Shown here: in pieces, positions 1 to 59,889 of the stretch | Position numbering within the stretch: the first letter of the stretch is position 1 | How the letters are laid out: every line of letters starts with the position of its first letter | Origin: an uncultured Candidatus Bathyarchaeia archaeon | GTDB lineage: Archaea; Thermoproteota; Bathyarchaeia; 40CM-2-53-6 | Length of the DNA stretch: 59,889 nt | NCBI GenBank assembly: GCA_964549795.1 | Contig: CAZJVZ010000001.1 | Coordinates: 1 to 59,889 of the forward strand | Direction: 5' to 3' | Translations under genes and position numbers: made by a program | Notes under the pieces: generated by a model | Databases searched by the model: none | Told to the model about the DNA's origin: nothing | The model's input: the letters and a program-made list of their open reading frames with translations, nothing else

Positions 1-78
1 AACTCGACGTTATGGGGATCCTCAACGCGAGAGTTGTCAGTTTCGGTCGATACGGTAGAACCAAGAAGATAAGACTCG

Positions 79-762
79 GTGTTTCGCCTAGGGTTGTCGT
101 TGAAACGTATTCGGAGGATACCCTCGTCGGACGACTGTTCGGTCACGTCACGAAGTCTCTTCAGAAGCAGCGCGCGCCGTGAGCGTAGAGCCGTTGGCAT
201 AGACGACGGTCCGTCAACGCTATCCTCAGAACGGACGAAGCCGCGTCATGGGTTCGCATCTCTAATTGCAGTCTGGTTTGCCGGACTAGCGATCGATGAT
301 ATGCGCATCGGTGTCGCGCAGGTGGACGGCGTGGACACTACGGATGTGATTCTCCGGCTCATGTCGAAAAGACGAGCCGATGTGGTCTTCCTTTCAGGAG
401 TATCCTATGCAGGATTCAACATCGTCGACGCCGGCAGGCTCCACAGGGTGCTGCGTGTTCCCGTGATCATCATCTCACGGGAAAGACCTAACAATCCCTC
501 CGTTAGACGAGCGCTCAAGAAGCATTTCGCAGACTGGAAGATGCGATGGGACTTGGTGCGTAGGCTTGGGGGAATTCACTCGTATTCCCCTACGTCTGTT
601 GATGCACCTTTGTATTTTGAAGCGATCGGTATCTCCGACATAGATGCCAAGAAGACCATCCAAACGTACTGTATCACTTCAAGGGTTCCTGAACCGATCC
701 GTGTTGCCGGGATAGTAGCTAAGGGACTGGCTCTCACAGGGAATGAGCTACGCACTCGCTGA
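79..762 (+). CDS. DUF99/UPF0215 family protein (archaeal)
   Basis: 227-aa ORF with DUF99-type blocks (GIDDG, VDGVDTT, LSGVSYAGFNIVD, VPVIIISRE, ALKKHFADW, VPEPIRVAG). The first ~35 aa look non-native, so the true start is probably downstream. 15-nt convergent overlap with the next gene. Confidence 0.6.
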   Translation: MFRLGLSLKRIRRIPSSDDCSVTSRSLFRSSARRERRAVGIDDGPSTLSSERTKPRHGFASLIAVWFAGLAIDDMRIGVAQVDGVDTTDVILRLMSKRRADVVFLSGVSYAGFNIVDAGRLHRVLRVPVIIISRERPNNPSVRRALKKHFADWKMRWDLVRRLGGIHSYSPTSVDAPLYFEAIGISDIDAKKTIQTYCITSRVPEPIRVAGIVAKGLALTGNELRTR

Positions 763-2274
763 CATGAAGTCAGTTGCGCTGAGCTTCAGCGTCTCAAGAT
801 TTACAATCGGGAGTATGCCAGGTGTCGGAGTGAGGCCGATGCGCTCCATGTAGCTCGTCTGGGCTTGCCAAGTTCCCGAGTTTACGATCAAGGTTCCGCG
901 ATAGTTCTCATGCGCAAACACATGGATATGCCCTGAATGAAACACATCCGGTGGGTCATCGATTATCAGATGATCAGCACGTGATGGCGCGATCGATGTC
1001 CGGTTGCCATATTCCGGCGCCAAATGCCTACATTTCAGCTGAAGCTCCATCCCCCTCTCCGGGGCACTGAAAGCCATTCCTGGCGCGCTCGTCAGCAAGT
1101 CGTCAAGGCTTCGCCCGTGATGCAGCAAGAAATGGACTCCATGAAGCTCGATGTCGCATGGGTTGCCGAGTGATACCACGGCTCGGGCCTCGTAAACGGG
1201 CTCGGCGAACTCTTTGGAGATTGCCGGTTGAGGAAGTGCCTGCCTGACTCCATCGTGGTTACCTGGAATCAGAATGAGATCCATGTGTCCAGGTATCTGC
1301 TCGACGAATTTGGCCGCGAACCTGTACTGCTCATAGATGTCAGGAATGCTTAGTTCTTCCTCTTGGCGCGGGTACACTCCTATTCCGTCCACTAGGTCTC
1401 CTGCAATGATCACATACTTCGTCTGGTGTGCAACCCGCACCTGTTGAGGTGTTCCCGTCTTGCCGTTCAGCCAGAGAATCGCTCGTTTGAACACATCTTC
1501 CAGGAATTTCTTGCTGCCTACGTGGATGTCGGAGAGAAGAACGGTATAGATTTCCTCTTCCGCTCCGCGCGGTTTCCTTTCTGGGATATCTGGGAGTATG
1601 ATCCTCTCGGCGACCAGGAGATCGCTTCGGCTTCTCACAGCGTCGATGCAAACCACTTGATCGAGCGGTGTCCTCATCGCCATTTCGTGGAGTTGACGAT
1701 CGCGATCCGTTTGGATCAGAACAGTCGCCGTGTCCTCAAGATCGTCTATTGTGAGGAACAGTCTGTTTCCTCGTTCTCGCTTATCCATTATCATCGCGAT
1801 GGTTTTGACGCGTTCGCCAGGCTGGGCACAAAGGGCATTCGAGATCGTGCCAGCGTCTCTTGCGTCCGTTCTCCTTTGCAGGATCTCCCGCAGCTTCGTG
1901 AATCTATCGCGAAAGTGAAGACTGAACTCTTCGACTGATCCCGCGAAACCCTCGGCGGTTGACGGGTCCCTCAGAACTTTGATTTTGCTTTCGACTTGGG
2001 CTGCAAGGGGAACTGCGGCTCTGACTGATTCTTGGATCTGCATGTCTTGTGCCGGTGGGCGTAACCGATTGATCGCCTGCTCTGCCGTGTTGCGGTCGAT
2101 TAGGCGCGGTCCCTCCGTATTCCTTTGTGCTGCAGTTAGTAGCTCGTCGGTCAGTCTATTGATGTCGAACTGGTTTGCCGAGGTGCGGAGAAGATCGAAA
2201 GCGTCTGTGTTGAGCTGCCATCCTGCAGAGACCAAGCGCTGCACGATTTGCCTGAAATGGTCTTGGATCTGCAT
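748..2274 (-). CDS. polB: DNA polymerase II (PolD) small subunit DP1
   Basis: 508 aa. C-terminal calcineurin-like phosphoesterase motifs (LSDIHVGS, AGDLVDG, PGNHD, HSGHIHV) and overall architecture typical of the archaeal PolD small subunit. TAG stop. Confidence 0.9.
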   Translation of the reverse strand: MQIQDHFRQIVQRLVSAGWQLNTDAFDLLRTSANQFDINRLTDELLTAAQRNTEGPRLIDRNTAEQAINRLRPPAQDMQIQESVRAAVPLAAQVESKIKVLRDPSTAEGFAGSVEEFSLHFRDRFTKLREILQRRTDARDAGTISNALCAQPGERVKTIAMIMDKRERGNRLFLTIDDLEDTATVLIQTDRDRQLHEMAMRTPLDQVVCIDAVRSRSDLLVAERIILPDIPERKPRGAEEEIYTVLLSDIHVGSKKFLEDVFKRAILWLNGKTGTPQQVRVAHQTKYVIIAGDLVDGIGVYPRQEEELSIPDIYEQYRFAAKFVEQIPGHMDLILIPGNHDGVRQALPQPAISKEFAEPVYEARAVVSLGNPCDIELHGVHFLLHHGRSLDDLLTSAPGMAFSAPERGMELQLKCRHLAPEYGNRTSIAPSRADHLIIDDPPDVFHSGHIHVFAHENYRGTLIVNSGTWQAQTSYMERIGLTPTPGILPIVNLETLKLSATDFMSASA

Positions 2275-2353
2275 CTAGCCGCCTTCTCTTCGGAGTTTCA
2301 GAAGCGTGTCCAGTCTCTAGATGCTGTCGTAGGCATCTTAAACAGAGCGGTAG

Positions 2354-3388
2354 ATGCTCGTGATCACTTCATTAAGCAGTCCTCACGCAACGATTGGTGG
2401 CGTTGAAGTAGGCTTGGATCTCCGCCGGCTTCAGAGGACATCAGACGGAACGTATTTTGTGACACTGCCGAAGGCTTGGGTCGTGAGGAACAAGCTTGAG
2501 AAAGGTGCTGTGTTGAGTTTCTCTGAACGCAAGGACGGCAAGATCCTCGCTGAACCATATGGGGCGCAACAGCGCAAGATGGCTACCGTGACACTGACGC
2601 CAAGTCCGTTGTTGCAGCGCGAGATCGAGGAGAAGTATCTGCTCGGATATGATGTGTTCGAGGTTGTCTCTCAACAGGCTATCCACGTAGACACGCGGGA
2701 GGCGGTGAGGAGGATCGCCAGGAGTTTGGTTGGCTTGGAGATTGTGGAGGAGGACGCGAAGAAAATCATTGTCCAGTGCCTGATTGAGCCCTCCCTTCTG
2801 TTTCCGGACCGGATCCTGCGGAGACTGCACTTGATCACATTAGGAATGCAGAAGGATGCTATCTCGTCGTTTTCACGGGGTGATGCAAAGCTGGCGAATA
2901 CGGTCGTCGAGCGCGATGAAGATGTTGACAGGCTGTATTTCCTGCTCGTGAGAGTTGTCAGAGCTGCTCTCACTGATCCGGCGATCGCTGACAAGCTGGG
3001 AACAAACCCCATAGATTGCTTGGACTACAGGATTCTTGCAAGCCTTGTCGAGAAGTTCGCTGATCATGCCACTTCCATCGCAGAGAGTACTTGGCCGCGA
3101 CCAAGGGGCAGACCGGCGGACGGTACTCTCCGGAGTATTGAGAGGGCAGGTGATGCCCTCAACCGTATGCACAAAGAGGCGGTTGAGGCCGTCTTCGCAA
3201 GGAACCTAGCTCTCGCCCAAGAAGTGGCCAGACTGTACGACGAGGCCAGAACGAACATCAAGACGGCGGAACGGGGATTGGTCAACGCAAGACCAGAGAC
3301 GATCGATCATCTGACCACAGTCATATCCGCCCTCAAAGCGATGTCGGAAACAAACGTCGACATCGCAGATCTAGCCGCTACTCGGTAG
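2354..3388 (+). CDS. PhoU-family phosphate uptake regulator with N-terminal AbrB/SpoVT domain
   Basis: 344 aa. N-terminal SpoVT/AbrB-like segment (YFVTLPKAWVVRNKLEKGAVL) followed by two PhoU-like helical repeats (RDEDVDRLYF...). Confidence 0.75.
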   Translation: MLVITSLSSPHATIGGVEVGLDLRRLQRTSDGTYFVTLPKAWVVRNKLEKGAVLSFSERKDGKILAEPYGAQQRKMATVTLTPSPLLQREIEEKYLLGYDVFEVVSQQAIHVDTREAVRRIARSLVGLEIVEEDAKKIIVQCLIEPSLLFPDRILRRLHLITLGMQKDAISSFSRGDAKLANTVVERDEDVDRLYFLLVRVVRAALTDPAIADKLGTNPIDCLDYRILASLVEKFADHATSIAESTWPRPRGRPADGTLRSIERAGDALNRMHKEAVEAVFARNLALAQEVARLYDEARTNIKTAERGLVNARPETIDHLTTVISALKAMSETNVDIADLAATR

Positions 3389-3941
3389 ACCGATGTCGTT
3401 TTCGTTTCCGATGTTGCCCTACGTGTGTGGCTAGATAGTAGAGCGCGCAGATCGTCTTCGCGTCTTGGACCGCACCCTTCTCTATTGCCTTCAAACCATC
3501 ATTCAAGCGGATAGTTCGAGTGGTAATTGCTTCATCCTCTTCGGGCTGGGCTTCCGTCCGGGCTAAGCCACCTGCAACGAAGAAGTGTATCCTCTCTGTG
3601 CTATACCCAGGTGCTAGATAGCAGGAGAATGCTTTCCGGATCCGCCGGGCAGAGTATCCAGTCTCTTCGACCAGTTCCCTCTTCGCGCATGAGACGGGGC
3701 TTTCGCCCTTCTCAAGCGTTCCAGCAGGGATCTCCAGCAGCTGCCTGCCAGCCGCGATTCGATATTGTTTCGTGACAACGATTCTCTGGTCGTCCAAGAG
3801 AGGGATGATTGCGACAGCCCCCGGATGTTCGACGACCTCTCTGGTTGTCTCCAAGCCATTCGGGAGTCTCACTTTGGCAACTCGCAGGCTAAGCAGCTTC
3901 CCCCTGTATGGATAGCGTTTGCTGGTGACCAGTTCAGTCAT
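3378..3941 (-). CDS. NUDIX hydrolase (ADP-ribose pyrophosphatase-like)
   Basis: 187 aa. Nudix box GTLEKGESPVSCAKRELVEETGY. Confidence 0.85.
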   Translation of the reverse strand: MTELVTSKRYPYRGKLLSLRVAKVRLPNGLETTREVVEHPGAVAIIPLLDDQRIVVTKQYRIAAGRQLLEIPAGTLEKGESPVSCAKRELVEETGYSARRIRKAFSCYLAPGYSTERIHFFVAGGLARTEAQPEEDEAITTRTIRLNDGLKAIEKGAVQDAKTICALYYLATHVGQHRKRKRHRSTE

Positions 3942-4068
3942 GTTGCTCAGGCTTCACGTATGGGGGAGCAATATAGATCCAACTACAGAGGCGAATTGTC
4001 CCAACGAGCGCTCCCAAAAACAGCAGTAAGCGTTCATTAGTACTCATGATTCTGGGCAGAAAGTCGCC

Positions 4069-4431
4069 CTATGCGTTCAGCCATAGAGCATAACGTGCTT
4101 GTCTTTTACAGTGTGAGCATCTGCACACAGGGGTCGGCACGAACTCGGCTGCTATCCATGGTTCAAGGCTGTGTGTTCGGCTTTCAAGGCCGCAGTTTGT
4201 GCAGAAGACTCCTTCTAGGGTCCATGCCAGCTTCTCTGAGCCACACTCACAGGGTTCCTCTTCAAACTCTAGGTCAGCCTTTGATATTCTCACAACTCGT
4301 TTGAGGAACTTCTCGCGGTAGTACCGTCTTCGTTTCCACATCAGGTAGCATTCGTGAGAGCAGACGCGTCGTGGCCTGCCGAACGTGTAAGGAATTTCCT
4401 TTCCACAGACGACACAAGCCACGTTGGCCAT
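4069..4431 (-). CDS. Hypothetical Cys-rich zinc-ribbon protein
   Basis: 120 aa with several CxxC pairs (CVVCG, CSHEC, CECG, CTNCG, CSHC). No recognisable family. Confidence 0.4.
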   Translation of the reverse strand: MANVACVVCGKEIPYTFGRPRRVCSHECYLMWKRRRYYREKFLKRVVRISKADLEFEEEPCECGSEKLAWTLEGVFCTNCGLESRTHSLEPWIAAEFVPTPVCRCSHCKRQARYALWLNA

Positions 4432-4722
4432 GGATGATCTCCGTCTCGTTGGACTGGATCTTTCGCTTGCATGCGGGCATGTCTTAAGCCTATTCCAGTG
4501 CCAATGAAGCCACGGCAGGCGCTTAGTTTCGGAGGGTATGTGAGCATGCCGACCTGACTATGCGTCTGGGTCGCAGCATCTTCAGTCGTGTCTAGTCTAG
4601 GGTCCAAAAATCCCACATGAACCGATACATTTGCGCGAGAAGATAGAATGGGGAACAGACAGAACTGTTGAAAGAAGGGTATTAGGGTTCAGGTGGCGTG
4701 CGCCGGGATTCATTAGAGAACG

Positions 4723-4730
4723 ATATTTAT
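4723..4730 (+). promoter_or_regulatory. TATA-box-like element upstream of tRNA-Ser
   Basis: ATATTTAT lies 25-32 nt upstream of tRNA position 1 (4755), the canonical archaeal TATA distance. A purine-rich BRE-like AGAGAACG sits immediately upstream. Confidence 0.5.
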
Positions 4731-4785
4731 GCGTGGTATGTATCCGGTCGTGTAGCCCGGGTTGCCGAGCCAGGTACGGCGACAG

Positions 4786-4817
4786 AGCCTATGCGTATCG
4801 GTGCGCTGGGCGTTGAA
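4786..4817 (+). other. tRNA intron 1 (32 nt, non-canonical position 30/31)
   Basis: Well-formed hBHBh' motif. Central 4-bp helix CGAC(4780-4783)/GTTG(4812-4815). 3-nt bulges AGA(4784-4786) and AAC(4816-4818). Inner helix GCCTA(4787-4791)/TGGGC(4807-4811), extended by GCG/CGC. Cleavage after the 2nd bulge nt yields a perfect anticodon stem. Confidence 0.7.
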
Positions 4818-4824
4818 CCTCGAG

Positions 4825-4847
4825 ATCGCAAAGAATCGGACCAAGCA
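4825..4847 (+). other. tRNA intron 2 (23 nt, canonical position 37/38)
   Basis: Needed to join loop CUCGAG to A-GCUGU. The boundary is ambiguous by one A (4825-4847 or 4826-4848). Relaxed BHB: central helix CTCG/CAAG has one C-A mismatch and the inner helix is weak. Confidence 0.55.
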
Positions 4848-5016
4848 AGCTGTTGGTCCTTTGGGCCGCGTGGGTTCGAATCCCACCCCGGGCGCCTTTC
4901 ACTAGCTGAGAGCCATGGCCTGACAAGAACGGCCACGGCGTGTCCATCGACCTTCGTCAACGCATGGGTGCAGAGGCTTTTATCGCAGCAAGGGTCGAAC
5001 ATCAAGTGAAATCACG

Positions 5017-6030
5017 TTGACCCTGCTTGCGCTCTCTCGGATTGGTCTCTATCTGCGGGGGCATAAGCGGACCGCGATCTTCGCCATCACGTGTGCATGC
5101 AATTGTCAGTGCACGATGTGTAACATGCATCGACTGGACCCGGCCTATCTCCCGTTGGACGATGGCGTGCGCTTGCTCCAGTTTCTCTATGACGCCAGAT
5201 TCATGGTCGTGTATTTCACCGGCGGCGAGCCCACGCTTCATCCCAATCTCATTCCACTAATCAGGCACGCGAAGCAACTGGGGCTGGTCACTTCCGTGAC
5301 AACGAACGGCACCTCATCTCAAGACATCTTGGGGCAATTGCGAGACGCCGGACTAGACGTGCTCAGTGTTTCCCTTGATCACTGGGACAATGAAGCCTGT
5401 GAGCGTCTACGAGGCCACCGCCAGATCCAGGCTAAGCAGGAAGCAAAGCTGCGCTACGCCAAGCAGATCGGGTTACGAACCTACGCGCTTACCTACCTGA
5501 ACCCACTGCTCTGCGATGACGGAGCCATTCAGACGTTCGTTGAATACGTGGACAGCAAGCTCGATATTCCCGTGGCTTTCTGTTTTCCGACTACATCCGA
5601 CGAGAACACCTACCGTCTGTGTGGTGTAGGCTCCGAAGCAGATTATTCCAAACTCTATCGGACTATTGACACGATTCTCCAATTGAAGCGCGATGGTCAC
5701 CGTATTCTGAATCCAACCGTTTATCTCGAAGATATCATGCGATTTCTGCAAGGGAAACCGCCCGCGATCTACTGTAAGGGCGGAGAAGACGTCGTCTACA
5801 TCGACTGGCTAGGAAACACATACCCCTGCTTCCTACGACCGAAGCTCTTCAATGCACTAGAGGATGAGCCCCGCTTTCTCCAGCACGTTCAGTGCAATGA
5901 CTGTGTCGTCAACTGTTTTCGAGAACCCTCTATCTTCGCTCAGTTCCCCAGGCGGTCAATGTTTGTTTTCCGCGAGTATCCGACCCTGTCCTTTCTCTTC
6001 GGCGAACATCGATCCTCCCCCGGATCCTAG
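5017..6030 (+). CDS. Radical SAM domain protein
   Basis: 337 aa, TTG start. CxxxCxxC cluster motif (CNCQCTMC), then FTGGEPTLHP and a Cys-rich C-terminal segment (CNDCVVNC). Confidence 0.8.
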   Translation: MTLLALSRIGLYLRGHKRTAIFAITCACNCQCTMCNMHRLDPAYLPLDDGVRLLQFLYDARFMVVYFTGGEPTLHPNLIPLIRHAKQLGLVTSVTTNGTSSQDILGQLRDAGLDVLSVSLDHWDNEACERLRGHRQIQAKQEAKLRYAKQIGLRTYALTYLNPLLCDDGAIQTFVEYVDSKLDIPVAFCFPTTSDENTYRLCGVGSEADYSKLYRTIDTILQLKRDGHRILNPTVYLEDIMRFLQGKPPAIYCKGGEDVVYIDWLGNTYPCFLRPKLFNALEDEPRFLQHVQCNDCVVNCFREPSIFAQFPRRSMFVFREYPTLSFLFGEHRSSPGS

Positions 6031-6118
6031 TCGCTCGCACGCTCTTCATCCCCGCGTCCAGCGCATCATCCCTCTAGTTGTGGGCGAGCGTGACAGTCCC
6101 ACAGGGCCGATCCGGGCC

Positions 6119-7153
6119 TTAGCGGACCTGCGGGTAAGCAAGTGTTCGGTTGAAGAGTAGCATTGCGATCCAATTGATTAGATTGTAGATTGTTAGGTAC
6201 GCGTAACCATACTTCTCGATTCTCCTCAAAGATGTGTACGCAACCATCTTGGGATCGAAGAGAATCTGGCCTTGGTGCCTCACCCTTAGGCTAAGCATAA
6301 CGTCTTCCAAGATGACTCGATTCTCATCGAATCCTCCAGCATTCCAGAACGCTCCTCTCCGGTAGGCGCAGTTGAACCCGGCAACGTGGGGGCGTCCAAG
6401 TCTCAGCGAGAAACGCTGCACCCAACCGGTCGCAACGTGATAGGCAATCCGGTCTAGGTGTGTTCCTTCATACGGAAGCGTCGGGCCAGTCACACCGACA
6501 GCTCCCGGTTCCGAATACAAGGTTCGACTGATCTCTTCAAGCCATTCTTCGCACGCGATAGTATCGGCGTCTACGAAAGCTAGTATGTCGCCGTCTGCTT
6601 GTTTCGCTCCAATGTTGCGCGCGGCTCCCACTGGCCGAGCTGGCTCCACGAGAACCTTGTTAGCATATTCTTTCGCGACTTGGATCGTGCGATCCGTGCT
6701 TCCGCCATCGACGACGATGATTTCTACCGGCTCTTTTCTTGACTGACGAACGAGGGAATTCAGGCATCTTGCGAGATACTTCTCTTCGTTCAAAGCAGGA
6801 ATCACCACCGAAATGTCACAAGCAGCCACCACCAGCACACTCCTGATCCTCGCTTCAATTGAGACGGTGCGGGGGGCGGTTTCCAGAAATGCCCATTCTC
6901 CTCTGTTAGGTATCTGGGCAATCAGATTCCGAAGAAGCTCTCCTGCGCATCGCAGAGCCGCAATGGTTTGGCTGTGTGCGTCTGTCTCAAGGTGCTGTAG
7001 CAGCCCACTCAATTCGGGAACCAAGATTGGCCAGAAATCTGGCGCCTTCAACACGAAAGCCGCTGACACCCCGACTGCAACAAGCACGACCATGGCTCGC
7101 TCTCCTACTGTTGGTTCCGAAATCCGTTCTGAGAGCGGGCGCTGCCCGGACAT
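6119..7153 (-). CDS. Family 2 glycosyltransferase with N-terminal membrane segment
   Basis: 344 aa. GT2 core (SVVIPALNEEKYLARCLNSL, IIVVDGGSTDRT, FVDADT). The N-terminal ~110 aa contain a hydrophobic helix. Confidence 0.8.
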   Translation of the reverse strand: MSGQRPLSERISEPTVGERAMVVLVAVGVSAAFVLKAPDFWPILVPELSGLLQHLETDAHSQTIAALRCAGELLRNLIAQIPNRGEWAFLETAPRTVSIEARIRSVLVVAACDISVVIPALNEEKYLARCLNSLVRQSRKEPVEIIVVDGGSTDRTIQVAKEYANKVLVEPARPVGAARNIGAKQADGDILAFVDADTIACEEWLEEISRTLYSEPGAVGVTGPTLPYEGTHLDRIAYHVATGWVQRFSLRLGRPHVAGFNCAYRRGAFWNAGGFDENRVILEDVMLSLRVRHQGQILFDPKMVAYTSLRRIEKYGYAYLTIYNLINWIAMLLFNRTLAYPQVR

Positions 7154-7580
7154 TGGAATTGTCCCTCGTGGCCAGGTTTTCCCTAGTCCAGGAAAGGTCT
7201 AGGCGGGTGGCCTCATAAGATTTCTCTCGCGACCCTTGATGGTCAGCCGGTTGGAGGGGTCTTTCGCGAGTCGTTCCTGACGCGCGAATCGGAAAGGGTG
7301 AGCTGCGCAGGGCCTTCCATTCTTATCGGCCTTCTGGTCGCTGATAGGAAAGCAGCCGGTCCCAGCATGGCACGATTTTCCAGGGCCGCCACCACTTTCG
7401 CCATCGTAGAGACCGCCATGTTGAGCTTCTGTTGAAGTGCTTGCACTGGGTGCACGTACAACAAGCGGGGAGTCACGTTCGGCCGCAAGCCATGTCTTCC
7501 GATCGAGTGTTTCATAGGATGGTGAGAATCCCGAAAAGCTCTTACGTCGTCGGAACAGCCGTCATGGCTGGGAAGCGGCC

Positions 7581-9221
7581 TTGCTATCGAAGTCGACGAA
7601 ATTGCGGATTGTGTTCCTTTCGGTGATATTTGTGACCACGTATCTGGCTGGGCCAATGATACCTCAGGTGTACGCATGGAACCTGATCGCGAATCCCGTG
7701 AGTCAGACAACTACGCCAGGCGGTACTGCCACATATTCTATTTCGGTCTTCTACGACGCCGCTGAACCTCCGCTGCCTCCGGTGAGTCTCTTGGTTTCTC
7801 CCCCGGAGATTGGAATGACTGCTGACTTCTTTCCCAACATTGGTATCGTTCCATTTAACTCGGTCATGACGGTGCACGTTGACCCCGCGAAGCCTCTAGG
7901 TGTATACACTCTGGACGTGTGGGCACACCCTGACGGTGTGCCTTTTCCGGGACCCGGCAACAAAGCAATCAATGTGCAGGTCATTGTCCAGGCGGCCGGG
8001 CCAGCGGGGACGGACTGGCAGCTCTCGAACCCCACATTGTCGCCGCCTTCTCCCAACGTGGGTGATCCAGTTATCTTCGAGGTCCTTCTTGTGGCGTTGG
8101 CGTCAGCCCAGCCCTTTCCGCAGAGTCTCTCAATCGTTGCGCGGTTGGATGGCGTAATCATAAGCGGCGGCTCCGTCAACTATCCCGGGCCCGTAGGCAC
8201 CATGGCGACAGTTTCCTCCATGCCCGCATGGACGGCCACGGCGGGCACTCACACGATCAGTTGGAGTATTGGTCCAAGTGTCTTAGATCCCAACCCGGCG
8301 AACAACGAGGTTTCCCGAACGTTCTCAGTCGGGGCGCCTCCGGCTCAATTCGACTTTGAAGTACTGGCATCACCCAATGAGCAGACAGTCACACCCGGAA
8401 GCAGCGTCAGCTACACGATTACCGCGAATCTGCTCTCTGGATCCACGCAGAATGTTGTTCTGACTGTTTCTGGGGAACCTGGAGGAGTCACGAAGTCGTT
8501 CTCCATCTCTTCAGGAAATCCAACTTACTCATCCATACTGACTCTGTCCACATCTTCCTCCGTCTCACCGGGAAGCTACTCGATGACTGTGGCTGGGAGC
8601 GGCGGAGGCAAGACACGGACAGTGACGATCAGATTGATTGTCTCACAGGCGAAGGATTTTCGAATCGACATCAGCCCACCAACTCAGACCATCAGCCAGG
8701 GCCAAGTCACGTCGTATTCCCTTAGTATTGCCGGACTGAACGGGTTCAATTCCCCGGTCTCGCTAGCACTCAGCGGTCTGCCTACGGGTGCAAGCTACGC
8801 GTTCAGTACCCCTTCAGGAACGCCCGATTTCTCCTCAATCCTAACCGTGACTCTTTCGGGCAACGCTCAGACCGGCTCTTTCACGTTGGCAATAACCGGC
8901 TCAGGCGGAGGATTGAACAGAATCGCTAACGTCGTACTGGTAATCCTTCCCGCCAGTCAGACGCAAACACAGACACAAACCCAAGTCACGACCGCAGTGA
9001 CGGGCTTGCTAGAAACGTTGCTCCAGAATAACCTGCTACTGATCGGTGTTGCCATTGTCCTTGCGCTGATCGTTCTTGTGCCGCTTCTTCTGAAGCGAAA
9101 GCCTTCGCATCCACCATCGCCTCCACTGCCCGCGAAACCGTGCCCGAAGTGCGGGAAATCGCTGATGTATGTCAAACAGTATGACAGATGGTACTGCAAT
9201 AGCTGCAAGGAATACAAGTGA
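7581..9221 (+). CDS. Secreted/cell-surface protein with Ig-like repeats, C-terminal TM anchor and cytoplasmic zinc ribbon
   Basis: 546 aa, TTG start, signal-peptide-like N-terminus. CARDB-like segment and two ~85-aa paralogous S/T-rich repeats. (TQ)4 linker at 8958-8984. TM helix LLLIGVAIVLALIVLVPLLL, then CPKCG...YCNSCKEY. Confidence 0.7.
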   Translation: MLSKSTKLRIVFLSVIFVTTYLAGPMIPQVYAWNLIANPVSQTTTPGGTATYSISVFYDAAEPPLPPVSLLVSPPEIGMTADFFPNIGIVPFNSVMTVHVDPAKPLGVYTLDVWAHPDGVPFPGPGNKAINVQVIVQAAGPAGTDWQLSNPTLSPPSPNVGDPVIFEVLLVALASAQPFPQSLSIVARLDGVIISGGSVNYPGPVGTMATVSSMPAWTATAGTHTISWSIGPSVLDPNPANNEVSRTFSVGAPPAQFDFEVLASPNEQTVTPGSSVSYTITANLLSGSTQNVVLTVSGEPGGVTKSFSISSGNPTYSSILTLSTSSSVSPGSYSMTVAGSGGGKTRTVTIRLIVSQAKDFRIDISPPTQTISQGQVTSYSLSIAGLNGFNSPVSLALSGLPTGASYAFSTPSGTPDFSSILTVTLSGNAQTGSFTLAITGSGGGLNRIANVVLVILPASQTQTQTQTQVTTAVTGLLETLLQNNLLLIGVAIVLALIVLVPLLLKRKPSHPPSPPLPAKPCPKCGKSLMYVKQYDRWYCNSCKEYK

Positions 9222-9413
9222 CACTCCGCCGCAGGACTCAGAAACAGTAGCATTGGGTACGCACTGGTAGTCTACATCCTCCGCGAATCAGCGAAGTGGC
9301 ATGTCGACATTGTCTGAGCTCTTCCGGCGCAGGCAGGATACCGGCGAGGCTGAGAAGTGAAAGAGCATGGAGTATCCTGTATGCACGCAACACAACTAGG
9401 AATAGTCCGGTTG

Positions 9414-9809
9414 CTACAGGATCAGTTGTCCGTACGAGATCAGGTCTTTCATTGTGACGATGCCGGCAAGCCTACCGTCCTTCTCAACAATGGGCAAATG
9501 GCGTATGCTGTTTCGTCTCATGTGTGCGTAGGCCTCTTCCACGGGCGCCTGTGGTGTACATGTCACAGCAGGGCTCTTCATGACATCCTTCACGAGGGTC
9601 CGGTTAGGGTCATGTCCTGACGCGGCACATCTCACCAAGTCACTCTCGGTCACTATTCCGACAACCTTCTCTTGGTCAACCACAACGACGCAGCCAATCT
9701 TCCTCTCAAGCATAGTCTTTGCAGCATTGACCAAGAGATCGGAAGATCTCGCAGTGGCAACCTCTTTGTTCATGATTTCCTCGATTTGATCGAGAATTCG
9801 TGGAAACAT
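9414..9809 (-). CDS. CBS-pair domain protein
   Basis: 131 aa with two CBS motifs (IGCVVVVD..., IRHLPIVEKDGRLAGIVTMKDL). Confidence 0.85.
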   Translation of the reverse strand: MFPRILDQIEEIMNKEVATARSSDLLVNAAKTMLERKIGCVVVVDQEKVVGIVTESDLVRCAASGHDPNRTLVKDVMKSPAVTCTPQAPVEEAYAHMRRNSIRHLPIVEKDGRLAGIVTMKDLISYGQLIL

Positions 9810-9903
9810 CTTGAGACCGCACGGCCGGAAGTCCAGCGTGAGCTGATAAACGTATTGCCCGTCAGAACATGAATGTCGCTGCTTTCCGGAAAGGCGTCAA
9901 GAA

Positions 9904-10842
9904 CTAGGTGACACGAAGGCCTTTCGTTTCGAGATAATCACGTACGTCTAGTGCGGCCCGGCATCCATCACCCGCGGCTGTCACAGCCTGCCTGTAGTGG
10001 AAGTCACGTACGTCTCCTGCCGCGAAGACTCCCCCCACGCTAGTTGCAGTCGCATGGCGTGTGATGACATACCCTTTCTCGTCCAGCTCGATTTGGCCCT
10101 GGAAGATGGCGGTGTTGGGTTGGTGGCCAATCGCGACGAACACACCATCGCACTTGATCACTTCCTGTTTCCCGGTCTTCACATTTCTGACACGGACACC
10201 TTCAACCTTCTGTCCGCCAAGAATGTCTTCCACAATAGAATCCCAAACGAACGATATCTTGGGATTCTCGAAGGCACGCTCTTGTAGGATCTCACTAGCG
10301 CGAAGCTTGTCACGCCGGTGAACTATAGTCGCATGGTTCACGAAGCTCGTGAGGAAGATGGTATCCTCGAGTGCCACGTCGCCGCCTCCGACAGTGACCG
10401 TGTCCTTTCCGCGGAAGAAGAATCCATCACATGTTGCGCAACTTGAGACTCCTCGTCCTCGAAGGCGCGTTTCAGACTGAAGCCCAATCCATTTCGCAGA
10501 GGCGCCAGTTGCGATGATCACGGCATTCGCTTCGTATGCCTCGCTACTGGTCTTGACTTTGAAGGGGGGGCTCTTGAAGTCAACTTCTCTCGCGTCGTCT
10601 TGAATGAACTCTGCGCCGAATCGTTCTGCTTGTTTTCTCATTCGTTCGATTAGTTGGGGACCGAGTATTGGCTGCTCGAAGCCTGGGAAGTTTTCAACTT
10701 CTGTAGTCAGCATCAGTTGGCCGCCTGGTACTGCGCCTGCGACTACCAGTGTCTTGAGCAACGCACGGCCAGAGTAGACTGCAGCAGTGAGCCCTGCTGG
10801 GCCAGAACCGATCACAATCACGCCGTATACCAATGGATCCAT
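9904..10842 (-). CDS. trxB: Thioredoxin-disulfide reductase
   Basis: 312 aa. FAD motif GSGPAGLTAAVY, redox-active CATCDG, C-terminal GVFAAGDV. Confidence 0.9.
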   Translation of the reverse strand: MDPLVYGVIVIGSGPAGLTAAVYSGRALLKTLVVAGAVPGGQLMLTTEVENFPGFEQPILGPQLIERMRKQAERFGAEFIQDDAREVDFKSPPFKVKTSSEAYEANAVIIATGASAKWIGLQSETRLRGRGVSSCATCDGFFFRGKDTVTVGGGDVALEDTIFLTSFVNHATIVHRRDKLRASEILQERAFENPKISFVWDSIVEDILGGQKVEGVRVRNVKTGKQEVIKCDGVFVAIGHQPNTAIFQGQIELDEKGYVITRHATATSVGGVFAAGDVRDFHYRQAVTAAGDGCRAALDVRDYLETKGLRVT

Positions 10843-10864
10843 CCCGGTCGAGGCGTAAGTGAAT

Positions 10865-12235
10865 TCATGAAGTAACGAGGTCTACTTGAGGTTTCACTGC
10901 TCTTAGGCGTTCCCATAGCTCGGCCGCGGCGGTTTGGGCTCTACCTTCAATCTCCACCTGATCCACGGTCGTGACGGCGCGATCTCTTACTAGGATCTCC
11001 CCGTCGACAATGACTGTCCTGACATCGCGCCCCTCTGTCCCATTGATTAGATGTCCAACAACGCTGTCTGAGTCGAGCGGAGTCGGAAGAACATCCGGTT
11101 TGACCAGAATCAGGTCTGCTTTCTTTCCTACTTCGATTGAGCCAAGCTGATCGGCCAGCCCATAGAGTTCGGCGCCTCTGATGGTGGCCATCTCGAGGAC
11201 TGTGTAGGCGTCGATTGCGTTGGGATCTCTGGAGACAGCTCGGTGGATCAGGTATGCCGTTCGCATGTTCTCGAATCCGTCAAAGATGTAGCCATCGTTG
11301 CCTAATCCAACAGGGATTCCCTTTCTGAGCATGCTCAGAATCGGAGCCGTTCCCACGGCGTTGAGCATGTTACTCATGGGATTATGGGCAACCTTCGTTC
11401 CCGAATTCGCAATTATGTCTATGTCGTTGTCGTTCACGTGAACGCAATGAGCAAGGACAACGTCAGGACCTAGAAAGCCAACATCTCTGAGTCGCTCAAG
11501 CGTGCGTTTCCCATAGCGCTCGATATTGTGCTGAAGATCGCCGAGACCCTCACATGTGTGAATCGTGACGGGGACGCCGTACTTGCTCGCAAGCCTCCGG
11601 GTTGACTGAATCAGCTCGTCCGTGACTGTGAAAGATGCGTGTAGACTGAAGAGCGGCATCGCCTTCGATCGCCCATTCTTCTTCACTCCGGCAGCAAAGC
11701 GGGCATTCTCGCGGACGCCTCGCTCCCCTTCTTCCCTCGAATGCCTCTCGGTCGCTTCAAACGCGACGAGGCCTCGTATTCCCACCTCATCCACAGCCTT
11801 GGAGATCTTGTCGAGAACGCCATCGATTGAATTCGGCCCGGAGTAGGTGTCTGCGAAGGTTGTCGTGCCCGTCTTCAGAAACTCCAAACATCCGACTTTG
11901 GCACTCGCGTACGCGTCCTCAAGAGTGAGGTTCTCATCGACCGGCCACCAAACACGCTGGAGGATCTGCGTGAAATCAGATGGCGGATGAATCTCAAGCT
12001 TCGCTCCCTGTAAGAGTATTCCATAGAGGTGAGTGTGGCTGCATATGAGGCCAGGCATCACAACGCCACCTGATGCGTCGACGACCTCGTCAGCCTTCCA
12101 GTCTCTCATGATGTCACTGGTCCTTCCGATAGCTCTGAACTTGCCGTTCTCTATGATTGTTGAGTGATCGTCGAGTATCCGACGATTGGGATCCATCGTG
12201 ACGATAGTGCCCCCCTTCACCAGAATCGATGTCAT
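10865..12235 (-). CDS. ssnA: SsnA-like aminohydrolase (amidohydrolase superfamily)
   Basis: The ORF extends to 12265, but ATG 12235 (MTSILVKGG) with AGGAAG upstream is the likely start. Long colinear similarity to E. coli SsnA as I recall it (MPGLICSHTHLY..., DF..L...WW..D..L, FE.T.R, ENARFA, HASFTV). Confidence 0.75.
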   Translation of the reverse strand: MTSILVKGGTIVTMDPNRRILDDHSTIIENGKFRAIGRTSDIMRDWKADEVVDASGGVVMPGLICSHTHLYGILLQGAKLEIHPPSDFTQILQRVWWPVDENLTLEDAYASAKVGCLEFLKTGTTTFADTYSGPNSIDGVLDKISKAVDEVGIRGLVAFEATERHSREEGERGVRENARFAAGVKKNGRSKAMPLFSLHASFTVTDELIQSTRRLASKYGVPVTIHTCEGLGDLQHNIERYGKRTLERLRDVGFLGPDVVLAHCVHVNDNDIDIIANSGTKVAHNPMSNMLNAVGTAPILSMLRKGIPVGLGNDGYIFDGFENMRTAYLIHRAVSRDPNAIDAYTVLEMATIRGAELYGLADQLGSIEVGKKADLILVKPDVLPTPLDSDSVVGHLINGTEGRDVRTVIVDGEILVRDRAVTTVDQVEIEGRAQTAAAELWERLRAVKPQVDLVTS

Positions 12236-12358
12236 ATCGGGCTTCCTACCAGCTCCTTCGAGCACTCAAGCTAATGATCTTAACCTTAACAAGCGTAGAC
12301 GCACATCTCTAACAGTCAGAGTGCCCATCTGATCCTCGTCGGTCAGGTCGGATCCCAA

Positions 12359-13729
12359 TTGGAAGGTAAGCAAGACACGTCGTCTCTTCTCATCAAGAAT
12401 GGCACCCTCGTCCTTGAAGACAAGACCGCACACGCAGACGTGCTGACCCAAGACGGCAAGATCACGAAGATCGCCAAGAAGATCGCTGCAACGGCGGACC
12501 AAGTCGTGGATGCCGAAGGCAAGTTCGTCCTCCCAGGCATCATAGACGTACACGCCCACGTAGGCGATCCCGAATTCGCTCAACGAGAGGATTTCACCAC
12601 AGGAACACAGGCCGCGGCGGCCGGCGGGGTCACCACCCTCATCGACATGGTACTGAGAACCCCAGTGGATACGCCTGAAGCGGTCAAGGAGAAGATCGAC
12701 AGAGGGACTCGACAAGGAATCGTGGATTTCTCTCTTCACGGAGGAATGATGAGTTCAACAAACATTGGAAACATCGAGGCCCTGACCCAGATTGGAGTCT
12801 TCTCCTTCAAGGCTTTCATGTGCGCTCCTTACTACATCGACAGAGCAACTCTGCTCGCGCTGATGAAGGCCACTGCGAGATTCCACGCGATCACTAACGT
12901 TCACGCAGAGGATGAGCAGTTGAGCCAGCAGCTCATGGTCGAGCTGAAGAGAGCACGGCGTGTCGACCCAATCGCGCACAACGAATCAAAGCCCAATGCC
13001 GTCGAAGAGAAAGCCGTCAGAGAAGCAATCGAACAAGTGGACGCCGCAAGAGGCAAGCTGCACATTTCACATATGTCCACGAGCGAAGGCGTCGGCCTGA
13101 TCTCAACAGCCAAACGAAGGAAATCGAACGTCACAGCTGAGACGTGTCCACACTACTTGACGCTCACAAGAGCCGACGTGTTGAAACTCGGACCATACCT
13201 GAAGATGAGCCCTCCGCTGAAGACCGAGGCCGACGTGCTCGCCTTGTGGCATGGACTGGCCAATAGAACAATCGACATGATCTCGTCTGAACATGCGCCT
13301 GGAGAAGCTGACGAGAAAGAGATTGGATGGGAGAACATCTGGGACGCTTGGGGCGGAATACCCAGCATAGAAACGATGCTCCCCATCGTCCTCAGTGAGG
13401 GGGTCAACAAGAATCGCATCACGATACGGCGAGCAGCTCAAGTTCTATCTGAGAATCCTGCTAGGAGATTCGGACTCTATCCTCGAAAGGGTCACATTGC
13501 AGTCGGTGCTGACGGTGACTTCACTATCGTTGATCTGTCGGCTGAGAGGAAAGTGAAAGCGAGCGAATTGCACTACAAGGTCGGCTGGACCCCTTATGAG
13601 GGATGGGTCTTCAAAGGCTGGCCGACAACAACGATAGTCCGAGGCCAAGTTGTGGCCAAAGACGGCCAGATCTTGGCGAAAGGAGGGTTAGCGCAATTCG
13701 TTCCGATGAAGATGCGGGAAGCACGGTAA
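12359..13729 (+). CDS. Cyclic amidohydrolase (hydantoinase/dihydropyrimidinase/allantoinase family)
   Basis: 456 aa, TTG start. Metal motifs PGIIDVHAHV, carbamylated-Lys context SFKAFM, VHAED, HISHMS, ETCPHYL, SSEHAP. Subfamily not resolvable by eye. Confidence 0.85.
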   Translation: MEGKQDTSSLLIKNGTLVLEDKTAHADVLTQDGKITKIAKKIAATADQVVDAEGKFVLPGIIDVHAHVGDPEFAQREDFTTGTQAAAAGGVTTLIDMVLRTPVDTPEAVKEKIDRGTRQGIVDFSLHGGMMSSTNIGNIEALTQIGVFSFKAFMCAPYYIDRATLLALMKATARFHAITNVHAEDEQLSQQLMVELKRARRVDPIAHNESKPNAVEEKAVREAIEQVDAARGKLHISHMSTSEGVGLISTAKRRKSNVTAETCPHYLTLTRADVLKLGPYLKMSPPLKTEADVLALWHGLANRTIDMISSEHAPGEADEKEIGWENIWDAWGGIPSIETMLPIVLSEGVNKNRITIRRAAQVLSENPARRFGLYPRKGHIAVGADGDFTIVDLSAERKVKASELHYKVGWTPYEGWVFKGWPTTTIVRGQVVAKDGQILAKGGLAQFVPMKMREAR

Positions 13730-13730
13730 C

Positions 13731-14321
13731 ATGATATCGTTAGTCATCCTAGCAGCGGGCAAATCAACAAGAATGAGAGAGAACAAGCTGCTTCTGAAGC
13801 TCGATGGCGAGACCCTGATCCAGCACGTCGTAAAGACCGCAAAGAAGTCCAACGCCGACGAGGTCATCGTCGTGCTCGGACACGAAACTGAGAAGGTCAG
13901 GGAGCAACTCGTGAGGCTCGACTGCAGGCTAGTTGTCAATGAGAGTTACGTGAAAGGCCAGAGTGAAAGCGTCAAAGTGGGGTTGACTGTTGTCGCGAGC
14001 AACGCAGAAGCCGTGATGATTCTTCCTGCCGACGTTGCACTTGTGGACGAACAATCCATCAACAGCGTCATAGACGAGTACAGGAAGTCCCACAGCCCCA
14101 TCGTGATAGCTTCGCACAAACATCAGAGTGGGCACCCAATTCTCTTGGACAGAGCGCTCTTCCAAGAAACCTCCCGAATTGATGAGAATACGTTCGGGCT
14201 GAAAGCAGTAATCAATCATCATCGGTCGGAAGTCAAGTATGTCGAAGTTGGCACTGAGAACGTTCTAATCGACATCGACACTCGGGAAGAATTCGACAGA
14301 TACTTCCGCGCGCTAACTTAA
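13731..14321 (+). CDS. mocA: MobA/MocA-like nucleotidyltransferase (molybdenum cofactor cytidylyltransferase-like)
   Basis: 196 aa. N-terminal LAAGKSTRM...NKLLL signature. The ATG sits 1 nt after the upstream TAA. Lies next to xdhC. Confidence 0.75.
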   Translation: MISLVILAAGKSTRMRENKLLLKLDGETLIQHVVKTAKKSNADEVIVVLGHETEKVREQLVRLDCRLVVNESYVKGQSESVKVGLTVVASNAEAVMILPADVALVDEQSINSVIDEYRKSHSPIVIASHKHQSGHPILLDRALFQETSRIDENTFGLKAVINHHRSEVKYVEVGTENVLIDIDTREEFDRYFRALT

Positions 14322-14331
14322 TCTCATCGCA

Positions 14332-15213
14332 ATGACTAGCGATCCATGCGCACTGCGTGAACCAATCGATTGGCAGGAAGGGCTCGGGATGCGTGACGTC
14401 CTAGAAAGAATCAACAAACTGGCGAACGAGGGAAAGACTTTCGCTGTCGCTACAATTGTGAGCCATACCGGTTCGGTGCCGAGGCGCGTCGCAAAGATGG
14501 TCATCGAGTCTGACGGAGCCACCGTCGGCACGATTGGCGGCGGATGTGTCGAGAACGAGGTCGCTGCCCAAGCGCTCAAACTTCTCAAGAATGGGGAGAA
14601 AGGTGTTCACGTGAGTAGCTACAACCTCGTCGAGGAAGAGTTCGATGGTGTAGGAATGAACTGCGGCGGGAAGATTGACGTAGCAATAGAGATCATGGAA
14701 CAAACAGTGAAGCTCGTGATAATCGGAAGCGGGCATCTGGCACAAGCGCTGAGTACAATGGCAAAGATGCTCGACTTCGAGATCGCTGTCGTGGATCCGA
14801 TGGCCAAGAAGGAGAGCTTCCCCGAAGCCGCGCAGGTCGTGAGCGAGTTTGTTGAAAAGGGACTTCCGAAGATCAATGTCGATCAATCAAGCTACGTCGT
14901 GATACTTACTAGGCACAAGGATGACATCCCTGCACTCAAGAGTTCACTCAAGACAAATGCGGCATACATTGGAATGATAGCGAGCCGAAGACGCGCCGCG
15001 CTTGTCTTCGACCAACTGTTGAAAGAGGGTTTCAACAAGGACCAGCTTCGACGAGTTTACTCTCCCGTTGGTCTTGACATAGGCGCCGAGACACCTGAAG
15101 AAATCGCAATGAGCATCCTTGGTGAGATAGTCAAGCTCAGAAGACTCGGGCAGGAGCACGAAGCGGCCTCCAAGAAGCTCCAGTTCCGAGGAGCCAAGAC
15201 GGCCGAGGAATAA
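14332..15213 (+). CDS. xdhC: XdhC/CoxI-family molybdenum hydroxylase maturation factor
   Basis: 293 aa. N-terminal XdhC_CoxI block (FAVATIVSHTGSVPRRVAKMVI...GTIGGGCVE) and C-terminal Rossmann block (KLVIIGSGHLAQAL...VVDP). Confidence 0.85.
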   Translation: MTSDPCALREPIDWQEGLGMRDVLERINKLANEGKTFAVATIVSHTGSVPRRVAKMVIESDGATVGTIGGGCVENEVAAQALKLLKNGEKGVHVSSYNLVEEEFDGVGMNCGGKIDVAIEIMEQTVKLVIIGSGHLAQALSTMAKMLDFEIAVVDPMAKKESFPEAAQVVSEFVEKGLPKINVDQSSYVVILTRHKDDIPALKSSLKTNAAYIGMIASRRRAALVFDQLLKEGFNKDQLRRVYSPVGLDIGAETPEEIAMSILGEIVKLRRLGQEHEAASKKLQFRGAKTAEE

Positions 15214-15278
15214 TCGCTTCACCAAACCCCCCAACTGGACGACACTCTTAACAATTCGCGGATCCGTCAGAGACGGAT

Positions 15279-15731
15279 TTGAATAGGACAGATGGCGTGA
15301 CAATGGCGGTCGGCGGATTCGTTGACAAGAATCACAAGCCGACGATGAGGGAAATGTGGGACTCTCTCGGCTCAAAGAGGGAACTGTGGGATGGACTGAT
15401 CCGATTCGTCGAAGAGGACTGTCGAGCCAAGAGCGACTTCGCATTCTATGGGGTGAATTACGGGTGGGCAATGCGCTTCCGGAAGGGAGGAAAAGCTCTC
15501 CTATCATTGTACCCCGGGAAAGACACCTTCGTGGCGCAAATCGTTCTCGGTGAAGCTCCGGGAAGGAAAGCGTCGCATCTGGCGCTTGGTAGCAACGTCC
15601 GGAGAGTTTTTGAGAATACGCGACCACTTGCTGACGGCCGCTGGCTCTTCATAAGAGTCAATTCCAAGAAGGACGTGAGGGACTGCAGAAACCTGCTGGC
15701 GCTCAAGTCAGAATCGGCCAAGAACAAGTGA
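15279..15731 (+). CDS. DUF3788-like protein
   Basis: 150 aa (ATG at 15301 is the more likely start). FYGVNYGWAMRFRKGGKALLSLYP block as I remember for DUF3788. Function unknown. Confidence 0.5.
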   Translation: MNRTDGVTMAVGGFVDKNHKPTMREMWDSLGSKRELWDGLIRFVEEDCRAKSDFAFYGVNYGWAMRFRKGGKALLSLYPGKDTFVAQIVLGEAPGRKASHLALGSNVRRVFENTRPLADGRWLFIRVNSKKDVRDCRNLLALKSESAKNK

Positions 15732-15770
15732 GAATCAAGAACTGACGTTGGAGCAGGATCGCTGTCATGA

Positions 15771-17063
15771 TTACGGCGCAGTCTGCGGCCATCTTCGCCG
15801 TCGAGGCAGCAACACGACCAATGACGTCGAGAGTCCGGATACTATGGCAAGCGTTAGGAAGATCGTGGGCAAGAGCGAGAGATTGTTTCCAACCATCAAC
15901 CCGACCACGACAGGTCCAATGGAATTGCCGCCTAGTACTCCGATGCCCCACACGATCGAGTTCGACAACGACAGGAAATCCGTTGGCACCGAGTCAGCCA
16001 CAGCCGAGAGGAACACAGGGTAGCTACTGTAAGTGAAGAAACCGAAGAATGCGAGACAGGTCACAGACACAACCGGGTTCGAGAGCGTCATCAGATAGAG
16101 AATTATCGTCAGGCTCTGTCCGAGCGTATTGACTGCAACGGACCCTACTCTGTGGAGATCTGAGAGTCGACCGAAGATGATTTGTCCGGGCACACCTAGC
16201 ACGATCGCAATCATCATGATCACGCCGACGCCGAAATCGAACGAGTACTGTTGGACTTGCACGATGAATACTGATAGGAAGCTCACGACGCCCTGGCCGA
16301 ACGTGCCTCTGATAATTGCGATTGTCGTGAGTACAAGAATGTTGATTCTGGCCGACCGACCCATTGAAGTTTTCTTCGCCGGGCCACCGAGTCCTTCCGC
16401 TTTCTTATCTTCAAATGCTGTAGAATGATTCTTTGCCGAGTTCTCGCGGCGGTTTCGGTTGTTTCCAATTGGGAAGAGCCCTATCAAAGCTACAGGGATC
16501 AGCCCCAACAATCCAAGGACGATGACTCCATATGGCAAGTTGAGGGCAGCGATCAGAACCACAACGAGGGTCGGGTAGAGTGCTCGTCCTAGGCTTCCCA
16601 TTGCACCATTGAGTCCCAGTGCAATGCCCGTTCTAGAGGATGGGTAGGTTTGACTGAGGATCGTTCCGCCTATTGGATGGCACACACTGGAACCCAAGCC
16701 CCCAATGGCCGCGGACAGTACCAGCGCAGGGTACAGATCCAAAGGCAGCCAGGCGCGCACGTTGCCTGTGGTGACTGCCCAACCCGTTCCCATAACACCG
16801 GCGGCCATCAAGACAAGCCCGATCACTATGAGAGCGCTGTTACGCTTGAGCCGGTCCGACAGATGACCCACAACAGGGCTTCCCATGACTGACGTGATGT
16901 TCCACATGGCAGCAACGACGCCAAGTTCGGGCGGGGCTAGCCCGAATAGCGAGAGCAACAAGGGAAAGATGGACAGTGGCACCATCGAGACACCGTCGTT
17001 GACGAAGTGGGTTAGCGAAGTGAGAATCAGCGCTCGCTTCTGAGCAGGTGTATCATAGAGCAT
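15771..17063 (-). CDS. MFS transporter
   Basis: 430 aa, about 12 hydrophobic segments, central basic loop. Starts 12 nt after the upstream orphan ORF. Confidence 0.8.
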   Translation of the reverse strand: MLYDTPAQKRALILTSLTHFVNDGVSMVPLSIFPLLLSLFGLAPPELGVVAAMWNITSVMGSPVVGHLSDRLKRNSALIVIGLVLMAAGVMGTGWAVTTGNVRAWLPLDLYPALVLSAAIGGLGSSVCHPIGGTILSQTYPSSRTGIALGLNGAMGSLGRALYPTLVVVLIAALNLPYGVIVLGLLGLIPVALIGLFPIGNNRNRRENSAKNHSTAFEDKKAEGLGGPAKKTSMGRSARINILVLTTIAIIRGTFGQGVVSFLSVFIVQVQQYSFDFGVGVIMMIAIVLGVPGQIIFGRLSDLHRVGSVAVNTLGQSLTIILYLMTLSNPVVSVTCLAFFGFFTYSSYPVFLSAVADSVPTDFLSLSNSIVWGIGVLGGNSIGPVVVGLMVGNNLSLLPTIFLTLAIVSGLSTSLVVLLPRRRRWPQTAP

Positions 17064-17075
17064 GCTATGTTCACC

Positions 17076-17642
17076 CTACTTAGATTCGTTGAAGCCGATT
17101 AGGACCGTGCCCAAGTCGGGATTGTCAGGATCCCATCCTGCCTTCCTCGAGAACTCAGAATGCACCGGAATCGTGATCGTGACAGAGACAACATCCCTCA
17201 CGCCTGGAACCTCCTCAAGCTCAGGAAATGGCAACGCCTTGTAGGTGAGTCTGAGTGGCTTTCCCTTTGCCTCAACCAGTTTGTCGCGATACAGAACCAG
17301 ACTCTTCCCAAGAAAGAGCGCTCTGGAGTCATTCGACAGTTCTTCAAGCTGGCAAGCTTGCCAGATCTCCTCGCCCACGACGCGATCGCCGTCGCAGATG
17401 ACTATGATTGGCCCTGGGGGATGACGGAGCTGCGAGGAGTGGGAGATGATCACGACGCGCTGGCGACCAAGAATGTCCTCTATTCCGGCGTTGATTAGCT
17501 CCAATCCTGGTAGCCCGAGGCGACGATTCGCATCTGTCTCAATCTGTCTTATGGACTCGCGGTCCTCGTCAGGCAGGACCCAGCAACCCACCACTCCAGG
17601 AGTGCTGACTAGCCTCTTGACCGCGGACTCTACGATGTCCAT
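17076..17642 (-). CDS. Hypothetical protein (orphan, 188 aa)
   Basis: Protein-like composition. Tightly packed between the MtrH-like gene (22-nt gap) and the MFS gene (12-nt gap). No motif I recognise. Confidence 0.5.
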   Translation of the reverse strand: MDIVESAVKRLVSTPGVVGCWVLPDEDRESIRQIETDANRRLGLPGLELINAGIEDILGRQRVVIISHSSQLRHPPGPIIVICDGDRVVGEEIWQACQLEELSNDSRALFLGKSLVLYRDKLVEAKGKPLRLTYKALPFPELEEVPGVRDVVSVTITIPVHSEFSRKAGWDPDNPDLGTVLIGFNESK

Positions 17643-17664
17643 GGAATCGTCTTCTCGGTCTGCG

Positions 17665-18570
17665 TTAGCCTATCCTGTAACGTGGATGCGTCTTCGGAAC
17701 TTGGATCTTCTTCTCAATCGGGATCTGACTGTATGCGGTGTCAACCATTACCACTGCAGGGAAGACCACGTTCGCATCGTTGATTGGACCATATAGTACA
17801 AAATCGGCACAGACTGCCGCGCTTACAGCACTCACGGAGGCAAGGCATGGTTTGACGGCTTGTTCTCCCATCTTCGTCTTCAATCCCCTCCAGAGGGCAA
17901 CCGCATTATGCGCACCGCAGCCCACCGGGAAACCAGTCTCGTTCTTGAGCTCGAACATGGCTCGAAGAGCTGAACCAAGCGTCGGGAGGTCAAGGACGCA
18001 TGTGTCAATGAGTACCTTTTCGATTCCACACTCTTGTCTCCTATCCAACAGTTCTTTGATGCAGCTGATTCGGCCTGCGCTGCTGAAATCCTTCATGTTG
18101 TAGGCGAGGAAGACGGCGCTCTTGACGCCGGAGGCTTTGACTGCATTCAGTTCGTCTGGTTTGGTGCTTGGGTTGATCGAGTTGTAGACGACGCGATCGA
18201 GGAATCCATGCTCTTTCGCGTATGCGAGGCCAGCTATTCTCATCTCCGCTGAGGGGCTGTCGATCATGATGGGTGCCTTCGTGTGATCTGCTACAAACTC
18301 GAGATGTCTTTGCATCGCAGGAAGGCTTGCCCCTACGACATCGATCATTGCAGGGTTGCCGGTTCGGTCGGACATCTCGTCCTGGGTCTTGATGAGCTGC
18401 TCAGCAGCGTCCTCATCAAAGGTGCCCACATTCTCATCTTTGACTATTCTGTGACCATGATAGAAGAGTGTTCCAACCAATACGACGGGGCGTTCTCCTG
18501 GAGCGCCTCCTATGCTGACGCCTCCGATCTGGAAGATCTTCTGTTCAGCCTTGAGATTCCACAATCCCAT
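17665..18570 (-). CDS. MtrH-family (tetrahydromethanopterin S-methyltransferase subunit H-like) methyltransferase
   Basis: 301 aa. N-terminus QKIFQIGGVSIGGAPGERPVVLVGTLFY and PIMIDSPS, VVYNSIN blocks typical of MtrH/pterin-binding methyltransferases. Confidence 0.8.
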   Translation of the reverse strand: MGLWNLKAEQKIFQIGGVSIGGAPGERPVVLVGTLFYHGHRIVKDENVGTFDEDAAEQLIKTQDEMSDRTGNPAMIDVVGASLPAMQRHLEFVADHTKAPIMIDSPSAEMRIAGLAYAKEHGFLDRVVYNSINPSTKPDELNAVKASGVKSAVFLAYNMKDFSSAGRISCIKELLDRRQECGIEKVLIDTCVLDLPTLGSALRAMFELKNETGFPVGCGAHNAVALWRGLKTKMGEQAVKPCLASVSAVSAAVCADFVLYGPINDANVVFPAVVMVDTAYSQIPIEKKIQVPKTHPRYRIG

Positions 18571-18652
18571 TACCTCTCTGATCCTAATTGTGTGCCTCCT
18601 ACGGACGAGAACGCCTCAATAAAAGCAGTTCCTGAAAACGGATTCAGAGAAT

Positions 18653-20971
18653 TCAAGGTCGCCCTTTCTTGGCTGCGAAGAGAACCCGTTCGGCAGTGAG
18701 CGGTAGCTCAAAGACTCTTGACCCGGTCGCATGCGCAATTGCATTGGCAAGCGCAGCCGCCGGCAAATCCACAGGGGGTTCTCCCATCGCCTTTGCGCCG
18801 AATGGACCTACTGCACCCGGATACTCTACAATGATCGTTTGAATCTCAGGAATGTCAAGAGATGTTGGAATGTAGTAGTCACCGAGTGTGGGATTGGCGA
18901 CAATCCCGTCCACATGAATCAACTGCTCAGTTAGGCCATATCCGAGTGCTTGGATCGTTCCTCCCTCAATCTGGCCTTCAACGGAAAGTGGGTTGATCGC
19001 GCGTCCCGCATCGTAGGCTGCCGTGATCTTGAGCGGATTGACAATTCCGAGCTCTGTGTCGACCTGTATCTCGGCGACGACGGCGCCGTATGTGTACTGC
19101 AGATAGGTGGTTCCTTGGCTGTTCTCGTTTTCGAACTCGCACTTTGGTGCACTGTAGAAGCCTGTCTCGTTGAGGCTCACGTTCTTCTTGTAGCACTCTT
19201 CGACGGCGTTCTGGAAAGTGATCGTGCGTCGTGGATGATGCGGGTGATGTATGATTCCATTCTTGATGCTCAGGTTCGAGTGGTCACATTGAAGAAGTTC
19301 ACTCGCAACATTGAGGATCTTCTCCCTCACCTTCAGAGCCGCAAGCTGTGCAGCCCTTCCACCTATCACGATGACACGTGATGCGACTGTCGGCCCAGTC
19401 TCACGGCATGACGCCGTGTCTGGCCTATCAAGCTCGAATAGATCGATTGGAAGTCCGAGCGTCTCGGCGGCTATCTGAGCAAGCCCTGAGACTGCCCCGG
19501 TCCCGTATTCAGTGAGCGCGGTTCTTAGAACAACCCTCGCGTCAGGCTTGACGAGCAGGTGGACGTATGCGTAGTCGTTTCCTTCTGGTCCGAGGCTGTT
19601 ACCGTGGTACATCAGGGCTATGCCGATTCCCCGTCGGAATACGCCTTGGTCACGACCGAACTCCGCTCGTTTCGCATACCAATCTGATGCCTCTATCGCT
19701 CGCTTGGTGCATTCCTCGAGTCCACATGCGTCGTCCACAATCTGGCTCGTAGCAGTGAGTGTTCCCGGTCTCAGCATGTTCTTGAGCCTGAGATCGAGTG
19801 GGTCCACGTCCAGCTTCTTGGCGAGTTCGTCCATTTGGCATTCGGCTGCGAAGTGAACCTGAGGGCTTCCGAATCCTCTGAATGAGCCGGCCATCGTGTT
19901 GTTCGTGTACATACAGTACGCGTCGGTCTTCACGTGCGGGATCACATAAGGTCCGGTCGCGTGAAAACATGCGCGGATGATGACTAGGGGTCCGAGCGAT
20001 GCGTAGGCTCCCGTGTCCGAGACAACCAATGCCTCCGATGCGATCAGGCGTCCGTCATTCATTGCTCCCGTTTTCAGCGTAATGACGAAAGGATGACGTT
20101 TCGTGCGGGCTATCATGGATTCCTGTCGAGTGTAGGCGAGGATTGCTGGTTTCCCCATCTTCTGCGCGACCAAAGCGGAAAGAGCGCATGTGTCAACTGG
20201 CATTTCATCTGACTTTGGTCCGAAGGCTCCACCGGTGGTTGCTTGGATCACCCTGACCTTGTCGGGGCTAACGCCCAAAACCTTGGCAACACCGGTCTGA
20301 ACGTAGTAAGGCGTTTGCATCGAACCGACACAGGTGACTGTTCCATCTCGCTCGACCCAAGCCATCCCAACCTCCGGCTCCATAGGGACCGGATCTTGGA
20401 ACTGCGTCTTGTACGTGTTCTCAATTATCACCTCGGCCTGCCGAAAGCCTTCCTTCACATCGCCCTTCCTGACTTTGAGATACTTGGCAACATTTCCGGT
20501 ATCGTGAACGCGAATGGAATCTGGCTTCATTGCCTCAACGGGGGAGAACACAGAGGGGAGAGACTCGTATTCCACTGCGACTCTGTCTGCAGCGTCTTCT
20601 GCTACCTGTGGGTCTTGGGCTGCGACTATTGCTATTGCCTCGCCCTGACATCTGACCTTGCCATTCGCTAGAAGAGGTCGGTCCGGTAGTAGTGCAAATG
20701 CTTCGTTTAGTCCTGGGATGTCTCGCGCAGTGAGGACGACTGATACGCCAAGCATCCGCTTCGCTGGTTCTGTGTCGATTCTCTTGATCAACGCATGAGC
20801 AACAGTGGATCTGACAACCTTCACGCTCAGTGCGTCCTTAGGCACGAGGTCTGATGTGTAGAGCGGGACCCCAAGCACTTTGTCCAGCGCATCAAGCCGC
20901 TGTACGCTCTTGCCGACGACTACGAAGCTGTCCGCTTCGCGAAGCTTCTGAACAAGTTCGGCCTTCGTCAA
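18653..20971 (-). CDS. Xanthine dehydrogenase-family molybdopterin-binding large subunit (set 1)
   Basis: The ORF extends to 21151 but overlaps the FeS gene. The likely start is TTG at 20971 within GCTTGA (overlapping the FeS stop), preceded by GGTGGGGGTGAG. Motifs GGAFGPK, SFRGFGSPQ, AKAMGEPP. The N-terminus aligns with the set 2 large subunit. Confidence 0.85.
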   Translation of the reverse strand: MTKAELVQKLREADSFVVVGKSVQRLDALDKVLGVPLYTSDLVPKDALSVKVVRSTVAHALIKRIDTEPAKRMLGVSVVLTARDIPGLNEAFALLPDRPLLANGKVRCQGEAIAIVAAQDPQVAEDAADRVAVEYESLPSVFSPVEAMKPDSIRVHDTGNVAKYLKVRKGDVKEGFRQAEVIIENTYKTQFQDPVPMEPEVGMAWVERDGTVTCVGSMQTPYYVQTGVAKVLGVSPDKVRVIQATTGGAFGPKSDEMPVDTCALSALVAQKMGKPAILAYTRQESMIARTKRHPFVITLKTGAMNDGRLIASEALVVSDTGAYASLGPLVIIRACFHATGPYVIPHVKTDAYCMYTNNTMAGSFRGFGSPQVHFAAECQMDELAKKLDVDPLDLRLKNMLRPGTLTATSQIVDDACGLEECTKRAIEASDWYAKRAEFGRDQGVFRRGIGIALMYHGNSLGPEGNDYAYVHLLVKPDARVVLRTALTEYGTGAVSGLAQIAAETLGLPIDLFELDRPDTASCRETGPTVASRVIVIGGRAAQLAALKVREKILNVASELLQCDHSNLSIKNGIIHHPHHPRRTITFQNAVEECYKKNVSLNETGFYSAPKCEFENENSQGTTYLQYTYGAVVAEIQVDTELGIVNPLKITAAYDAGRAINPLSVEGQIEGGTIQALGYGLTEQLIHVDGIVANPTLGDYYIPTSLDIPEIQTIIVEYPGAVGPFGAKAMGEPPVDLPAAALANAIAHATGSRVFELPLTAERVLFAAKKGRP

Positions 20972-21450
20972 GCTCTCACCCCCACCATCTCTTTGGCTGC
21001 TTCCTGAATGGCCGTGATGAGCTTGTAGTATCCCGTACAGCGGCAGAGGACTCCGCTGATCGATTCCTTGATTTCCTGTTTCGAAGGAGTTGGGTTGTGA
21101 TCGAGCAGGTTCTTGCCCGCCAAAACCATTGCGGGAATGCAGAAACCGCACTGGGCTGCGTTGTACTTCATCATGGCCTTCTGGACCGGGTGGGGTTTCT
21201 CGCGAGTGCCCACGCCCTCAATTGTTGTGATTCTCTTGTCTCTAGCTTGGACAGCTAGCACCAAGCATGAGTTCACAAGCTGGCCATCCATGATTACTGT
21301 ACATGCACCGCAGTCTCCAGTTCCACAGCCCTCTTTCACTCCTTTCAGGTTCAATCGGTCTCTGAGGACATCGAGCAATCTATCTGTGGAATCGACGATG
21401 AGTGCGTGGTCTTTGCCGTTCACGTTGAGTCTTACGGTGTGTTTAGCCAT
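20968..21450 (-). CDS. [2Fe-2S]-binding small subunit (set 1)
   Basis: 160 aa. CGTGDCGACTV and CGFCIPAM...CRCTGY motifs. Confidence 0.9.
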   Translation of the reverse strand: MAKHTVRLNVNGKDHALIVDSTDRLLDVLRDRLNLKGVKEGCGTGDCGACTVIMDGQLVNSCLVLAVQARDKRITTIEGVGTREKPHPVQKAMMKYNAAQCGFCIPAMVLAGKNLLDHNPTPSKQEIKESISGVLCRCTGYYKLITAIQEAAKEMVGVRA

Positions 21451-21456
21451 TTGCCC

Positions 21457-22332
21457 TCACTTCTTGGCGATCCCCACTTGGCACTCAGTAAGGGCACGGC
21501 GGAACAGCACCTTCGCAGCCTCACATCTGTACTGGGCCGAGGCTCGAAAATCAGACGTCAGAGCCAACTCGTCTCCGAGCACCTCGGCTGCTTTCCGAAT
21601 CGTCTGCTCGTTCAACTTCTGACCGAGGAGTTCCTTCTCTAGGCTCTCTGATCTTTCAGGAATCTTGCGCTTAAGTCGATTGAGCGCTATCCGTGCAGAT
21701 TTGATACTGGAACCGGTCTCGTCTGTTTCGAGCACGGCTGCAACGGAAACAAGCGCGATGATCAGAGTATTTCGTATTCCGAGCTTCTGGAACGAGCACG
21801 CGCTCCTAGGAGAAAGCTTAGAGAATGAGACCTCGGCAAGAATCTCGCCAGGATGCAAGGCAGTTCTCCGCTTCGAAACAATGAAGTCTTTCAGAGCCAT
21901 CTCTCGCACTCCGCCCCTCCGAATTGCCTTCACATTCGCATCGAGCGCAAGGAAGACCGGTATCAAATCCTCCGACGAGGAAGCCGCACAGATGTTTCCG
22001 CCGACGGTGGCGGCATTTCTGATATTGGGTGATCCGAACTTCGCTGTGACATCATCGAGGAGCCTGCCCCAGGCGGGAGGATCCGTTTGCTTTCTTAGAT
22101 CAGCGATTGTTGTCAGTGCACCGATGTGAATCTTGTCGCGATCGCCTCTGATGTATCTGAGTTCAGACAGTCCTGAAAGATCCACGAGATTCCTGATGGA
22201 CACTTGTTTCCTCCTTATACGCGGGAGGAGATCTGTTGAGCCCGCTATCGGAAGCGTGTCAGTAGGATTCTCTTCGAGATAGCGGAGTGCATCGTCAAAG
22301 CTCAGGGGAACGTAGACGTTGAATCCAGGCAT
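21457..22332 (-). CDS. FAD-binding medium subunit (set 1)
   Basis: 291 aa. CO dehydrogenase flavoprotein/XDH FAD-domain pattern (AGSTDLLP, ATVGGNI, SDFRASAQYR). Confidence 0.85.
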   Translation of the reverse strand: MPGFNVYVPLSFDDALRYLEENPTDTLPIAGSTDLLPRIRRKQVSIRNLVDLSGLSELRYIRGDRDKIHIGALTTIADLRKQTDPPAWGRLLDDVTAKFGSPNIRNAATVGGNICAASSSEDLIPVFLALDANVKAIRRGGVREMALKDFIVSKRRTALHPGEILAEVSFSKLSPRSACSFQKLGIRNTLIIALVSVAAVLETDETGSSIKSARIALNRLKRKIPERSESLEKELLGQKLNEQTIRKAAEVLGDELALTSDFRASAQYRCEAAKVLFRRALTECQVGIAKK

Positions 22333-22335
22333 GCG

Positions 22336-22611
22336 TCATCCCCCGCTCACCGGCGGAATGACCAATACGATGTCGCCGTCTTTGAGCGGAACTGACATAT
22401 CAACTGGTTTCTGCAGCACATTGTTGATGTAAACGAAAGCGTACTCTCGAACGCGGCCTTGCTCATCAAATAGCACATTCTTTGTCACGCCGCCGTACCT
22501 TCCAGCCAAGGTTCGCAAGAGCTCGCCTAGGTTGTCTACTGTCAACGCGATCTCGCCACTTCCTGCGGCGGTTCTAAGCTCGTGAAAGAGCCTGACCTTC
22601 ACTGAAGCCAC
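22336..22611 (-). CDS. MoaD/ThiS-family ubiquitin-like beta-grasp protein (Ubl-1)
   Basis: 91 aa, GTG start overlapping the TAG stop of the upstream large subunit (TAGTG). MoaD-like pattern with C-terminus DGDIVLVIPPVSGG-stop. Ends 3 nt before the FAD subunit start. Confidence 0.7.
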   Translation of the reverse strand: MASVKVRLFHELRTAAGSGEIALTVDNLGELLRTLAGRYGGVTKNVLFDEQGRVREYAFVYINNVLQKPVDMSVPLKDGDIVLVIPPVSGG

Positions 22612-24887
22612 TATGATTTCAGCTCGTTCTTCTGCATGCGCAAGGCGTTGAACAGGCGTTCAGGCCTGATGGGTATCATGTATGACCGGACCCCAGTCGC
22701 GTCGTAGATAGCATTCGTGATCGCGGCGGCAACTGGGACTATGGCGATTTCGCCTACCCCCTTTGCTCCGAAGGGGCCCGTCTTCTCGAACGTCTCCACA
22801 GGTGCGATTTCGATGTCAGGTGCATCCATTATTGTTGGGATTAGGTAGGTTGTGAAGTTCGGCGTCTTCAGATATCCGTCCTCGATGATTGCTTCCTCGG
22901 TCAGTGCGTATCCTAGGCCCTGGACGACTGCCCCTTCGCATTGTCCTCTGAAGTTCTGCGGGTTGATCACCTTGCCCGAGTCTGGGCTTACGAGGAATCG
23001 GAGCACCTTGGTCTTCCCGGTCAGCGTGTCGACCTCAACGAGCGCTACCGCTGTTGCGTACATGAATGCCCAGTGTGGAATCTCTACGCTTCCCTCGAGC
23101 GGGCGCTCGAATCTCGGGACCTCAAATCCAGCCTCAACGTGCAGTTGACATCCCGCGCCCCACGTGCGTTGGCCAAGTAGGCTGTACGACACCCTTCTTT
23201 TCACATCGTCCTTTGCCACAACTGCGCCTTCTCGGCATTCGACCTTATCCTCAGGTTCTCTGAGCATCTGAGCCCCATGCGAGACAAGGAGCGCCCGCAT
23301 CTTCTCCGCTGCCTTGATGATCGCGTTCCCGCCAACGTAGACGGACCTAGACGCAGATGATGATCCAGTATCAGGTGTGAGTGCGGTGTCCGCAGACGCC
23401 ACGTGCACATCCTTGAATCTACAATGCAGCTCTTCGGCGGCAATCTGGGCGTAGGCTGTGACATTGCCTTGGCCCATGTCTGGGCAGCCTACGCCAATTG
23501 TGAATGTGCCGTCCTCGTTGAGTGCAATCGAGGCCGCCCCGAAGTCTGGAAGCGCGCCGAATGTGAAGCCCTTCAGCGCACAGGCGATTCCGACTCCTCT
23601 CTTGCACCACGGCTCAGGCGATCGAGCCTTATGGGCTTCTCTCTGAAGCCAGAGATCTGACTTGGACGCGACCTCCAGAGTTTCATGGATTCCTATGCTT
23701 CCAGGAATCCTGACGCCGAATGTGCTGATGTCTCCTTCTCGGATGACGTTTCGTTTCCTGATTTCCATTCTGTCTATGCGGAGTTTCTCAGCGATGATGT
23801 CCATTTGTGATTCCATGGCGAAGATTGACTGTGGGGCGCCGAATCCGCGGAATGCACCTGAGAAGCCGTTGTTAGTGTATACGCAGTACGCGTCGATGTC
23901 AACGTTGGGAATATTGTATGGTCCGCAGGAGGTTTCCATGCTGACATCTAGGATTGTGCCGCCGAGAGACGCGTAGGCGCCCGTGTCTGACACTATTCTG
24001 ACCTTGTTTGCGAGCAATCTGCCGTCTGCGCCGGCACCGGTTCGGATCGTGATAGTCACGGGATGACGTTTCAGCCCAGAAATTCCGGATTCCTCTCGAG
24101 AAAGCACCATTTTGACGGGACGTTTCGTCTTCAAAGCCAACAATGCAAGATGAATCTGGACGGTGACCTCATCCTTGCCGCCGAATGCCCCACCAACTAT
24201 GGACGAGACTACTCTGATCTTCTCGCGTGGAATCCCGAGCGCTCTTGCGATCTGAAGTTGGTCGCGGTACGGCGACTGCCCTCCAACGTAGAGGACAACG
24301 TTCCCGTTCTCATCTAGTAGCCCAACGCCGGCCTCAATCTCAAGAAACATGTGCATCTGACGGCCGGTCCGATACGTGTTCTCAACCACGACCGCGCATT
24401 TCTCAAAGGCGGATTCCGCGTCTCCGAGTCGGATGTGTCCGTGTCTGTAGATGTTCCCACTTTCATGGACTCGCGGCGACTCGGGTTTCATCGCTTCAAT
24501 TGGATCCGAAACCACCGGCAGCGATTCATACTCCACCTTGATCAAATCGAGTGCGCGTTCTGCCGTGTCAGGGTCTTCCGCTGCCACGAGCGCGACTGCA
24601 TCACCCTCATAGCGAACCTTATCCTCGCAGAGGACCGGTTGATCGGGAGTCACGATTCCGTAACGATTTGTCCCTTGCACATCTTTGTGTGTAAGAACTG
24701 CGACGACACCCGGCAAGGATTGTGCACGTGAGGTATCGATGTGTCTGATGAGGGCATGAGGGCGGCCTGCTCTCAGAACTCTTCCATACAACATGTCTTT
24801 GAAGTGAAGATCTGAGTAGAATCTCGCACGACCGGTTGCCCTGTCGAGCGCGTCAGGTTTTGTGACCTGCTTTCCAACCCAACGCAA
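22611..24887 (-). CDS. Xanthine dehydrogenase-family molybdopterin-binding large subunit (set 2)
   Basis: 758 aa. a/b-hammerhead N-terminus. Motifs GGAFGGKDE, AFRGFGAPQ, AKGVGEIA. Confidence 0.9.
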   Translation of the reverse strand: MRWVGKQVTKPDALDRATGRARFYSDLHFKDMLYGRVLRAGRPHALIRHIDTSRAQSLPGVVAVLTHKDVQGTNRYGIVTPDQPVLCEDKVRYEGDAVALVAAEDPDTAERALDLIKVEYESLPVVSDPIEAMKPESPRVHESGNIYRHGHIRLGDAESAFEKCAVVVENTYRTGRQMHMFLEIEAGVGLLDENGNVVLYVGGQSPYRDQLQIARALGIPREKIRVVSSIVGGAFGGKDEVTVQIHLALLALKTKRPVKMVLSREESGISGLKRHPVTITIRTGAGADGRLLANKVRIVSDTGAYASLGGTILDVSMETSCGPYNIPNVDIDAYCVYTNNGFSGAFRGFGAPQSIFAMESQMDIIAEKLRIDRMEIRKRNVIREGDISTFGVRIPGSIGIHETLEVASKSDLWLQREAHKARSPEPWCKRGVGIACALKGFTFGALPDFGAASIALNEDGTFTIGVGCPDMGQGNVTAYAQIAAEELHCRFKDVHVASADTALTPDTGSSSASRSVYVGGNAIIKAAEKMRALLVSHGAQMLREPEDKVECREGAVVAKDDVKRRVSYSLLGQRTWGAGCQLHVEAGFEVPRFERPLEGSVEIPHWAFMYATAVALVEVDTLTGKTKVLRFLVSPDSGKVINPQNFRGQCEGAVVQGLGYALTEEAIIEDGYLKTPNFTTYLIPTIMDAPDIEIAPVETFEKTGPFGAKGVGEIAIVPVAAAITNAIYDATGVRSYMIPIRPERLFNALRMQKNELKS

Positions 24888-24923
24888 CTCACCTTGGACT
24901 GAAGTGGATCCGGCTATTTTCCA

Positions 24924-25166
24924 TCACCGGCCTCCTGTTACTGGGGGAAAGACGAGGAGTTCGTCGCCGTCTGTGAGTGCGATGTGCTTGTCGAGACGTA
25001 CTCCGTTTCGGACAACGTAGAGGTACACCTTGTCAAGTATCGGGAGGCTGTCGATTGCATCTTGAGTGGTCGCGCCTTCACGTAGGTCCAACTCAAGCTC
25101 GTCCTTCTCGAGAGCTTGAGGAGAGTACGCATAGAGCTTGACTCGGACCCTCACGGCTTCTCCCAC
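24924..25166 (-). CDS. MoaD/ThiS-family ubiquitin-like beta-grasp protein (Ubl-2)
   Basis: 80 aa from ATG, or 76 aa from the GTG of a GTGA stop/start overlap with the FAD subunit. C-terminus DGDELLVFPPVTGG-R-stop. Confidence 0.65.
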   Translation of the reverse strand: MGEAVRVRVKLYAYSPQALEKDELELDLREGATTQDAIDSLPILDKVYLYVVRNGVRLDKHIALTDGDELLVFPPVTGGR

Positions 25167-26038
25167 TCCGTCTTGCGCCTGATCAGCGCATGCATGGCCT
25201 TGTAGAGAAGTGCAGGTATCATCGCTCGTCTGTAGTCAGCTGATGCTCGCACGTCACTGATTGGCGATGATTCCTTGTCTGCGATCTGACCGGCCTCCCA
25301 GATGATCTCCTCTGTGAGTGTTCGATTCCGAAGGAATTCCTCACATTTCTTTGCCCTCATGACAGTAGGCGCGACTGCACCGAAGGCAACTCTGACGTCA
25401 GAGAAACCGGCTCCGTCGGGCCTCCACCGACCCCAGACTGCAACATTGACGAGAGATATGAAATGCGCTTCCCTGAGGCCGAGCTTCACGAACGTCGCAT
25501 CGGAAGGCCTGTTGATTGCTTCGAATGAGATCTCCGTGATGAGTTCATCCTGCCTCAGCTCCGTCTCTCGATATCCAAGGAAGAACCTCTCAACCGGTAT
25601 GTCGCGCTTGCCCCCACGATTCTGCACGGTGACAGTGGCATCCAGAACGTAGAACGGCGGGATCGCGTCTCCTGCAGGCGAACTGTTTGCCAAGTTGCCA
25701 CCTATTGTTGCTCGATTCTGGATCTGCGGTGTCCCGATTGTCCTACAAGCGTCAACGAGCATCCTGCAAGAACTCTTCAGCACTGAGGACTCAATGAGGT
25801 CTGAATATGTGCTCAACGCACCGATGCGAATCGTGGGCCCTTCTCTGAGAACATATCGAAGCTCACGTATGCTGGAAAGATCAAGCAGTTCTCTGGTTTG
25901 AAGCGATCCTTCTTTCAGCTGGATGATCGCGTCGGTGCCTCCCGCGATCGGTCTAACCCTTTCTGGCCGGTCGTGTAGTGTGCTCAGAGCTTCCTTGAGG
26001 CTCCTTGAGCGCACGACTGTGATGTCGCCGAGTCTCAT
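25151..26038 (-). CDS. FAD-binding medium subunit (set 2)
   Basis: 295 aa. AGGTDAIIQ, ATIGGNLA, SDVRASADYR. Confidence 0.85.
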   Translation of the reverse strand: MRLGDITVVRSRSLKEALSTLHDRPERVRPIAGGTDAIIQLKEGSLQTRELLDLSSIRELRYVLREGPTIRIGALSTYSDLIESSVLKSSCRMLVDACRTIGTPQIQNRATIGGNLANSSPAGDAIPPFYVLDATVTVQNRGGKRDIPVERFFLGYRETELRQDELITEISFEAINRPSDATFVKLGLREAHFISLVNVAVWGRWRPDGAGFSDVRVAFGAVAPTVMRAKKCEEFLRNRTLTEEIIWEAGQIADKESSPISDVRASADYRRAMIPALLYKAMHALIRRKTEWEKP

Positions 26039-26050
26039 GCTTGATCTATC

Positions 26051-26515
26051 CTAAGGCTTGCGTGCTGCCTGCTGGACTGCTCGAATGATGGTCGTGTAAC
26101 CTGTGCATCTGCATAGGTTACCCGCGAGCGCCGTCTTGATGTCCTCAACACTTGGGTTGGGATTGCGGGTCAGAAGTGCCTCAGTTGAGACAATGAGCCC
26201 CGGAGTGCAGTGACCGCACTGCACAGCTCCACTTTCCACAAACGCCTGGTGTACACGATCAGGGAGACCATCCTTCATGAAACCCCCAGATGTAACAATC
26301 TCTGCCTCTTCAACTTGCGATATCAATACTAAGCATGAAAGCACAGGACGCCCGTTCATCAGTACAGTGCAAGCGCCGCACTCTCCCTTCCCGCAGTCCT
26401 CCTTCGGACCCGTCACATTCAATTTGCCTCGCAAGACTTCGAGGAGAGTGTGGGCTGGAGGAGCAGATACGGAGACTTCTTGTCCGTTCAGTCTGAACGA
26501 GAATCGTTTCTCCAA
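26051..26515 (-). CDS. [2Fe-2S]-binding small subunit (set 2)
   Basis: 154 aa, TTG start. CGKGECGACTV and CGHCTPGL...CRCTGY. Confidence 0.9.
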   Translation of the reverse strand: MEKRFSFRLNGQEVSVSAPPAHTLLEVLRGKLNVTGPKEDCGKGECGACTVLMNGRPVLSCLVLISQVEEAEIVTSGGFMKDGLPDRVHQAFVESGAVQCGHCTPGLIVSTEALLTRNPNPSVEDIKTALAGNLCRCTGYTTIIRAVQQAARKP

Positions 26516-26652
26516 ATACGCCAGCTCCGGTCTTCTATCTCCGCTTTCGCATCCCTCGGCGCATTGTCCGGACGATCGTGGAGTTGTCAGTAGCTACCGA
26601 GGAACGGGTCTATTAACGACTTTCATAGTGTGGTTCGCGATTTCTGTGTCCC

Positions 26653-27639
26653 TTACGGCGAGATCACGTTCAGAAAACCGGTCAAGGCGTCCAGGAAGGC
26701 CCGAGGGGTTTCCTCTTGGGGGACGTGACCGCAGCTGGAGATGACTGCGAGCTTGGCGTTGGGTATTTCCGAGGCCAGGCGTATGCTCTGCTCTGTGGGT
26801 ACTATACGGTCATCATCTCCAGTTACTACAAGCACTGGCATCGTCAGTTTGTCAAGTTGCTTCTCCAACCCTAATGGATGATTGGCGATCGTGTACTCCC
26901 ACAGGGCTATGTCCCAGTTCTCAGCCTTCAACGGTTTCCGGTAGCCTTCAATGATCTCAGATGTGATTCTTGAAGGGTCATGCCAAGCAGAACGCAGGAC
27001 GGAGATTCCGTCCGAAGCAATCGACCGTACGAGTAGTGGCCGCAAGTGTTGCAGCTGTGGCAGGAAGGAGAGGTACCGAACCCAATCCTCCGAGCTTGTA
27101 TGTGGGTAGATTGCGGGGTCAACTAGGACGAGCGCTTGAACCCTCTCCGGATGGCGAAGAGCGGTGAGCGCGGCGATGGTTCCACCTGCAGAGTGGCCGA
27201 CCAGGATTGCCTTCTCAATGTGAAGCCGGTCCATTAGCCCGATGGTGAGGTCGGAGTGCGCTTCAGGACTGTATGGATTCTGACCAGTCCATTCACCTGG
27301 AATGGGGCGTGATGTCAGACCGAAAGCGGGTCGATCGAAGGCGACAACCACCCCATAGTGGCTGAGCGGTTCCATGACCTCGCGCCACGAGAAGACGCTC
27401 GCGCCAAACCCATGAAGAAGCAGAATGAAAGGACCTGCAGAGCCAGCAGCCTTGCAGTGAACAGTGAGGCCGTTCACTTCTACGAAGAAACTATCAGAGT
27501 CGGCCAAATGCCCCGGCGGAACCGTGCCCTCAAGCGGCGGAATAGGAATCAGAAACGGCCCAATCAATACGATGGAAAGCACGACTGCAAGCGAGATCAA
27601 AGCATTACGTCTCAGATTCTTCGCCATTTCAGGAACCAC
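26653..27639 (-). CDS. Alpha/beta hydrolase
   Basis: 328 aa. N-terminal TM/signal segment, HGFG oxyanion region, nucleophile elbow VGHSAGG, C-terminal GHVPQEE. Confidence 0.8.
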   Translation of the reverse strand: MVPEMAKNLRRNALISLAVVLSIVLIGPFLIPIPPLEGTVPPGHLADSDSFFVEVNGLTVHCKAAGSAGPFILLLHGFGASVFSWREVMEPLSHYGVVVAFDRPAFGLTSRPIPGEWTGQNPYSPEAHSDLTIGLMDRLHIEKAILVGHSAGGTIAALTALRHPERVQALVLVDPAIYPHTSSEDWVRYLSFLPQLQHLRPLLVRSIASDGISVLRSAWHDPSRITSEIIEGYRKPLKAENWDIALWEYTIANHPLGLEKQLDKLTMPVLVVTGDDDRIVPTEQSIRLASEIPNAKLAVISSCGHVPQEETPRAFLDALTGFLNVISP

Positions 27640-27927
27640 TCTCGAACGAGGTGCTATTCGGGTTGTAACTCGAAGGCCTCGTAGTGAGCGTATCTCTCTG
27701 GTCGTATGAAGAGTCGACCGATTCTGGCCGAGAGGTATTTCCTCGCATAGAGATCGCTGACATGGTGTGTTTGTCGCCTGTTCTTCTGCCGACTGTTGAG
27801 ATCCTGGGAGTCTCCTGTTTCGCGAAGCCTTCGGGCCACCCTGTGTCCAAGTGAAATCCGGTCTAATCCTGCGTGCCTTGCACTTGAGATTGTTTGCGCA
27901 TATGGCACATAGATCAGAACCAGCGCT

Positions 27928-28830
27928 CTAGCCCGGTTCTTTCACTGAAAGCCTGCATGTCAGTGATCCCACAACCACAAGAATGCATCCTACCCACAGA
28001 TTCCACCCGGTTCCGACTCCGAGGTATACTGAGGCAATGATGATCGAGAGAAGGGGCGTAAGATACGACAGCGAGGCTACAAGGATCATGTTTCCTCTAC
28101 GCACTGCCGCATCCCAAAAAGCATAGGCAAGAACAGTCGGGAAAACGGCCATGTATGCGAGCTCGAGCACAGACTGCCTTGTCCAATCGGTCGCTTCCGG
28201 AAACGCGAATCGCAACGTAACGAGCGTTAATGCACTTCCAAGAAGAAACAGTGGCACAGCCCCGCTCTCCGCTTCGCCTGCCCACCGGCGGGCCAAGTTC
28301 GAGTAGAGCGCCCAGCATGCTGCGGCCACGAATGCGAACATGTATGGAGACCAGCCTCCCTTGAGATTGCCAACAAATACGTCCCAAGAGACGCCGACAC
28401 CCGTGGCGGCAAGAAGCACGCCCCCGAATGCAAGAAGGCACCCGGGTATCAGTGTGACACTGGCTCTGTTCTTGAGAATCGGGACGGCTAGGAGAAGAGT
28501 CAGGGCCGGCCACAAGTAGTTAACGAGGCCCACCTCAAGGACTTGCAGGCGACTGGCCGCGGTTCCAATCGCCACATAGAGGCTCACCATGTAGACCACA
28601 AACAATGCACCACATCCAATGATGTAGGTTCCAGAGAGACGAATGATTCTTCCGAACCCGCCAGAGAAGACTACATAGGCACACGAGAGGCAGCCTGCCA
28701 ACAGGAAAATGCAGGAAGCAGCTGTGAGTGTCCCCAGCTTCTCCGTAAGACTTCTTGAGAAACCGAGAGTGGAACCCCAAAGCAGAATTGCCAGGATCCC
28801 CTGAAATGTGTCTCGGTTCTTCTCGTTCAC
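27928..28830 (-). CDS. DMT/EamA-family transporter
   Basis: 300 aa, about 10 TM segments, duplicated EamA-like halves. Confidence 0.8.
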
Positions 28831-28938
28831 AGAGAATCCCTCTTAGGCGAGTCACAAGAGCGTTCGTCTTTCTTGGAAGAAGTCTTTTTCTATAGCGCAT
28901 GGGAACTTCGGCGACTGCAAGCGTTTGAGGTCCAAGCG

Positions 28939-29115
28939 ATGGGTGACATGAGCAAATACGAGTGCGGCGTTTGCGGCTACATCTACGACCCTGCCGTAGG
29001 CGACCCGGACAACGATGTGGTGCCCATGACCCCCTTTGAGAAGCTCCCCGATGAGTGGAAATGTCCCCTCTGCGGAGCTGACAAATCCGTATTCGTGAAA
29101 GTGGAGAACACTTAG
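28939..29115 (+). CDS. Rubredoxin
   Basis: The ORF opens at 28873, but ATG 28939 follows [17 protein letters not shown]...[10 protein letters not shown], two CxxC pairs. Confidence 0.9.
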
Positions 29116-29163
29116 GCGCATAGCACTCAAGCGTTTGATTGTGGAAGCATCGAGGCACACAGA

Positions 29164-29757
29164 CTAGGGTTTCCGCCCGACTATTGCGGAATCGTTTCCA
29201 TGCAAAATCGTTTGCATGACGGCGAAGCCTGTCCGCTCTATCTCTTGAGCCACTTCCATTTGATCGATGATTGGTGGGCCCAGCCGTCCTGCGAGTAGTC
29301 TGCTACCATGGGTCCTCTCAACGATGACTAATCTTCCTGATGGTTTGATGATTCTGAGGAAACTCTTGAGGACTCCGGGTTTGTTCTCGATCTCGTGGAA
29401 GACATGATGAAGAAAGACTAGGTCTACGCTCCCGTCTGCGAGTTTGAGGTCGATTCCGTCGCTCCTCGCGAGTTCGACCTTAACGCCGCTCTTCCTTGCA
29501 TTTGAGGCGGTCTTCTCGAGCATTCGCTGAGAGACATCTACTGCGATCGTCCTCGAGGCTATCCGTGCTAGTGGGATCGTGTGGAAACCGGGCCCACAGC
29601 CGAAATCCATGACCACCTCGCTCGGTCTCAGAGCTAGCTTTGAGATGAGCCGTTCGGGGGGCTCAAGGAACCTTCTGATGGGATTGTTCAACGTGAAGGC
29701 CAATCTCTCTGGGAAACGTCTGTGTCGTCGGTGATCGTGGATATCTGGCTCTGTCAT
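29164..29757 (-). CDS. Class I SAM-dependent methyltransferase
   Basis: Motif I VMDFGCGPG. Start set at MTEPD (29757), because the longer ORF overlaps the divergent DUF1508 gene. Confidence 0.8.
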   Translation of the reverse strand: MTEPDIHDHRRHRRFPERLAFTLNNPIRRFLEPPERLISKLALRPSEVVMDFGCGPGFHTIPLARIASRTIAVDVSQRMLEKTASNARKSGVKVELARSDGIDLKLADGSVDLVFLHHVFHEIENKPGVLKSFLRIIKPSGRLVIVERTHGSRLLAGRLGPPIIDQMEVAQEIERTGFAVMQTILHGNDSAIVGRKP

Positions 29758-29838
29758 GGCATTTGTCTCAGGTTGGGATTCGTGTGGGACACAACACTTA
29801 AGATGTGACGCCTTGAAACCGTTTTGTCCGTGAGACAT

Positions 29839-30024
29839 ATGGCCGATCCGCAATTCGAAATCTTCAAGGACGCATCGGGGCAGTTCAGATGGAGACTGCG
29901 CGCTCCCAACGGAGAGCCAATAGCGTCCGGCGAAGCCTACACGACCAAGACTGCATGTGAGGACGGTATCAAGTCAGTCCAGAACAACGCTCCCAACGCC
30001 AAGATTCAGGACTTAACGAAATAG
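29839..30024 (+). CDS. YegP/DUF1508 family protein
   Basis: MADPQFEIFKDASGQFRWRLRAPNGEPIASGEAYTTKTACEDGI, a typical single DUF1508 repeat. Confidence 0.75.
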   Translation: MADPQFEIFKDASGQFRWRLRAPNGEPIASGEAYTTKTACEDGIKSVQNNAPNAKIQDLTK

Positions 30025-30143
30025 GCGTTCTACTCTAGGTTTGACAAGACGACCGCTAATCTCTCCAATTCCTTCTTTTCTGATCACCCAGCGGAGACTC
30101 TGCACCTACTCAGTGCTGGATCATTTCTGTGTCAGTTCAGTCA

Positions 30144-32663
30144 CTAGTATGCTCTTGAGAGTTCGGTGCGTGTGCTTCCTTGTCGGTCGCGATATGTGAT
30201 TTGCCAGCGCGGTGCCCACGCGAGCGCCACCGTATCAACCTCGACATCGCTTCTGTTCGGCCTCACAGACACCTCCTCGAACTTCTGCGTAGCTTCATCC
30301 CAACGTGCTGTGATGGCAGCCGTCTCCTGCTGAAGCTCGCCTTGTAGCTGCTCGACGTCTTTCTGCAGAGTATCGACACTCTCTGTTGCTTCTTGCGCTC
30401 GCATCTCAGCCGCAGATTTCTGGCGGTATTTGCTGAGCGTAGTTGAAGCGGCGCGGTACGATCGCCTGCCCAGGAACATACCTAGCACCGATTCTCCAGC
30501 AGACACCATGACTTCTCGTTTGCGAGCCTCTGCATCTGCCTGCTTCATGGCGACGGTTGATTGGGCGCGTCGGAGTCGATCTTGGAGTGTCCTCAGACGT
30601 GTCCCGTAGCGGTCATTGAGCGCGTCTACCTCCGCGTCTCGTTTCTCACGTGCAGACTGGCTCAACCGCATGGCGAAATCACGTTCGTTCTCCTTCGGCT
30701 GAGAATACGCCTTCAAAGCTGAGCTGTACAGTAGCTTCAGGCTGCTGTTGCGGTAGAGATGATCGACGAGATCGTTCTTCAGTGCATCGAGCTCTCGCGG
30801 CTCGTTGATAGACTCGGGCAACGCACCAAAGCGAGCGTCAGGCTCGGAGCGGTTCAGAAAATCACGTGATGTCAGATTGAGTGATTCCGCCTCCTCCCAA
30901 CGTGGAGTCCCACCGCCGCTCGGCGGTTGTGCGAGCAGTTCGAAGTCCTTTTGCTCATCCAAGCTGAGGCGCCGATCCACGAAGTGAATACGACCCATTC
31001 CCAACACAGCGGGCACATAGAGCAGACCACTGCTCTGCACCTCGACCGGCCCGCCTTCCTGTTTCTCAATACTCTGTAACGTCTCGGCTGAACCTCGGCG
31101 TGTTGGGAGGTAGACCTGTTGAATCTCAGATGGGAGGACCGGCGGTGACGCCAAGGGTTCACGCGTCACGATTGTGGGGGCAGGCGTGATTGGGGTGGGC
31201 ATGGTGGGAGGTACCCCCGTTCCAGCCGAGGGCTCGGCGACTGATTGGTCAGGCTGCCGGCCACTCATCAGAACATGGATTTGATCCTTGGTCAGTGGGC
31301 CACGCAGGTAGCTCATCGCCCATCTCGACTGAAAAGTGACTGGTGCGTCCTCGTGCACATTGTGTAGCAAGAATACTCGGTTGGCCAACGATGAGATGAT
31401 GCGGCTCAGTGCCTCCCGGTTCATCGTCTTGCCGGCTACCGAGGACGCGCTTTCGAGTCCATCTAGCAGTCGCATCTTGTCTCGTTCAGTTTGGAGTCGG
31501 CCGATGAGCCATGTGCCTGCGTTCGTGAGTCCCTTGTAGTCCAAGTCAACAGGGTTCTGCGTAGTCAACACGACACCCAATCCGAAAGCTCTGGCCTGCT
31601 TCAACAGCGTCAGCATAGGTTGCTTGCTCGGAGGATTAGCCACGGGCGGGAAGTATCCGAAGATCTCATCCATGTAGAGAAGAGCGCGCAGACTCGTCGT
31701 GCCTGATTGGGAGCGCATCCAAATAATCACTTGGTTCAGAAGCATCGTGACGAAGAACATCCGTTCGCGGTCGTTCAGGTGAGCGATGTAGAAGACTGAA
31801 TGGCGAGTTTTGCCGTTCGGAGTGCTGAGAAAGCTGGCTGCATCAAGAGGCTGTCCTTTGAGCCAGTTCTGGAAGCCGGGTGCTGCGATGATGTTGTTCA
31901 GGCTGATTGCCAGCTGAAAGCGGTCCTTCTGGGGATAGAACGTGTCGACAGGAAGAACGCCGAGTTGGCTGATGGGAGGATTCTGGATCGCCATGATCAG
32001 CTTCGGGAGGTCTAGGTCTTCGCCTTGGCGCCAGTAGTGTTGAAACAGATTCGCCAGTAGTATGTGCTCTCGTGATCGCACTGGATCCGCATCGATGCCG
32101 ACAAGCCCCAGCAGCGCGCTGACCGTCCCTTGGATGCGTTCAAGGAGCCACTCGGAGTCGGTCTCCCAGCTGGTGGTCGGCGCCGCAAAGGACTGCAGAA
32201 TCGACACCGGAAGGCCTGAATCGCTGCCAGGAGTGTAGATGACGAAGTCCGTTGAGTCACGGAGCATCTTGATCCGGGCTCGGTCTTGGCCCCACTCGGC
32301 GAGCCCTTTGCCCCACATCTCTGCTTGCTGTGCAGAGAACTGATCTTCAGTCAAGCCTTTGCGTCGAGCGTCGTCGACATTGATCCAAGGCTGGAAATCC
32401 TGGGGACGCAGCTCAGGGAAGGTGAGCAGAAGGTTCGTCATGTCACCTTTCGGGTCAATCATGATGGCTGGCACGTGGTCAATGGCAGCTTCCTCAAGAA
32501 GGCAAAGGCACAGACCCGTCTTGCCGCTGCCGGTCATGCCAACGCAGACGGCATGAGTTGTAAGGTCTCGAGCATCATACATCACCAATTCGCTGAGTAG
32601 CTTGCCCTTCTTCAGGTCGTACTCCTTTCCGAGATAAAATGCGCCGAGCTTCTCGAAGTCCAT
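30144..32663 (-). CDS. HerA/FtsK-like (DUF87/DUF853-type) P-loop ATPase with long C-terminal coiled-coil extension
   Basis: 839 aa. Walker A GMTGSGKTG, IMIDPKGD, Walker B LLYMDEIFG, TQNPVDLDYK..IGRLQTERD. Pro-rich linker, then ~350 aa rich in R/E/Q heptad-like sequence. Confidence 0.75.
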   Translation of the reverse strand: MDFEKLGAFYLGKEYDLKKGKLLSELVMYDARDLTTHAVCVGMTGSGKTGLCLCLLEEAAIDHVPAIMIDPKGDMTNLLLTFPELRPQDFQPWINVDDARRKGLTEDQFSAQQAEMWGKGLAEWGQDRARIKMLRDSTDFVIYTPGSDSGLPVSILQSFAAPTTSWETDSEWLLERIQGTVSALLGLVGIDADPVRSREHILLANLFQHYWRQGEDLDLPKLIMAIQNPPISQLGVLPVDTFYPQKDRFQLAISLNNIIAAPGFQNWLKGQPLDAASFLSTPNGKTRHSVFYIAHLNDRERMFFVTMLLNQVIIWMRSQSGTTSLRALLYMDEIFGYFPPVANPPSKQPMLTLLKQARAFGLGVVLTTQNPVDLDYKGLTNAGTWLIGRLQTERDKMRLLDGLESASSVAGKTMNREALSRIISSLANRVFLLHNVHEDAPVTFQSRWAMSYLRGPLTKDQIHVLMSGRQPDQSVAEPSAGTGVPPTMPTPITPAPTIVTREPLASPPVLPSEIQQVYLPTRRGSAETLQSIEKQEGGPVEVQSSGLLYVPAVLGMGRIHFVDRRLSLDEQKDFELLAQPPSGGGTPRWEEAESLNLTSRDFLNRSEPDARFGALPESINEPRELDALKNDLVDHLYRNSSLKLLYSSALKAYSQPKENERDFAMRLSQSAREKRDAEVDALNDRYGTRLRTLQDRLRRAQSTVAMKQADAEARKREVMVSAGESVLGMFLGRRSYRAASTTLSKYRQKSAAEMRAQEATESVDTLQKDVEQLQGELQQETAAITARWDEATQKFEEVSVRPNRSDVEVDTVALAWAPRWQITYRDRQGSTRTELSRAY

Positions 32664-32756
32664 GGCTCGCTCAGTTCCAGTCTCTCTGTTGCATGTCTCT
32701 GGAACTCCTATACAGAGTTTGAGGAAGGTGGGTGGGGCGACGCTGGAAATTCGGCC

Positions 32757-33308
32757 TCATTCCAGCATCTTGGTCATCAGTATCTCGTCTATGTATTTGC
32801 CGTCTTTGAGGAATTTCCTTGGAATCCGACCGACCTCTGTGAAGCCGACTTTCTTGTAGAGGTGCTTCGCGGGCTCGTTGTTTGCGTAGACGCTCAGGGT
32901 CAAGACCTTCAAGCCCGTCTTACGAGCTTGCTCGATGAGAGCCCTCATCATCTCTGTCCCAATCCCCAGCCCTCTGAAACCGTCCACGATTATTATGCCG
33001 ATCGAGCCCACGTGTCTATCGTGCCCCGTCTTTCTCCACCGAAGCTCGGAGTTGCTGATGACTTTGCCGTTGACCTCTGCAACAACATAGAATGCCTCAT
33101 CTTTCTCGAGCAGAGTCAGCGTCTTGGACAGCCAGTCGATCTCTTCCTCTCTTGTGATTCTCTCATCAATGAGTATGTTCGCGCCTTCCTCCACAAGCGA
33201 ATTGATGAGCGCCAATAGATCGTCAAGATCATTCCATGTGGGAGTCCTTAGAACCACGTTTCGTCCGTCACGTGATGAGAATGTGTGAACGGTCTTCCCA
33301 GGCTTCAT
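32757..33308 (-). CDS. GNAT family N-acetyltransferase
   Basis: 183 aa. Acetyl-CoA motif A RGLGIGTEMMRALIEQARKTG. Confidence 0.85.
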   Translation of the reverse strand: MKPGKTVHTFSSRDGRNVVLRTPTWNDLDDLLALINSLVEEGANILIDERITREEEIDWLSKTLTLLEKDEAFYVVAEVNGKVISNSELRWRKTGHDRHVGSIGIIIVDGFRGLGIGTEMMRALIEQARKTGLKVLTLSVYANNEPAKHLYKKVGFTEVGRIPRKFLKDGKYIDEILMTKMLE

Positions 33309-33463
33309 GGTCCGTCAATGCACGTGTCATCGATCATCTATTAGATGCATACGACGCAGCTCGACGTGTTCGGCGCTCCGGGGGGCAATCCCATTGCTTT
33401 AGGTATCAGTGACGCCTCATCATCACACTTGGACGGTAACTTGGTGCTCTAGTGGGGGCGGGC

Positions 33464-34480
33464 ATGGAAGTGGAAAGGGTTGCGCTATACCTTCAGGATA
33501 AGCATCCGATTCGCGACGGGATCAGATATGCCCAGTCTGCTGAGAAGCATGGATTCGAAGCGGTTTGGCAGGCTGAGTCGCGACTTGCGCGGGACGCGAT
33601 CACGCCGTTGGCGGCTATGGCGACTGTGACGAGTAGGATCAAGCTTGGCACGGGCGTGATCAACAATTGGACTCGCAATGTTGCTTTGGTCGCGCAGACA
33701 TTTCTCAGCCTTGACGAGCTGTCGAGCGGGAGGATGATTCTTGGCATAGGAGCTTGGTGGGATCCGCTCGCTTGGAAGGTTGGAATTGATCGGTCACGAC
33801 CGCTGAAGGCCATGCGAGAATACGTTGATGTTCTCAGGCGGCTCTTCCGGATGGAGACGGTTACACTTGAGGGCGACTACGTCAAGGTCAGAGATATCAG
33901 GTTGGACGTGGTCTACGCCGATCCCGACACGCCGCGGAATATCCCGATCTATATTGGCGCGACGGGGTGGCAGATGATGGAGCTCACGGGGGAGGTCGCC
34001 GACGGCGTTGTGCTGAACTACCTTGTCTCCCCGCAGTACAACAAGACAGCCATGGAGTACCTCAAGTCCGGTGCAGACAAAGTGGGCAGGAAATTCGAAG
34101 AGATCGACAGGCCTCAGCTTGTTGTATGCTCGCTCGATGACGACGCCGACAAGGCCATGAATGGGGCGCGGCCGTTGATCGCGCAATATCTCGGACAACA
34201 GCCCCACATCGCAAAGGCAAGTGGCGTCAGGGAGGAACTGATCAAAGAAGTCACAGAGGCCTTAGGCGGATGGCCCGCAAAGCCCGGCGGTCTTGAGAGA
34301 GCGATGGAACTCATCGACGACAAACTGGTCCGCCTCATCTCTGCCTCAGGAACAGTGGACGACTGCCGAAAGAAGGTCGAAGAGTACAACCGAAGCGGAT
34401 GCACCTGCCCAATCCTCTATCCGTTGGGAGAAGATGCCGAAGCAATGATCCGGGCGTTCTCTCAAACGATGACGAGGTGA
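33464..34480 (+). CDS. LLM-class flavin/F420-dependent oxidoreductase
   Basis: Luciferase-like monooxygenase pattern ([12 protein letters not shown]..., [18 protein letters not shown]). GTG 33452 is an alternative start. Confidence 0.85.
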
Positions 34481-34511
34481 TGGGCTAGGGAGGAATGGGC
34501 TGGGCATCATC

Positions 34512-34991
34512 TTACCGTTTCACCCTCCTGCCTAATCTCGTCCAGATTGAAGCTATCAAACATGAAACAACGTAGAAGTACAGTAGTTGGATCGCCCAGA
34601 AAAGCGAGAAAGGTCCTCGCATAATGAAGTCCGCACCGTAACCACCGATCGCGACAATGGCATTTGAGAGCATACCGAGAGGCAACAACAGCAGGACCCA
34701 GACTGCCCAGAAAGGAAGAGGCGCGAGTAGGTCAAAGAGCGGAGGTTTCGGCAGATCCATGTCCTTGCCACCGAACACCCAACTCTGTATGTATCCGGCA
34801 AGCGCCACTAACACTAGCAGAGCCGAGATCAGGATCCTCTTCCGATCCGGTCTAAGGAACTGCTTGATCGCATTCCCCTTCATGGATCGTATCTGTCTCA
34901 ATATCCTTGCACCATGATCGAGAACTTCAACTTTCATGAACGAGTGTGTGCCCAACGGCGCCAACACACGCTGCATTATTGCTCCCGCCAA
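34512..34991 (-). CDS. Hypothetical membrane protein
   Basis: 159-aa ORF with 3-4 hydrophobic helices. Start uncertain. Confidence 0.4.
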   Translation of the reverse strand: MAGAIMQRVLAPLGTHSFMKVEVLDHGARILRQIRSMKGNAIKQFLRPDRKRILISALLVLVALAGYIQSWVFGGKDMDLPKPPLFDLLAPLPFWAVWVLLLLPLGMLSNAIVAIGGYGADFIMRGPFSLFWAIQLLYFYVVSCLIASIWTRLGRRVKR

Positions 34992-35106
34992 TGTCGCACG
35001 CGACGCCGCTCCTCCGCACCATTGTCTGGTCCCCCGATCGTCAGGGGAAGAATCCTATAACCGACCTACGTCTCATGAGTATGCTTCCCCAGGCCGGTTT
35101 GTGCCC

Positions 35107-35979
35107 ATGGAACTCTGGTTTGCTCTTGCGATGGTGGTCGTTTTCCTGTGGGGGACTGACGGAATACTTGCCAAACTAAGTACGCAGAAGCTTGGGGTCG
35201 CCCGCGTTGCTGTTCTCATTCTTGTCGTTGATGGGTTGACATACTTCCTAGGGTTCTACTACTGGCGTGACAATCTGCCTATCGGCCTCAGTGACGGTCT
35301 CTTGGCCGTGATCTCGTGTGTCGTTGGCACAGTTGCCTACTTCTGCTTCTTCGAATCGATTGTGGAGGGTCAGATCGCCATCGCGGGGACGATATCCGCG
35401 GCCTATCCCGCTTTGACCGTCATCGGCGCGCTAGTTTTCCTCTCTGAGACCTTGACAGCGGCCCAGGCGATTGCGCTCACAGCGATAATCGGTGGCGTGG
35501 TAGCCCTGTCATACGAGCCGAACCCGGGCGCAGAGCATGCGATGCCGAGAAGGTCTCTGTTCTTTGCGCTGCTCGCGTTTGCGCTTTGGGGTTTCTGGGG
35601 TCTAGCATCCAAGATGGTAATCAACGAAATCGGTCCAGGAAACATACTCGGATTCTACGTAATCTCATCAACGATCGTGCCAATTGCATACATATGGTTC
35701 CGAAGGGCCAGACCAGTGCAGTCAAGAAACAGCAAACCTTCGTGGAAGGCGTGGGTTCTTGGCGCGACGGCGCTTGCGTCGAATGTCTGCGGGGTTTTCG
35801 CTTTCTCATTTGCGTTGAACGCGGGATCTGCGTCGCTTGTGGTCCCGATCTCTAGCGCCTACCCACTTGTGACGGTGATACTGGCTGTAGCATTGCTTCA
35901 TGAGAAGTTGGATCGGTTTCACATAGTCGCGCTCATCTTCGTCATCATCGGTCTGGTAGTGATCGGGATCACTGGTTAA
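35107..35979 (+). CDS. DMT/EamA-family transporter
   Basis: The ORF opens at 34936, but the hydrophobic EamA-like body begins at MELWFALAMVV (35107). About 10 TM segments. Confidence 0.8.
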   Translation: MELWFALAMVVVFLWGTDGILAKLSTQKLGVARVAVLILVVDGLTYFLGFYYWRDNLPIGLSDGLLAVISCVVGTVAYFCFFESIVEGQIAIAGTISAAYPALTVIGALVFLSETLTAAQAIALTAIIGGVVALSYEPNPGAEHAMPRRSLFFALLAFALWGFWGLASKMVINEIGPGNILGFYVISSTIVPIAYIWFRRARPVQSRNSKPSWKAWVLGATALASNVCGVFAFSFALNAGSASLVVPISSAYPLVTVILAVALLHEKLDRFHIVALIFVIIGLVVIGITG

Positions 35980-36017
35980 CCGGGTCCTTGCCACACATCT
36001 TTCTCGGAATTCCCAAG

Positions 36018-36893
36018 TCACCCGACCGCCGCTTCCTCCACGCGGTCGAGCCACTCGTTCGTCAGGGCATTGAACAGTGCAGTTTGTTCCATTTGGAGAC
36101 CGTGGCCGGCACGGTCGAGCACGACATAGGTCGCACGAGGATAGCTCTCAAGGGCCTTCCAAGCGTCGCGATATCCGCAGACGTTGTCCTGCCGGCCGAG
36201 GAGGAACAGGGTGGGCTTTGTGAAAGGCTTTGGGAGCGGGGCGATGTCGAATGAGAAAGCGTAGCTCTTCCGGAGCCGATCGAGGAACTTGCTGTCTGCG
36301 GACTTGAGTCCCGGCATGATGTCTCGTTTCCAGGCCTCAAGGTGCTCTTGCGTCTGAACGACGGCCAGGCCTTTGAACTCGGCGACGTTGTCCTCGGCTA
36401 CACCCTCGAAGCTGATCGTTTCTCTGCGAAGCAAGGTGTGGGGTGGGAGATCGCGTGTCTCCTGTGGCCCCATGCTGGGAACGAGAAGCAGTAGGCCGTC
36501 CATGCGATCGCCAAATCTATGCACGAGGCCTTGGGCGAGGAGACCACCGTAGGAGAGGCCCGCAACTGAGAAATGTTCACCGGGGATAACGCGATCGACG
36601 AACTCAGCGAGAACGTCGAGGACCTGGTCCTGAGTCGTGAGCCAGTCCGGGCCCTTTGTCTTTCCCATGCCGGGAAGGTCAGGATAGATTCGTTTCCAAC
36701 TCTTTCGTTTCGCGAAGATCGGCTCGAATGCGCCTAACATTGCCCGATTGTCGAGCGGCCAGCCGTGAAGGGCGAGGAACAGTCGCCCGTCACCGCGTTC
36801 CTCGTAATGAATCGTGATCCGATCAAGTCGACATTCCATATCCAGCCACTTTCCCGTCCGTGATCTGAAGCACAGGTAATTGCCGGGACCCAT
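36018..36893 (-). CDS. Alpha/beta hydrolase
   Basis: 291 aa. LHGWP, nucleophile elbow AGLSYGG, C-terminal AGHGLQME. Confidence 0.8.
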   Translation of the reverse strand: MGPGNYLCFRSRTGKWLDMECRLDRITIHYEERGDGRLFLALHGWPLDNRAMLGAFEPIFAKRKSWKRIYPDLPGMGKTKGPDWLTTQDQVLDVLAEFVDRVIPGEHFSVAGLSYGGLLAQGLVHRFGDRMDGLLLLVPSMGPQETRDLPPHTLLRRETISFEGVAEDNVAEFKGLAVVQTQEHLEAWKRDIMPGLKSADSKFLDRLRKSYAFSFDIAPLPKPFTKPTLFLLGRQDNVCGYRDAWKALESYPRATYVVLDRAGHGLQMEQTALFNALTNEWLDRVEEAAVG

Positions 36894-37042
36894 TATTGCA
36901 GCTGACGGTCTTCAAGCCGCACTGCTCAGGATGCTCGCAGAGGATTCCCGCCGGCACTACCCGAAGCGCACAAATGGGTGAGCCGCAACGGTTCAGAATG
37001 CGATGTCCGTACCATGAAGGACACAGGTTCTCTAGCTTGTGG

Positions 37043-37672
37043 CTAGGCTGGTCTTACCTCGAGGCCCTCCACTACCTTGCGATACTTCTCGTGTATCATC
37101 TTGCGATCGAACTCCTCCATCTCGTTCAGCATTTTGGCCTGCTCTTGCCTGGTCAGAAACTCCATGCAGGGGAGGAAGAAGTGTCGGTCCTCTTTCTCGA
37201 TGTGTTTGGGGTAGAATTGGACGAGTTCGTCGAGGGCAGCGAGGATGTCGCGGAGGACGTCGGTGGAACCGTGGGCGCAGCTGTCTCGGGCGCTGACGAG
37301 CCTCCGCACACACTCCCGGCCGTGGATGTGCTCCTGGACCAATTCGCGAATCGTCTTGCTGAGGTCCGGCGTCAGCGGTTTCTTCGCCAAGTCCCGAAAG
37401 AGGATATCCTCCTCCTTACCGTGATGGGTCCGGTCCGCGTAGGTGCGGATGAAATCCACTGCCATGTCGATGAAGGCCAGGTCCGCCTTGCCCTGTTCGT
37501 TCATCCGCACGCAGGTGACCTTCATGACGGCGATCATCCGTTCAATGAGGCGGTGCTCGATCATCAGCGGGCCGACGGGCATCATATACTGATCCTCCGG
37601 TAATGTGTATGCGGGTTGCATATCTAATCGTGTGTGAGCGCGCACCAATCTGCCCTCACCGCTTCGGCACAT
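37043..37672 (-). CDS. Hemerythrin-like (HHE cation-binding) domain protein
   Basis: 209 aa. MIEHRLIERM, HHGKEEDILF, EHIHGRE, HIEKEDRHFF. The internal Met at MQPAY is a possible start. Confidence 0.75.
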   Translation of the reverse strand: MCRSGEGRLVRAHTRLDMQPAYTLPEDQYMMPVGPLMIEHRLIERMIAVMKVTCVRMNEQGKADLAFIDMAVDFIRTYADRTHHGKEEDILFRDLAKKPLTPDLSKTIRELVQEHIHGRECVRRLVSARDSCAHGSTDVLRDILAALDELVQFYPKHIEKEDRHFFLPCMEFLTRQEQAKMLNEMEEFDRKMIHEKYRKVVEGLEVRPA

Positions 37673-37809
37673 TGTCGGTGGCCTTGGCCCAGTAGGTGGA
37701 GTTAGCCTGAGAGAGTCACCGAGGTCGGATGGCTTATCCTGAAGGAATCGAATCAGGCCTCTTCTAGGAGGTTGGGCACCTGAGCTTCAGAAAGAAGCTG
37801 TGGAACGTC

Positions 37810-38334
37810 GTGCTGAGTGGGTATCCAGGTTCTGGCAAGACCGTGATGGCGAGGCGGCTTGTTTCTGAAAACCCAACCTTCGTGAGACTAAGTGTAGATG
37901 ATGTTCGCTCAATGCTGTACGGCACGTCTGAACCGTCAGCCGATGAGGAGTTTGTGTACACGTGCTTGGCTTCACTGCGCGACCTCGCCCTGAGAAGAGG
38001 ACTCAACGTGATTCTAGATTCCACAGCACCTCGCAACTCCACACGCGAGTTCCTGCTCAGGACCAAAGTCGAAGATGTTGTGCCGTTGCTTGTAGTCATG
38101 ATCGTGAGCAAAGCCGAACTGGAGAGGCGTAACCGAGAGCGCAACTATATCGGAGCCATCGAAGCGTGGGACAAGACGTGGGAGGATGCATCTTCCACCA
38201 TGCCAGTCATGAAGTTCCATAACGACACTAGAGCCGACTTCGAAACGAGCTACTACCTCCTAACTGAGCTCCTCAGAAGTAACGTCAGCCCCTATCGCAG
38301 GAGATTCATGGAAAGCATGTTCCCAGGAACATGA
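37810..38334 (+). CDS. P-loop kinase-like ATP-binding protein
   Basis: 174 aa, GTG start. Walker A SGYPGSGKT, zeta-toxin/polynucleotide-kinase-like size. Confidence 0.6.
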   Translation: MLSGYPGSGKTVMARRLVSENPTFVRLSVDDVRSMLYGTSEPSADEEFVYTCLASLRDLALRRGLNVILDSTAPRNSTREFLLRTKVEDVVPLLVVMIVSKAELERRNRERNYIGAIEAWDKTWEDASSTMPVMKFHNDTRADFETSYYLLTELLRSNVSPYRRRFMESMFPGT

Positions 38335-38500
38335 GCGAGTTGCTTGGCACCTGCATCGTCGGTTGCCGTTTCTGATTCTGTGAATGTGCGCACGTGATCA
38401 CGGGCAAGCGAATGCAACGATTGTGGCGGCGCTCCGGCGCTGAGTTCAACGAAGGGAATTCAAATACCGCCAATCGAATCACTCTCTCGGTTTCCCATCA

Positions 38501-38959
38501 ATGACGGAAGCTACTATGACAAACGAAGTGTCGCTGCGCGAAGTCACCCAAGACACAGTCAGGGCGATCTGCAATCTACGCGTGTCAGAGATACAGAAGC
38601 GATTCGTGGCTCCGAATGCCGTGTCAATTGCTGAAGCACATTTCACGAAAGAGGCTTGGTTCCGCGCCATCTACGCTGGCGAGGTTCCCGTCGGTTTCGC
38701 CATGTTGTGGGAAAATCCGCCGGAAGGTCGGCATTACCTCTGGCGCTTCATGATAGATGAGAAGTCTCAAGGAAGAGGATATGGTAGAAAGGCACTGGAC
38801 TTGATCATCCAACGCGTCAAGCAGAACTCAAATGCAAAGGAGCTCCGTCTAACCTACTGCAAAGGCGATGGCTCGCCTCACCAGTTCTACGAGAAGATGG
38901 GGTTCGCAGACACTGGACAGATCATTGAAGGCGAATGCGAAATGAAGCTGGTGCTCTGA
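38501..38959 (+). CDS. GNAT family N-acetyltransferase
   Basis: 152 aa. Motif A QGRGYGRKALDLIIQRVK, C-terminal FYEKMGF. Confidence 0.85.
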   Translation: MTEATMTNEVSLREVTQDTVRAICNLRVSEIQKRFVAPNAVSIAEAHFTKEAWFRAIYAGEVPVGFAMLWENPPEGRHYLWRFMIDEKSQGRGYGRKALDLIIQRVKQNSNAKELRLTYCKGDGSPHQFYEKMGFADTGQIIEGECEMKLVL

Positions 38960-39360
38960 CATCTCCAAGCCGTCTAGGTGAGCTGCTCTCGAAACCACTC
39001 ACACTAGCATGCTCCCTAGACCACTCTGCCTCCGCCGCAACCGGGCGCTTTTTCGTGTGCGTGTGTGCGCACCATTATGTCCGCCCTCTTGAGGGACCTG
39101 TATGCGCTGGCGCATACGATTCAACGCAATGACGATCGCCGGGGCGAGGATAAGCGGGTGAGCGATTGCTTTGGAATGGAGCGAGCTGGCATGAAGTCTC
39201 AGACGCTCAGGAGGATGACACCAGCCTTGACATCAGGGCCAATCATTCTGGAGACCACGCGGCCCTATAGGGGGGTGCACCTGTGGCCATCAATACAATC
39301 CATATTCTCACGTTCCAACTGGGCCCAGGAATGTGGACAGCGTCACTGATGGGCAGTCTA

Positions 39361-39410
39361 GGGGTTCGTCCGTGAGAGGATGAACCGGTTCACGGGGGTC
39401 ACGGAACCCC
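39361..39410. repeat. Long imperfect inverted repeat / hairpin
   Basis: GGGGTTC(39361-67)/GAACCCC(39404-10). 3-nt bulge GTC. CGTGA/TCACG. Inner palindrome TGAACCGGTTCA (39381-39392). Lies in an ORF-free region. Confidence 0.6.
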
Positions 39411-39777
39411 CAATCACATGTTAGGCTCGCTTGGATTGTTATACAGCCCATTTCTACTGTTATACAATTAACGCGCTCGCTCCTCAAGGACTGCGCGAGC
39501 CTATTCGGGGTGATTCATGTCGTGAGTATGAGACAGCAAAGGACATGTGTGCAAGGCAGGGGTCAAACCTGTGCAAGACTGCAAGGAGCGTCCTAACTCT
39601 CCCGACTTGATTCCAGATACTGAGCCGCTCGTACGCTAGGGGCATTGGTCGGCCTGTGACTAAGCATGAGGAACCTTCGCTCCACAAGCCTGCTGGAACA
39701 GGATAGCGACCGGTGTCACATGCTCATCCGCCTGCGGATGTTCCGAAGGTTGCGTAGCTGAGAGCGCACAATCTAGT

Positions 39778-39913
39778 GGTTCAAATTCGGGTGCCCGCAC
39801 CAGCCTACCCACACACACAAATTGCCTGAAACGACGACGGACGAGGGTTCAAATTAGGACGCTCGTGCCATGAGACCCACACGCAAGGAAATGCCATGAA
39901 CGACGACGCCTAC
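39778..39913. repeat. Two degenerate ~68-nt tandem repeats
   Basis: Both units begin with GGTTCAAATT and share ..CCA..ACCCACAC..TGCC.TGAA.CGACGACG. Roughly two-thirds of positions are identical by eye. Confidence 0.6.
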
Positions 39914-39992
39914 TCTGGACCGAGCTAGGAATGCCGAAACAACTCTCAGCGTAACCATTCCTTGACATGAAGTGGGAAGGAACCGGAGGCGC

Positions 39993-40613
39993 CTAATCCA
40001 CAGGCTTCTTGCACGGTTTTACAATCACAGCCGCGACTGTGGCAACGAGTCCGAGTAATGCCACGTAAGGTGCCATGACGGCGAGTCTATTGACCGATGT
40101 CACGACACCGCCAACGGGAACAACAGGACGCTGGTTACACGTGCCTGCCGATACCACATCAAATGGCTCCAACACAGATGGATTCTCCCACCACGAGTCT
40201 GGGTAAGGGCTAATACCAATTGGCGAAGATCCTCCGCCCACGCAGTGGAAGGTAAGCGTCACCCATGAAGCGTCATCAGAGAACATACCGCCAGTAGCCT
40301 GAAGAACGTAGGTACCCCCTAGCCCATCAACAGTTTCCGTCTCTACGCTCCATCCTGGCTGTAAGAGAAGAGTACGGCTGACGTATCGCACCAAATTGGG
40401 ATCCCACGTGATCTTGAAATGAAACCTTAACATCCATCCCACATTGCGTATCGATATATCTATGCTGAAGTTGCTGCCAACCGTGACATCTACTGTCTGA
40501 GGTTCCACAGCGATCGTCTCGCCGTCGCCTCTGGCCGGAAGGACTAGGCCTGAAGCAACGACAAGAACAAGTAACACTATAGCCGTCGCCGACAACAGCT
40601 TCATGCAGTGCAT
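39993..40613 (-). CDS. Secreted cohesin-like domain protein with C-terminal membrane anchor
   Basis: 206 aa. Signal peptide. Cohesin-like beta-sandwich pattern (VDVTVGSNFSIDISIRNV..., FKITWDPNLV). C-terminal hydrophobic helix plus KPCKKP. Confidence 0.6.
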   Translation of the reverse strand: MHCMKLLSATAIVLLVLVVASGLVLPARGDGETIAVEPQTVDVTVGSNFSIDISIRNVGWMLRFHFKITWDPNLVRYVSRTLLLQPGWSVETETVDGLGGTYVLQATGGMFSDDASWVTLTFHCVGGGSSPIGISPYPDSWWENPSVLEPFDVVSAGTCNQRPVVPVGGVVTSVNRLAVMAPYVALLGLVATVAAVIVKPCKKPVD

Positions 40614-40690
40614 GGCCTGACCTCAAACGATGCTTGACGCTTCACGGTTACCTATCTTGGAATATAATACGCTTCTGTGGTGTGTGCAGT

Positions 40691-41461
40691 CTAGGCCTTA
40701 GGCAATTCGTGAACTAGGACGCAGTATGTTATTTCCAATAGCCACTGTCGGAGGAGTCGATTATCCGTCGTCGGCCCTCTTTGATGCGTGCACCCGAATT
40801 CGAACCGCCGTGAGGAGTGGTTTCTTGTGTATGTGCGCACCAAGGGACCCGCATACACGGGCCGAGATTGCGGTGTTCGCCTCATCGGTTTGACGGGGAG
40901 GTAGAGGTCAAAGACCCATCTTTCCGGTCTTTCTTCGGACACGTTGAGGAGTTCCTCCAGACCAGGCTCGTTCTCCTCATCAAGCCCGTATCTACCATTG
41001 CTCTTGAGCCATTCATGAAACAAGTACGACCATGTTGGGTAGATGTTGTCTGTGCCTTTGCATCTCGCCACGGCGTATAGTCCACCCGGGATCTGCTTGA
41101 TCTTCACCTCTCCTTCTGGTTCAACCTCAGACCCAACAGTGATCAGCATCTCGCAGCCGTAGGCTCCGATGGGTACACTGGGATCTGGTGGAGGGGGATT
41201 GTTGTAGCCAAAGTTGAAGTGCTCTGCCGGCTCATCCAGCAAGCCCTTCGGGGCCGCCCACGCCTTCAGTTTGTCCTAAGCATCCTGCTCTGGCGTCTTG
41301 CTGAAAGCATGAGCATATGCAACACGCATCGGTCCAAGTTCAACCAACCGCATCAAAGGTTTCTCCACTGTAATCACTTTCGCACAAACCTCCCCCAGTT
41401 CTAGGTTCTTCAGGCTTGAGGGTCGAAGAGGTCTTCCCGGATTGTGCCTGCTATTGGTCAT
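40691..41461 (-). pseudogene. GyrI-like (effector-binding) domain gene interrupted by an in-frame TAG
   Basis: N-part ...MRLVELGPMRVAYAHAFSKTPEQDA, then TAG (41276-41278), then in the same frame DKLKAWAAPKGLLDEPAEHFNFGYNNP...GGLYAVARCKG...WVFDLYLPVKP. Together they form one complete GyrI-like domain. Confidence 0.55.
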
Positions 41462-41723
41462 TCTGTGTTGCTGTCAAATCTTTGTGCCAGCACTTCTAGA
41501 TGAGGGCCGAGAGGGATGGATGTCCTGTCTTTCTACATCGTGAGCGAGGCTCTCGACGAGACCTCGAAGATGCTCCGCCATAACCAAGGGCTTTCTGGGA
41601 CTGGGATTCTGAGCGAGTTGTTCAGGACAATCGGAGACACAGAGAAATCGGTCATCAATTCCTTTGACGGCGGTGAGTAAGTGGCTCACTGGGCGGACGG
41701 TCTATGAATGGTCGATCTTCGGC

Positions 41724-43091
41724 CTAGCTCTCAGTCCTAGCGACTGATCTCTTGCCGAACTGCGTCACGGTCTCGGCGAGGCTGGACAGGAAACCCTCCA
41801 CTTCTTGGACAGTGTTGAAGTGCACGAGGCTAGCGCGAACCCCGATCGATTTCCCATATGTCTTCAGAGTTCTAGAATAGAAACCTCCTCCATTCTCGGC
41901 TAGGAGGGCGATCGCATGCTTGTTCCAGAAATACTCAGTCACCTTTTCCGGGTCCGCGCTAGTGATGTTGAAAGTGAAGGTCGGAACACGCAAGTGTGCT
42001 TTGGCGGGATCCTTCGTTCCATAGATCTCCAATTCCCTCATTGCCTGCATGCCCTTGGCTTGATTCCTCCCACCGAGCATGGCAACCGAGAGTGTCCGTT
42101 CATACTTCTCGATCCATGACATGGCCGCCTTGAGAAGCCGTCTTCTCCCAGCGTAGCTGGAAATCTCATCTCGAACCTCCTGCTCCGCCATACTCCCCAG
42201 CCAACTGAGATAGTCCATGACGGCCGTGATTGAGGCGAAGAGGGCCTGATCGCGTGTGCCAAGCTCCCACTTCTCCGGTCCATGATCCGGCGCAGGAAGT
42301 ACCTTGTACGGTTTCAGAGTCTCCAACAGGTCCTTCCGACCGAACATGAAGCTCCCACGCCTGCCGAATAGTTTGTAGGCCGAGAAGACAACGAAGTCGA
42401 AAGCAGACTGCTGCAGGTCAACCGGAATATGGGCGACAGTGTGGACTGCGTCCAGAACCGTGTAGGCGCCTACTTTCTTACTGATCTCCAAGACTTGTTT
42501 CAGTGGTGTTTTCGAGCCTAGCACGTTCGAGACTCCCGCAACGGTGACGATTTTTGTCTTCTCATCGACCAGTCTCGTCAGATGAGACAGGTCCAGTAGC
42601 CCATCCTCAGGATCGAATCGTGCAAATCTGACTTCCTTGACAACCTGTCTGCGTTGAAGCTCCAACCACGGGCTGACGTTTGCGTGGTGCTCGTATTCTG
42701 TAGTGACAATGTTCTCGTCTCCTGACATTTCCTTTCCTAGGGCGTAGCTGAGATGGAAGAGCAAGTTTGTGGCTGACTCACCAGAGACAATACAGTCCTC
42801 TGAAGGTGCGTTCAGGAAATCCGCTACCGATCTTCTACCTTCAACCATGACATCCTGGTTCTTCTTCGATTCCCATGATGGGCCACCGACATTCGCGGAG
42901 CAATCCAAGCGAGCTTTTGCTTCGGCCTCTGCAACTCGTTGCAGGACGAGTGATCCAGCTGCGTTTTCGAAGAAGATCCTGTGTCTCCCATTTGCGTCGG
43001 TCTCGGCGCGGGGGAACTCTCTCCTGATGGCTTGAAGAAGTCCGTTGATCATGGTACTTCCCTGTGAGGTTGGAGTTTCCTCTTCTGCCAT
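41724..43091 (-). CDS. Class V aminotransferase-fold PLP enzyme (cysteine desulfurase-like)
   Basis: 455 aa. PLP-lysine context VVFSAYKLFG. Overall class V pattern. Confidence 0.75.
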   Translation of the reverse strand: MAEEETPTSQGSTMINGLLQAIRREFPRAETDANGRHRIFFENAAGSLVLQRVAEAEAKARLDCSANVGGPSWESKKNQDVMVEGRRSVADFLNAPSEDCIVSGESATNLLFHLSYALGKEMSGDENIVTTEYEHHANVSPWLELQRRQVVKEVRFARFDPEDGLLDLSHLTRLVDEKTKIVTVAGVSNVLGSKTPLKQVLEISKKVGAYTVLDAVHTVAHIPVDLQQSAFDFVVFSAYKLFGRRGSFMFGRKDLLETLKPYKVLPAPDHGPEKWELGTRDQALFASITAVMDYLSWLGSMAEQEVRDEISSYAGRRRLLKAAMSWIEKYERTLSVAMLGGRNQAKGMQAMRELEIYGTKDPAKAHLRVPTFTFNITSADPEKVTEYFWNKHAIALLAENGGGFYSRTLKTYGKSIGVRASLVHFNTVQEVEGFLSSLAETVTQFGKRSVARTES

Positions 43092-43130
43092 GTCTGCTTC
43101 CCTATTTGAGGTGCTTCATCAGTTGCCGAG

Positions 43131-43880
43131 TCAGGGCGGATCAAGCTTCTGGAGAAGCCTATGATACTCGCTTTCGGCGTCTATCACGATGTCATGTTTT
43201 GCAAAGAAGTTCTGGAGATTCCGGAGGTCACGCAATAACAGAGGCTTTGCTTCCTCAATTCGTAGGTGTCGGGTGACTTGGGATGAGAAATCAACAGCTT
43301 GGGGAAAATCGATTGCGAAGAGTCGCTCGCCACACATCACAAGGTTGTACTCAGATAGGTCAGCGTGAACTATGCATGCGTCGATGAGCTTCTCAACCAA
43401 GCTGATCGCTTGCTTTGCCACCACAGCCGGTTGCTCAAGATCTACATCTTTGAGCAGCGGTGCCATTTCATTCTCTCCCAGGAATCTCATCGTGAACATG
43501 TTGTCTGCTCGTCTTGCAGGCGTTGGCACAGGGACCCCTGCTCGATAGGCCTTCTCTAGTACCGTGAATTCTCTGGCCGCAACTGCACCCACCCTATCCA
43601 ATGAGTAGCCGATAGCGGACTTCTTCCTGTGCGGTGTTCTGTGGAGCCTGTACGCCTTCAGTGCCAAAGGGGCGCCTTTCCAGAGCCCCAAGTACACGTC
43701 CGCCTCCTTCCCAGAGGCTAGAACTGCGACCACATCATCCACGAGCCCACCCTCGATAGCGTCCGCTCTGACGGCCTCGAGGGATATCTCCCTCACTTCG
43801 ATGAACCGGCTTCTTCTGCCGGACCGGAGCTGCCTGCGTTTCCAGTAGCTCCGGGTGGACGCTAGCTCTCTTTCTGACAC
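43131..43880 (-). CDS. RIO-type serine/threonine protein kinase
   Basis: 249 aa. LASGKEADVY, ALKAYR, IVHADLSEYNLVM, AIDFPQAVD. Confidence 0.85.
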   Translation of the reverse strand: MSERELASTRSYWKRRQLRSGRRSRFIEVREISLEAVRADAIEGGLVDDVVAVLASGKEADVYLGLWKGAPLALKAYRLHRTPHRKKSAIGYSLDRVGAVAAREFTVLEKAYRAGVPVPTPARRADNMFTMRFLGENEMAPLLKDVDLEQPAVVAKQAISLVEKLIDACIVHADLSEYNLVMCGERLFAIDFPQAVDFSSQVTRHLRIEEAKPLLLRDLRNLQNFFAKHDIVIDAESEYHRLLQKLDPP

Positions 43881-44104
43881 TACTCTTGGTCAACCTCGAC
43901 ACATCCATGGAACCCACCATCTACTCGGCGTATAGTAGGTTCCTCGAAACAAAATGGGAAGTTAGGCTCTGCTTAGCCTACGCGAACCGAGGCTGAGACA
44001 GAATCTCCAAGAACAGAATGCGCATCATATCTTCAGCCTCCTAGCGACAGAAGACACCTACTTGATCCTATTAGACTTCCGCTTGAAGCGTGTCTGACTC
44101 GCCA

Positions 44105-45085
44105 CTAGTCTCGCAAGATCGGGGCTGTCATGCAGCGTGGCCCGCCAAAGCCGCGAATGAGCTCCGACCCCTCAATCTCAATGAAGTCGACACCGTTCTC
44201 GGAAAGTTCCCGTCTCACTCTCGCATTTCCGGCGTAGCCAACAACTCTGCGAGGACCTATGCCTATGACATTCGTGGCACGCCTCTGCCTCTCGTAGTCT
44301 GTGACTTCAATCACCCTCATTCCACTCGCTTTCAGGAACTCGAGGAATCTGAGACGCTTACCCGGTCTGCCGTTCGCGAAAACTGAGGTCGCGCCTCTCA
44401 GAGACCGCGCGTGGACGACAGCCAGATTCCGATCAACAACCATCATCGTCCCGTCAAGATGAAGAACCCAAGAAGGCAACTGCACCCCGACCAACCTACG
44501 GAGTCCTGACTTGGTCGCAGCCATCATCAGCTCTCGAAGGCCGCTCTTGTTGGTTCTGTTTCCAACTCCGACAAGCACCGTCTCGTCGTCGAAGAAGACT
44601 AGGTCTCCCCCTTCAAGCGTTGCCGGTGTACGAGTCTTCATCAGCATTGGAACAGCGAGCTGACGAAGTGTAGCCTCGACAATAGCTGTCTCCTTTCGTC
44701 TCACGGGGTTTCCCATACGTGCCAAGACATATCCTGCTCGAGTGACAGCGACCGTGTCTCGAGTGTAGACCAGATTCGGTGACCGCTCAATAGACTCCAG
44801 CAGCTCAGGCCGTTGCTGTAGTACTCCAGTGACTAGTACGACGTTGACTCCTTCGGAACGAAGGACGTCGACGAAGCGTTCATGTTGCCTTCGGAACTCC
44901 TCCGGGTCAACAGCATCCGCGAATAAGTATCTCTCATGTTTCTCTAGGTTGACCAGGTCAAGCTCTTTGCCAGGGGCGTGCATCAGCACGGTGCGAAGAC
45001 GCCCGTATTCCGGGTAGCAGAATCCCAATCCTTGGCAGACCTTCCTAGCGTCCGATTGGCGAATCGTCGAAAACGTATAAAACAT
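44105..45085 (-). CDS. Arginine deiminase / amidinotransferase-fold (guanidino-group modifying) enzyme
   Basis: 326 aa. N-terminal EYGRLRTVLMHAPG..., C-terminal catalytic Cys context GGPRCMTAPILRD. Confidence 0.7.
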   Translation of the reverse strand: MFYTFSTIRQSDARKVCQGLGFCYPEYGRLRTVLMHAPGKELDLVNLEKHERYLFADAVDPEEFRRQHERFVDVLRSEGVNVVLVTGVLQQRPELLESIERSPNLVYTRDTVAVTRAGYVLARMGNPVRRKETAIVEATLRQLAVPMLMKTRTPATLEGGDLVFFDDETVLVGVGNRTNKSGLRELMMAATKSGLRRLVGVQLPSWVLHLDGTMMVVDRNLAVVHARSLRGATSVFANGRPGKRLRFLEFLKASGMRVIEVTDYERQRRATNVIGIGPRRVVGYAGNARVRRELSENGVDFIEIEGSELIRGFGGPRCMTAPILRD

Positions 45086-45133
45086 AGCCGAATCCTTCGT
45101 CTTTTGTTCTTCTGATCAACGAGGGACCTGACT

Positions 45134-45928
45134 GTGGTCAAGACAAGAGCCCCGAGATTCACTGTCTTACTCACCTTCGATGTCGATGCTGACAGTTCCG
45201 TTCGTGGTCCGTACAGCGGACGCGCAGATGAGCCGGTCGCGCGAAGCAAAGGACAATTCGGCCCCAAAGTGGGTCTTCCCAGAATTCTGAATCTACTTGA
45301 CAAGTATTCGATCAAGTCAACCTTCTTCGTGCCCGGCTGGACAGCCGAGACCTATCCTGAGAGCGTGAGAGAGGTTGTGAGACGGGGACACGAGGTCGGA
45401 GTCCACGGCTACAAGCATGAGAACCTAGCCCAACTCGACTCGCAGAAGGATGAGACAGAGATCCTCAGGAAATCCATTGAACGGCTACAAGCGATAGTTG
45501 GCCAGAAGCCAGCAGGTTTCAGAGCACCAGACTGGGAGTTCAGCCCCTACACGATCGAGAATCTCCTCAACTTCAACCTCAGGTACGACAGCAGTCTCAT
45601 GGATGATGAGAAACCATACGTGATCAAACATCAGGGAAAGCCAACCGGAATGGTCGAACTTCCCGTCTCATGGCTGCTGGACGACTGGAGCATCTTCGAG
45701 GTACATAGAAGACCTCCCAGTGAGGCCTTCAATGCATGGATGCAGGAGTTCAACGCACTGTATGCCGCCAAGGTGCCCTACTTCAATCTCACCATGCACC
45801 CGCAAACCACCGGAAAAGCATCAAGAGCCGCGATGCTTGAGACTCTCATAAGAGCCATGAGGAGAAGGAAGGGCGTCACATTCTCTCGGTGCATAGATCT
45901 CGTAAATGAGGTCGCACTGACAGCCTGA
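45134..45928 (+). CDS. Polysaccharide deacetylase (NodB homology) family protein
   Basis: 264 aa. LTFDVDAD, FFVPGW, GHEVGVHGYKHE motifs. Confidence 0.8.
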   Translation: MVKTRAPRFTVLLTFDVDADSSVRGPYSGRADEPVARSKGQFGPKVGLPRILNLLDKYSIKSTFFVPGWTAETYPESVREVVRRGHEVGVHGYKHENLAQLDSQKDETEILRKSIERLQAIVGQKPAGFRAPDWEFSPYTIENLLNFNLRYDSSLMDDEKPYVIKHQGKPTGMVELPVSWLLDDWSIFEVHRRPPSEAFNAWMQEFNALYAAKVPYFNLTMHPQTTGKASRAAMLETLIRAMRRRKGVTFSRCIDLVNEVALTA

Positions 45929-46017
45929 AGCACTGAAGCGTTGTGGGGCAACTACGTTCTGCTGCGCTTCGTCTCTCACGAGCGACAGGAATATGTCATC
46001 GTGACGCGAATCGCTCC

Positions 46018-47205
46018 TCACTTGCTTTGTCTGAGTTCGGAAATGGAATCACGTATGCGTTCGAGGGCGGTCTTCAGTCTCTCCCTGGATGTGGCGAATG
46101 AGAGTCTGAGGAAACCCTCGCCGCGTTCGCCGAAGGAATCTCCCGGTACGACCGCAACTTTGGATCTGTCAAGCAGCCTCATGGCAAGTTCTTGGGACTT
46201 CAGTCCGAAGGTTGAGATGTTTGGAAAGGCGTAGAAGGTGCCTTTAGGCGAGAAACATGAGATTCCGTCAATCTTTGCCAGTTCGCGCACAACTAAGTCA
46301 CGTCGATGCTGGTACTCTTGAACCATTTCTTTGATCGTTTTGTCGGTCCTTTCGTCCCGTAAGGCAAGTGCAGCAGCTCGCTGTGCAAACGTGCACGCTC
46401 CCGTGACCAAGTGGCCGTGGATTGTTGCTACAGCCTTCGTGATACTGCGAGGGGCGACCAAGTAGCCGAGGCGCCAACCGGTCATTGCCATTGCCTTTGA
46501 GAAACCGTTGATCGTGATAGCGAATTCCTTCATTCCGGGGAATGATGCGATACTGAAGTGTTTTTCGCCATCGAAAACTATTCTTTCATAGATTTCGTCG
46601 GATAGAACTAGGAACTTCTTGCGCTTCGCAAGTTCGGCTATGGCCTCAAGTTCGGTTTTGCTCATCACGTTGCCGATGGGATTGTTTGGGGAGTTGATTA
46701 TCAGCATCTTTGTCTTGTTGTTGATGATCCTTTCAAGACGATCTGGGGATATGCGGAAACCTTCGGATTCGCTCAGGGGGAGATAGACGGGCTTGGCTCC
46801 TGCGAGTTCAATGCACGGAACGTAGCTGACCCAACAGGGATCAGGTACTACTACTTCGTCGCCGGGGCTGAGGGTTGCCATGATTGAAGCGAAGATGGCT
46901 TCTTTGGCGCCGACTGTGACTACGATTTCTGAGGCTGGATCTGCGTTAATCTTGTTCTCGCGTTTGAGCTTGTCCGCGATTGCTACTCGGAGTTCCAGAA
47001 GTCCTGCTGAGTCTGGGTAGAACGTGTACCCTTCATCGAGGGCCTGCTTTGCATAGGCTCGGATGTGCTCCGGGGTTACGAAGTCTGGCTCGCCGACTGA
47101 GAGGCTTATCACATCCTCTCCAGCCTGTTTCAACGCCTTGACTCGATCTAGTATCTGTAATGTTGCCGAAGGTTTAACTCCAGGCCTGTCTGCTACGAAA
47201 CTCAT
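46018..47205 (-). CDS. Class I/II PLP-dependent aminotransferase (aspartate aminotransferase-like)
   Basis: 395 aa. NSPNNPIG, SFSKAMAMTGWRLGY, R..F near the C-terminus. Confidence 0.9.
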   Translation of the reverse strand: MSFVADRPGVKPSATLQILDRVKALKQAGEDVISLSVGEPDFVTPEHIRAYAKQALDEGYTFYPDSAGLLELRVAIADKLKRENKINADPASEIVVTVGAKEAIFASIMATLSPGDEVVVPDPCWVSYVPCIELAGAKPVYLPLSESEGFRISPDRLERIINNKTKMLIINSPNNPIGNVMSKTELEAIAELAKRKKFLVLSDEIYERIVFDGEKHFSIASFPGMKEFAITINGFSKAMAMTGWRLGYLVAPRSITKAVATIHGHLVTGACTFAQRAAALALRDERTDKTIKEMVQEYQHRRDLVVRELAKIDGISCFSPKGTFYAFPNISTFGLKSQELAMRLLDRSKVAVVPGDSFGERGEGFLRLSFATSRERLKTALERIRDSISELRQSK

Positions 47206-47465
47206 CTTCTCACCATTCCTTGCTGTCCGGGGACGTTATCGAGAACATTCCCTGACATTCATCATGCGAGACTACTACAAGCTCGCTCCCGTTGAGAGCT
47301 GAACCAGTTATTAGCTTTCCAACTTCAACTATCTTGCTCTTTCGTCTTCACGCTTCTTGCCACAATCTAGAAATCATGGTCTATGTAGATCCTGTTCCTT
47401 GAGGCGCGTGAGTGGGGCCTCCCACCCGTTGCGCCCAATAAACCCCGGAGTAGGGAGGTAAAGAT

Positions 47466-48008
47466 ATGCGAAGAACGAATTCCGTCTCTGTAACTTTGAC
47501 TGCGGTGTTCGCAGCTCTCTATACAGTTGGCGTCGTTTTTCTCGCGCCAATTAGCTTTCAGATGTTTCAAGTGAGAGTAGCTGACGCGCTCCTGCCTCTC
47601 TCGATGCTGTTTGGCTGGCCTGCGATCGTTGGCTTGGCGATTGGAGCTGTAGTGGCTAACTCTTTCGGTGGTCTCGGACCTATTGATGTAGTTGGTGGCG
47701 CGATCGCGAATTTCATTGCTACTTTGGCTGCATGGCAGGTGGCGAGAAATAGGAGCGCGCCCTGGGCATCTGTTGGAGTTGTCCTCCAGATACTGATAGT
47801 CACTCTGACAGTCGGCAGCTACCTGAGTTTCCTCTTTGCTATGCCTTTGGAAATCGGATGGCTTGGGGTGCTACTGGGAAGCATTGTCGCGATCGGCCTT
47901 CTCGGATCGCTGCTCTTCTTCGCTCTGTCGAGGATGCGAATACTGACTCTACTGAGATCCCACGGAATGATGGTGTACATGACAAAGGCTGAGAGACAAA
48001 GGGGTTGA
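47466..48008 (+). CDS. queT: QueT-family queuosine-precursor transporter
   Basis: 180 aa. LAPISFQMFQVRVADAL and GPIDVVGGAIANFIATL blocks match my recollection of QueT (COG4708). 5-6 TM segments. Confidence 0.75.
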   Translation: MRRTNSVSVTLTAVFAALYTVGVVFLAPISFQMFQVRVADALLPLSMLFGWPAIVGLAIGAVVANSFGGLGPIDVVGGAIANFIATLAAWQVARNRSAPWASVGVVLQILIVTLTVGSYLSFLFAMPLEIGWLGVLLGSIVAIGLLGSLLFFALSRMRILTLLRSHGMMVYMTKAERQRG

Positions 48009-48196
48009 CACTCAACCTCTCATGGCTGGGAATAGGACCGGCGCCATGCTATGATGCAGGGAGGCCACCGGAACCCGCCTCCTTAGTGGCACAAGAATGG
48101 TCGTCGAATCAAGCCCCTAAATCGCCACCAAGCTAAGTCAGAGGCATGGAGAAGGGTTACGGCTGGCTTAGGAATTATCTGCCAGCCTAAGAATGA

Positions 48197-48718
48197 CTAC
48201 TCGATGATTGCGAGTACCTGGCGCATCCCTACAGACTCGCCTTCTCTGACGTTGATCTGCTTGATCGCTCCGGCCTTGCTGGCCCGCAACTCGTTCTGCA
48301 TCTTCATCGCTTCAAGGATGAGAACCACTTCACCCGCTTCGACCCGATCTCCAGCCTTCTTCAGTACCTTGACAATCGAGCCCGGCATGATAGCTATGAT
48401 CGCGCCCGCCTCAGCGGCAGTTGATAGCTTTGCGGTTTTCCGTGCCTTGCGTGGCTTCTGCTCTTCCAGCCCTATGACCTCAAACGGGTAGTCCACTCCG
48501 TCTATTGTAGCTGTGTTCCCGCTAGTCTCGGCCTTGTGGGAGTTGCCCCGCACAGTGACCGAGCTGCCTTCGATCGTCCATGGGAACTCTTGTCCGTCAA
48601 CCAGCAGCAGGTTGCCTTGGCGTTCAATCTCGTACGACACTCCGTCCAGCACCAGCTTGAGCTTCTCTACCATTGTCTCCACCCTGAAGCTTGGCCTGAA
48701 CGATTCGCCATCTTCCAT
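48197..48718 (-). CDS. Biotin carboxyl carrier / 1.3S-type biotinyl subunit
   Basis: Biotinylation motif LEAMKMQNEL. Internal ATG 48673 (MVEKLKL) lies 1 nt after the upstream stop and may be the real start. Confidence 0.85.
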   Translation of the reverse strand: MEDGESFRPSFRVETMVEKLKLVLDGVSYEIERQGNLLLVDGQEFPWTIEGSSVTVRGNSHKAETSGNTATIDGVDYPFEVIGLEEQKPRKARKTAKLSTAAEAGAIIAIMPGSIVKVLKKAGDRVEAGEVVLILEAMKMQNELRASKAGAIKQINVREGESVGMRQVLAIIE

Positions 48719-50175
48719 GGAGAAAATCGGCCGGCCTGCGGCACAGTCATCTTGGGCTTGGTTGTAGAGTCTTGCTCAAGGATCATTGCCGCGATCGTTG
48801 CAGCCAGTTCTCTTCTACCGTCCAATCCTCTAGCGCGCTTCTCTAGGAACAGGCGTCCTACTTGCGGAAACAGTGCGTAGCATAGGATGTCTTCTTCCGA
48901 CTTTGCCAGATCACCGATTTCTTTCCTCGCCTTTTCCCATCCTGGTGGAAGGATGTCTGCCGGTCGGCAGGTGATTGGTTTCTCGTCTCCAATGGCCTTG
49001 CGCTGCAGGTCGCGATTGATCGGGGCTGGTGGTTTCCCGTAGTGCCCCCGAATGTACTCCTTTACCTCTTCTGGGATCACCTTGTAGCGTTCTCCGGATA
49101 GCACATTCAGTGTTGCCTGTGTCCCAACAATCTGGCTGGAGGGTGTGACCAACGGTGGAAAGCCCAGATCAGCTCGGACTCGCGGGATCTCGTCGAGCAC
49201 CTCATAGTAACGATCCATTGCGCTCTGTTGACGTAGCTGACTGATCAGGTTGGAGAGCATACCGCCAGGCACTTGGAACTGTAACACGTTAACGTCTACG
49301 CCGCCGATGTCGGCCTCGAAGTTGGCGTATTTCTTGCGAATCTCACCGACCTGACGCGCAATATCAGCCAATGCTGCAATGTTCAAGCCCGTATCGCGTT
49401 CAGTATCCTTGAGTGTAACCACAAGTGTCTCTGTGGGCGGTTGGGAACTGGAAAGTGCCATCGAAGAGATCGACGTGTCCACGATATCTACGCCGGCCTC
49501 CACAGCCTTGAGTAGTGTCGCTGTTCCCATGCCGCTCGTGTAATGCGTATGCAATTGTATCGGGACGCCAACATTCTTCTTCAGTGCGGATACGAGCTCG
49601 TAGGCCGCATAGGGTGACAGCAGCCCGGCCATGTCCTTGATGCAGATCGAGTCTGCACCTAGGCGTTCCAGCTCTCGTCCCATCTGCACGAATCCTGGAA
49701 TGTCGTGTACCGGGCTGATCGTGTAGCAGATTGATGCCTGTACGTGGCCGCCTTCTCGCTTCGTGATCTTCATTGGTAGTTGCATGTTGCGGATGTCGTT
49801 TAGTGCGTCGAAGATGCGGAACACGTCTATGCCATTGCGTTTCGCCGCTACGATGAGGTGCTCAACGATGTCGTCTGGGTAATGCTTGTAGCCGACTAGA
49901 TTCTGGCCACGCAGTAGCATCTGAAACGGGGTGTTGGTCATCTCGTGCTTGAGGGTGCGGAGGCGTTCCCATGGATTCTCCCCCAGGAATCGCATGGCGC
50001 TGTCGAATGTGGCGCCGCCCCACATCTCCACCGACCAGTAGCCGATCTTGTCCAGTTTTGCAGCGATTTCCAACATGTCGGTGGTGCGCAGTCGCGTCGC
50101 GATTAGCGATTGGTGCGCGTCGCGAAGAACCGTCTCGCAGATCTTCACTGGATTCCTACGCACTTCTGACACCAT
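48667..50175 (-). CDS. Pyruvate/oxaloacetate carboxyltransferase (5S / PycB / OadA-type, no biotin domain)
   Basis: 502 aa. CETVLRDAHQSL, HTHYTSGMG and conserved C-terminal carboxyltransferase region. Confidence 0.9.
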   Translation of the reverse strand: MVSEVRRNPVKICETVLRDAHQSLIATRLRTTDMLEIAAKLDKIGYWSVEMWGGATFDSAMRFLGENPWERLRTLKHEMTNTPFQMLLRGQNLVGYKHYPDDIVEHLIVAAKRNGIDVFRIFDALNDIRNMQLPMKITKREGGHVQASICYTISPVHDIPGFVQMGRELERLGADSICIKDMAGLLSPYAAYELVSALKKNVGVPIQLHTHYTSGMGTATLLKAVEAGVDIVDTSISSMALSSSQPPTETLVVTLKDTERDTGLNIAALADIARQVGEIRKKYANFEADIGGVDVNVLQFQVPGGMLSNLISQLRQQSAMDRYYEVLDEIPRVRADLGFPPLVTPSSQIVGTQATLNVLSGERYKVIPEEVKEYIRGHYGKPPAPINRDLQRKAIGDEKPITCRPADILPPGWEKARKEIGDLAKSEEDILCYALFPQVGRLFLEKRARGLDGRRELAATIAAMILEQDSTTKPKMTVPQAGRFSPWKMANRSGQASGWRQW

Positions 50176-50196
50176 CGATGCTTTCGGAGACGAGCG

Positions 50197-51747
50197 CTAG
50201 AGCGGAATATTGCCGTGCTTCTTCGGCGGATTAGTATCTCTCTTGTTCTGCAACGTCTGCAGAGCCTCAATCAGACGCGGTCGAGTTTCTCGAGGTTCGA
50301 TAACGTCGTCCAGATACCCACGTCCAGCAGCGATGTAGGGATTTGCGAATTTCTGGCGATAAATCTGCACAAGCTCGGCGCGTTTTGCAGCTGGGTCCTT
50401 TGCCTCAGCGATCTCTTTTCGGAAGACTATGTTCACCGCGCCCTCCGGTCCCATCACCGCGATCTCGGCGCTAGGCCAAGCCACGTTGTAGTCTCCACGG
50501 ATGTGCTTACTGCTCATGACATCGTAAGCGCCTCCGTAGGCTTTTCGCGTGATTACCGTCAGTTTGGGCACAGTAGCTTCGCAATAGGCGTACAGCAGTT
50601 TCGCTCCATGTGCGATGATGGCACCGTGTTCTTGGTCAACACCCGGCAGGAAACCCGGAACGTCTTCAAACGTAACGATCGGTATGTTGAACGCGTCGCA
50701 GAAGCGCACGAAACGTGCGCCCTTGATGGAAGACTTGATGTCGAGCACGCCAGCCAAGACGGCGGGTTGGTTGGCGACTATCCCCACGCTATGGCCGCCC
50801 AAATGTGCGAAGCCAACCACGATGTTCTGGGCGAAGTTCTCGTGGATTTCGAAGAATTCTTCGTTGTCAACGATCATGCGGATGATCTCCTTCATGTCGT
50901 AGGGTCTGCCTGGATCATCCGGTACAATTGTATCGAGTCGTCCATCCATTCGCTGTGGATCGTCATCAGTCTCCGCGTTTGGTGGGTCTTCCATGTTGTT
51001 TGAAGGGAGGTAGCTGATCAGCTGGCGGATGAGCGAGAGAGCTTCAGTCTCGTCCTCTGCCATGACGTGACAGACTCCGCTCTTCGTGCTGTGCGCCAAC
51101 GCTCCGCCTAGATCTTCGAACGTCACCTCTTCGCGCGTTACGGCCTTTACGACATCCGGTCCGGTGATGAACATGTGACTCGAGTTCTTCACCATGAAAA
51201 TGAAATCTGTCAACGCGGGACTGTAGACAGCACCGCCCGCACAAGGTCCCATGACGGCGCTAATCTGGGGAATCACGCCGGACGCCAAGGTATTTCGCAA
51301 GAAGATATCTGCATATGCGCCCAAGCTGACCACGCCCTCTTGAATCCGTGCTCCTCCGGAGTCGTTCAACCCGATTATCGGTGCGCCGTTCTTCATTGCA
51401 AGGTCCATCACCTTGCAGACCTTCTCAGCGTGAGCTTCTCCTAGGCTGCCTCCAAACACCGTGAAATCTTGACTGAACACGTACACGCGTCTTCCATCGA
51501 TCGTGCCCGAGCCCGTGACCACGCTGTCAGACAGCACCTTCTTTTCGCCCATTCCGAAGTCTGTGGTCCGATGTACGACGAACATGTCTAGCTCGTGGAA
51601 GGACCCCTTGTCTAGCAACGCCTCAATTCGCTCGCGGGCAGTCATCTTGCCCTTGGCATGATGTGTCTCTATTCTGTCCGCGCCGCCGGCCTGTTGAGCC
51701 TGTTTTCTCAGCTGACGCAAGTAGTCGATCCTATGATCAGCTGGCAT
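50197..51747 (-). CDS. Acyl-CoA carboxyltransferase beta / methylmalonyl-CoA carboxyltransferase 12S-type subunit
   Basis: 516 aa. [45 protein letters not shown]. Confidence 0.9.
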
Positions 51748-51930
51748 GTCAGCGTCTATTGATGATAGGGCTAATAAGAGGTGTTTCGCCTGCCCTGATC
51801 ACACCAGACTGACGGAATCGCCCCAAGCCCAGTGTCCGATGCCTATGCTCCACTTGGCTGTGATGAAAGATTCAAGAACAATGCGCAACAAGAATCATTG
51901 GAGCAAGGCACTCGCTGACTGGGGTTCTCG

Positions 51931-52209
51931 TTGAAGAAGCGCGCCCGTATCGACATTTACGCTGACATTCTTGAGGTTCTCAAGCGACGTCCAGAGGGCG
52001 CGCCAGTCACCAGAATCGCCTACGGTGCAGGCCTGCCGCTCGACAGGCTCAAGCCCATGCTCCGGACCCTCTCGAATTATGGCCTGCTCACTGTCCGCGT
52101 CTCCGATGACAGTCGACTCTACTCCATAGCGCGGCGAGGTCTCGAGTTCCTCGACGCCTACAGAAGGATGCAGGGATTCATGACGTTCCTTGGAAACGAA
52201 CAACCATAG
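51931..52209 (+). CDS. Small winged-helix DNA-binding protein
   Basis: 92 aa, TTG start. RIDIYADILEVL...TRIAYGAGLPLDRLKPMLRTLSNYGLL pattern of small archaeal wHTH regulators. Confidence 0.55.
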   Translation: MKKRARIDIYADILEVLKRRPEGAPVTRIAYGAGLPLDRLKPMLRTLSNYGLLTVRVSDDSRLYSIARRGLEFLDAYRRMQGFMTFLGNEQP

Positions 52210-52548
52210 TCACATCACGTGATCACATTCTGTGATGTCCATTTGTGATCACGGAACGTGGACTGACCTTTAATTCTGGAAAGCCGAAACGCGCCTACGG
52301 TGAAGTGGAAGATGTTTCAACCGAAGATCTTGAAGCGCGACAGTTTCCTGTCGTTCTTCAACCGACTATTGGGGTACTATCATTGGGCCGAAGCCAGAAC
52401 AGCGATGAAGGCCAACGAGCTTTCGGCGTCAGCATTCACTAACCCAAATGGGTCAGGACTCAGCCCGATCGAGAACACACGGGCGCGAGAGCTGGGTAGA
52501 GCATATATCGCGTTGAACAAGTTCAACCGTTGACAGGAAGAAGGGCGC

Positions 52549-53775
52549 ATGCAGAAAGTAACCGTCCCGCGAAAGTCGAGAATGAGCTTAGGCCATGTAG
52601 AAAGCGACCTGGAGATCGAACGAGATGCGGTGATCACGCCTGCAGAAGGCGACACAATCACCGTGGGTGGGAGCGTCAAAGCTGAGGGAAACGTAGTGAT
52701 CGACGGTAACCTCACGGCGGCTGACATTCAAGCAGAAGACGGTGATTTTGAGATACGAGGAGACCTCAAGATCTCAGGAGACGTGTCCATCGGCGACGGA
52801 AACCTGCGTGTATCCGGTTCCTTGTCGGCTGAGGATGTGGACATTGACAGAGGACTTGAGGTCGCCCGTGACGTTCGAGTCAGGCAGCTGGACGTTGGCG
52901 GTCGAGCGAAGATCGATGGGAATCTGAAGGCCGAGTCTGTCGAAGTTGGTGGCTCGCTTGATGTCGCTGGGACTGCCGAGGTTGAGGATATTGACGTGGG
53001 CGGGTCCGTCCACGTTGTGGCACAAGTGAGAGGGAAGAACATCGACGTCGGAGGCTCAGCCGAAATCGGAGGAGGAAAAGTCACCGGCCAAATCGACGTA
53101 GGCGGCGCTTTCGTGTCCACAGCGCCGCTGGAATTCAACGAGATAGATGTCGGTGGGGTTGTGAAGCTCAAAGGTGACAGCTCAGGAAGCAAGTTGGACG
53201 TAGGCGGCATCGCAAAAGTGGTCGGGAACCTGAGATTCGACGAAATAGATGTCGGCGGCATCATCAAAATCGAAGGAGACGCAGACGGGGGCGACGTAGA
53301 CGTAGGCGGCGTTCTTGTGGTCAGCGGGAATATGAATCTAAGCGGCCATTTCGAAGTGGGCGGGAAATGCAGAATCGGGGGCACGCTACGCGCCAACGAA
53401 ATAGAAAGCGGTGGGCGCCTCGAAGCATCGGAAGTGAAAGCGCAAGAGGTCGAAATCGGAGGCTCCATAACGACACAGAAAGGCGTTAGGGCCGATTCCA
53501 TCACAATCGGAGATCATGGTCACGTCAGAGGACCACTGATCGCAGACATCATCACCATTGGAGAGCGATCAGAGGTCGAAGCACTCTACGGTCAGAGAAT
53601 CACCTTGGAGAGGCGGAGCAAGGCTACATCGATTTACGGGGCGGACATTGAGGTCGAGTCGCATTGCATCATTCTCGGAAAGGTTCTGTATTCTGGATCA
53701 ATCGAGACCGAAGAAGAGGTCTCTTTCGCTGTGCGACCCGAGAAAGTGGACTCGCTTCCAGAACCGCCGACTTGA
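52549..53775 (+). CDS. Bactofilin-like (polymer-forming cytoskeletal, beta-helix) repeat protein
   Basis: 408 aa dominated by (D/E)VGG-centred repeats, acidic. Resembles the DUF583/bactofilin fold but is much longer. Confidence 0.65.
   Translation: MQKVTVPRKSRMSLGHVESDLEIERDAVITPAEGDTITVGGSVKAEGNVVIDGNLTAADIQAEDGDFEIRGDLKISGDVSIGDGNLRVSGSLSAEDVDIDRGLEVARDVRVRQLDVGGRAKIDGNLKAESVEVGGSLDVAGTAEVEDIDVGGSVHVVAQVRGKNIDVGGSAEIGGGKVTGQIDVGGAFVSTAPLEFNEIDVGGVVKLKGDSSGSKLDVGGIAKVVGNLRFDEIDVGGIIKIEGDADGGDVDVGGVLVVSGNMNLSGHFEVGGKCRIGGTLRANEIESGGRLEASEVKAQEVEIGGSITTQKGVRADSITIGDHGHVRGPLIADIITIGERSEVEALYGQRITLERRSKATSIYGADIEVESHCIILGKVLYSGSIETEEEVSFAVRPEKVDSLPEPPT
52888..53510 (+). repeat. Coding tandem repeats, 51-nt (17-residue) period, about 12 units
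   Basis: VGG recurs at residues 116, 133, 150, 167, 184, 201, 218, 235, 252, 270, then SGG at 287 and IGG at 304. The DNA motif GAYGTNGGNGG recurs about every 51 nt. Confidence 0.8.
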
Positions 53776-53848
53776 CTCTCTCGCATGTTCGTCAATTGTT
53801 GAGACTGCTGTTCGCGGAATCTCAAGTTGTTCGCGGTGAATCTCAGAC

Positions 53849-55099
53849 TTGAAGTTGGCGACGTTGGGTGGGCTTTGGAGACATCCAGACTTTCTCAGAC
53901 TCTGGTTGAGTGAGACGGTCGGTGCTTTCGGCAGACAGGTCACTGGGCTCGCATTGCCAACAGTCGCGATTCTTCTGCTGGGCGCTGGGCCTTTTGAGAT
54001 GGGAATCCTCGGAGCCCTATCGGTACTGGCTTTTCCGGTTCTGGGGCTACTGGTGGGTGTGTGGGCTGACAGATGGAGACGGCGACCCATCATGGTTGCT
54101 GCCAATTTGGGCCGCATGATTGCGCTCGGATCGATTCCGTCGGCATTTGTCTTCGGGGTGCTGCACCTCTACCAGCTCTACGTGGTGGCGGCGATTGTGG
54201 GGGTCTTCACAGTGTTCTTCGATGTTGCATACCAGTCCTACCTGCCATCTTTGGTGGATCGAGCTGACCTCGTCGAAGGAAATGCGAAGCTCGAAGTCAG
54301 CCAGTCGGGTGCTCAGGTTGCCGGGCCTGCGCTCGCTGGATTTCTGATTCAAGCGATCGGGGCTGCCAAGGCAATCGCGGTCGATGCGGGGGCTTTCCTA
54401 ACCTCGGCAGTGGTTCTTTTGTCGATTCGAAAGCCAGAGCCGAAGCCATCGCCCAGCTCATCTGACAGCGATCCAAACTTCATCGGGGAGTTGAAGGAGG
54501 GAGCGCAGGTCGTTACCAAGAACCCAGTCTTGACGAGAATCGCAGCATGCACAGCCACATCGAATCTCGGAGGCTCCATTGCCTTCACAGTGTTCCTGAT
54601 CTTCGCCTACAATCAGCTGAAGCTCACGCCAGAGATAGTTGGAATCATCTTCGCGCTGGGAAGCGTGGGTCTCCTGGCTGGTGCCGTCTTGGCGGCAAGA
54701 GTTGCTAGAGGCGTTGGGTTGGGATGGGCTCTTGCGGTAGCCACAGTCGTCGGTGGCATAGCTGCTCTGGGTGTTCCTCTGGCGCTCGTCGGTTCGCCCG
54801 TTTTGGTCTTAGCCGCACTGCAGGTGCTTGGAGGCTTCTGTCTTCCGATCTACAACATCAATCAAGTCAGCCTCAGGCAAGCGATCACGCCTGACCGGCT
54901 CCAGGGTCGGATGAATGCTACAATGCGTACGATAGTCTGGGGCACAATACCGGTAGGTTCTTTCATCGGTGGAATTCTCGGGACGCAGATAGGCGTCGTA
55001 GCGACAATCATGATCGGCGGTGTGGTGTACGTGCTGGCAGCGGCTTGGATCCTGCTCGGTCCAGTGATCTCCCTCAATGAGACGCCAGCCCCAGCATAG
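53849..55099 (+). CDS. MFS transporter
   Basis: 416 aa, non-ATG start. 12 TM-like segments, DRWRRRP loop motif. Confidence 0.8.
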   Translation: MKLATLGGLWRHPDFLRLWLSETVGAFGRQVTGLALPTVAILLLGAGPFEMGILGALSVLAFPVLGLLVGVWADRWRRRPIMVAANLGRMIALGSIPSAFVFGVLHLYQLYVVAAIVGVFTVFFDVAYQSYLPSLVDRADLVEGNAKLEVSQSGAQVAGPALAGFLIQAIGAAKAIAVDAGAFLTSAVVLLSIRKPEPKPSPSSSDSDPNFIGELKEGAQVVTKNPVLTRIAACTATSNLGGSIAFTVFLIFAYNQLKLTPEIVGIIFALGSVGLLAGAVLAARVARGVGLGWALAVATVVGGIAALGVPLALVGSPVLVLAALQVLGGFCLPIYNINQVSLRQAITPDRLQGRMNATMRTIVWGTIPVGSFIGGILGTQIGVVATIMIGGVVYVLAAAWILLGPVISLNETPAPA

Positions 55100-55137
55100 A
55101 TCGTCCGGGTCTCGTGCCGCCCATCTTCGCTTGTGTG

Positions 55138-56403
55138 CTACTCTTCTCTCTTCTTCGGCTCAGGAATCAGAAGCAGGGTAATCACGAACTGAGGAATGAG
55201 AAGCACGAGTAGTGTGAAGAAGGGCAGTTGAGGAGAGATGCTCACATAGAACCAGTTTCCGAGCAGCATTCCCATAGCCATCGCTATGTAGCCTACGAAG
55301 TTTGTGAACCCGATTATCTTCCCACGGTTCTCCTTGGCAACGAGATCTGTCTGCATCGCGGAACCAGCAGTCATGCCAAGAAGCATTGCCGCCCCAAGCA
55401 GCGCCATCGCAATCAAGACTCCTGTGAAATCCCCGTACATGAACAGAAGAATAGCAGGAGCCTGCAGGATGACTGACAAGAGCAACGGGGTCCTTCTTCC
55501 GGCTCTATCGACAAGCTTGCCAATCGGGACCGAGACAACAAGCATCGAAAGGAAAAGCGGAACGTACGCGATCCACCAAATCGATTCCGGAATAAGTAAC
55601 ACATCTCGTGCGTACAAGGCCTGTATGACTTGCACAAGTGCCATGGCAAACATTGCGATCGTCTGCGAAATGAATAGCCAAAACATCGAACGTGGCACGA
55701 CCTTCCACGCTCCCCAGCTCTCCCGAATGGCCCTCGGATAGGATGACAGAAACTCTTGAGGCCTGATGGGATCGCCGCTGGTCATGGTCTCCTTCAATCT
55801 CAGTCTCAGGAAAGCTGCTCCAAGATAGAGAGCCGTCACCATGAGATAGACGATCCTCATACTCGGGACTAAGCCGAACACCCACAGTAGAACGCCTGCA
55901 ATGACAGGACCTGGCGTGGTCACAACACTACTGATGAGCATGATGATCGAGAAGCCCATGCCTCTGCGTTCGGGAGGAAGCGAATCGGATACCATTGCCC
56001 AAAGAGCAGGCTGGTAGACCAGGCAGAGATTCAACACGACAGCTCCGACCAGGATGAAATGCCAAGTAGGCGCCAAGGCATAGAACAGAAAACACAATGC
56101 CAACGCAAAGGTCATCGTGGAGACGAGCCATCGTCGCCCATATCTATCAGCGAGATATCCACCAGGAAACTGCACGGCAGCCAGAGCCATGAAACCGGCG
56201 AATCCTATCAATCCGAGCGCGATGCCGGTTCCTCCGAGCGCTTGAACGTAGTACTGGTAGTTGGGCGTAGGCATCTCGCTGGCGATATCCATCAATACCC
56301 AACTTAGGACGAGAATGGCATAGTTGCCCTTGATGAACGAGAACTCTCGCCTGAACCTTTTGACTAGTGTCATGCTTTTCACCTCGCCAGCGCCGCTCTC
56401 CAA
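55138..56403 (-). CDS. MFS transporter
   Basis: 421 aa, 12 TM-like segments, GYLADRYGRR motif. Confidence 0.8.
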   Translation of the reverse strand: MESGAGEVKSMTLVKRFRREFSFIKGNYAILVLSWVLMDIASEMPTPNYQYYVQALGGTGIALGLIGFAGFMALAAVQFPGGYLADRYGRRWLVSTMTFALALCFLFYALAPTWHFILVGAVVLNLCLVYQPALWAMVSDSLPPERRGMGFSIIMLISSVVTTPGPVIAGVLLWVFGLVPSMRIVYLMVTALYLGAAFLRLRLKETMTSGDPIRPQEFLSSYPRAIRESWGAWKVVPRSMFWLFISQTIAMFAMALVQVIQALYARDVLLIPESIWWIAYVPLFLSMLVVSVPIGKLVDRAGRRTPLLLSVILQAPAILLFMYGDFTGVLIAMALLGAAMLLGMTAGSAMQTDLVAKENRGKIIGFTNFVGYIAMAMGMLLGNWFYVSISPQLPFFTLLVLLIPQFVITLLLIPEPKKREE

Positions 56404-56563
56404 GCGTTAGTTTCTCCTCCACAGCACCGGCCTCTTCGATTTAGCATTTCCACAGGCGCCTGAGACTGAGAGCTTCATCGTGGTCTCAATAGAACCCTGA
56501 TGATCCACGTGAAGCTCAGGAATAATAGGCTCCGAACCAGCACATGGTCTGGGAGCATTCATT

Positions 56564-57952
56564 ATGGGTTCCATTCTGATTGAGCATGGAGTCGTTGTCA
56601 CCCTAGACTCTCGTCTGAGAGTGATTCGCGACGGCGCCATCATGATCGAAGGTCCACACATAACCGACCTAGGCAAGACGGACGACCTTCATCGAAAGCA
56701 TTCTCCCGAGCGGACAATCGATGCGTCCAAGAAGCTAGTCATCCCAGGCCTCATCGATTGCCATGTACATCTCGCGCAGGCCATGATTCGAGGCTGTGCC
56801 GACGATGTATCGCTCCTTGACTGGCTCGGAAAGTACGTTTGGCCTCTGCAGGGCAACTATGACGAAGACGATGGAAGAGCCAGCGCCAAGCTGTGCATGC
56901 TGGAAATGATCAAGTCCGGAACAACCTCATTCGTCGAGGTAATGCTCCATACCAGGTACGGCTTTGACGGAATCGCCAAATCGCTTGAGGAATCGGGCAT
57001 GCGTGGCTTCCTCGCCAAGACAATCATGGACACTCCAGCATACGGAAGGAAACAGATGATGCATCATGGAATGATCGAGGACGGCGAGAAATCCCTCGCG
57101 GAAACAATCACCATGATCGACAGATGGAACGGCAAAGCCAACGGAAGAATAGGCGTCTGGTTCGGTCCGCGATCGCTCGGAGCCTGTAGCAAGGCCCTCT
57201 ATGAGAAGATCGCTGAAGAGGCTGCGAAGAGGAAAGCGGGTATCACCATGCACCTCTGCGAAGTCAAAGAAGATCTCAAGTATGCTAAGCGCAAATTCAG
57301 GAGGAGTCCCGTTGCCTTCGCGAATGATGTTGGACTCCTTACTCCCAGAACTGTTCTTGCTCATGCGATCTGGCTTACCGATCGCGATATGGCAACACTC
57401 AGCAAGACGCGCACAAACATCGCTCATTGTCCATCCTCCAACACGAAGCTTGCTTCAGGAATAGCGCACGTTCCAGAGATGCTCAAGAAGGGCGTGAACG
57501 TGGGCCTCGGATGCGACGGAGGCCCAAGCAACAACAGCTACGACATGATCAGAGAGATGAAGCTGGCGGCGTACCTACACAAGGTTAGGCTAAGGGACCC
57601 CATGACGATGCCTGCGGAGAAGATCCTCGAGATGGCGACAGTCGGAGGAGCACGAGCTATAGGCATGCAAGACAAGCTCGGCACGTTGGAACCGGGCAAA
57701 TTCGCAGACATCGTCCTCGTGAACTTGGACAGCGTCCACATGGTACCGAATAACAACCACATCTCAGACCTCGTCTATGCAGGAAGCGGACCCGACGTGG
57801 ACACGGTCATCATTGACGGACGGATAGTCATGGAACAACGAAACATGAAGACCCTAAACGAGCGCCAGATTGTCGACGAAGCCCGCGAGAGAGCAACTGC
57901 GCTTATTGACAGAACTGGCTTGAAACCCACGACACTGTCGAATTACTGCTAA
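56564..57952 (+). CDS. Amidohydrolase, MtaD/DadD-like nucleoside (5'-methylthioadenosine/S-adenosylhomocysteine/5'-deoxyadenosine) deaminase family
   Basis: 462 aa. PGLIDCHVHLAQ, MHLCE, LAHAIWL, LGCDG motifs of the TRZ/ATZ-type deaminases. Confidence 0.8.
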   Translation: MGSILIEHGVVVTLDSRLRVIRDGAIMIEGPHITDLGKTDDLHRKHSPERTIDASKKLVIPGLIDCHVHLAQAMIRGCADDVSLLDWLGKYVWPLQGNYDEDDGRASAKLCMLEMIKSGTTSFVEVMLHTRYGFDGIAKSLEESGMRGFLAKTIMDTPAYGRKQMMHHGMIEDGEKSLAETITMIDRWNGKANGRIGVWFGPRSLGACSKALYEKIAEEAAKRKAGITMHLCEVKEDLKYAKRKFRRSPVAFANDVGLLTPRTVLAHAIWLTDRDMATLSKTRTNIAHCPSSNTKLASGIAHVPEMLKKGVNVGLGCDGGPSNNSYDMIREMKLAAYLHKVRLRDPMTMPAEKILEMATVGGARAIGMQDKLGTLEPGKFADIVLVNLDSVHMVPNNNHISDLVYAGSGPDVDTVIIDGRIVMEQRNMKTLNERQIVDEARERATALIDRTGLKPTTLSNYC

Positions 57953-58050
57953 TCCCGCACCGCACATCGCCTTTCATAGACTTGTGCAAGTCAGCGCCTT
58001 AGGTGTCTACTTTAATATTGGAACCTCCGAAATAGGGAAGGTAATCATCG

Positions 58051-59487
58051 TTGCCCGTCCCAATCAGAGACGCACTCACTTTTGACGATGTTCTACTGGT
58101 TCCGAAACGTAGCCCGGTTCGTTCAAGAAGAGATGTGGACCTGTCAACGAATCTCAGTAGGAACATCAAGCTCAACATTCCAATCGTCAGCGCGAACATG
58201 GACACCGTCACCGAGTCGGCCATGGCCATCTCGATGGCCCACAACGGCGGAATAGGGATCATCCACCGCTTCATGCCCGTCGAGCGCCAGGTCGAGGAGG
58301 TACGGAAGGTCAAGCGGGCCGAGAGCGTGATCATAGAACATCCGTACACAACCGGGCCAAATGCAACCATGGCTGATGCGAAGAGAATGATGCAGGAAAA
58401 GGGAATCAACGGACTACTAGTGGTCGACATCAAAGGAAAACTGCTCGGCATTCTCACGGCCCGGGATTTGCTCTTCGAGGATAATGAATCAAGAAGAGTC
58501 TCCGAGCTCATGACACCAACGGAGAAACTACACACAGCGAGAACAGGGGCCTCGGTCGACGACGCAAGACAGCTGTTGCGCAAGTACAAGATTGAGAAGG
58601 TGCCCCTCGTCGATGAAGAGGGATACCTCCGCGGTCTGATCACGAGCAAAGACATGGTGACTCTTGCCGAAAGACCCCAAGCATGCAAGGACCCGAAGGG
58701 TCAGCTCATCGTCGGAGCCGCGGTCGGAATAAGAGAGGGGTACCTGGATAGAGCTCGCGCGCTCGTCGGCGCAGGCGTTGACGTCATCGTAGTTGACGTT
58801 GCCCATGGGCATTCTGAATGGGTTCTCGAAGTGGTTCGGAAACTCAAGAAGGACCTCAGCGGGGTTAGCGTGGTCGCAGGAAACGTCGCCACTCCAGAGG
58901 GAACCAAGGACCTGATCGCCGCTGGGGCGGATGCGGTGAAGGTTGGAATCGGATCAGGCTCCATATGCATAACCAGAATCGTCACTGGTTCAGGCGTTCC
59001 ACAGCTGACAGCGGTCATGGAATGCGCTGAAGCTGCAAGAGCGCTCAATGTTCCTGTGATCGCCGATGGTGGAATCCGGAACTCGGGAGACATCACCAAG
59101 GCGCTGGCGGCCGGCGCATCGAGTGTAATGATCGGGAGCATGCTAGCGGGCACAGATGAAAGCCCGGGAGTCACGGTCATGCGAAACGGTAGGAAGTACA
59201 AGCTTCACAGAGGAATGGCGTCTGTCGGCGCTTCCATGAAGCGTGGGACTCCCGAAAGCGAAGACGACTCCGCGCTCTTGGATTACGTCGCTGAGGGCAT
59301 CGAGGCATTTGTTCCCTACAGAGGGAACTCCCACGAAATAGTCGCGCAGCTAGTGGGCGGCATCCGTTCGGGTCTAAGTTACTGCGGCGCAAGAACACTC
59401 GCCGAACTACAACAGAATGCATCGTTCGTGCGCTTGACTCAAGCAGCGCTCAGTGAGAGCTATCCACATGATGTCGAGAGTATCTAG
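58051..59487 (+). CDS. guaB: IMP dehydrogenase
   Basis: 478 aa, TTG start. [10 protein letters not shown], internal CBS pair, catalytic loop [20 protein letters not shown]. Confidence 0.95.
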
Positions 59488-59669
59488 CCCACGCGCATCG
59501 TGAGAGGGGTCCGAGACGAGAGATCTTGGTCAGCAGAGTGTGCTATGTCGACCTGGAATAGGCCGAGGGACATTGACATATTCGTGTTCATGAACTCGTC
59601 CCCGGCAAATCTTTTATACAAAAACCTGTCACCCTATCCCTTACAGTTCCTCAGTTTGGTTGAAGAAAC

Positions 59670-59889
59670 ATGAGTAATCAGTCGAAAAACATGAAGACAA
59701 TCGCGGCAGTGGCAGTAATCATCATAGTCGTCATCGCCGCCGCAGCCTACTACTTCACACAGACGCCAACGGGGCCAAGCCAGACAACCACTGAACAAAT
59801 CAAGATCGCAATGATCCTTCCTGGCAGAATAGATGACTTGGCTTGGAATCAGGCAGGCTACAACTCCTTCACCGACTTGCTGACAGAAT
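59670..59889 (+). CDS. BMP-family (PnrA/Med-like) ABC substrate-binding protein, 5' partial
   Basis: Open to the window end. N-terminal TM/signal anchor, then KIAMILPGRIDDLAWNQAGYNSF, typical of basic-membrane-protein nucleoside-binding proteins. Confidence 0.65.
   Translation, partial: MSNQSKNMKTIAAVAVIIIVVIAAAAYYFTQTPTGPSQTTTEQIKIAMILPGRIDDLAWNQAGYNSFTDLLTE

Follow-up and report, generated by a model that had tools for sequence, protein, structure and literature searches.

A methyltransferase gene of the MtrH family, a gene for a 188-aa protein (the orphan) and a gene for an MFS transporter lie close together as a single unit, preceded by a conserved TATA-like box of its own, in the genome of a freshwater or sediment Bathyarchaeion. 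The window in which they lie, that is, the whole stretch of DNA analysed, spans 59,889 nucleotides. The orphan is a member of a small family confined almost entirely to Bathyarchaeia, and its confidently modelled fold is predicted to be alpha/beta and has no neighbour in the PDB. The trio has probably been added to a heterocycle-catabolic cluster. Taken as a whole, we tentatively read the locus as one in which the orphan is an accessory or partner that serves methyl-H4MPT/corrinoid transfer together with MtrH, the trio being joined to a cluster for N-heterocycle catabolism.

The mtrH-orphan-MFS unit

As the first-pass annotation had it, the mtrH-like gene (17665..18570, 301 aa), the orphan gene (17076..17642) and the MFS gene (15771..17063, 430 aa) follow one another on the minus strand, with gaps of 82 nt between Mo-hydroxylase large subunit 1 and mtrH, 22 nt between mtrH and the orphan and 12 nt between the orphan and the MFS gene. 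The same order is found in ~35 distinct loci whose orphans are 62-100% identical. Spacers in this trio clade are near-invariant, at 22 nt between mtrH and the orphan and ~11 nt between the orphan and the MFS gene, which stands directly 3' of the orphan in every locus. The transporter matches MFS_1 over residues 16-378 (E=2.7e-37, 128.9 bits) and has 12 predicted helices, and against NCBIfam it gives weak subfamily matches that reach no subfamily cut-off.

The first gene encodes a methyl-H4MPT(pterin):corrinoid methyltransferase of the MT2 type. Its product falls into PF02007 (E=2.4e-93, 313 bits against a cut-off of 22.8) and exceeds the cut-off of NF002142 (338 against 287 bits), and since its TIGR01114 score lies just below the cut-off (269.9 against 271.4 bits), we do not call it an equivalog of the Mtr complex. 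Neither the window nor any related locus contains another gene of the mtrEDCBAFGH operon, which speaks against membership of an MtrA-H complex. Among PDB sequences the protein matches 8z9u_B (1.6e-88), on which we found no literature, and MtgA (6sj8, 1.1e-56). The pterin-ring residues are S32, D75, D102, N129, D194 and N227 in MtgA and T32, D103, N129, D196 and H229-N230 in MtrH (PMC7154762, PMC12774963). Their retention, which the first-pass annotation had wanted checked, is borne out by T34, D77, D104, N130, D189 and H221-N222 of the window protein, and these site residues are invariant across 37 orphan-linked MtrHs. The THF-tail residues of MtgA are absent, as expected of an H4MPT-type enzyme. 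Outside the trio clade the nearest MtrH relative is 72% identical, and its gene adjoins genes for a canonical B12-binding corrinoid protein and for URO-D. A mirror-tree correlation between MtrH and the orphan (r=0.86-0.90) was set aside as evidence, since values of this size arise from common phylogeny by itself and the comparison included no control gene.

Upstream of mtrH lies a BRE/TATA-like box, TGCTTTTATTGAG (18615..18627, minus strand; clade consensus TGCTTTATCGAAG), which recurs with at most one mismatch in 29/29 distinct mtrH upstream regions, 24 of them with an exact match 41-58 nt before the start. The box is also kept at trio loci without upstream hydroxylase genes. On its 3' side a CCGTAG element (18599..18604, minus strand) is kept in the anchored upstream-region alignment, and could possibly be an initiator or a 5' UTR element. 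The box pattern occurs once in the whole window, about as often as chance predicts there, and thus gives no evidence of a regulon common to the trio and the hydroxylase genes. An own promoter for mtrH, together with co-variation with methanogenesis or Wood-Ljungdahl genes elsewhere, had been named beforehand as grounds for doubting a link to hydroxylation, and the predicted promoter, which answers to the first half of this condition, does weaken that link. An Rfam scan of 15000-19500 gave no credible match. The sequencing runs that contain the window sequence are DNA metagenomes, with no RNA runs among them.

A Mo-hydroxylase array upstream of the unit

The hydroxylase array to which the trio was said to be appended is real and comprises two sets of FeS, FAD and Mo subunits upstream of the trio, all on the minus strand. 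Large subunit 1 (18653..20971; Ald_Xan_dh_C, MoCoBD_1, MoCoBD_2) had been listed as an over-extended 832-aa ORF; homologues and public gene calls place its start at 20971, giving 771-772 aa. It is accompanied by the FeS subunit (20968-21450; Fer2_2/Fer2) and the FAD subunit (21457-22332; FAD_binding_5/CO_deh_flav_C) of set 1. Set 2 (22336..26515) consists of a large subunit (22611-24887), a FAD subunit (25151-26038) and a FeS subunit (26051-26515), all assigned by Pfam, with two ThiS-like genes (22336-22611 and 24924-25154) assigned from public gene calls.

On the other side of the trio, Pfam and public gene calls identify DUF3788 (15279-15731), XdhC (14332-15213), a MocA-like cytidylyltransferase (13731-14321) and an allantoinase/hydantoinase-like amidohydrolase (12359-13729) on the plus strand, followed by an SsnA-like amidohydrolase (10865-12265; NCBIfam SsnA 405 against a cut-off of 444) and thioredoxin reductase (9904-10842) on the minus strand. 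Genes of this segment (9904..15731) exceed the cut-offs of TIGR03178 (365 against 357.85 bits) and TIGR01292 (400 against 343 bits), and the segment is syntenic in four related loci (L001, L011, L022, L064). The FeS, FAD and Mo-pterin subunits, together with the XdhC and MocA maturation genes, mark an XDH-family Mo-hydroxylase cluster. Scores stay below the substrate-specific equivalog cut-offs (pucD 685 against 784, XdhA 548 against 780), and the best PDB matches of large subunit 1 are nicotinate dehydrogenase (3hrd) and 4-hydroxybenzoyl-CoA reductase (1rm6), not XDH. These matches do not fix the hydroxylase substrate.

The order XDH-MtrH-orphan-MFS, whose conservation had been proposed as a check, is kept in related genomes: a large subunit of the double XDH-family array lies at most 2.4 kb upstream of the trio in 25/27 loci with enough sequence. 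In the other two (L015, L047) the trio stands among unrelated or housekeeping genes, hydroxylases being absent. L015 retains a remnant of a large-subunit gene upstream of the trio, which implies that the array was lost secondarily, rather than that the trio was independent from the start. The same eight-gene double array also occurs without the trio in sister Bathyarchaeia, beside adenine deaminase. The downstream flank of the trio has been rearranged repeatedly while the hydroxylase adjacency has persisted, which suggests selection for adjacency. The proposal that the trio belongs to the array thus stands as far as conserved adjacency goes and fails as a strict dependency: the box of its own, the two loci with the trio alone and the arrays without it indicate that the link to hydroxylation is not obligatory.

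It is conceivable, and in our judgement unlikely, that the trio has no functional tie to the hydroxylases, its position reflecting inherited gene order, and that it serves general C1 or cofactor metabolism, for example methionine or methyl-H4MPT homeostasis, or a route in which the transporter, MtrH and the orphan import and process a pterin or cobamide vitamin. The separate promoter-like box, the trio among housekeeping genes and the sister-lineage arrays that function without it all fit such an independence, as does the presence of core methionine synthases and Mer next to orphan relatives. Cofactor metabolism is also brought to mind by the MobA/CobY-like nucleotidyltransferases and the 6-TM membrane protein that stand beside the orphan in L105-L109 and L077, and by an N-terminal Cys-rich domain, PF04071, on some of the longer family members, a domain otherwise known from archaeal CbiH. 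Inherited order is harder to reconcile with a large subunit that stays close in 25 of the 27 loci through repeated downstream rearrangement, and with the remnant in L015.

The orphan family and its genomic contexts

Searches of Pfam, of NCBIfam and, with the single sequence as well as with a profile, of PDB sequences returned no significant match for the orphan. It has 165 homologues at E<=1e-3, and the family amounts to 176 clusters among 1.84e9 representatives; 15/16 genome loci lie in Bathyarchaeia MAGs. The AF2 model is of high confidence (pLDDT 91.8), and the structure search proposed by the first-pass annotation, a Foldseek run against the PDB, yielded no significant match, with no neighbour at E<0.3. 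A repeated weak Foldseek match to epoxyqueuosine reductase was dismissed as noise (TM<=0.27, probability<=0.06).

The earlier observation that the orphan lacks the DxHxxG motif and is no canonical corrinoid protein was confirmed: the motif is absent by direct reading of the sequence, PF02310 and PF02607 are absent, profile-profile comparison with a corrinoid-protein alignment gives a probability of 0.4%, and Foldseek finds no match to any B12-binding or MtrA structure. Descent as a divergent B12-binding protein, LLM or TM1506 was likewise rejected (hhalign probabilities <=0.4%). Only G16, E35, N51, G53, G90, E91/92, T179 and G183 are kept across the wide family. Its His and Cys residues are clade-specific, so there is no obvious universal cobalt or zinc ligand.

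What characterises the family is its company. Orphan relatives nearly always lie inside corrinoid methyltransferase clusters, with MttB, MtmB, URO-D, core-MetE, corrinoid protein, RACo or MtrH, or directly behind F420-type LLM/Mer genes. Corrinoid protein is present in L005 (corrinoid protein-MtrH-RACo-(TM1506)-orphan), in L018 (corrinoid protein-MtmB-orphan-URO-D) and in L093, where it occurs together with RACo, URO-D and the orphan. MttB accompanies the orphan in L076 (MttB-orphan<MtrH<RACo), where a corrinoid protein is absent in 12.5 kb, and in L105-L109 (membrane protein-orphan<MtrH<RACo/MttB). In four loci (L029, L069, L072, L073) the orphan is directly 3' of core-MetE (Meth_synt_2), in L071 the pair is RACo-orphan, ~20 loci hold LLM-orphan pairs and two (L023, L024) hold Mer-orphan pairs. 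RACo adjoins orphan relatives in L005, L071, L076, L093, L102 and L105. A 221-aa ORF 5' of the orphan in L103 is a spurious, low-complexity antisense ORF. No MtgB-like ORF was found in any orphan-family locus examined, the query being limited to the primer-derived termini of the published bathyarchaeial MtgB. The suggestion that the orphan is an unconventional partner of MtrH/corrinoid systems is therefore backed by its context in many independent clusters.

The window itself holds no corrinoid protein (PF02310/PF02607), no RACo/RamA activase and no known substrate methyltransferase within its 60 kb, so that the search for corrinoid proteins and RamA-type activators that had been recommended came out negative for this stretch, and two parts of a four-component system, the corrinoid protein and the activase, are lacking there. 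The system is thus incomplete, unless the orphan supplies a missing function or partners are encoded elsewhere.

Possible roles of the orphan

Perhaps the orphan is a small new substrate-specific MT1, passing a methyl group from an imported heterocycle to a corrinoid protein encoded elsewhere, from which MtrH would transfer it to H4MPT while the ring proceeds to the hydroxylases. L005 and L006 have corrinoid protein, MtrH and RACo with the orphan nearby and no known MT1, Bathyarchaeia have a lineage-specific non-homologous MT1 (PMC10989822), and the transporter is always adjacent, with hydroxylase adjacency conserved. Against this, the orphan sits in clusters that already have the MT1s MttB or MtmB (L018, L019, L076, L105-L109), and at 188 aa it is far below the 459-504 aa of these MttB and MtmB-like proteins and the ~300 aa of bathyarchaeial MtgB (PMC10989822). 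Metal-ligand residues are not kept family-wide and ~20 members are paired only with an LLM gene, and we regard an MT1 role as clearly unlikely.

A non-catalytic helper would fit the breadth of these contexts: the orphan accompanies many methyltransferase types rather than one, and no catalytic-looking set of His, Cys or Asp is kept across the family. As a chaperone or assembly factor it could load the corrinoid or keep it protected; alternatively, it could sense small ligands or regulate methyl-transfer operons. A functional analogy is offered by MtrI, a small lineage-specific protein that binds the methyltransferase corrinoid and caps it in Mtr (PMC12774963). Fixed tight operon spacing, a mean column identity of 59% and the invariance of the polar residues E35 and N51 suit a helper no better than they suit a stoichiometric subunit or an enzyme, and no helix-turn-helix or other DNA-binding domain was detected in the orphan with Pfam or NCBIfam. 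A helper of this kind seems to us quite improbable.

The family could also be a new class of methyl or corrinoid carrier, with a fold absent from the PDB, that replaces the B12-binding partner of MtrH. In that case MtrH-orphan-MFS would amount to a minimal demethylase of two proteins that strips N-methyl groups anaerobically from imported purines or pyridines, the ring going to the Mo hydroxylases. We give this scenario a small chance.

A more appealing scenario, and the one we tentatively prefer, is that the orphan is an accessory or partner protein, hitherto unrecognised, that works at the methyl-corrinoid/methyl-H4MPT node. Within the trio it would most likely act directly with MtrH, and from the gene slot that is usual for a corrinoid protein it might supply or bind the methyl donor, or do the same for the corrinoid. 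Against this reading, the orphan occurs alongside canonical corrinoid proteins (L005, L018, L093) and alongside the established MT1s MttB and MtmB, so it is not a clean replacement of any single canonical component. The MFS transporter would import a methyl-bearing compound. With less assurance we suggest that this is an N-methylated heterocycle, whose methyl group would pass to H4MPT and whose demethylated ring might go on to the hydroxylases and amidohydrolases. A methylated heterocycle as substrate is purely conjectural, and a methoxylated aromatic compound as substrate found no support here.

Bathyarchaeia count among the uncultured archaea that are most abundant in anoxic sediments, and to our knowledge their stand-alone MtrH has long been without a defined partner and substrate. 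A conserved, lineage-restricted family found next to almost all classes of corrinoid methyl-transfer genes, as well as next to F420-type LLM/Mer, offers a concrete candidate for a missing component, whether that acts as carrier, as activator or as an enzyme on the substrate side, and its confidently predicted fold has no solved relative. The operon beside a purine-type hydroxylase cluster suggests a route for the anaerobic use of methylated N-heterocycles, which, if true, would tie the turnover of nucleic acids or alkaloids to the C1 pathway of archaea.

Comparison with known systems

Measured against MT1-CP-MT2-AE systems (D. hafniense MtgABC, M. shengliensis/A. fulgidus Mto and Ca. B. ligniniphilus MtgABC), the MtrH of the window clearly belongs to PF02007 and retains every pterin-ring residue. 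There is a precedent in a novel methyltransferase specific to Bathyarchaeia whose gene is clustered with those for an MtrH-type MT2, a corrinoid protein and a membrane protein, with no activase identified (PMC10989822). The window resembles the Ca. B. ligniniphilus cluster in that the MT2 is joined by a gene for a membrane protein or transporter and by a non-homologous protein specific to the lineage (PMC10989822). Unlike the MtgABC/Mto systems, it has no corrinoid protein, RACo/RamA or known MT1, holds the 188-aa protein in the neighbouring slot and is attached to Mo-hydroxylase genes. A stand-alone bathyarchaeial mtrH, outside an MtrA-H complex, paired with a corrinoid protein and with its substrate methyltransferase unknown, was described in 2021 (PMC7886697). 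The 72%-identical sister MtrH shows exactly that pairing, whereas in the trio clade mtrH has no corrinoid-protein neighbour and is followed by the orphan and the MFS gene.

With anaerobic purine and N-heterocycle catabolic clusters the window shares two FeS/FAD/Mo sets, XdhC, a MocA-like protein and allantoinase-like and SsnA-like amidohydrolases, and the sister arrays adjoin adenine deaminase. In the literature we found no such cluster described with a pterin methyltransferase operon, none described for Bathyarchaeia and nothing on Bathyarchaeia together with xanthine dehydrogenase. Finally, core (folate-independent) methionine synthases MesA/B/C take methyl groups from corrinoid proteins (PMC7857596). 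While the window has no core-MetE and the orphan shows no homology to MtrA, CoFeSP or B12-binding proteins, the four orphan-family loci with core-MetE place the orphan directly after it, where one would expect a methyl-donor partner.

The mtrH-orphan-MFS trio

Three closely spaced genes on the minus strand form the trio: an mtrH-like gene (17665-18570, 301 aa; Pfam PF02007 MtrH, E=2.4e-93), an orphan ORF of 188 aa (17076-17642) and an MFS transporter gene (15771-17063, 430 aa; Pfam MFS_1, E=2.7e-37). The positions and spacings reported by the first-pass annotation were reproduced, with 82 nt between the stop of large subunit 1 of the neighbouring hydroxylase (18653) and mtrH, 22 nt between mtrH and the orphan, and 12 nt between the orphan and the MFS gene. 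Its description of the orphan as unrecognisable was also borne out, as the protein matches no Pfam or NCBIfam family and lacks the DxHxxG corrinoid motif.

The closest solved relatives of MtrH are 8z9u_B (1.6e-88), D. hafniense MtgA (1.1e-56) and MtrH from the M. mazei Mtr complex (2.3e-54). When the pterin-site residues of MtgA (PMC7154762) were mapped onto the window MtrH through a HMMER alignment, all proved to be retained (T34, D77, D104, N130, D189 and N222). The THF-tail stacking residues of MtgA are not kept, and T34 and H221-N222 match T32 and H229-N230 of H4MPT-using MtrH (PMC12774963). None of the retained positions, H221 included, varies among 37 MtrHs linked to an orphan. Identity among MtrH homologues is 70-92% in the trio clade and then drops to 59% or less, the exception being P0464, a homologue outside any trio that is 72% identical to the window MtrH and adjoins genes for a canonical B12-binding protein and URO-D. 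Thus, the window MtrH is a recent relative of corrinoid-protein-dependent MT2s (the MtrH/MtgA type) and should still need a methyl-corrinoid partner. Since no corrinoid protein (CoP), activase or known substrate methyltransferase (MT1) was found in the window, the system is incomplete unless the orphan supplies such a function or partners are encoded elsewhere.

The order MtrH-orphan-MFS recurs wherever the orphan has 62-100% identity to that of the window and the sequence reaches the flanking genes. In about 35 distinct loci, mtrH and the orphan are 22 nt apart (21-23 nt, exceptions being few) and the orphan and the MFS gene about 11 nt, and a short purine-rich motif is kept ahead of the start codon in both spacers. 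The element TGCTTTATCGAAG precedes mtrH in 29 of 29 distinct sequences with at most one mismatch, 41-58 nt ahead of the start in the 24 with an exact match. The window copy, TGCTTTTATTGAG (18615-18627), is the only match in the window, where one match is about the chance expectation. A conserved CCGTAG follows the box, while the rest of the surrounding intergenic sequence is not conserved. The box is kept with or without hydroxylase genes upstream, and is intact where small reverse-strand genes, including a PIN-domain toxin gene, separate the large-subunit gene from the trio (L064:3882-4631; L042:2817-4965). We infer from this pattern that it is probably a BRE/TATA-type promoter, possibly combined with a regulator site. 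The trio is a tightly spaced unit behind a promoter-like box of its own; it consists of a methyl-pterin methyltransferase that looks functional, a transporter and, between them, a conserved partner gene.

A pattern scan covering one genome for each species recovered 16 loci encoding an orphan relative, 15 of them labelled Candidatus Bathyarchaeia. The sixteenth lies on a contig with the label Methylomirabilota (L021, DATKOK010000086.1), which bears a crenactin-like gene and has probably been mis-binned. A second public label also looks wrong, likely through mis-binning or contamination: that of a contig labelled [Eubacterium] cellulosolvens that holds a bathyarchaeial XDH-MtrH-orphan-MFS cluster (L030, GCA_975972385.1). 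Sequencing runs containing the window sequence are freshwater, lake-sediment and wetland metagenomes, with no RNA run among them.

Linkage to the molybdenum hydroxylase array

Upstream of the trio lie two complete sets of FeS, FAD and Mo-subunit genes and two small ThiS/MoaD-like ORFs (22336-22611 and 24924-25154, minus strand), in the order FeS-FAD-ThiS-Mo-ThiS-FAD-FeS-Mo. The mechanical ORF of large subunit 1 (18653-21151, minus strand, 832 aa) runs about 180 nt into the FeS gene; its start lies at 20971 according to homologues and public gene calls, giving 771-772 aa and a 4-nt overlap with the FeS stop codon. Downstream of the trio, on the opposite strand, are genes for DUF3788, XdhC, a MocA-like cytidylyltransferase and an allantoinase/hydantoinase-like amidohydrolase, and further downstream an SsnA-like amidohydrolase and thioredoxin reductase. 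More purine/nucleoside-related genes lie at 52500-59889, namely a second SsnA-like amidohydrolase (56564-57952) and an IMPDH-like gene (58051-59487), alongside two more MFS genes; Bmp-type nucleoside-binding proteins are encoded just past the window end on a longer public contig (L028). Two large ORFs lack a Pfam family, one of 546 aa (7581-9221, plus strand) and one of 839 aa (30144-32663, minus strand), the latter with only faint HerA/CedB/TraD-type ATPase matches in NCBIfam.

Upstream sequence is long enough in 27 loci. In 19 of these the large-subunit gene lies 82-120 nt upstream of the trio; in six others it lies within 2.4 kb, separated by small insertions, for example of a PIN toxin gene, so that the XDH-MtrH-orphan-MFS order is conserved in 25 of 27. 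Since the genes beyond the MFS gene differ between loci (DUF3788-XdhC-MocA in some, DUF1294 and others elsewhere), the adjacency has been maintained through rearrangements. It is possible that the trio has no functional tie to the hydroxylases and instead serves C1 or cofactor metabolism. In L015 and L047 it sits amid unrelated housekeeping genes. In L015 a short Mo-subunit gene remnant lies upstream of the trio (L015:8747-8962, 58% identity over 9% of the protein), which otherwise has no hydroxylase genes within 10 kb; this suggests that L015 lost its array secondarily. A promoter of the trio's own, combined with co-variation with methanogenesis or Wood-Ljungdahl genes, was named beforehand as a sign against the link, and the promoter-like box agrees with the first half of this; the conserved adjacency speaks for the link.

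Trio-linked large subunits are 78-90% identical, and the next homologues 64% or less. Three distant Bathyarchaeia of the latter group (L113-L115) carry the identical eight-gene array without the trio, which makes 'appended' an apt word for the latter. In L113 and L114, XdhC directly follows the array and adenine deaminase and a luciferase-like (LLM) gene precede it; in L115 only the LLM gene does. The array is therefore older than the trio and purine-linked by context, the trio having probably been added in one lineage, and the hydroxylases do not need it. LLM genes flank hydroxylase arrays in L001 as well as in L113-L115. The best PDB matches of the large subunit, nicotinate dehydrogenase and 4-hydroxybenzoyl-CoA reductase, rank above xanthine dehydrogenases, and no NCBIfam equivalog cut-off was reached; the sequence by itself does not single out a substrate for the hydroxylases.

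The orphan family and its neighbours

The orphan has 165 homologues at E<=1e-3 in an index of 5.8 billion proteins, all unnamed or 'hypothetical', and a profile search of 1.84 billion representatives yielded only 176 clusters. Nearly all are stand-alone proteins of 180-200 aa; a few longer relatives have a Cys-rich PF04071 domain at the N terminus, with a score at the Pfam threshold. The AlphaFold model, built on a 51-sequence alignment, is a confident alpha/beta protein (pLDDT 91.8, pTM 0.82), but the fold comparison proposed earlier matched nothing in the PDB (Foldseek, best E=0.3, TM 0.27), nor did sequence or profile searches of the PDB. Profile-profile comparison was negative for a canonical corrinoid protein. 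Many residues are invariant in the close clade (H68, an LRHPPGP loop, E92, R119, Y134 and an FPE motif). The wide family keeps only G16, E35, N51, G53, G90, E91/92, T179, G183 and F184, with no universal His or Cys ligand. That the orphan is a chaperone or regulator is a less likely alternative, with which this lack of a family-wide ligand set agrees.

Gene neighbourhood, labelled in 112 fetched loci, is the strongest available functional evidence, though it is evidence from context only. Outside the trio clade, the orphan occurs as CoP-MtrH-RACo-(TM1506)-orphan (L005-L007, L032), as CoP-MtmB-like-orphan-URO-D/MtaA-like (L018, L075), with CoP, RACo and URO-D (L093), divergent from CoP (L098, L100, L102), after core-MetE (Meth_synt_2; L029, L069, L072, L073) and after RACo (L071). 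In L076, an amino-acid permease gene, MttB and the orphan meet convergent MtrH and RACo, and a corrinoid protein is missing from the 12.5 kb. In L105-L109, three MttB genes, a MobA/CobY-like gene, a 6-TM membrane protein and the orphan meet convergent MtrH and RACo or MttB. The gene before the orphan there (L105:5244-5960; L106-L109) encodes a conserved polytopic membrane protein of about 240-250 aa without a Pfam match, a second, different transporter-like partner of the family, in a divergent clade with a MobA/CobY-like nucleotidyltransferase. An F420-type LLM gene (TIGR03557 family) lies directly upstream of the orphan in about 20 loci, and a Mer-like gene in two (NF002619, 302 bits versus a cut-off of 276). 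A Mer-like F420-type LLM gene also lies in the window at 33452-34480 (plus strand), at a distance of 15 kb from the trio, and matches the L023 Mer-like gene at 7.8e-42 in phmmer. The recurrent neighbours all make, carry or consume a corrinoid/H4MPT methyl group, or are LLM/Mer-type enzymes.

Another scenario is that the orphan is a small new MT1. It is found with corrinoid proteins in some clusters and with MT1s in others, and it occupies the slot expected for a corrinoid protein in L076, in L105-L109, in the core-MetE pairs and in the window trio; it replaces no single canonical component cleanly. According to primers in the supplement of PMC10989822, the bathyarchaeial O-demethylase MT1 MtgB_2 begins MKFGMFIY, a start reminiscent of LLM proteins; if MtgB_2 were LLM-like, the LLM-orphan pairs could be pairs of MT1 and orphan.

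A more appealing, albeit tentative, scenario is that the orphan assists or partners methyl transfer at the methyl-corrinoid/methyl-H4MPT node; in the trio it would act together with MtrH on a compound that the MFS transporter brings in. We consider this possible, at somewhat less than even chances. Weaker still is the step by which the compound would be an N-methylated heterocycle, with its ring going on to the neighbouring hydroxylases and amidohydrolases. The pathway of import, demethylation and hydroxylation proposed in the first-pass annotation is partly supported: the conserved order and the MtrH residues speak in favour, and the separate occurrence of trio and array against.

Comparison with known systems

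Literature searches on Bathyarchaeia/Bathyarchaeota and xanthine dehydrogenase yielded no description of such a combined hydroxylase and methyltransferase cluster. The nearest known systems are the MT1-CP-MT2-AE methyltransferases, in which CP is the corrinoid protein and AE the activating enzyme (RACo/RamA type), and the CoP-MtrH pair seen in Bathy-6 (PMC7886697). The closest precedent for the window is the cluster of Ca. B. ligniniphilus, in which a Bathyarchaeia-specific non-homologous MT1 is combined with an MtrH-type MT2, a corrinoid protein and a membrane protein, the activase being unidentified (PMC10989822). Unlike that cluster and the CoP-MtrH couple, the window lacks a corrinoid protein and instead has the orphan and an attachment to molybdenum hydroxylase genes. 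This is a known kind of methyltransferase system in a new form, built around a new protein family.

Follow-up and report, generated by a model that had tools for sequence, protein, structure and literature searches.

MoaD-type ubiquitin-like genes interleaved with molybdenum hydroxylase subunit genes in Bathyarchaeia: possible enzyme-dedicated sulfur carriers

Introduction

MoaD genes strictly adjoin, or are fused to, the genes of tungsten aldehyde oxidoreductases (AORs) (PMC1779556, PMC2948915). The AOR operon of Aromatoleum contains two MoaD-like genes, aorD and aorE, whose products are absent from the purified enzyme (PMC6365974), and deletion of the AOR-adjacent UblC lowers or abolishes tungsten-enzyme activities in T. 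kodakarensis (PMC11323500). The MoaX fusion is active only once it is cleaved after the Gly-Gly (GG) (PMC4326299), and MoaD-MoaE and SAMP1-MoaE linkages are cut by JAMM proteases (PMC8832034, PMC4443979).

We analysed a window of 59,889 nucleotides, the whole stretch of DNA presented here, in which two genes for ubiquitin-like proteins (Ubl-1 and Ubl-2) stand within an eight-gene operon of the xanthine-dehydrogenase (XDH) type from soil Bathyarchaeia. By analogy, the MoaD-like genes of tungsten AOR operons come closest as a precedent, among them aorD and aorE in Aromatoleum. The AOR-linked paralogues compared with Ubl-1 and Ubl-2 were T. kodakarensis UblC (tk1065), Aromatoleum aromaticum aorD/aorE and the 'tungsten cofactor' neighbourhood of Iyer et al. 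(2006). In both cases a MoaD-family gene lies in or beside the operon of a pterin-cofactor enzyme and apart from the main Moco-biosynthesis operon, two such genes can occur in one operon (Aromatoleum), fusion to the cofactor-binding subunit is found occasionally (Azoarcus), and a role in cofactor maturation is inferred, with partial genetic support from T. kodakarensis. Here too, the MoaD gene strictly adjoins that of the pterin-binding catalytic subunit, and this is conserved across taxa. However, the client belongs to the XDH family (MCD cofactor, FeS and FAD subunits) and is not a tungsten AOR. The Ubl genes of AOR systems are appended, whereas here they stand in between structural genes; in Azoarcus the domain is fused at the C-terminus, where its GG stays free, whereas here the fusion is N-terminal and buries it. 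Ubl-2 as a rule has residues after GG, unlike the AOR-linked paralogues, and MoeB and MoaE, which AOR neighbourhoods often contain, were not found near the Ubls. The first-pass annotation of this DNA had regarded such embedding as foreign to the textbook architecture, which holds for the XDH family; MoaD-like genes in pterin-enzyme operons are nevertheless a described theme for tungsten AORs (PMC1779556, PMC2948915, PMC6365974, PMC11323500), so that the idea is less new than assumed there.

Three further groups of proteins are comparable. MoaX of M. tuberculosis and the Deinococcus MoaD-MoaE fusion, which is cleaved by DRJAMM, resemble the fused Ubl-2 of relatives (not of the window) in having an N-terminal MoaD domain with GG kept at the junction, but their partner is MPT synthase's large subunit (MoaE), whereas here it is the client's Mo-binding catalytic subunit, an XDH-family large subunit, and cleavage is presumed. 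SAMP1 of Haloferax volcanii and its Methanosarcina acetivorans homologue come closest to Ubl-1 in solved structure and in sequence; like it, they are archaeal MoaD-type Ubls ending in PPVSGG, and they have dual sulfur-carrier and modifier capacity. Unlike Ubl-1 and Ubl-2, which are known from sequence and score under the SAMP1 cut-off, they are not embedded in a structural operon of a molybdoenzyme. In eukaryote ubiquitin-fusion precursors, QbsE, CysO with Mec+ and Caldiarchaeum ubiquitin, GG is exposed only after proteolysis of an extension or fusion partner. The likeness to these lies in gene architecture only; the Ubls described here are MoaD-type, and a dedicated protease gene was not found adjacent to them.

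Results

The operon lies on the minus strand in the order FeS2-FAD2-Ubl2-Mo2-Ubl1-FAD1-FeS1-Mo1. Its first gene (26051..26515) encodes the FeS small subunit of set 2, with two [2Fe-2S] domains (Pfam Fer2_2 and Fer2) and NCBIfam matches of the pucE/XdhC type that all remain under the equivalog cut-offs. It is followed by the FAD medium subunit of set 2 (25151..26038; FAD_binding_5 and CO_deh_flav_C), by the MoaD-type beta-grasp protein Ubl-2 (24924..25154; 76 amino acids, Pfam ThiS) and, after a 12-codon spacer in a frame common to both neighbours (24888..24923; junction comparison of 18 distinct loci), by L2, the molybdenum (MCD cofactor) large subunit of set 2 (22611..24887; Ald_Xan_dh_C, MoCoBD_1 and MoCoBD_2). 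The MoaD/SAMP1-like beta-grasp protein Ubl-1 (22336..22611; 91 amino acids, Pfam ThiS and TIGR01687) separates L2 from set 1, which comprises the FAD medium subunit M1 (21457..22332; FAD_binding_5 and CO_deh_flav_C), the FeS small subunit S1 (20968..21450; Fer2_2 and Fer2) and the molybdenum large subunit L1 (18653..20971; Ald_Xan_dh_C, MoCoBD_1 and MoCoBD_2). The ATG of L1, a start inferred from homologues, overlaps the stop of S1.

These two complete FeS/FAD/Mo domain sets place the neighbours of the Ubls in the XDH family; substrate-specific NCBIfam equivalogs all stay under their cut-offs (for example pucD, 684.8 versus 783.65 bits), those matched by L2 included. Its best PDB matches are 4-hydroxybenzoyl-CoA reductase alpha (1RM6, 4e-112) and nicotinate dehydrogenase (3HRD). 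The catalytic glutamate motif is kept in both large subunits (GEPP in L1, GEIA in L2), and we take this glutamate to be the equivalent of Glu1261 of bovine XDH. L1 and L2 are therefore probably sulfido-dependent hydroxylases.

Downstream of L1, on the same strand, follow an MtrH-family methyltransferase (17665..18570; Pfam MtrH 313 bits; NCBIfam NF002142 338 bits, over the cut-off) kept across the window's clade, a conserved protein of 188 amino acids (17076..17642) and an MFS transporter (15771..17063; Pfam MFS_1, synteny), the last conserved gene of the block. The 188-aa protein has no Pfam or NCBIfam match, but it is always located between the MtrH and MFS genes and is kept in loci L001, L002, L005-L007, L009 and L010. 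Convergent with the operon, on the plus strand, lie genes for an XdhC-type Moco insertion/sulfuration chaperone (14332..15213; XdhC_CoxI and XdhC_C) and a MocA/MobA-like nucleotidyltransferase, probably a Moco cytidylyltransferase (13731..14321; NTP_transf_3 131 bits), the latter in conserved synteny. The proximity of xdhC to the operon is conserved as well; in a second, more divergent clade the gene comes directly after L1.

Ubl-1 and Ubl-2 belong to the beta-grasp proteins of the MoaD/ThiS family and carry the MoaD tail DGD..PPV(S/T)GG. Their proposed assignment to this type was borne out by the Pfam ThiS profile PF02597 (gathering threshold 22.5 bits), which they match with 38.8 bits (E 1.4e-9) and 32.9 bits (E 1e-7), respectively. 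The archaeal MoaD family model TIGR01687, a subfamily model with a cut-off of 49.5 bits, is passed by Ubl-1 (52.7 bits) and not by Ubl-2 (37.1 bits), and both are under the SAMP1 equivalog NF041918 (41.8 and 33.0 versus 60 bits). With 25.8 and 26.9 bits they also fall far under the moaD equivalog TIGR01682 (66.15 bits), an observation that counts against a MoaD-type carrier. The AlphaFold2 model of Ubl-1 (pLDDT 88.5) has the beta-grasp fold: Foldseek returned SAMP1 (3PO0 and 2L52, TM 0.79-0.83) as best matches, then mycobacterial MoaD and CysO, with TM values of 0.7-0.83 across SAMP1, MoaD, CysO and Urm1. PDB profile matches among MoaD, SAMP1 and CysO support the family assignment; the best PDB sequence matches of Ubl-2 are MoaD (1VJK) and SAMP1. 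Only 35 C-terminal columns align between the two proteins, which are separate MoaD lineages, that is, anciently diverged paralogues and not recent duplicates. Molybdopterin supply alone would explain neither why two such diverged paralogues are kept nor their placement among, and fusion to, structural subunits, which speaks against a carrier role.

Both tails had been described as ending in DGD...PPV(S/T)GG. This is correct for Ubl-1, which ends ...DGDIVLVIPPVSGG followed by TGA, exactly at PPVSGG, whereas Ubl-2 ends ...DGDELLVFPPVTGG-R-TGA, FPPVTGG being followed by one residue, R. Homologues of Ubl-1 at 65-100% identity form more than 120 clusters; GG is the C-terminal end in 103/120, and 4-15 extra residues are found in 16/120. 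The 33 homologous clusters of free Ubl-2 have an invariant FPPVTGG and then 0-2 variable residues, 29 of them with one or two (GGR in the window). Several lineages carry Ubl-2 as an in-frame N-terminal fusion to the Mo subunit, with GG kept (GG-xGD-LRWVGK; L002, L003, L010, L013, L021 and P0154-P0158), whereas in the window the two ORFs are unfused and share a frame with one TGA between them. What follows the GG of Ubl-2 is thus 0, 1 or 2 residues, or a linker of 3 or 14 amino acids into L2, and a stop directly after GG has been regained in some lineages according to the junction comparison. In the predicted model of the fused fragment P0155, the Ubl-2 domain is beta-beta-alpha-beta-beta (mean pLDDT 78-96 per 10-residue block), and GG plus linker is the only low-confidence stretch (pLDDT < 50). 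GG is unchanged in all Ubl-1 and Ubl-2 sequences of both clades, fused forms included, while the positions beside it vary (PPVSGG versus PAAAGG/PSAAGG, PPVTGG versus PPVAGG/PPIAGG, and any residue after GG). The fusions, the residues after GG and the missing start codons described below are the most informative features of the locus and are new beyond the first-pass annotation.

The gene junctions proved to be as previously described. The GTG start of Ubl-1 (22611-22609) has its G in common with the TAG stop of L2 (22613-22611; TAGTG), an overlap conserved among relatives, and its stop (22338-22336) is separated by 3 nt (CGC) from the ATG of M1 at 22332, in the same frame. The GTG start of Ubl-2 (25154-25152) overlaps the TGA of FAD subunit 2 (25153-25151; GTGA); an alternative GTG at 25166 would yield 80 amino acids. 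The first canonical start of L2, TTG at 24887, lies 36 nt downstream of Ubl-2, and the position of the relatives' L2 ATG is occupied in the spacer by ATA (24915-24917). Upstream of this ATA, a GGAGG within the T-G-G codons of Ubl-2 (24931-24935) is a likely ribosome-binding site. The start codon of M1 is ATG in the window and ATC in most relatives; the subunit downstream of a Ubl is often without a canonical start (FAD1 ATC in relatives, Mo2 ATA or TTG in the window). The arrangement indicates that the Ubl genes are co-transcribed and translationally coupled with the apo-subunit genes, in line with the earlier suggestion of coupling. A dedicated Ubl for each enzyme, in turn, had been an assumption: both Ubls flank L2, to which Ubl-2 is tied (fused in relatives), and Ubl-1 is tied upstream to L2 and downstream to FAD1. 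The coupling of Ubl-1 to the FAD subunit, a subunit that binds no Moco, is at odds with a carrier role.

The arrangement is kept in about 30 Bathyarchaeia loci from MAGs and metagenomes, and gene order is identical in every locus long enough to show it. Embedding of the Ubl genes beside XDH genes is thus conserved in relatives, in favour of the first-pass annotation. The second clade has the same eight-gene order, although L2 is only 60-63% identical between clades; this clade looks ancestral, and its Ubls are free-standing and end exactly at GG. In all loci of both clades Ubl-2 is directly upstream and Ubl-1 directly downstream of L2. Four bacterial relatives of the Mo subunit do not have the arrangement. 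Nucleotides differ 2-4 times more often at third codon positions than at first and second ones, and the pace of divergence of both Ubls is about that of the FAD subunits. Together with the homologue clusters and the constant gene order, this shows that the Ubl ORFs are not chance ORFs, and purifying selection on them is evident at the sequence level.

No E1 (ThiF/MoeB), MoaE or JAB/MPN (JAMM) peptidase gene was found in the 60-kb window or within 8-10 kb in six annotated relatives, which also counts against the carrier reading. For known Ubls with a C-terminal extension, a protease gene is usually adjacent. A class-V aminotransferase, possibly a cysteine desulfurase, is encoded 17 kb off, outside the cluster.

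Discussion

We propose, with a probability of roughly 0.5, that the Ubls are enzyme-dedicated MoaD-type sulfur carriers for cofactor maturation that are made with the apo-subunits and processed after GG. Two different MoaD-family carriers would have been recruited into the structural operon of paired XDH-family molybdenum hydroxylases. Since the GG of Ubl-2 is mostly not a free C-terminus (GGR in the window, extra residues in most clusters, fusions), Ubl-2 would need processing to act as a MoaD, and variable sequence after GG is what is expected if everything beyond it is removed. Each Ubl would be released or trimmed after the invariant GG, losing one or two extra residues or the whole fused Mo subunit, as modelled on MoaX and the JAMM-cleaved MoaD-MoaE fusions. 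The freed Ubl could then be adenylated and thiocarboxylated by a MoeB/UbaA-type E1 encoded elsewhere and donate its sulfur to the cofactor, most likely to the molybdopterin dithiolene via MoaE and less likely to the terminal Mo=S ligand, handled with XdhC. A carrier made in fixed proportion to, and beside, the nascent apo-enzyme would couple the supply of cofactor to the induction of the enzyme. Two late Moco-tailoring genes in the cluster, mocA and xdhC, support a role in cofactor maturation.

A non-catalytic role is unlikely, though it deserves serious weight. The Ubls would be stoichiometric subunits, extra domains or in-cis assembly chaperones without C-terminal chemistry, Ubl-2 serving the large subunit and Ubl-1 the FAD subunit or L2. 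In this they would be like the ubiquitin that helps ribosomal proteins fold as their fusion partner, or like a permanent beta-grasp domain. The natural in-frame fusion of Ubl-2 to L2 with a linker of only 3 residues in a diversified lineage, the ends beyond GG in 29 of 33 free Ubl-2 and 16 of 120 Ubl-1 clusters, the lack of E1, MoaE and JAMM genes nearby, and the TAGTG and GTGA overlaps with non-canonical downstream starts, which favour 1:1 production, would all fit. However, GG is invariant amid varying neighbours even in fused forms, although a passive linker has no need of it, and this favours C-terminal chemistry, that of a sulfur carrier or of a modifier, rather than a fourth subunit with a purely structural role. 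Moreover, the ancestral-looking clade has free Ubls ending exactly at GG, no such subunit is present in the solved XDH-family structures of the PDB match list, and the purified enzyme of the analogous AOR operon contains neither AorD nor AorE (PMC6365974).

It is doubtful that one or both Ubls, acting with XdhC at or close to the large subunit, supply the terminal Mo=S ligand from their thiocarboxylate sulfur, in place of the NifS-type or ABA3-type sulfurases used elsewhere. MoaD/ThiS proteins are normally fused to the sulfur-using enzyme (MoaE, ThiG; PMC1779556), and here the partner is the Moco-binding subunit; xdhC belongs to the conserved cluster, both large subunits are probably sulfido-dependent according to their GEPP/GEIA glutamate, and two different Ubls could serve two sulfur destinations. 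Yet Ubl-2 is fused or adjacent to L2 only and not to L1, Ubl-1 is coupled to the FAD subunit, the possible cysteine desulfurase is distant, and the sequences give nothing that separates this role from the ordinary MoaD role. We know of no precedent for a sulfido ligand delivered by a Ubl.

More speculatively, and improbable on present evidence, the operons could be a prokaryotic counterpart of ubiquitin-fusion genes, with GG-cleaved Ubls as enzyme-tethered, possibly single-use sulfur donors. Made as N-terminal fusions or obligatorily coupled cistrons to Mo hydroxylase subunits, the Ubls would act with XdhC on the nascent apo-enzyme to finish its cofactor, at the dithiolene, the terminal Mo=S or both; if true, archaea would have a Ubl-based way of sulfurating Moco that was previously unknown.

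Regulatory conjugation of the Ubls, with GG joined to lysines in hydroxylase subunits or in proteins of Moco synthesis, modelled on SAMP1 acting on MoaE in Haloferax, is very unlikely: SAMP1 proteins are the best structural and sequence neighbours of Ubl-1, GG is invariant and archaeal MoaD-type Ubls are often bifunctional (PMC4443979, PMC11323500), but both Ubls score under the SAMP1 equivalog cut-off, E1 and JAMM genes were not found nearby, and the conserved position in a Moco-enzyme operon with mocA and xdhC points to cofactor maturation.

Gene organization of the double XDH-family operon

The FeS (S), FAD (M) and Mo (L, binding the MCD cofactor) subunits of two XDH-family enzymes are encoded together with two small MoaD/ThiS-type beta-grasp proteins, Ubl-1 and Ubl-2, in one tightly packed gene string on the minus strand, running from 26515 down to 15771 of the window. 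The string opens with S2 (26515-26051) and M2 (26038-25151), continues with Ubl-2 (25154-24924), L2 (24887-22611) and Ubl-1 (22611-22336), and passes into the second subunit set with M1 (22332-21457), S1 (21450-20968) and L1 (about 20971-18653). L1 is followed on the same strand by genes for an MtrH-family methyltransferase, a 188-aa protein without Pfam or NCBIfam match and an MFS transporter (15771-18570). Genes for an amidohydrolase, a MocA-like nucleotidyltransferase and the Moco insertion and sulfuration chaperone XdhC lie on the plus strand (12359-15213). Scanned for promoters and terminators, the operon gave matches at chance level.

The first-pass annotation had described both Ubl genes as translationally coupled to their neighbors, and the junctions read in the window agree with it: L2 and Ubl-1 overlap in TAGTG, 3 nt separate Ubl-1 from M1, M2 and Ubl-2 overlap in GTGA, and 36 nt lie between Ubl-2 and the TTG of L2. 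Its statement that Ubl-2 ends in GG has to be corrected, since the tail reads FPPVTGG-R-stop.

Ubl-1 and Ubl-2 belong to the ThiS/MoaD superfamily

Both proteins had been taken for ThiS/MoaD-type proteins from sequence inspection; they score above the Pfam ThiS/MoaD threshold and are thus members of this superfamily. Ubl-1 passes the NCBIfam model for archaeal MoaD-family proteins, Ubl-2 fails it, and both are far under the NCBIfam equivalog cut-offs for moaD and SAMP1. Public pipelines label the two ORFs "MoaD family protein" or "molybdopterin converting factor small subunit". The best match of the Ubl-1 profile is a SAMP1 homologue of M. acetivorans (2e-9), followed by Ta0895, HVO_2177, P. 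furiosus MoaD and CysO, and the AlphaFold2 model of Ubl-1 (pLDDT 88.5) fits structures of SAMP1 and MoaD at a TM score of about 0.8. The Ubl-2 profile matches P. furiosus MoaD and SAMP1. The Ubl-2 tail is DGDELLVFPPVTGG, and HMMER aligns exactly this segment to chain D of 1FM0; it is almost identical to the C-terminus of E. coli MoaD, DGDEVAFFPPVTGG. Since the profiles of Ubl-1 and Ubl-2 align with each other only across the last 35 columns, the two are not recent duplicates.

Conservation and distribution

Homologues of Ubl-1 form more than 120 clusters with 65-100% identity, those of Ubl-2 33 clusters. When one genome of each GTDB species was scanned, the Ubl-1 family turned up only in seven Bathyarchaeia MAGs, two of which, to judge by their names (SPRUCE, MFD), come from peat or soil surveys. 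The order S2-M2-Ubl2-L2-Ubl1-M1-S1-L1-MtrH-188aa-MFS is common to every locus long enough, and XdhC and MocA genes usually adjoin this conserved operon. A second clade of three loci (L028, L029 and L031), with L2 60-63% and Ubls 45-55% identical, keeps the order S-M-Ubl-L-Ubl-M-(S)-L with XdhC directly after. Conservation beside XDH-family genes, which had been open to refutation, was thus confirmed in both clades.

The Ubls have diverged roughly as fast as the FAD subunits, and nucleotide differences in their genes are concentrated at third codon positions. No ThiS ORF was present beside the four bacterial L2 relatives checked, namely a puc-type operon of Neobacillus and three M-S-L operons, two of them adjoining urate-oxidase genes. 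Taken together, the conserved order, the FAD-like divergence, the third-position bias and the absence from bacterial relatives argue that the embedding of the Ubls is real, selected and lineage-specific. An 84-aa ORF that follows the Mo subunit gene of Neobacillus (L030) was considered as a hidden Ubl; inspection suggests instead the N-terminal piece of an XdhC with a frameshift.

The GG motif is invariant in free, extended and fused Ubls

GG is unchanged in all Ubls, including fused forms and the second clade, and its context varies (PPVSGG, PAAAGG and PSAAGG in Ubl-1; PPVTGG, PPVAGG and PPIAGG in Ubl-2). Among the 33 clusters of free Ubl-2, GG is followed by no residue in four, by one in two and by two in 27, and these residues can be of almost any kind (RR, RG, ED, DH, DR, ER, EC, RC, RS, GC, QC, ES). 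Some Ubl-2 lineages have regained a stop right after GG and kept the old stop two codons later. Ubl-1 ends at GG in 103 of 120 clusters and carries 4 or 15 extra residues in 16; at the two loci examined, the extension goes back to a +1 insertion within the run of Gs that encodes GG. As far as sequences can tell, a GG that stays fixed while its neighbors vary and any sequence may follow marks Ubls whose C-terminal glycine is put to use, which would imply that the residues behind it are removed.

Ubl-2 is fused in frame to L2 in L002/L003, L010, L021 and the protein fragments P0154-P0158, with junctions of the type ...FPPV(A/T)GG-(E/Q/G)x(D/N)-LRWVGK.... In L013 the Ubl-2 stop is lost and a 14-residue linker connects Ubl-2 to L2. 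The fused lineage has itself diversified (80-88% identity), so that the fusion is not an assembly artefact. A homologue search with the first 203 residues of the fusion returned only fragments of at most 356 aa. In the AlphaFold2 model of the natural fused fragment P0155, the segment with GG and the linker is the sole low-confidence part, consistent with an exposed linker; Foldseek matched only the L2 part of this model. A search of 1.84 billion representatives with the Ubl-1 profile revealed no fusion of a Ubl with an FAD or Mo subunit and returned ordinary MoaD-like proteins and one ThiS-ThiF fusion.

Ubls of the second clade are free-standing and mostly end exactly at GG, and for this reason free Ubls are probably ancestral, extensions and fusions being derived. 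The genes after the Ubls start there with ATG or GTG in other frames. In L013 (6553 region), the L2 stop before Ubl-1 is lost as well, and L2 is four codons longer and ends at a TGA overlapping the Ubl-1 start; both junctions flanking L2 are thus relaxed at this locus.

Start codons of the downstream subunits

The codons for GG probably also serve as ribosome-binding site for the gene that follows (GGAGG for L2, GGGGGA for M1). The first codon of M1, one sense codon past the Ubl-1 stop, is ATC in 10 of the 13 distinct junctions of the window's clade (L002, 10280-10282; L004, L006, L009, L010, L017, L022 and L026; L001/L005 in the +1 frame) and ATG in the window (22330-22332), L007 and L013. 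The approximately 30 codons from ATC to the first canonical M1 start are conserved with mostly synonymous changes, which argues that they are translated. Gene callers shorten M1 by about 30-70 residues in the relatives; automatic annotation mis-calls genes beside the Ubls because they start at ATC or ATA. For L2, the ATG of the relatives is replaced in the window by ATA (24915-24917), and the first canonical start is the TTG nine codons on (24885-24887). Since M1 (ATC) or L2 (ATA) lacks a canonical start, translation of the downstream subunits probably relies on that of the Ubl cistron or begins at unusual codons.

In the window, Ubl-2 and L2 lie in one reading frame with a single TGA between them, and the frame is shared in 16 of 18 distinct Ubl-2/L2 junctions and, within the window's clade, in 10 of 13 Ubl-1/M1 junctions. 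Selenocysteine insertion or programmed read-through was rejected as a general mechanism: the stop is TGA, TAA or TAG depending on the lineage, several lineages are out of frame through a +1 insertion in the G run, and the shared frame is explained by the conserved spacing GG-xx-stop-NAG-ATG, with the ribosome-binding site within the GG codons.

Proposed role of the Ubls

We propose, with a probability of about one half, that both Ubls are MoaD-type sulfur carriers dedicated to these enzymes and serve the maturation of their cofactor; they would be synthesized alongside the apo-subunits and trimmed behind GG. This reading is the most economical one because mocA and xdhC share the cluster. Processing of linked carriers has precedents: the MoaD-MoaE fusion MoaX is inactive unless cleaved after Gly82 (PMC4326299), and MoaD-MoaE and SAMP1-MoaE linkages are cut by JAMM proteases (PMC8832034, PMC4443979). 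The arrangement matches in its logic that of tungsten aldehyde:ferredoxin oxidoreductase (AOR) genes, to which MoaD paralogues are strictly adjacent and sometimes fused (PMC1779556, PMC2948915); however, the client enzyme here is of the XDH family. The Aromatoleum aorABCDE operon closes with two MoaD-like genes, aorD and aorE, and the purified enzyme contains neither product (PMC6365974). When UblC, encoded next to AOR, was deleted in T. kodakarensis, AOR activity fell and FOR activity was lost (PMC11323500).

Genes for a ThiF/MoeB-type E1, MoaE or a JAB/MPN peptidase were found neither in the whole 60-kb window nor in the annotated regions flanking six related loci. The absent E1 and protease would be explained if the Ubls were a non-catalytic subunit, domain or chaperone, as would the fusions, the C-terminal extensions and the stoichiometric coupling. 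This main alternative leaves the invariant GG unexplained, and we consider it unlikely. Should the Ubls be sulfur carriers as proposed, they would more likely pass sulfur to the dithiolene through MoaE, the ordinary role of MoaD, than deliver it as the terminal Mo=S ligand. The latter would suit both the fusion of Ubl-2 to the very subunit that binds Moco and the existence of two distinct Ubls; overall, we rate it as improbable. Neither protein is assigned to SAMP1 by the curated model, and a function as SAMP-like modifiers is the least plausible, with very little probability left to it.

At 41724-43091 on the minus strand, about 17 kb from the operon, lies a gene for a 455-aa class-V aminotransferase (Aminotran_5) that may be a cysteine desulfurase; as a candidate, it could supply the sulfur for thiocarboxylating the Ubls or for sulfurating Moco.

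The supply of cofactor and of the catalytically essential terminal sulfur to prokaryotic, particularly archaeal, XDH-family enzymes is partly understood. The operon ties MoaD-type carriers physically to the subunit that binds Mo, even fusing the two in some lineages. It thereby provides a concrete experimental handle and lets a link of Ubl sulfur carriers with archaeal Mo-hydroxylase maturation be put to the test. It extends the theme of the enzyme-linked MoaD from tungsten AORs to the Mo-hydroxylase family and adds C-terminal extensions and linear fusions as natural archaeal Ubl precursors. Our literature search, a weak negative from a limited library, found no description of MoaD-type genes inside XDH-family operons or fused to the Mo subunit, and nothing on MoaD with XdhC, sulfido or molybdenum hydroxylase or on Bathyarchaeia with 4-hydroxybenzoyl-CoA reductase.

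Neighboring genes and possible substrates

Three amidohydrolase-family genes and an IMP dehydrogenase gene are present in the window (10865-13729, 56564-59487), and adenine-deaminase-type genes adjoin the operon in L028 and L030; this neighborhood suggests purine-like substrates for both hydroxylases. All substrate-specific NCBIfam models stayed below cut-off for the hydroxylase subunits. Bathyarchaeia are abundant in soils and sediments, and the enzymes may therefore matter for the turnover of purines or other N-heteroaromatic compounds. L1 is always followed by the genes for MtrH, the 188-aa protein and the MFS transporter in the window's clade, and by XdhC in the second clade. The MtrH block hints at a pathway linking the Mo-hydroxylases to methyl transfer; its substrates could, for instance, be heteroaromatics that carry methyl or methoxy groups.

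In relatives of both clades, a gene for a luciferase-like oxidoreductase (Bac_luciferase) lies directly upstream of the operon in divergent orientation (L001, 4538-5539; L028, 5119-6135; L029, 3527-4525; L031, 5253-6260). The window carries such a gene on the plus strand at 33452-34480, about 7 kb from the operon. A small rubredoxin ORF (28873-29115, plus strand) is located antisense to longer mechanical ORFs, and near it an 839-aa protein with a weak match to HerA/DUF87 ATPases only is encoded on the minus strand (30144-32663).
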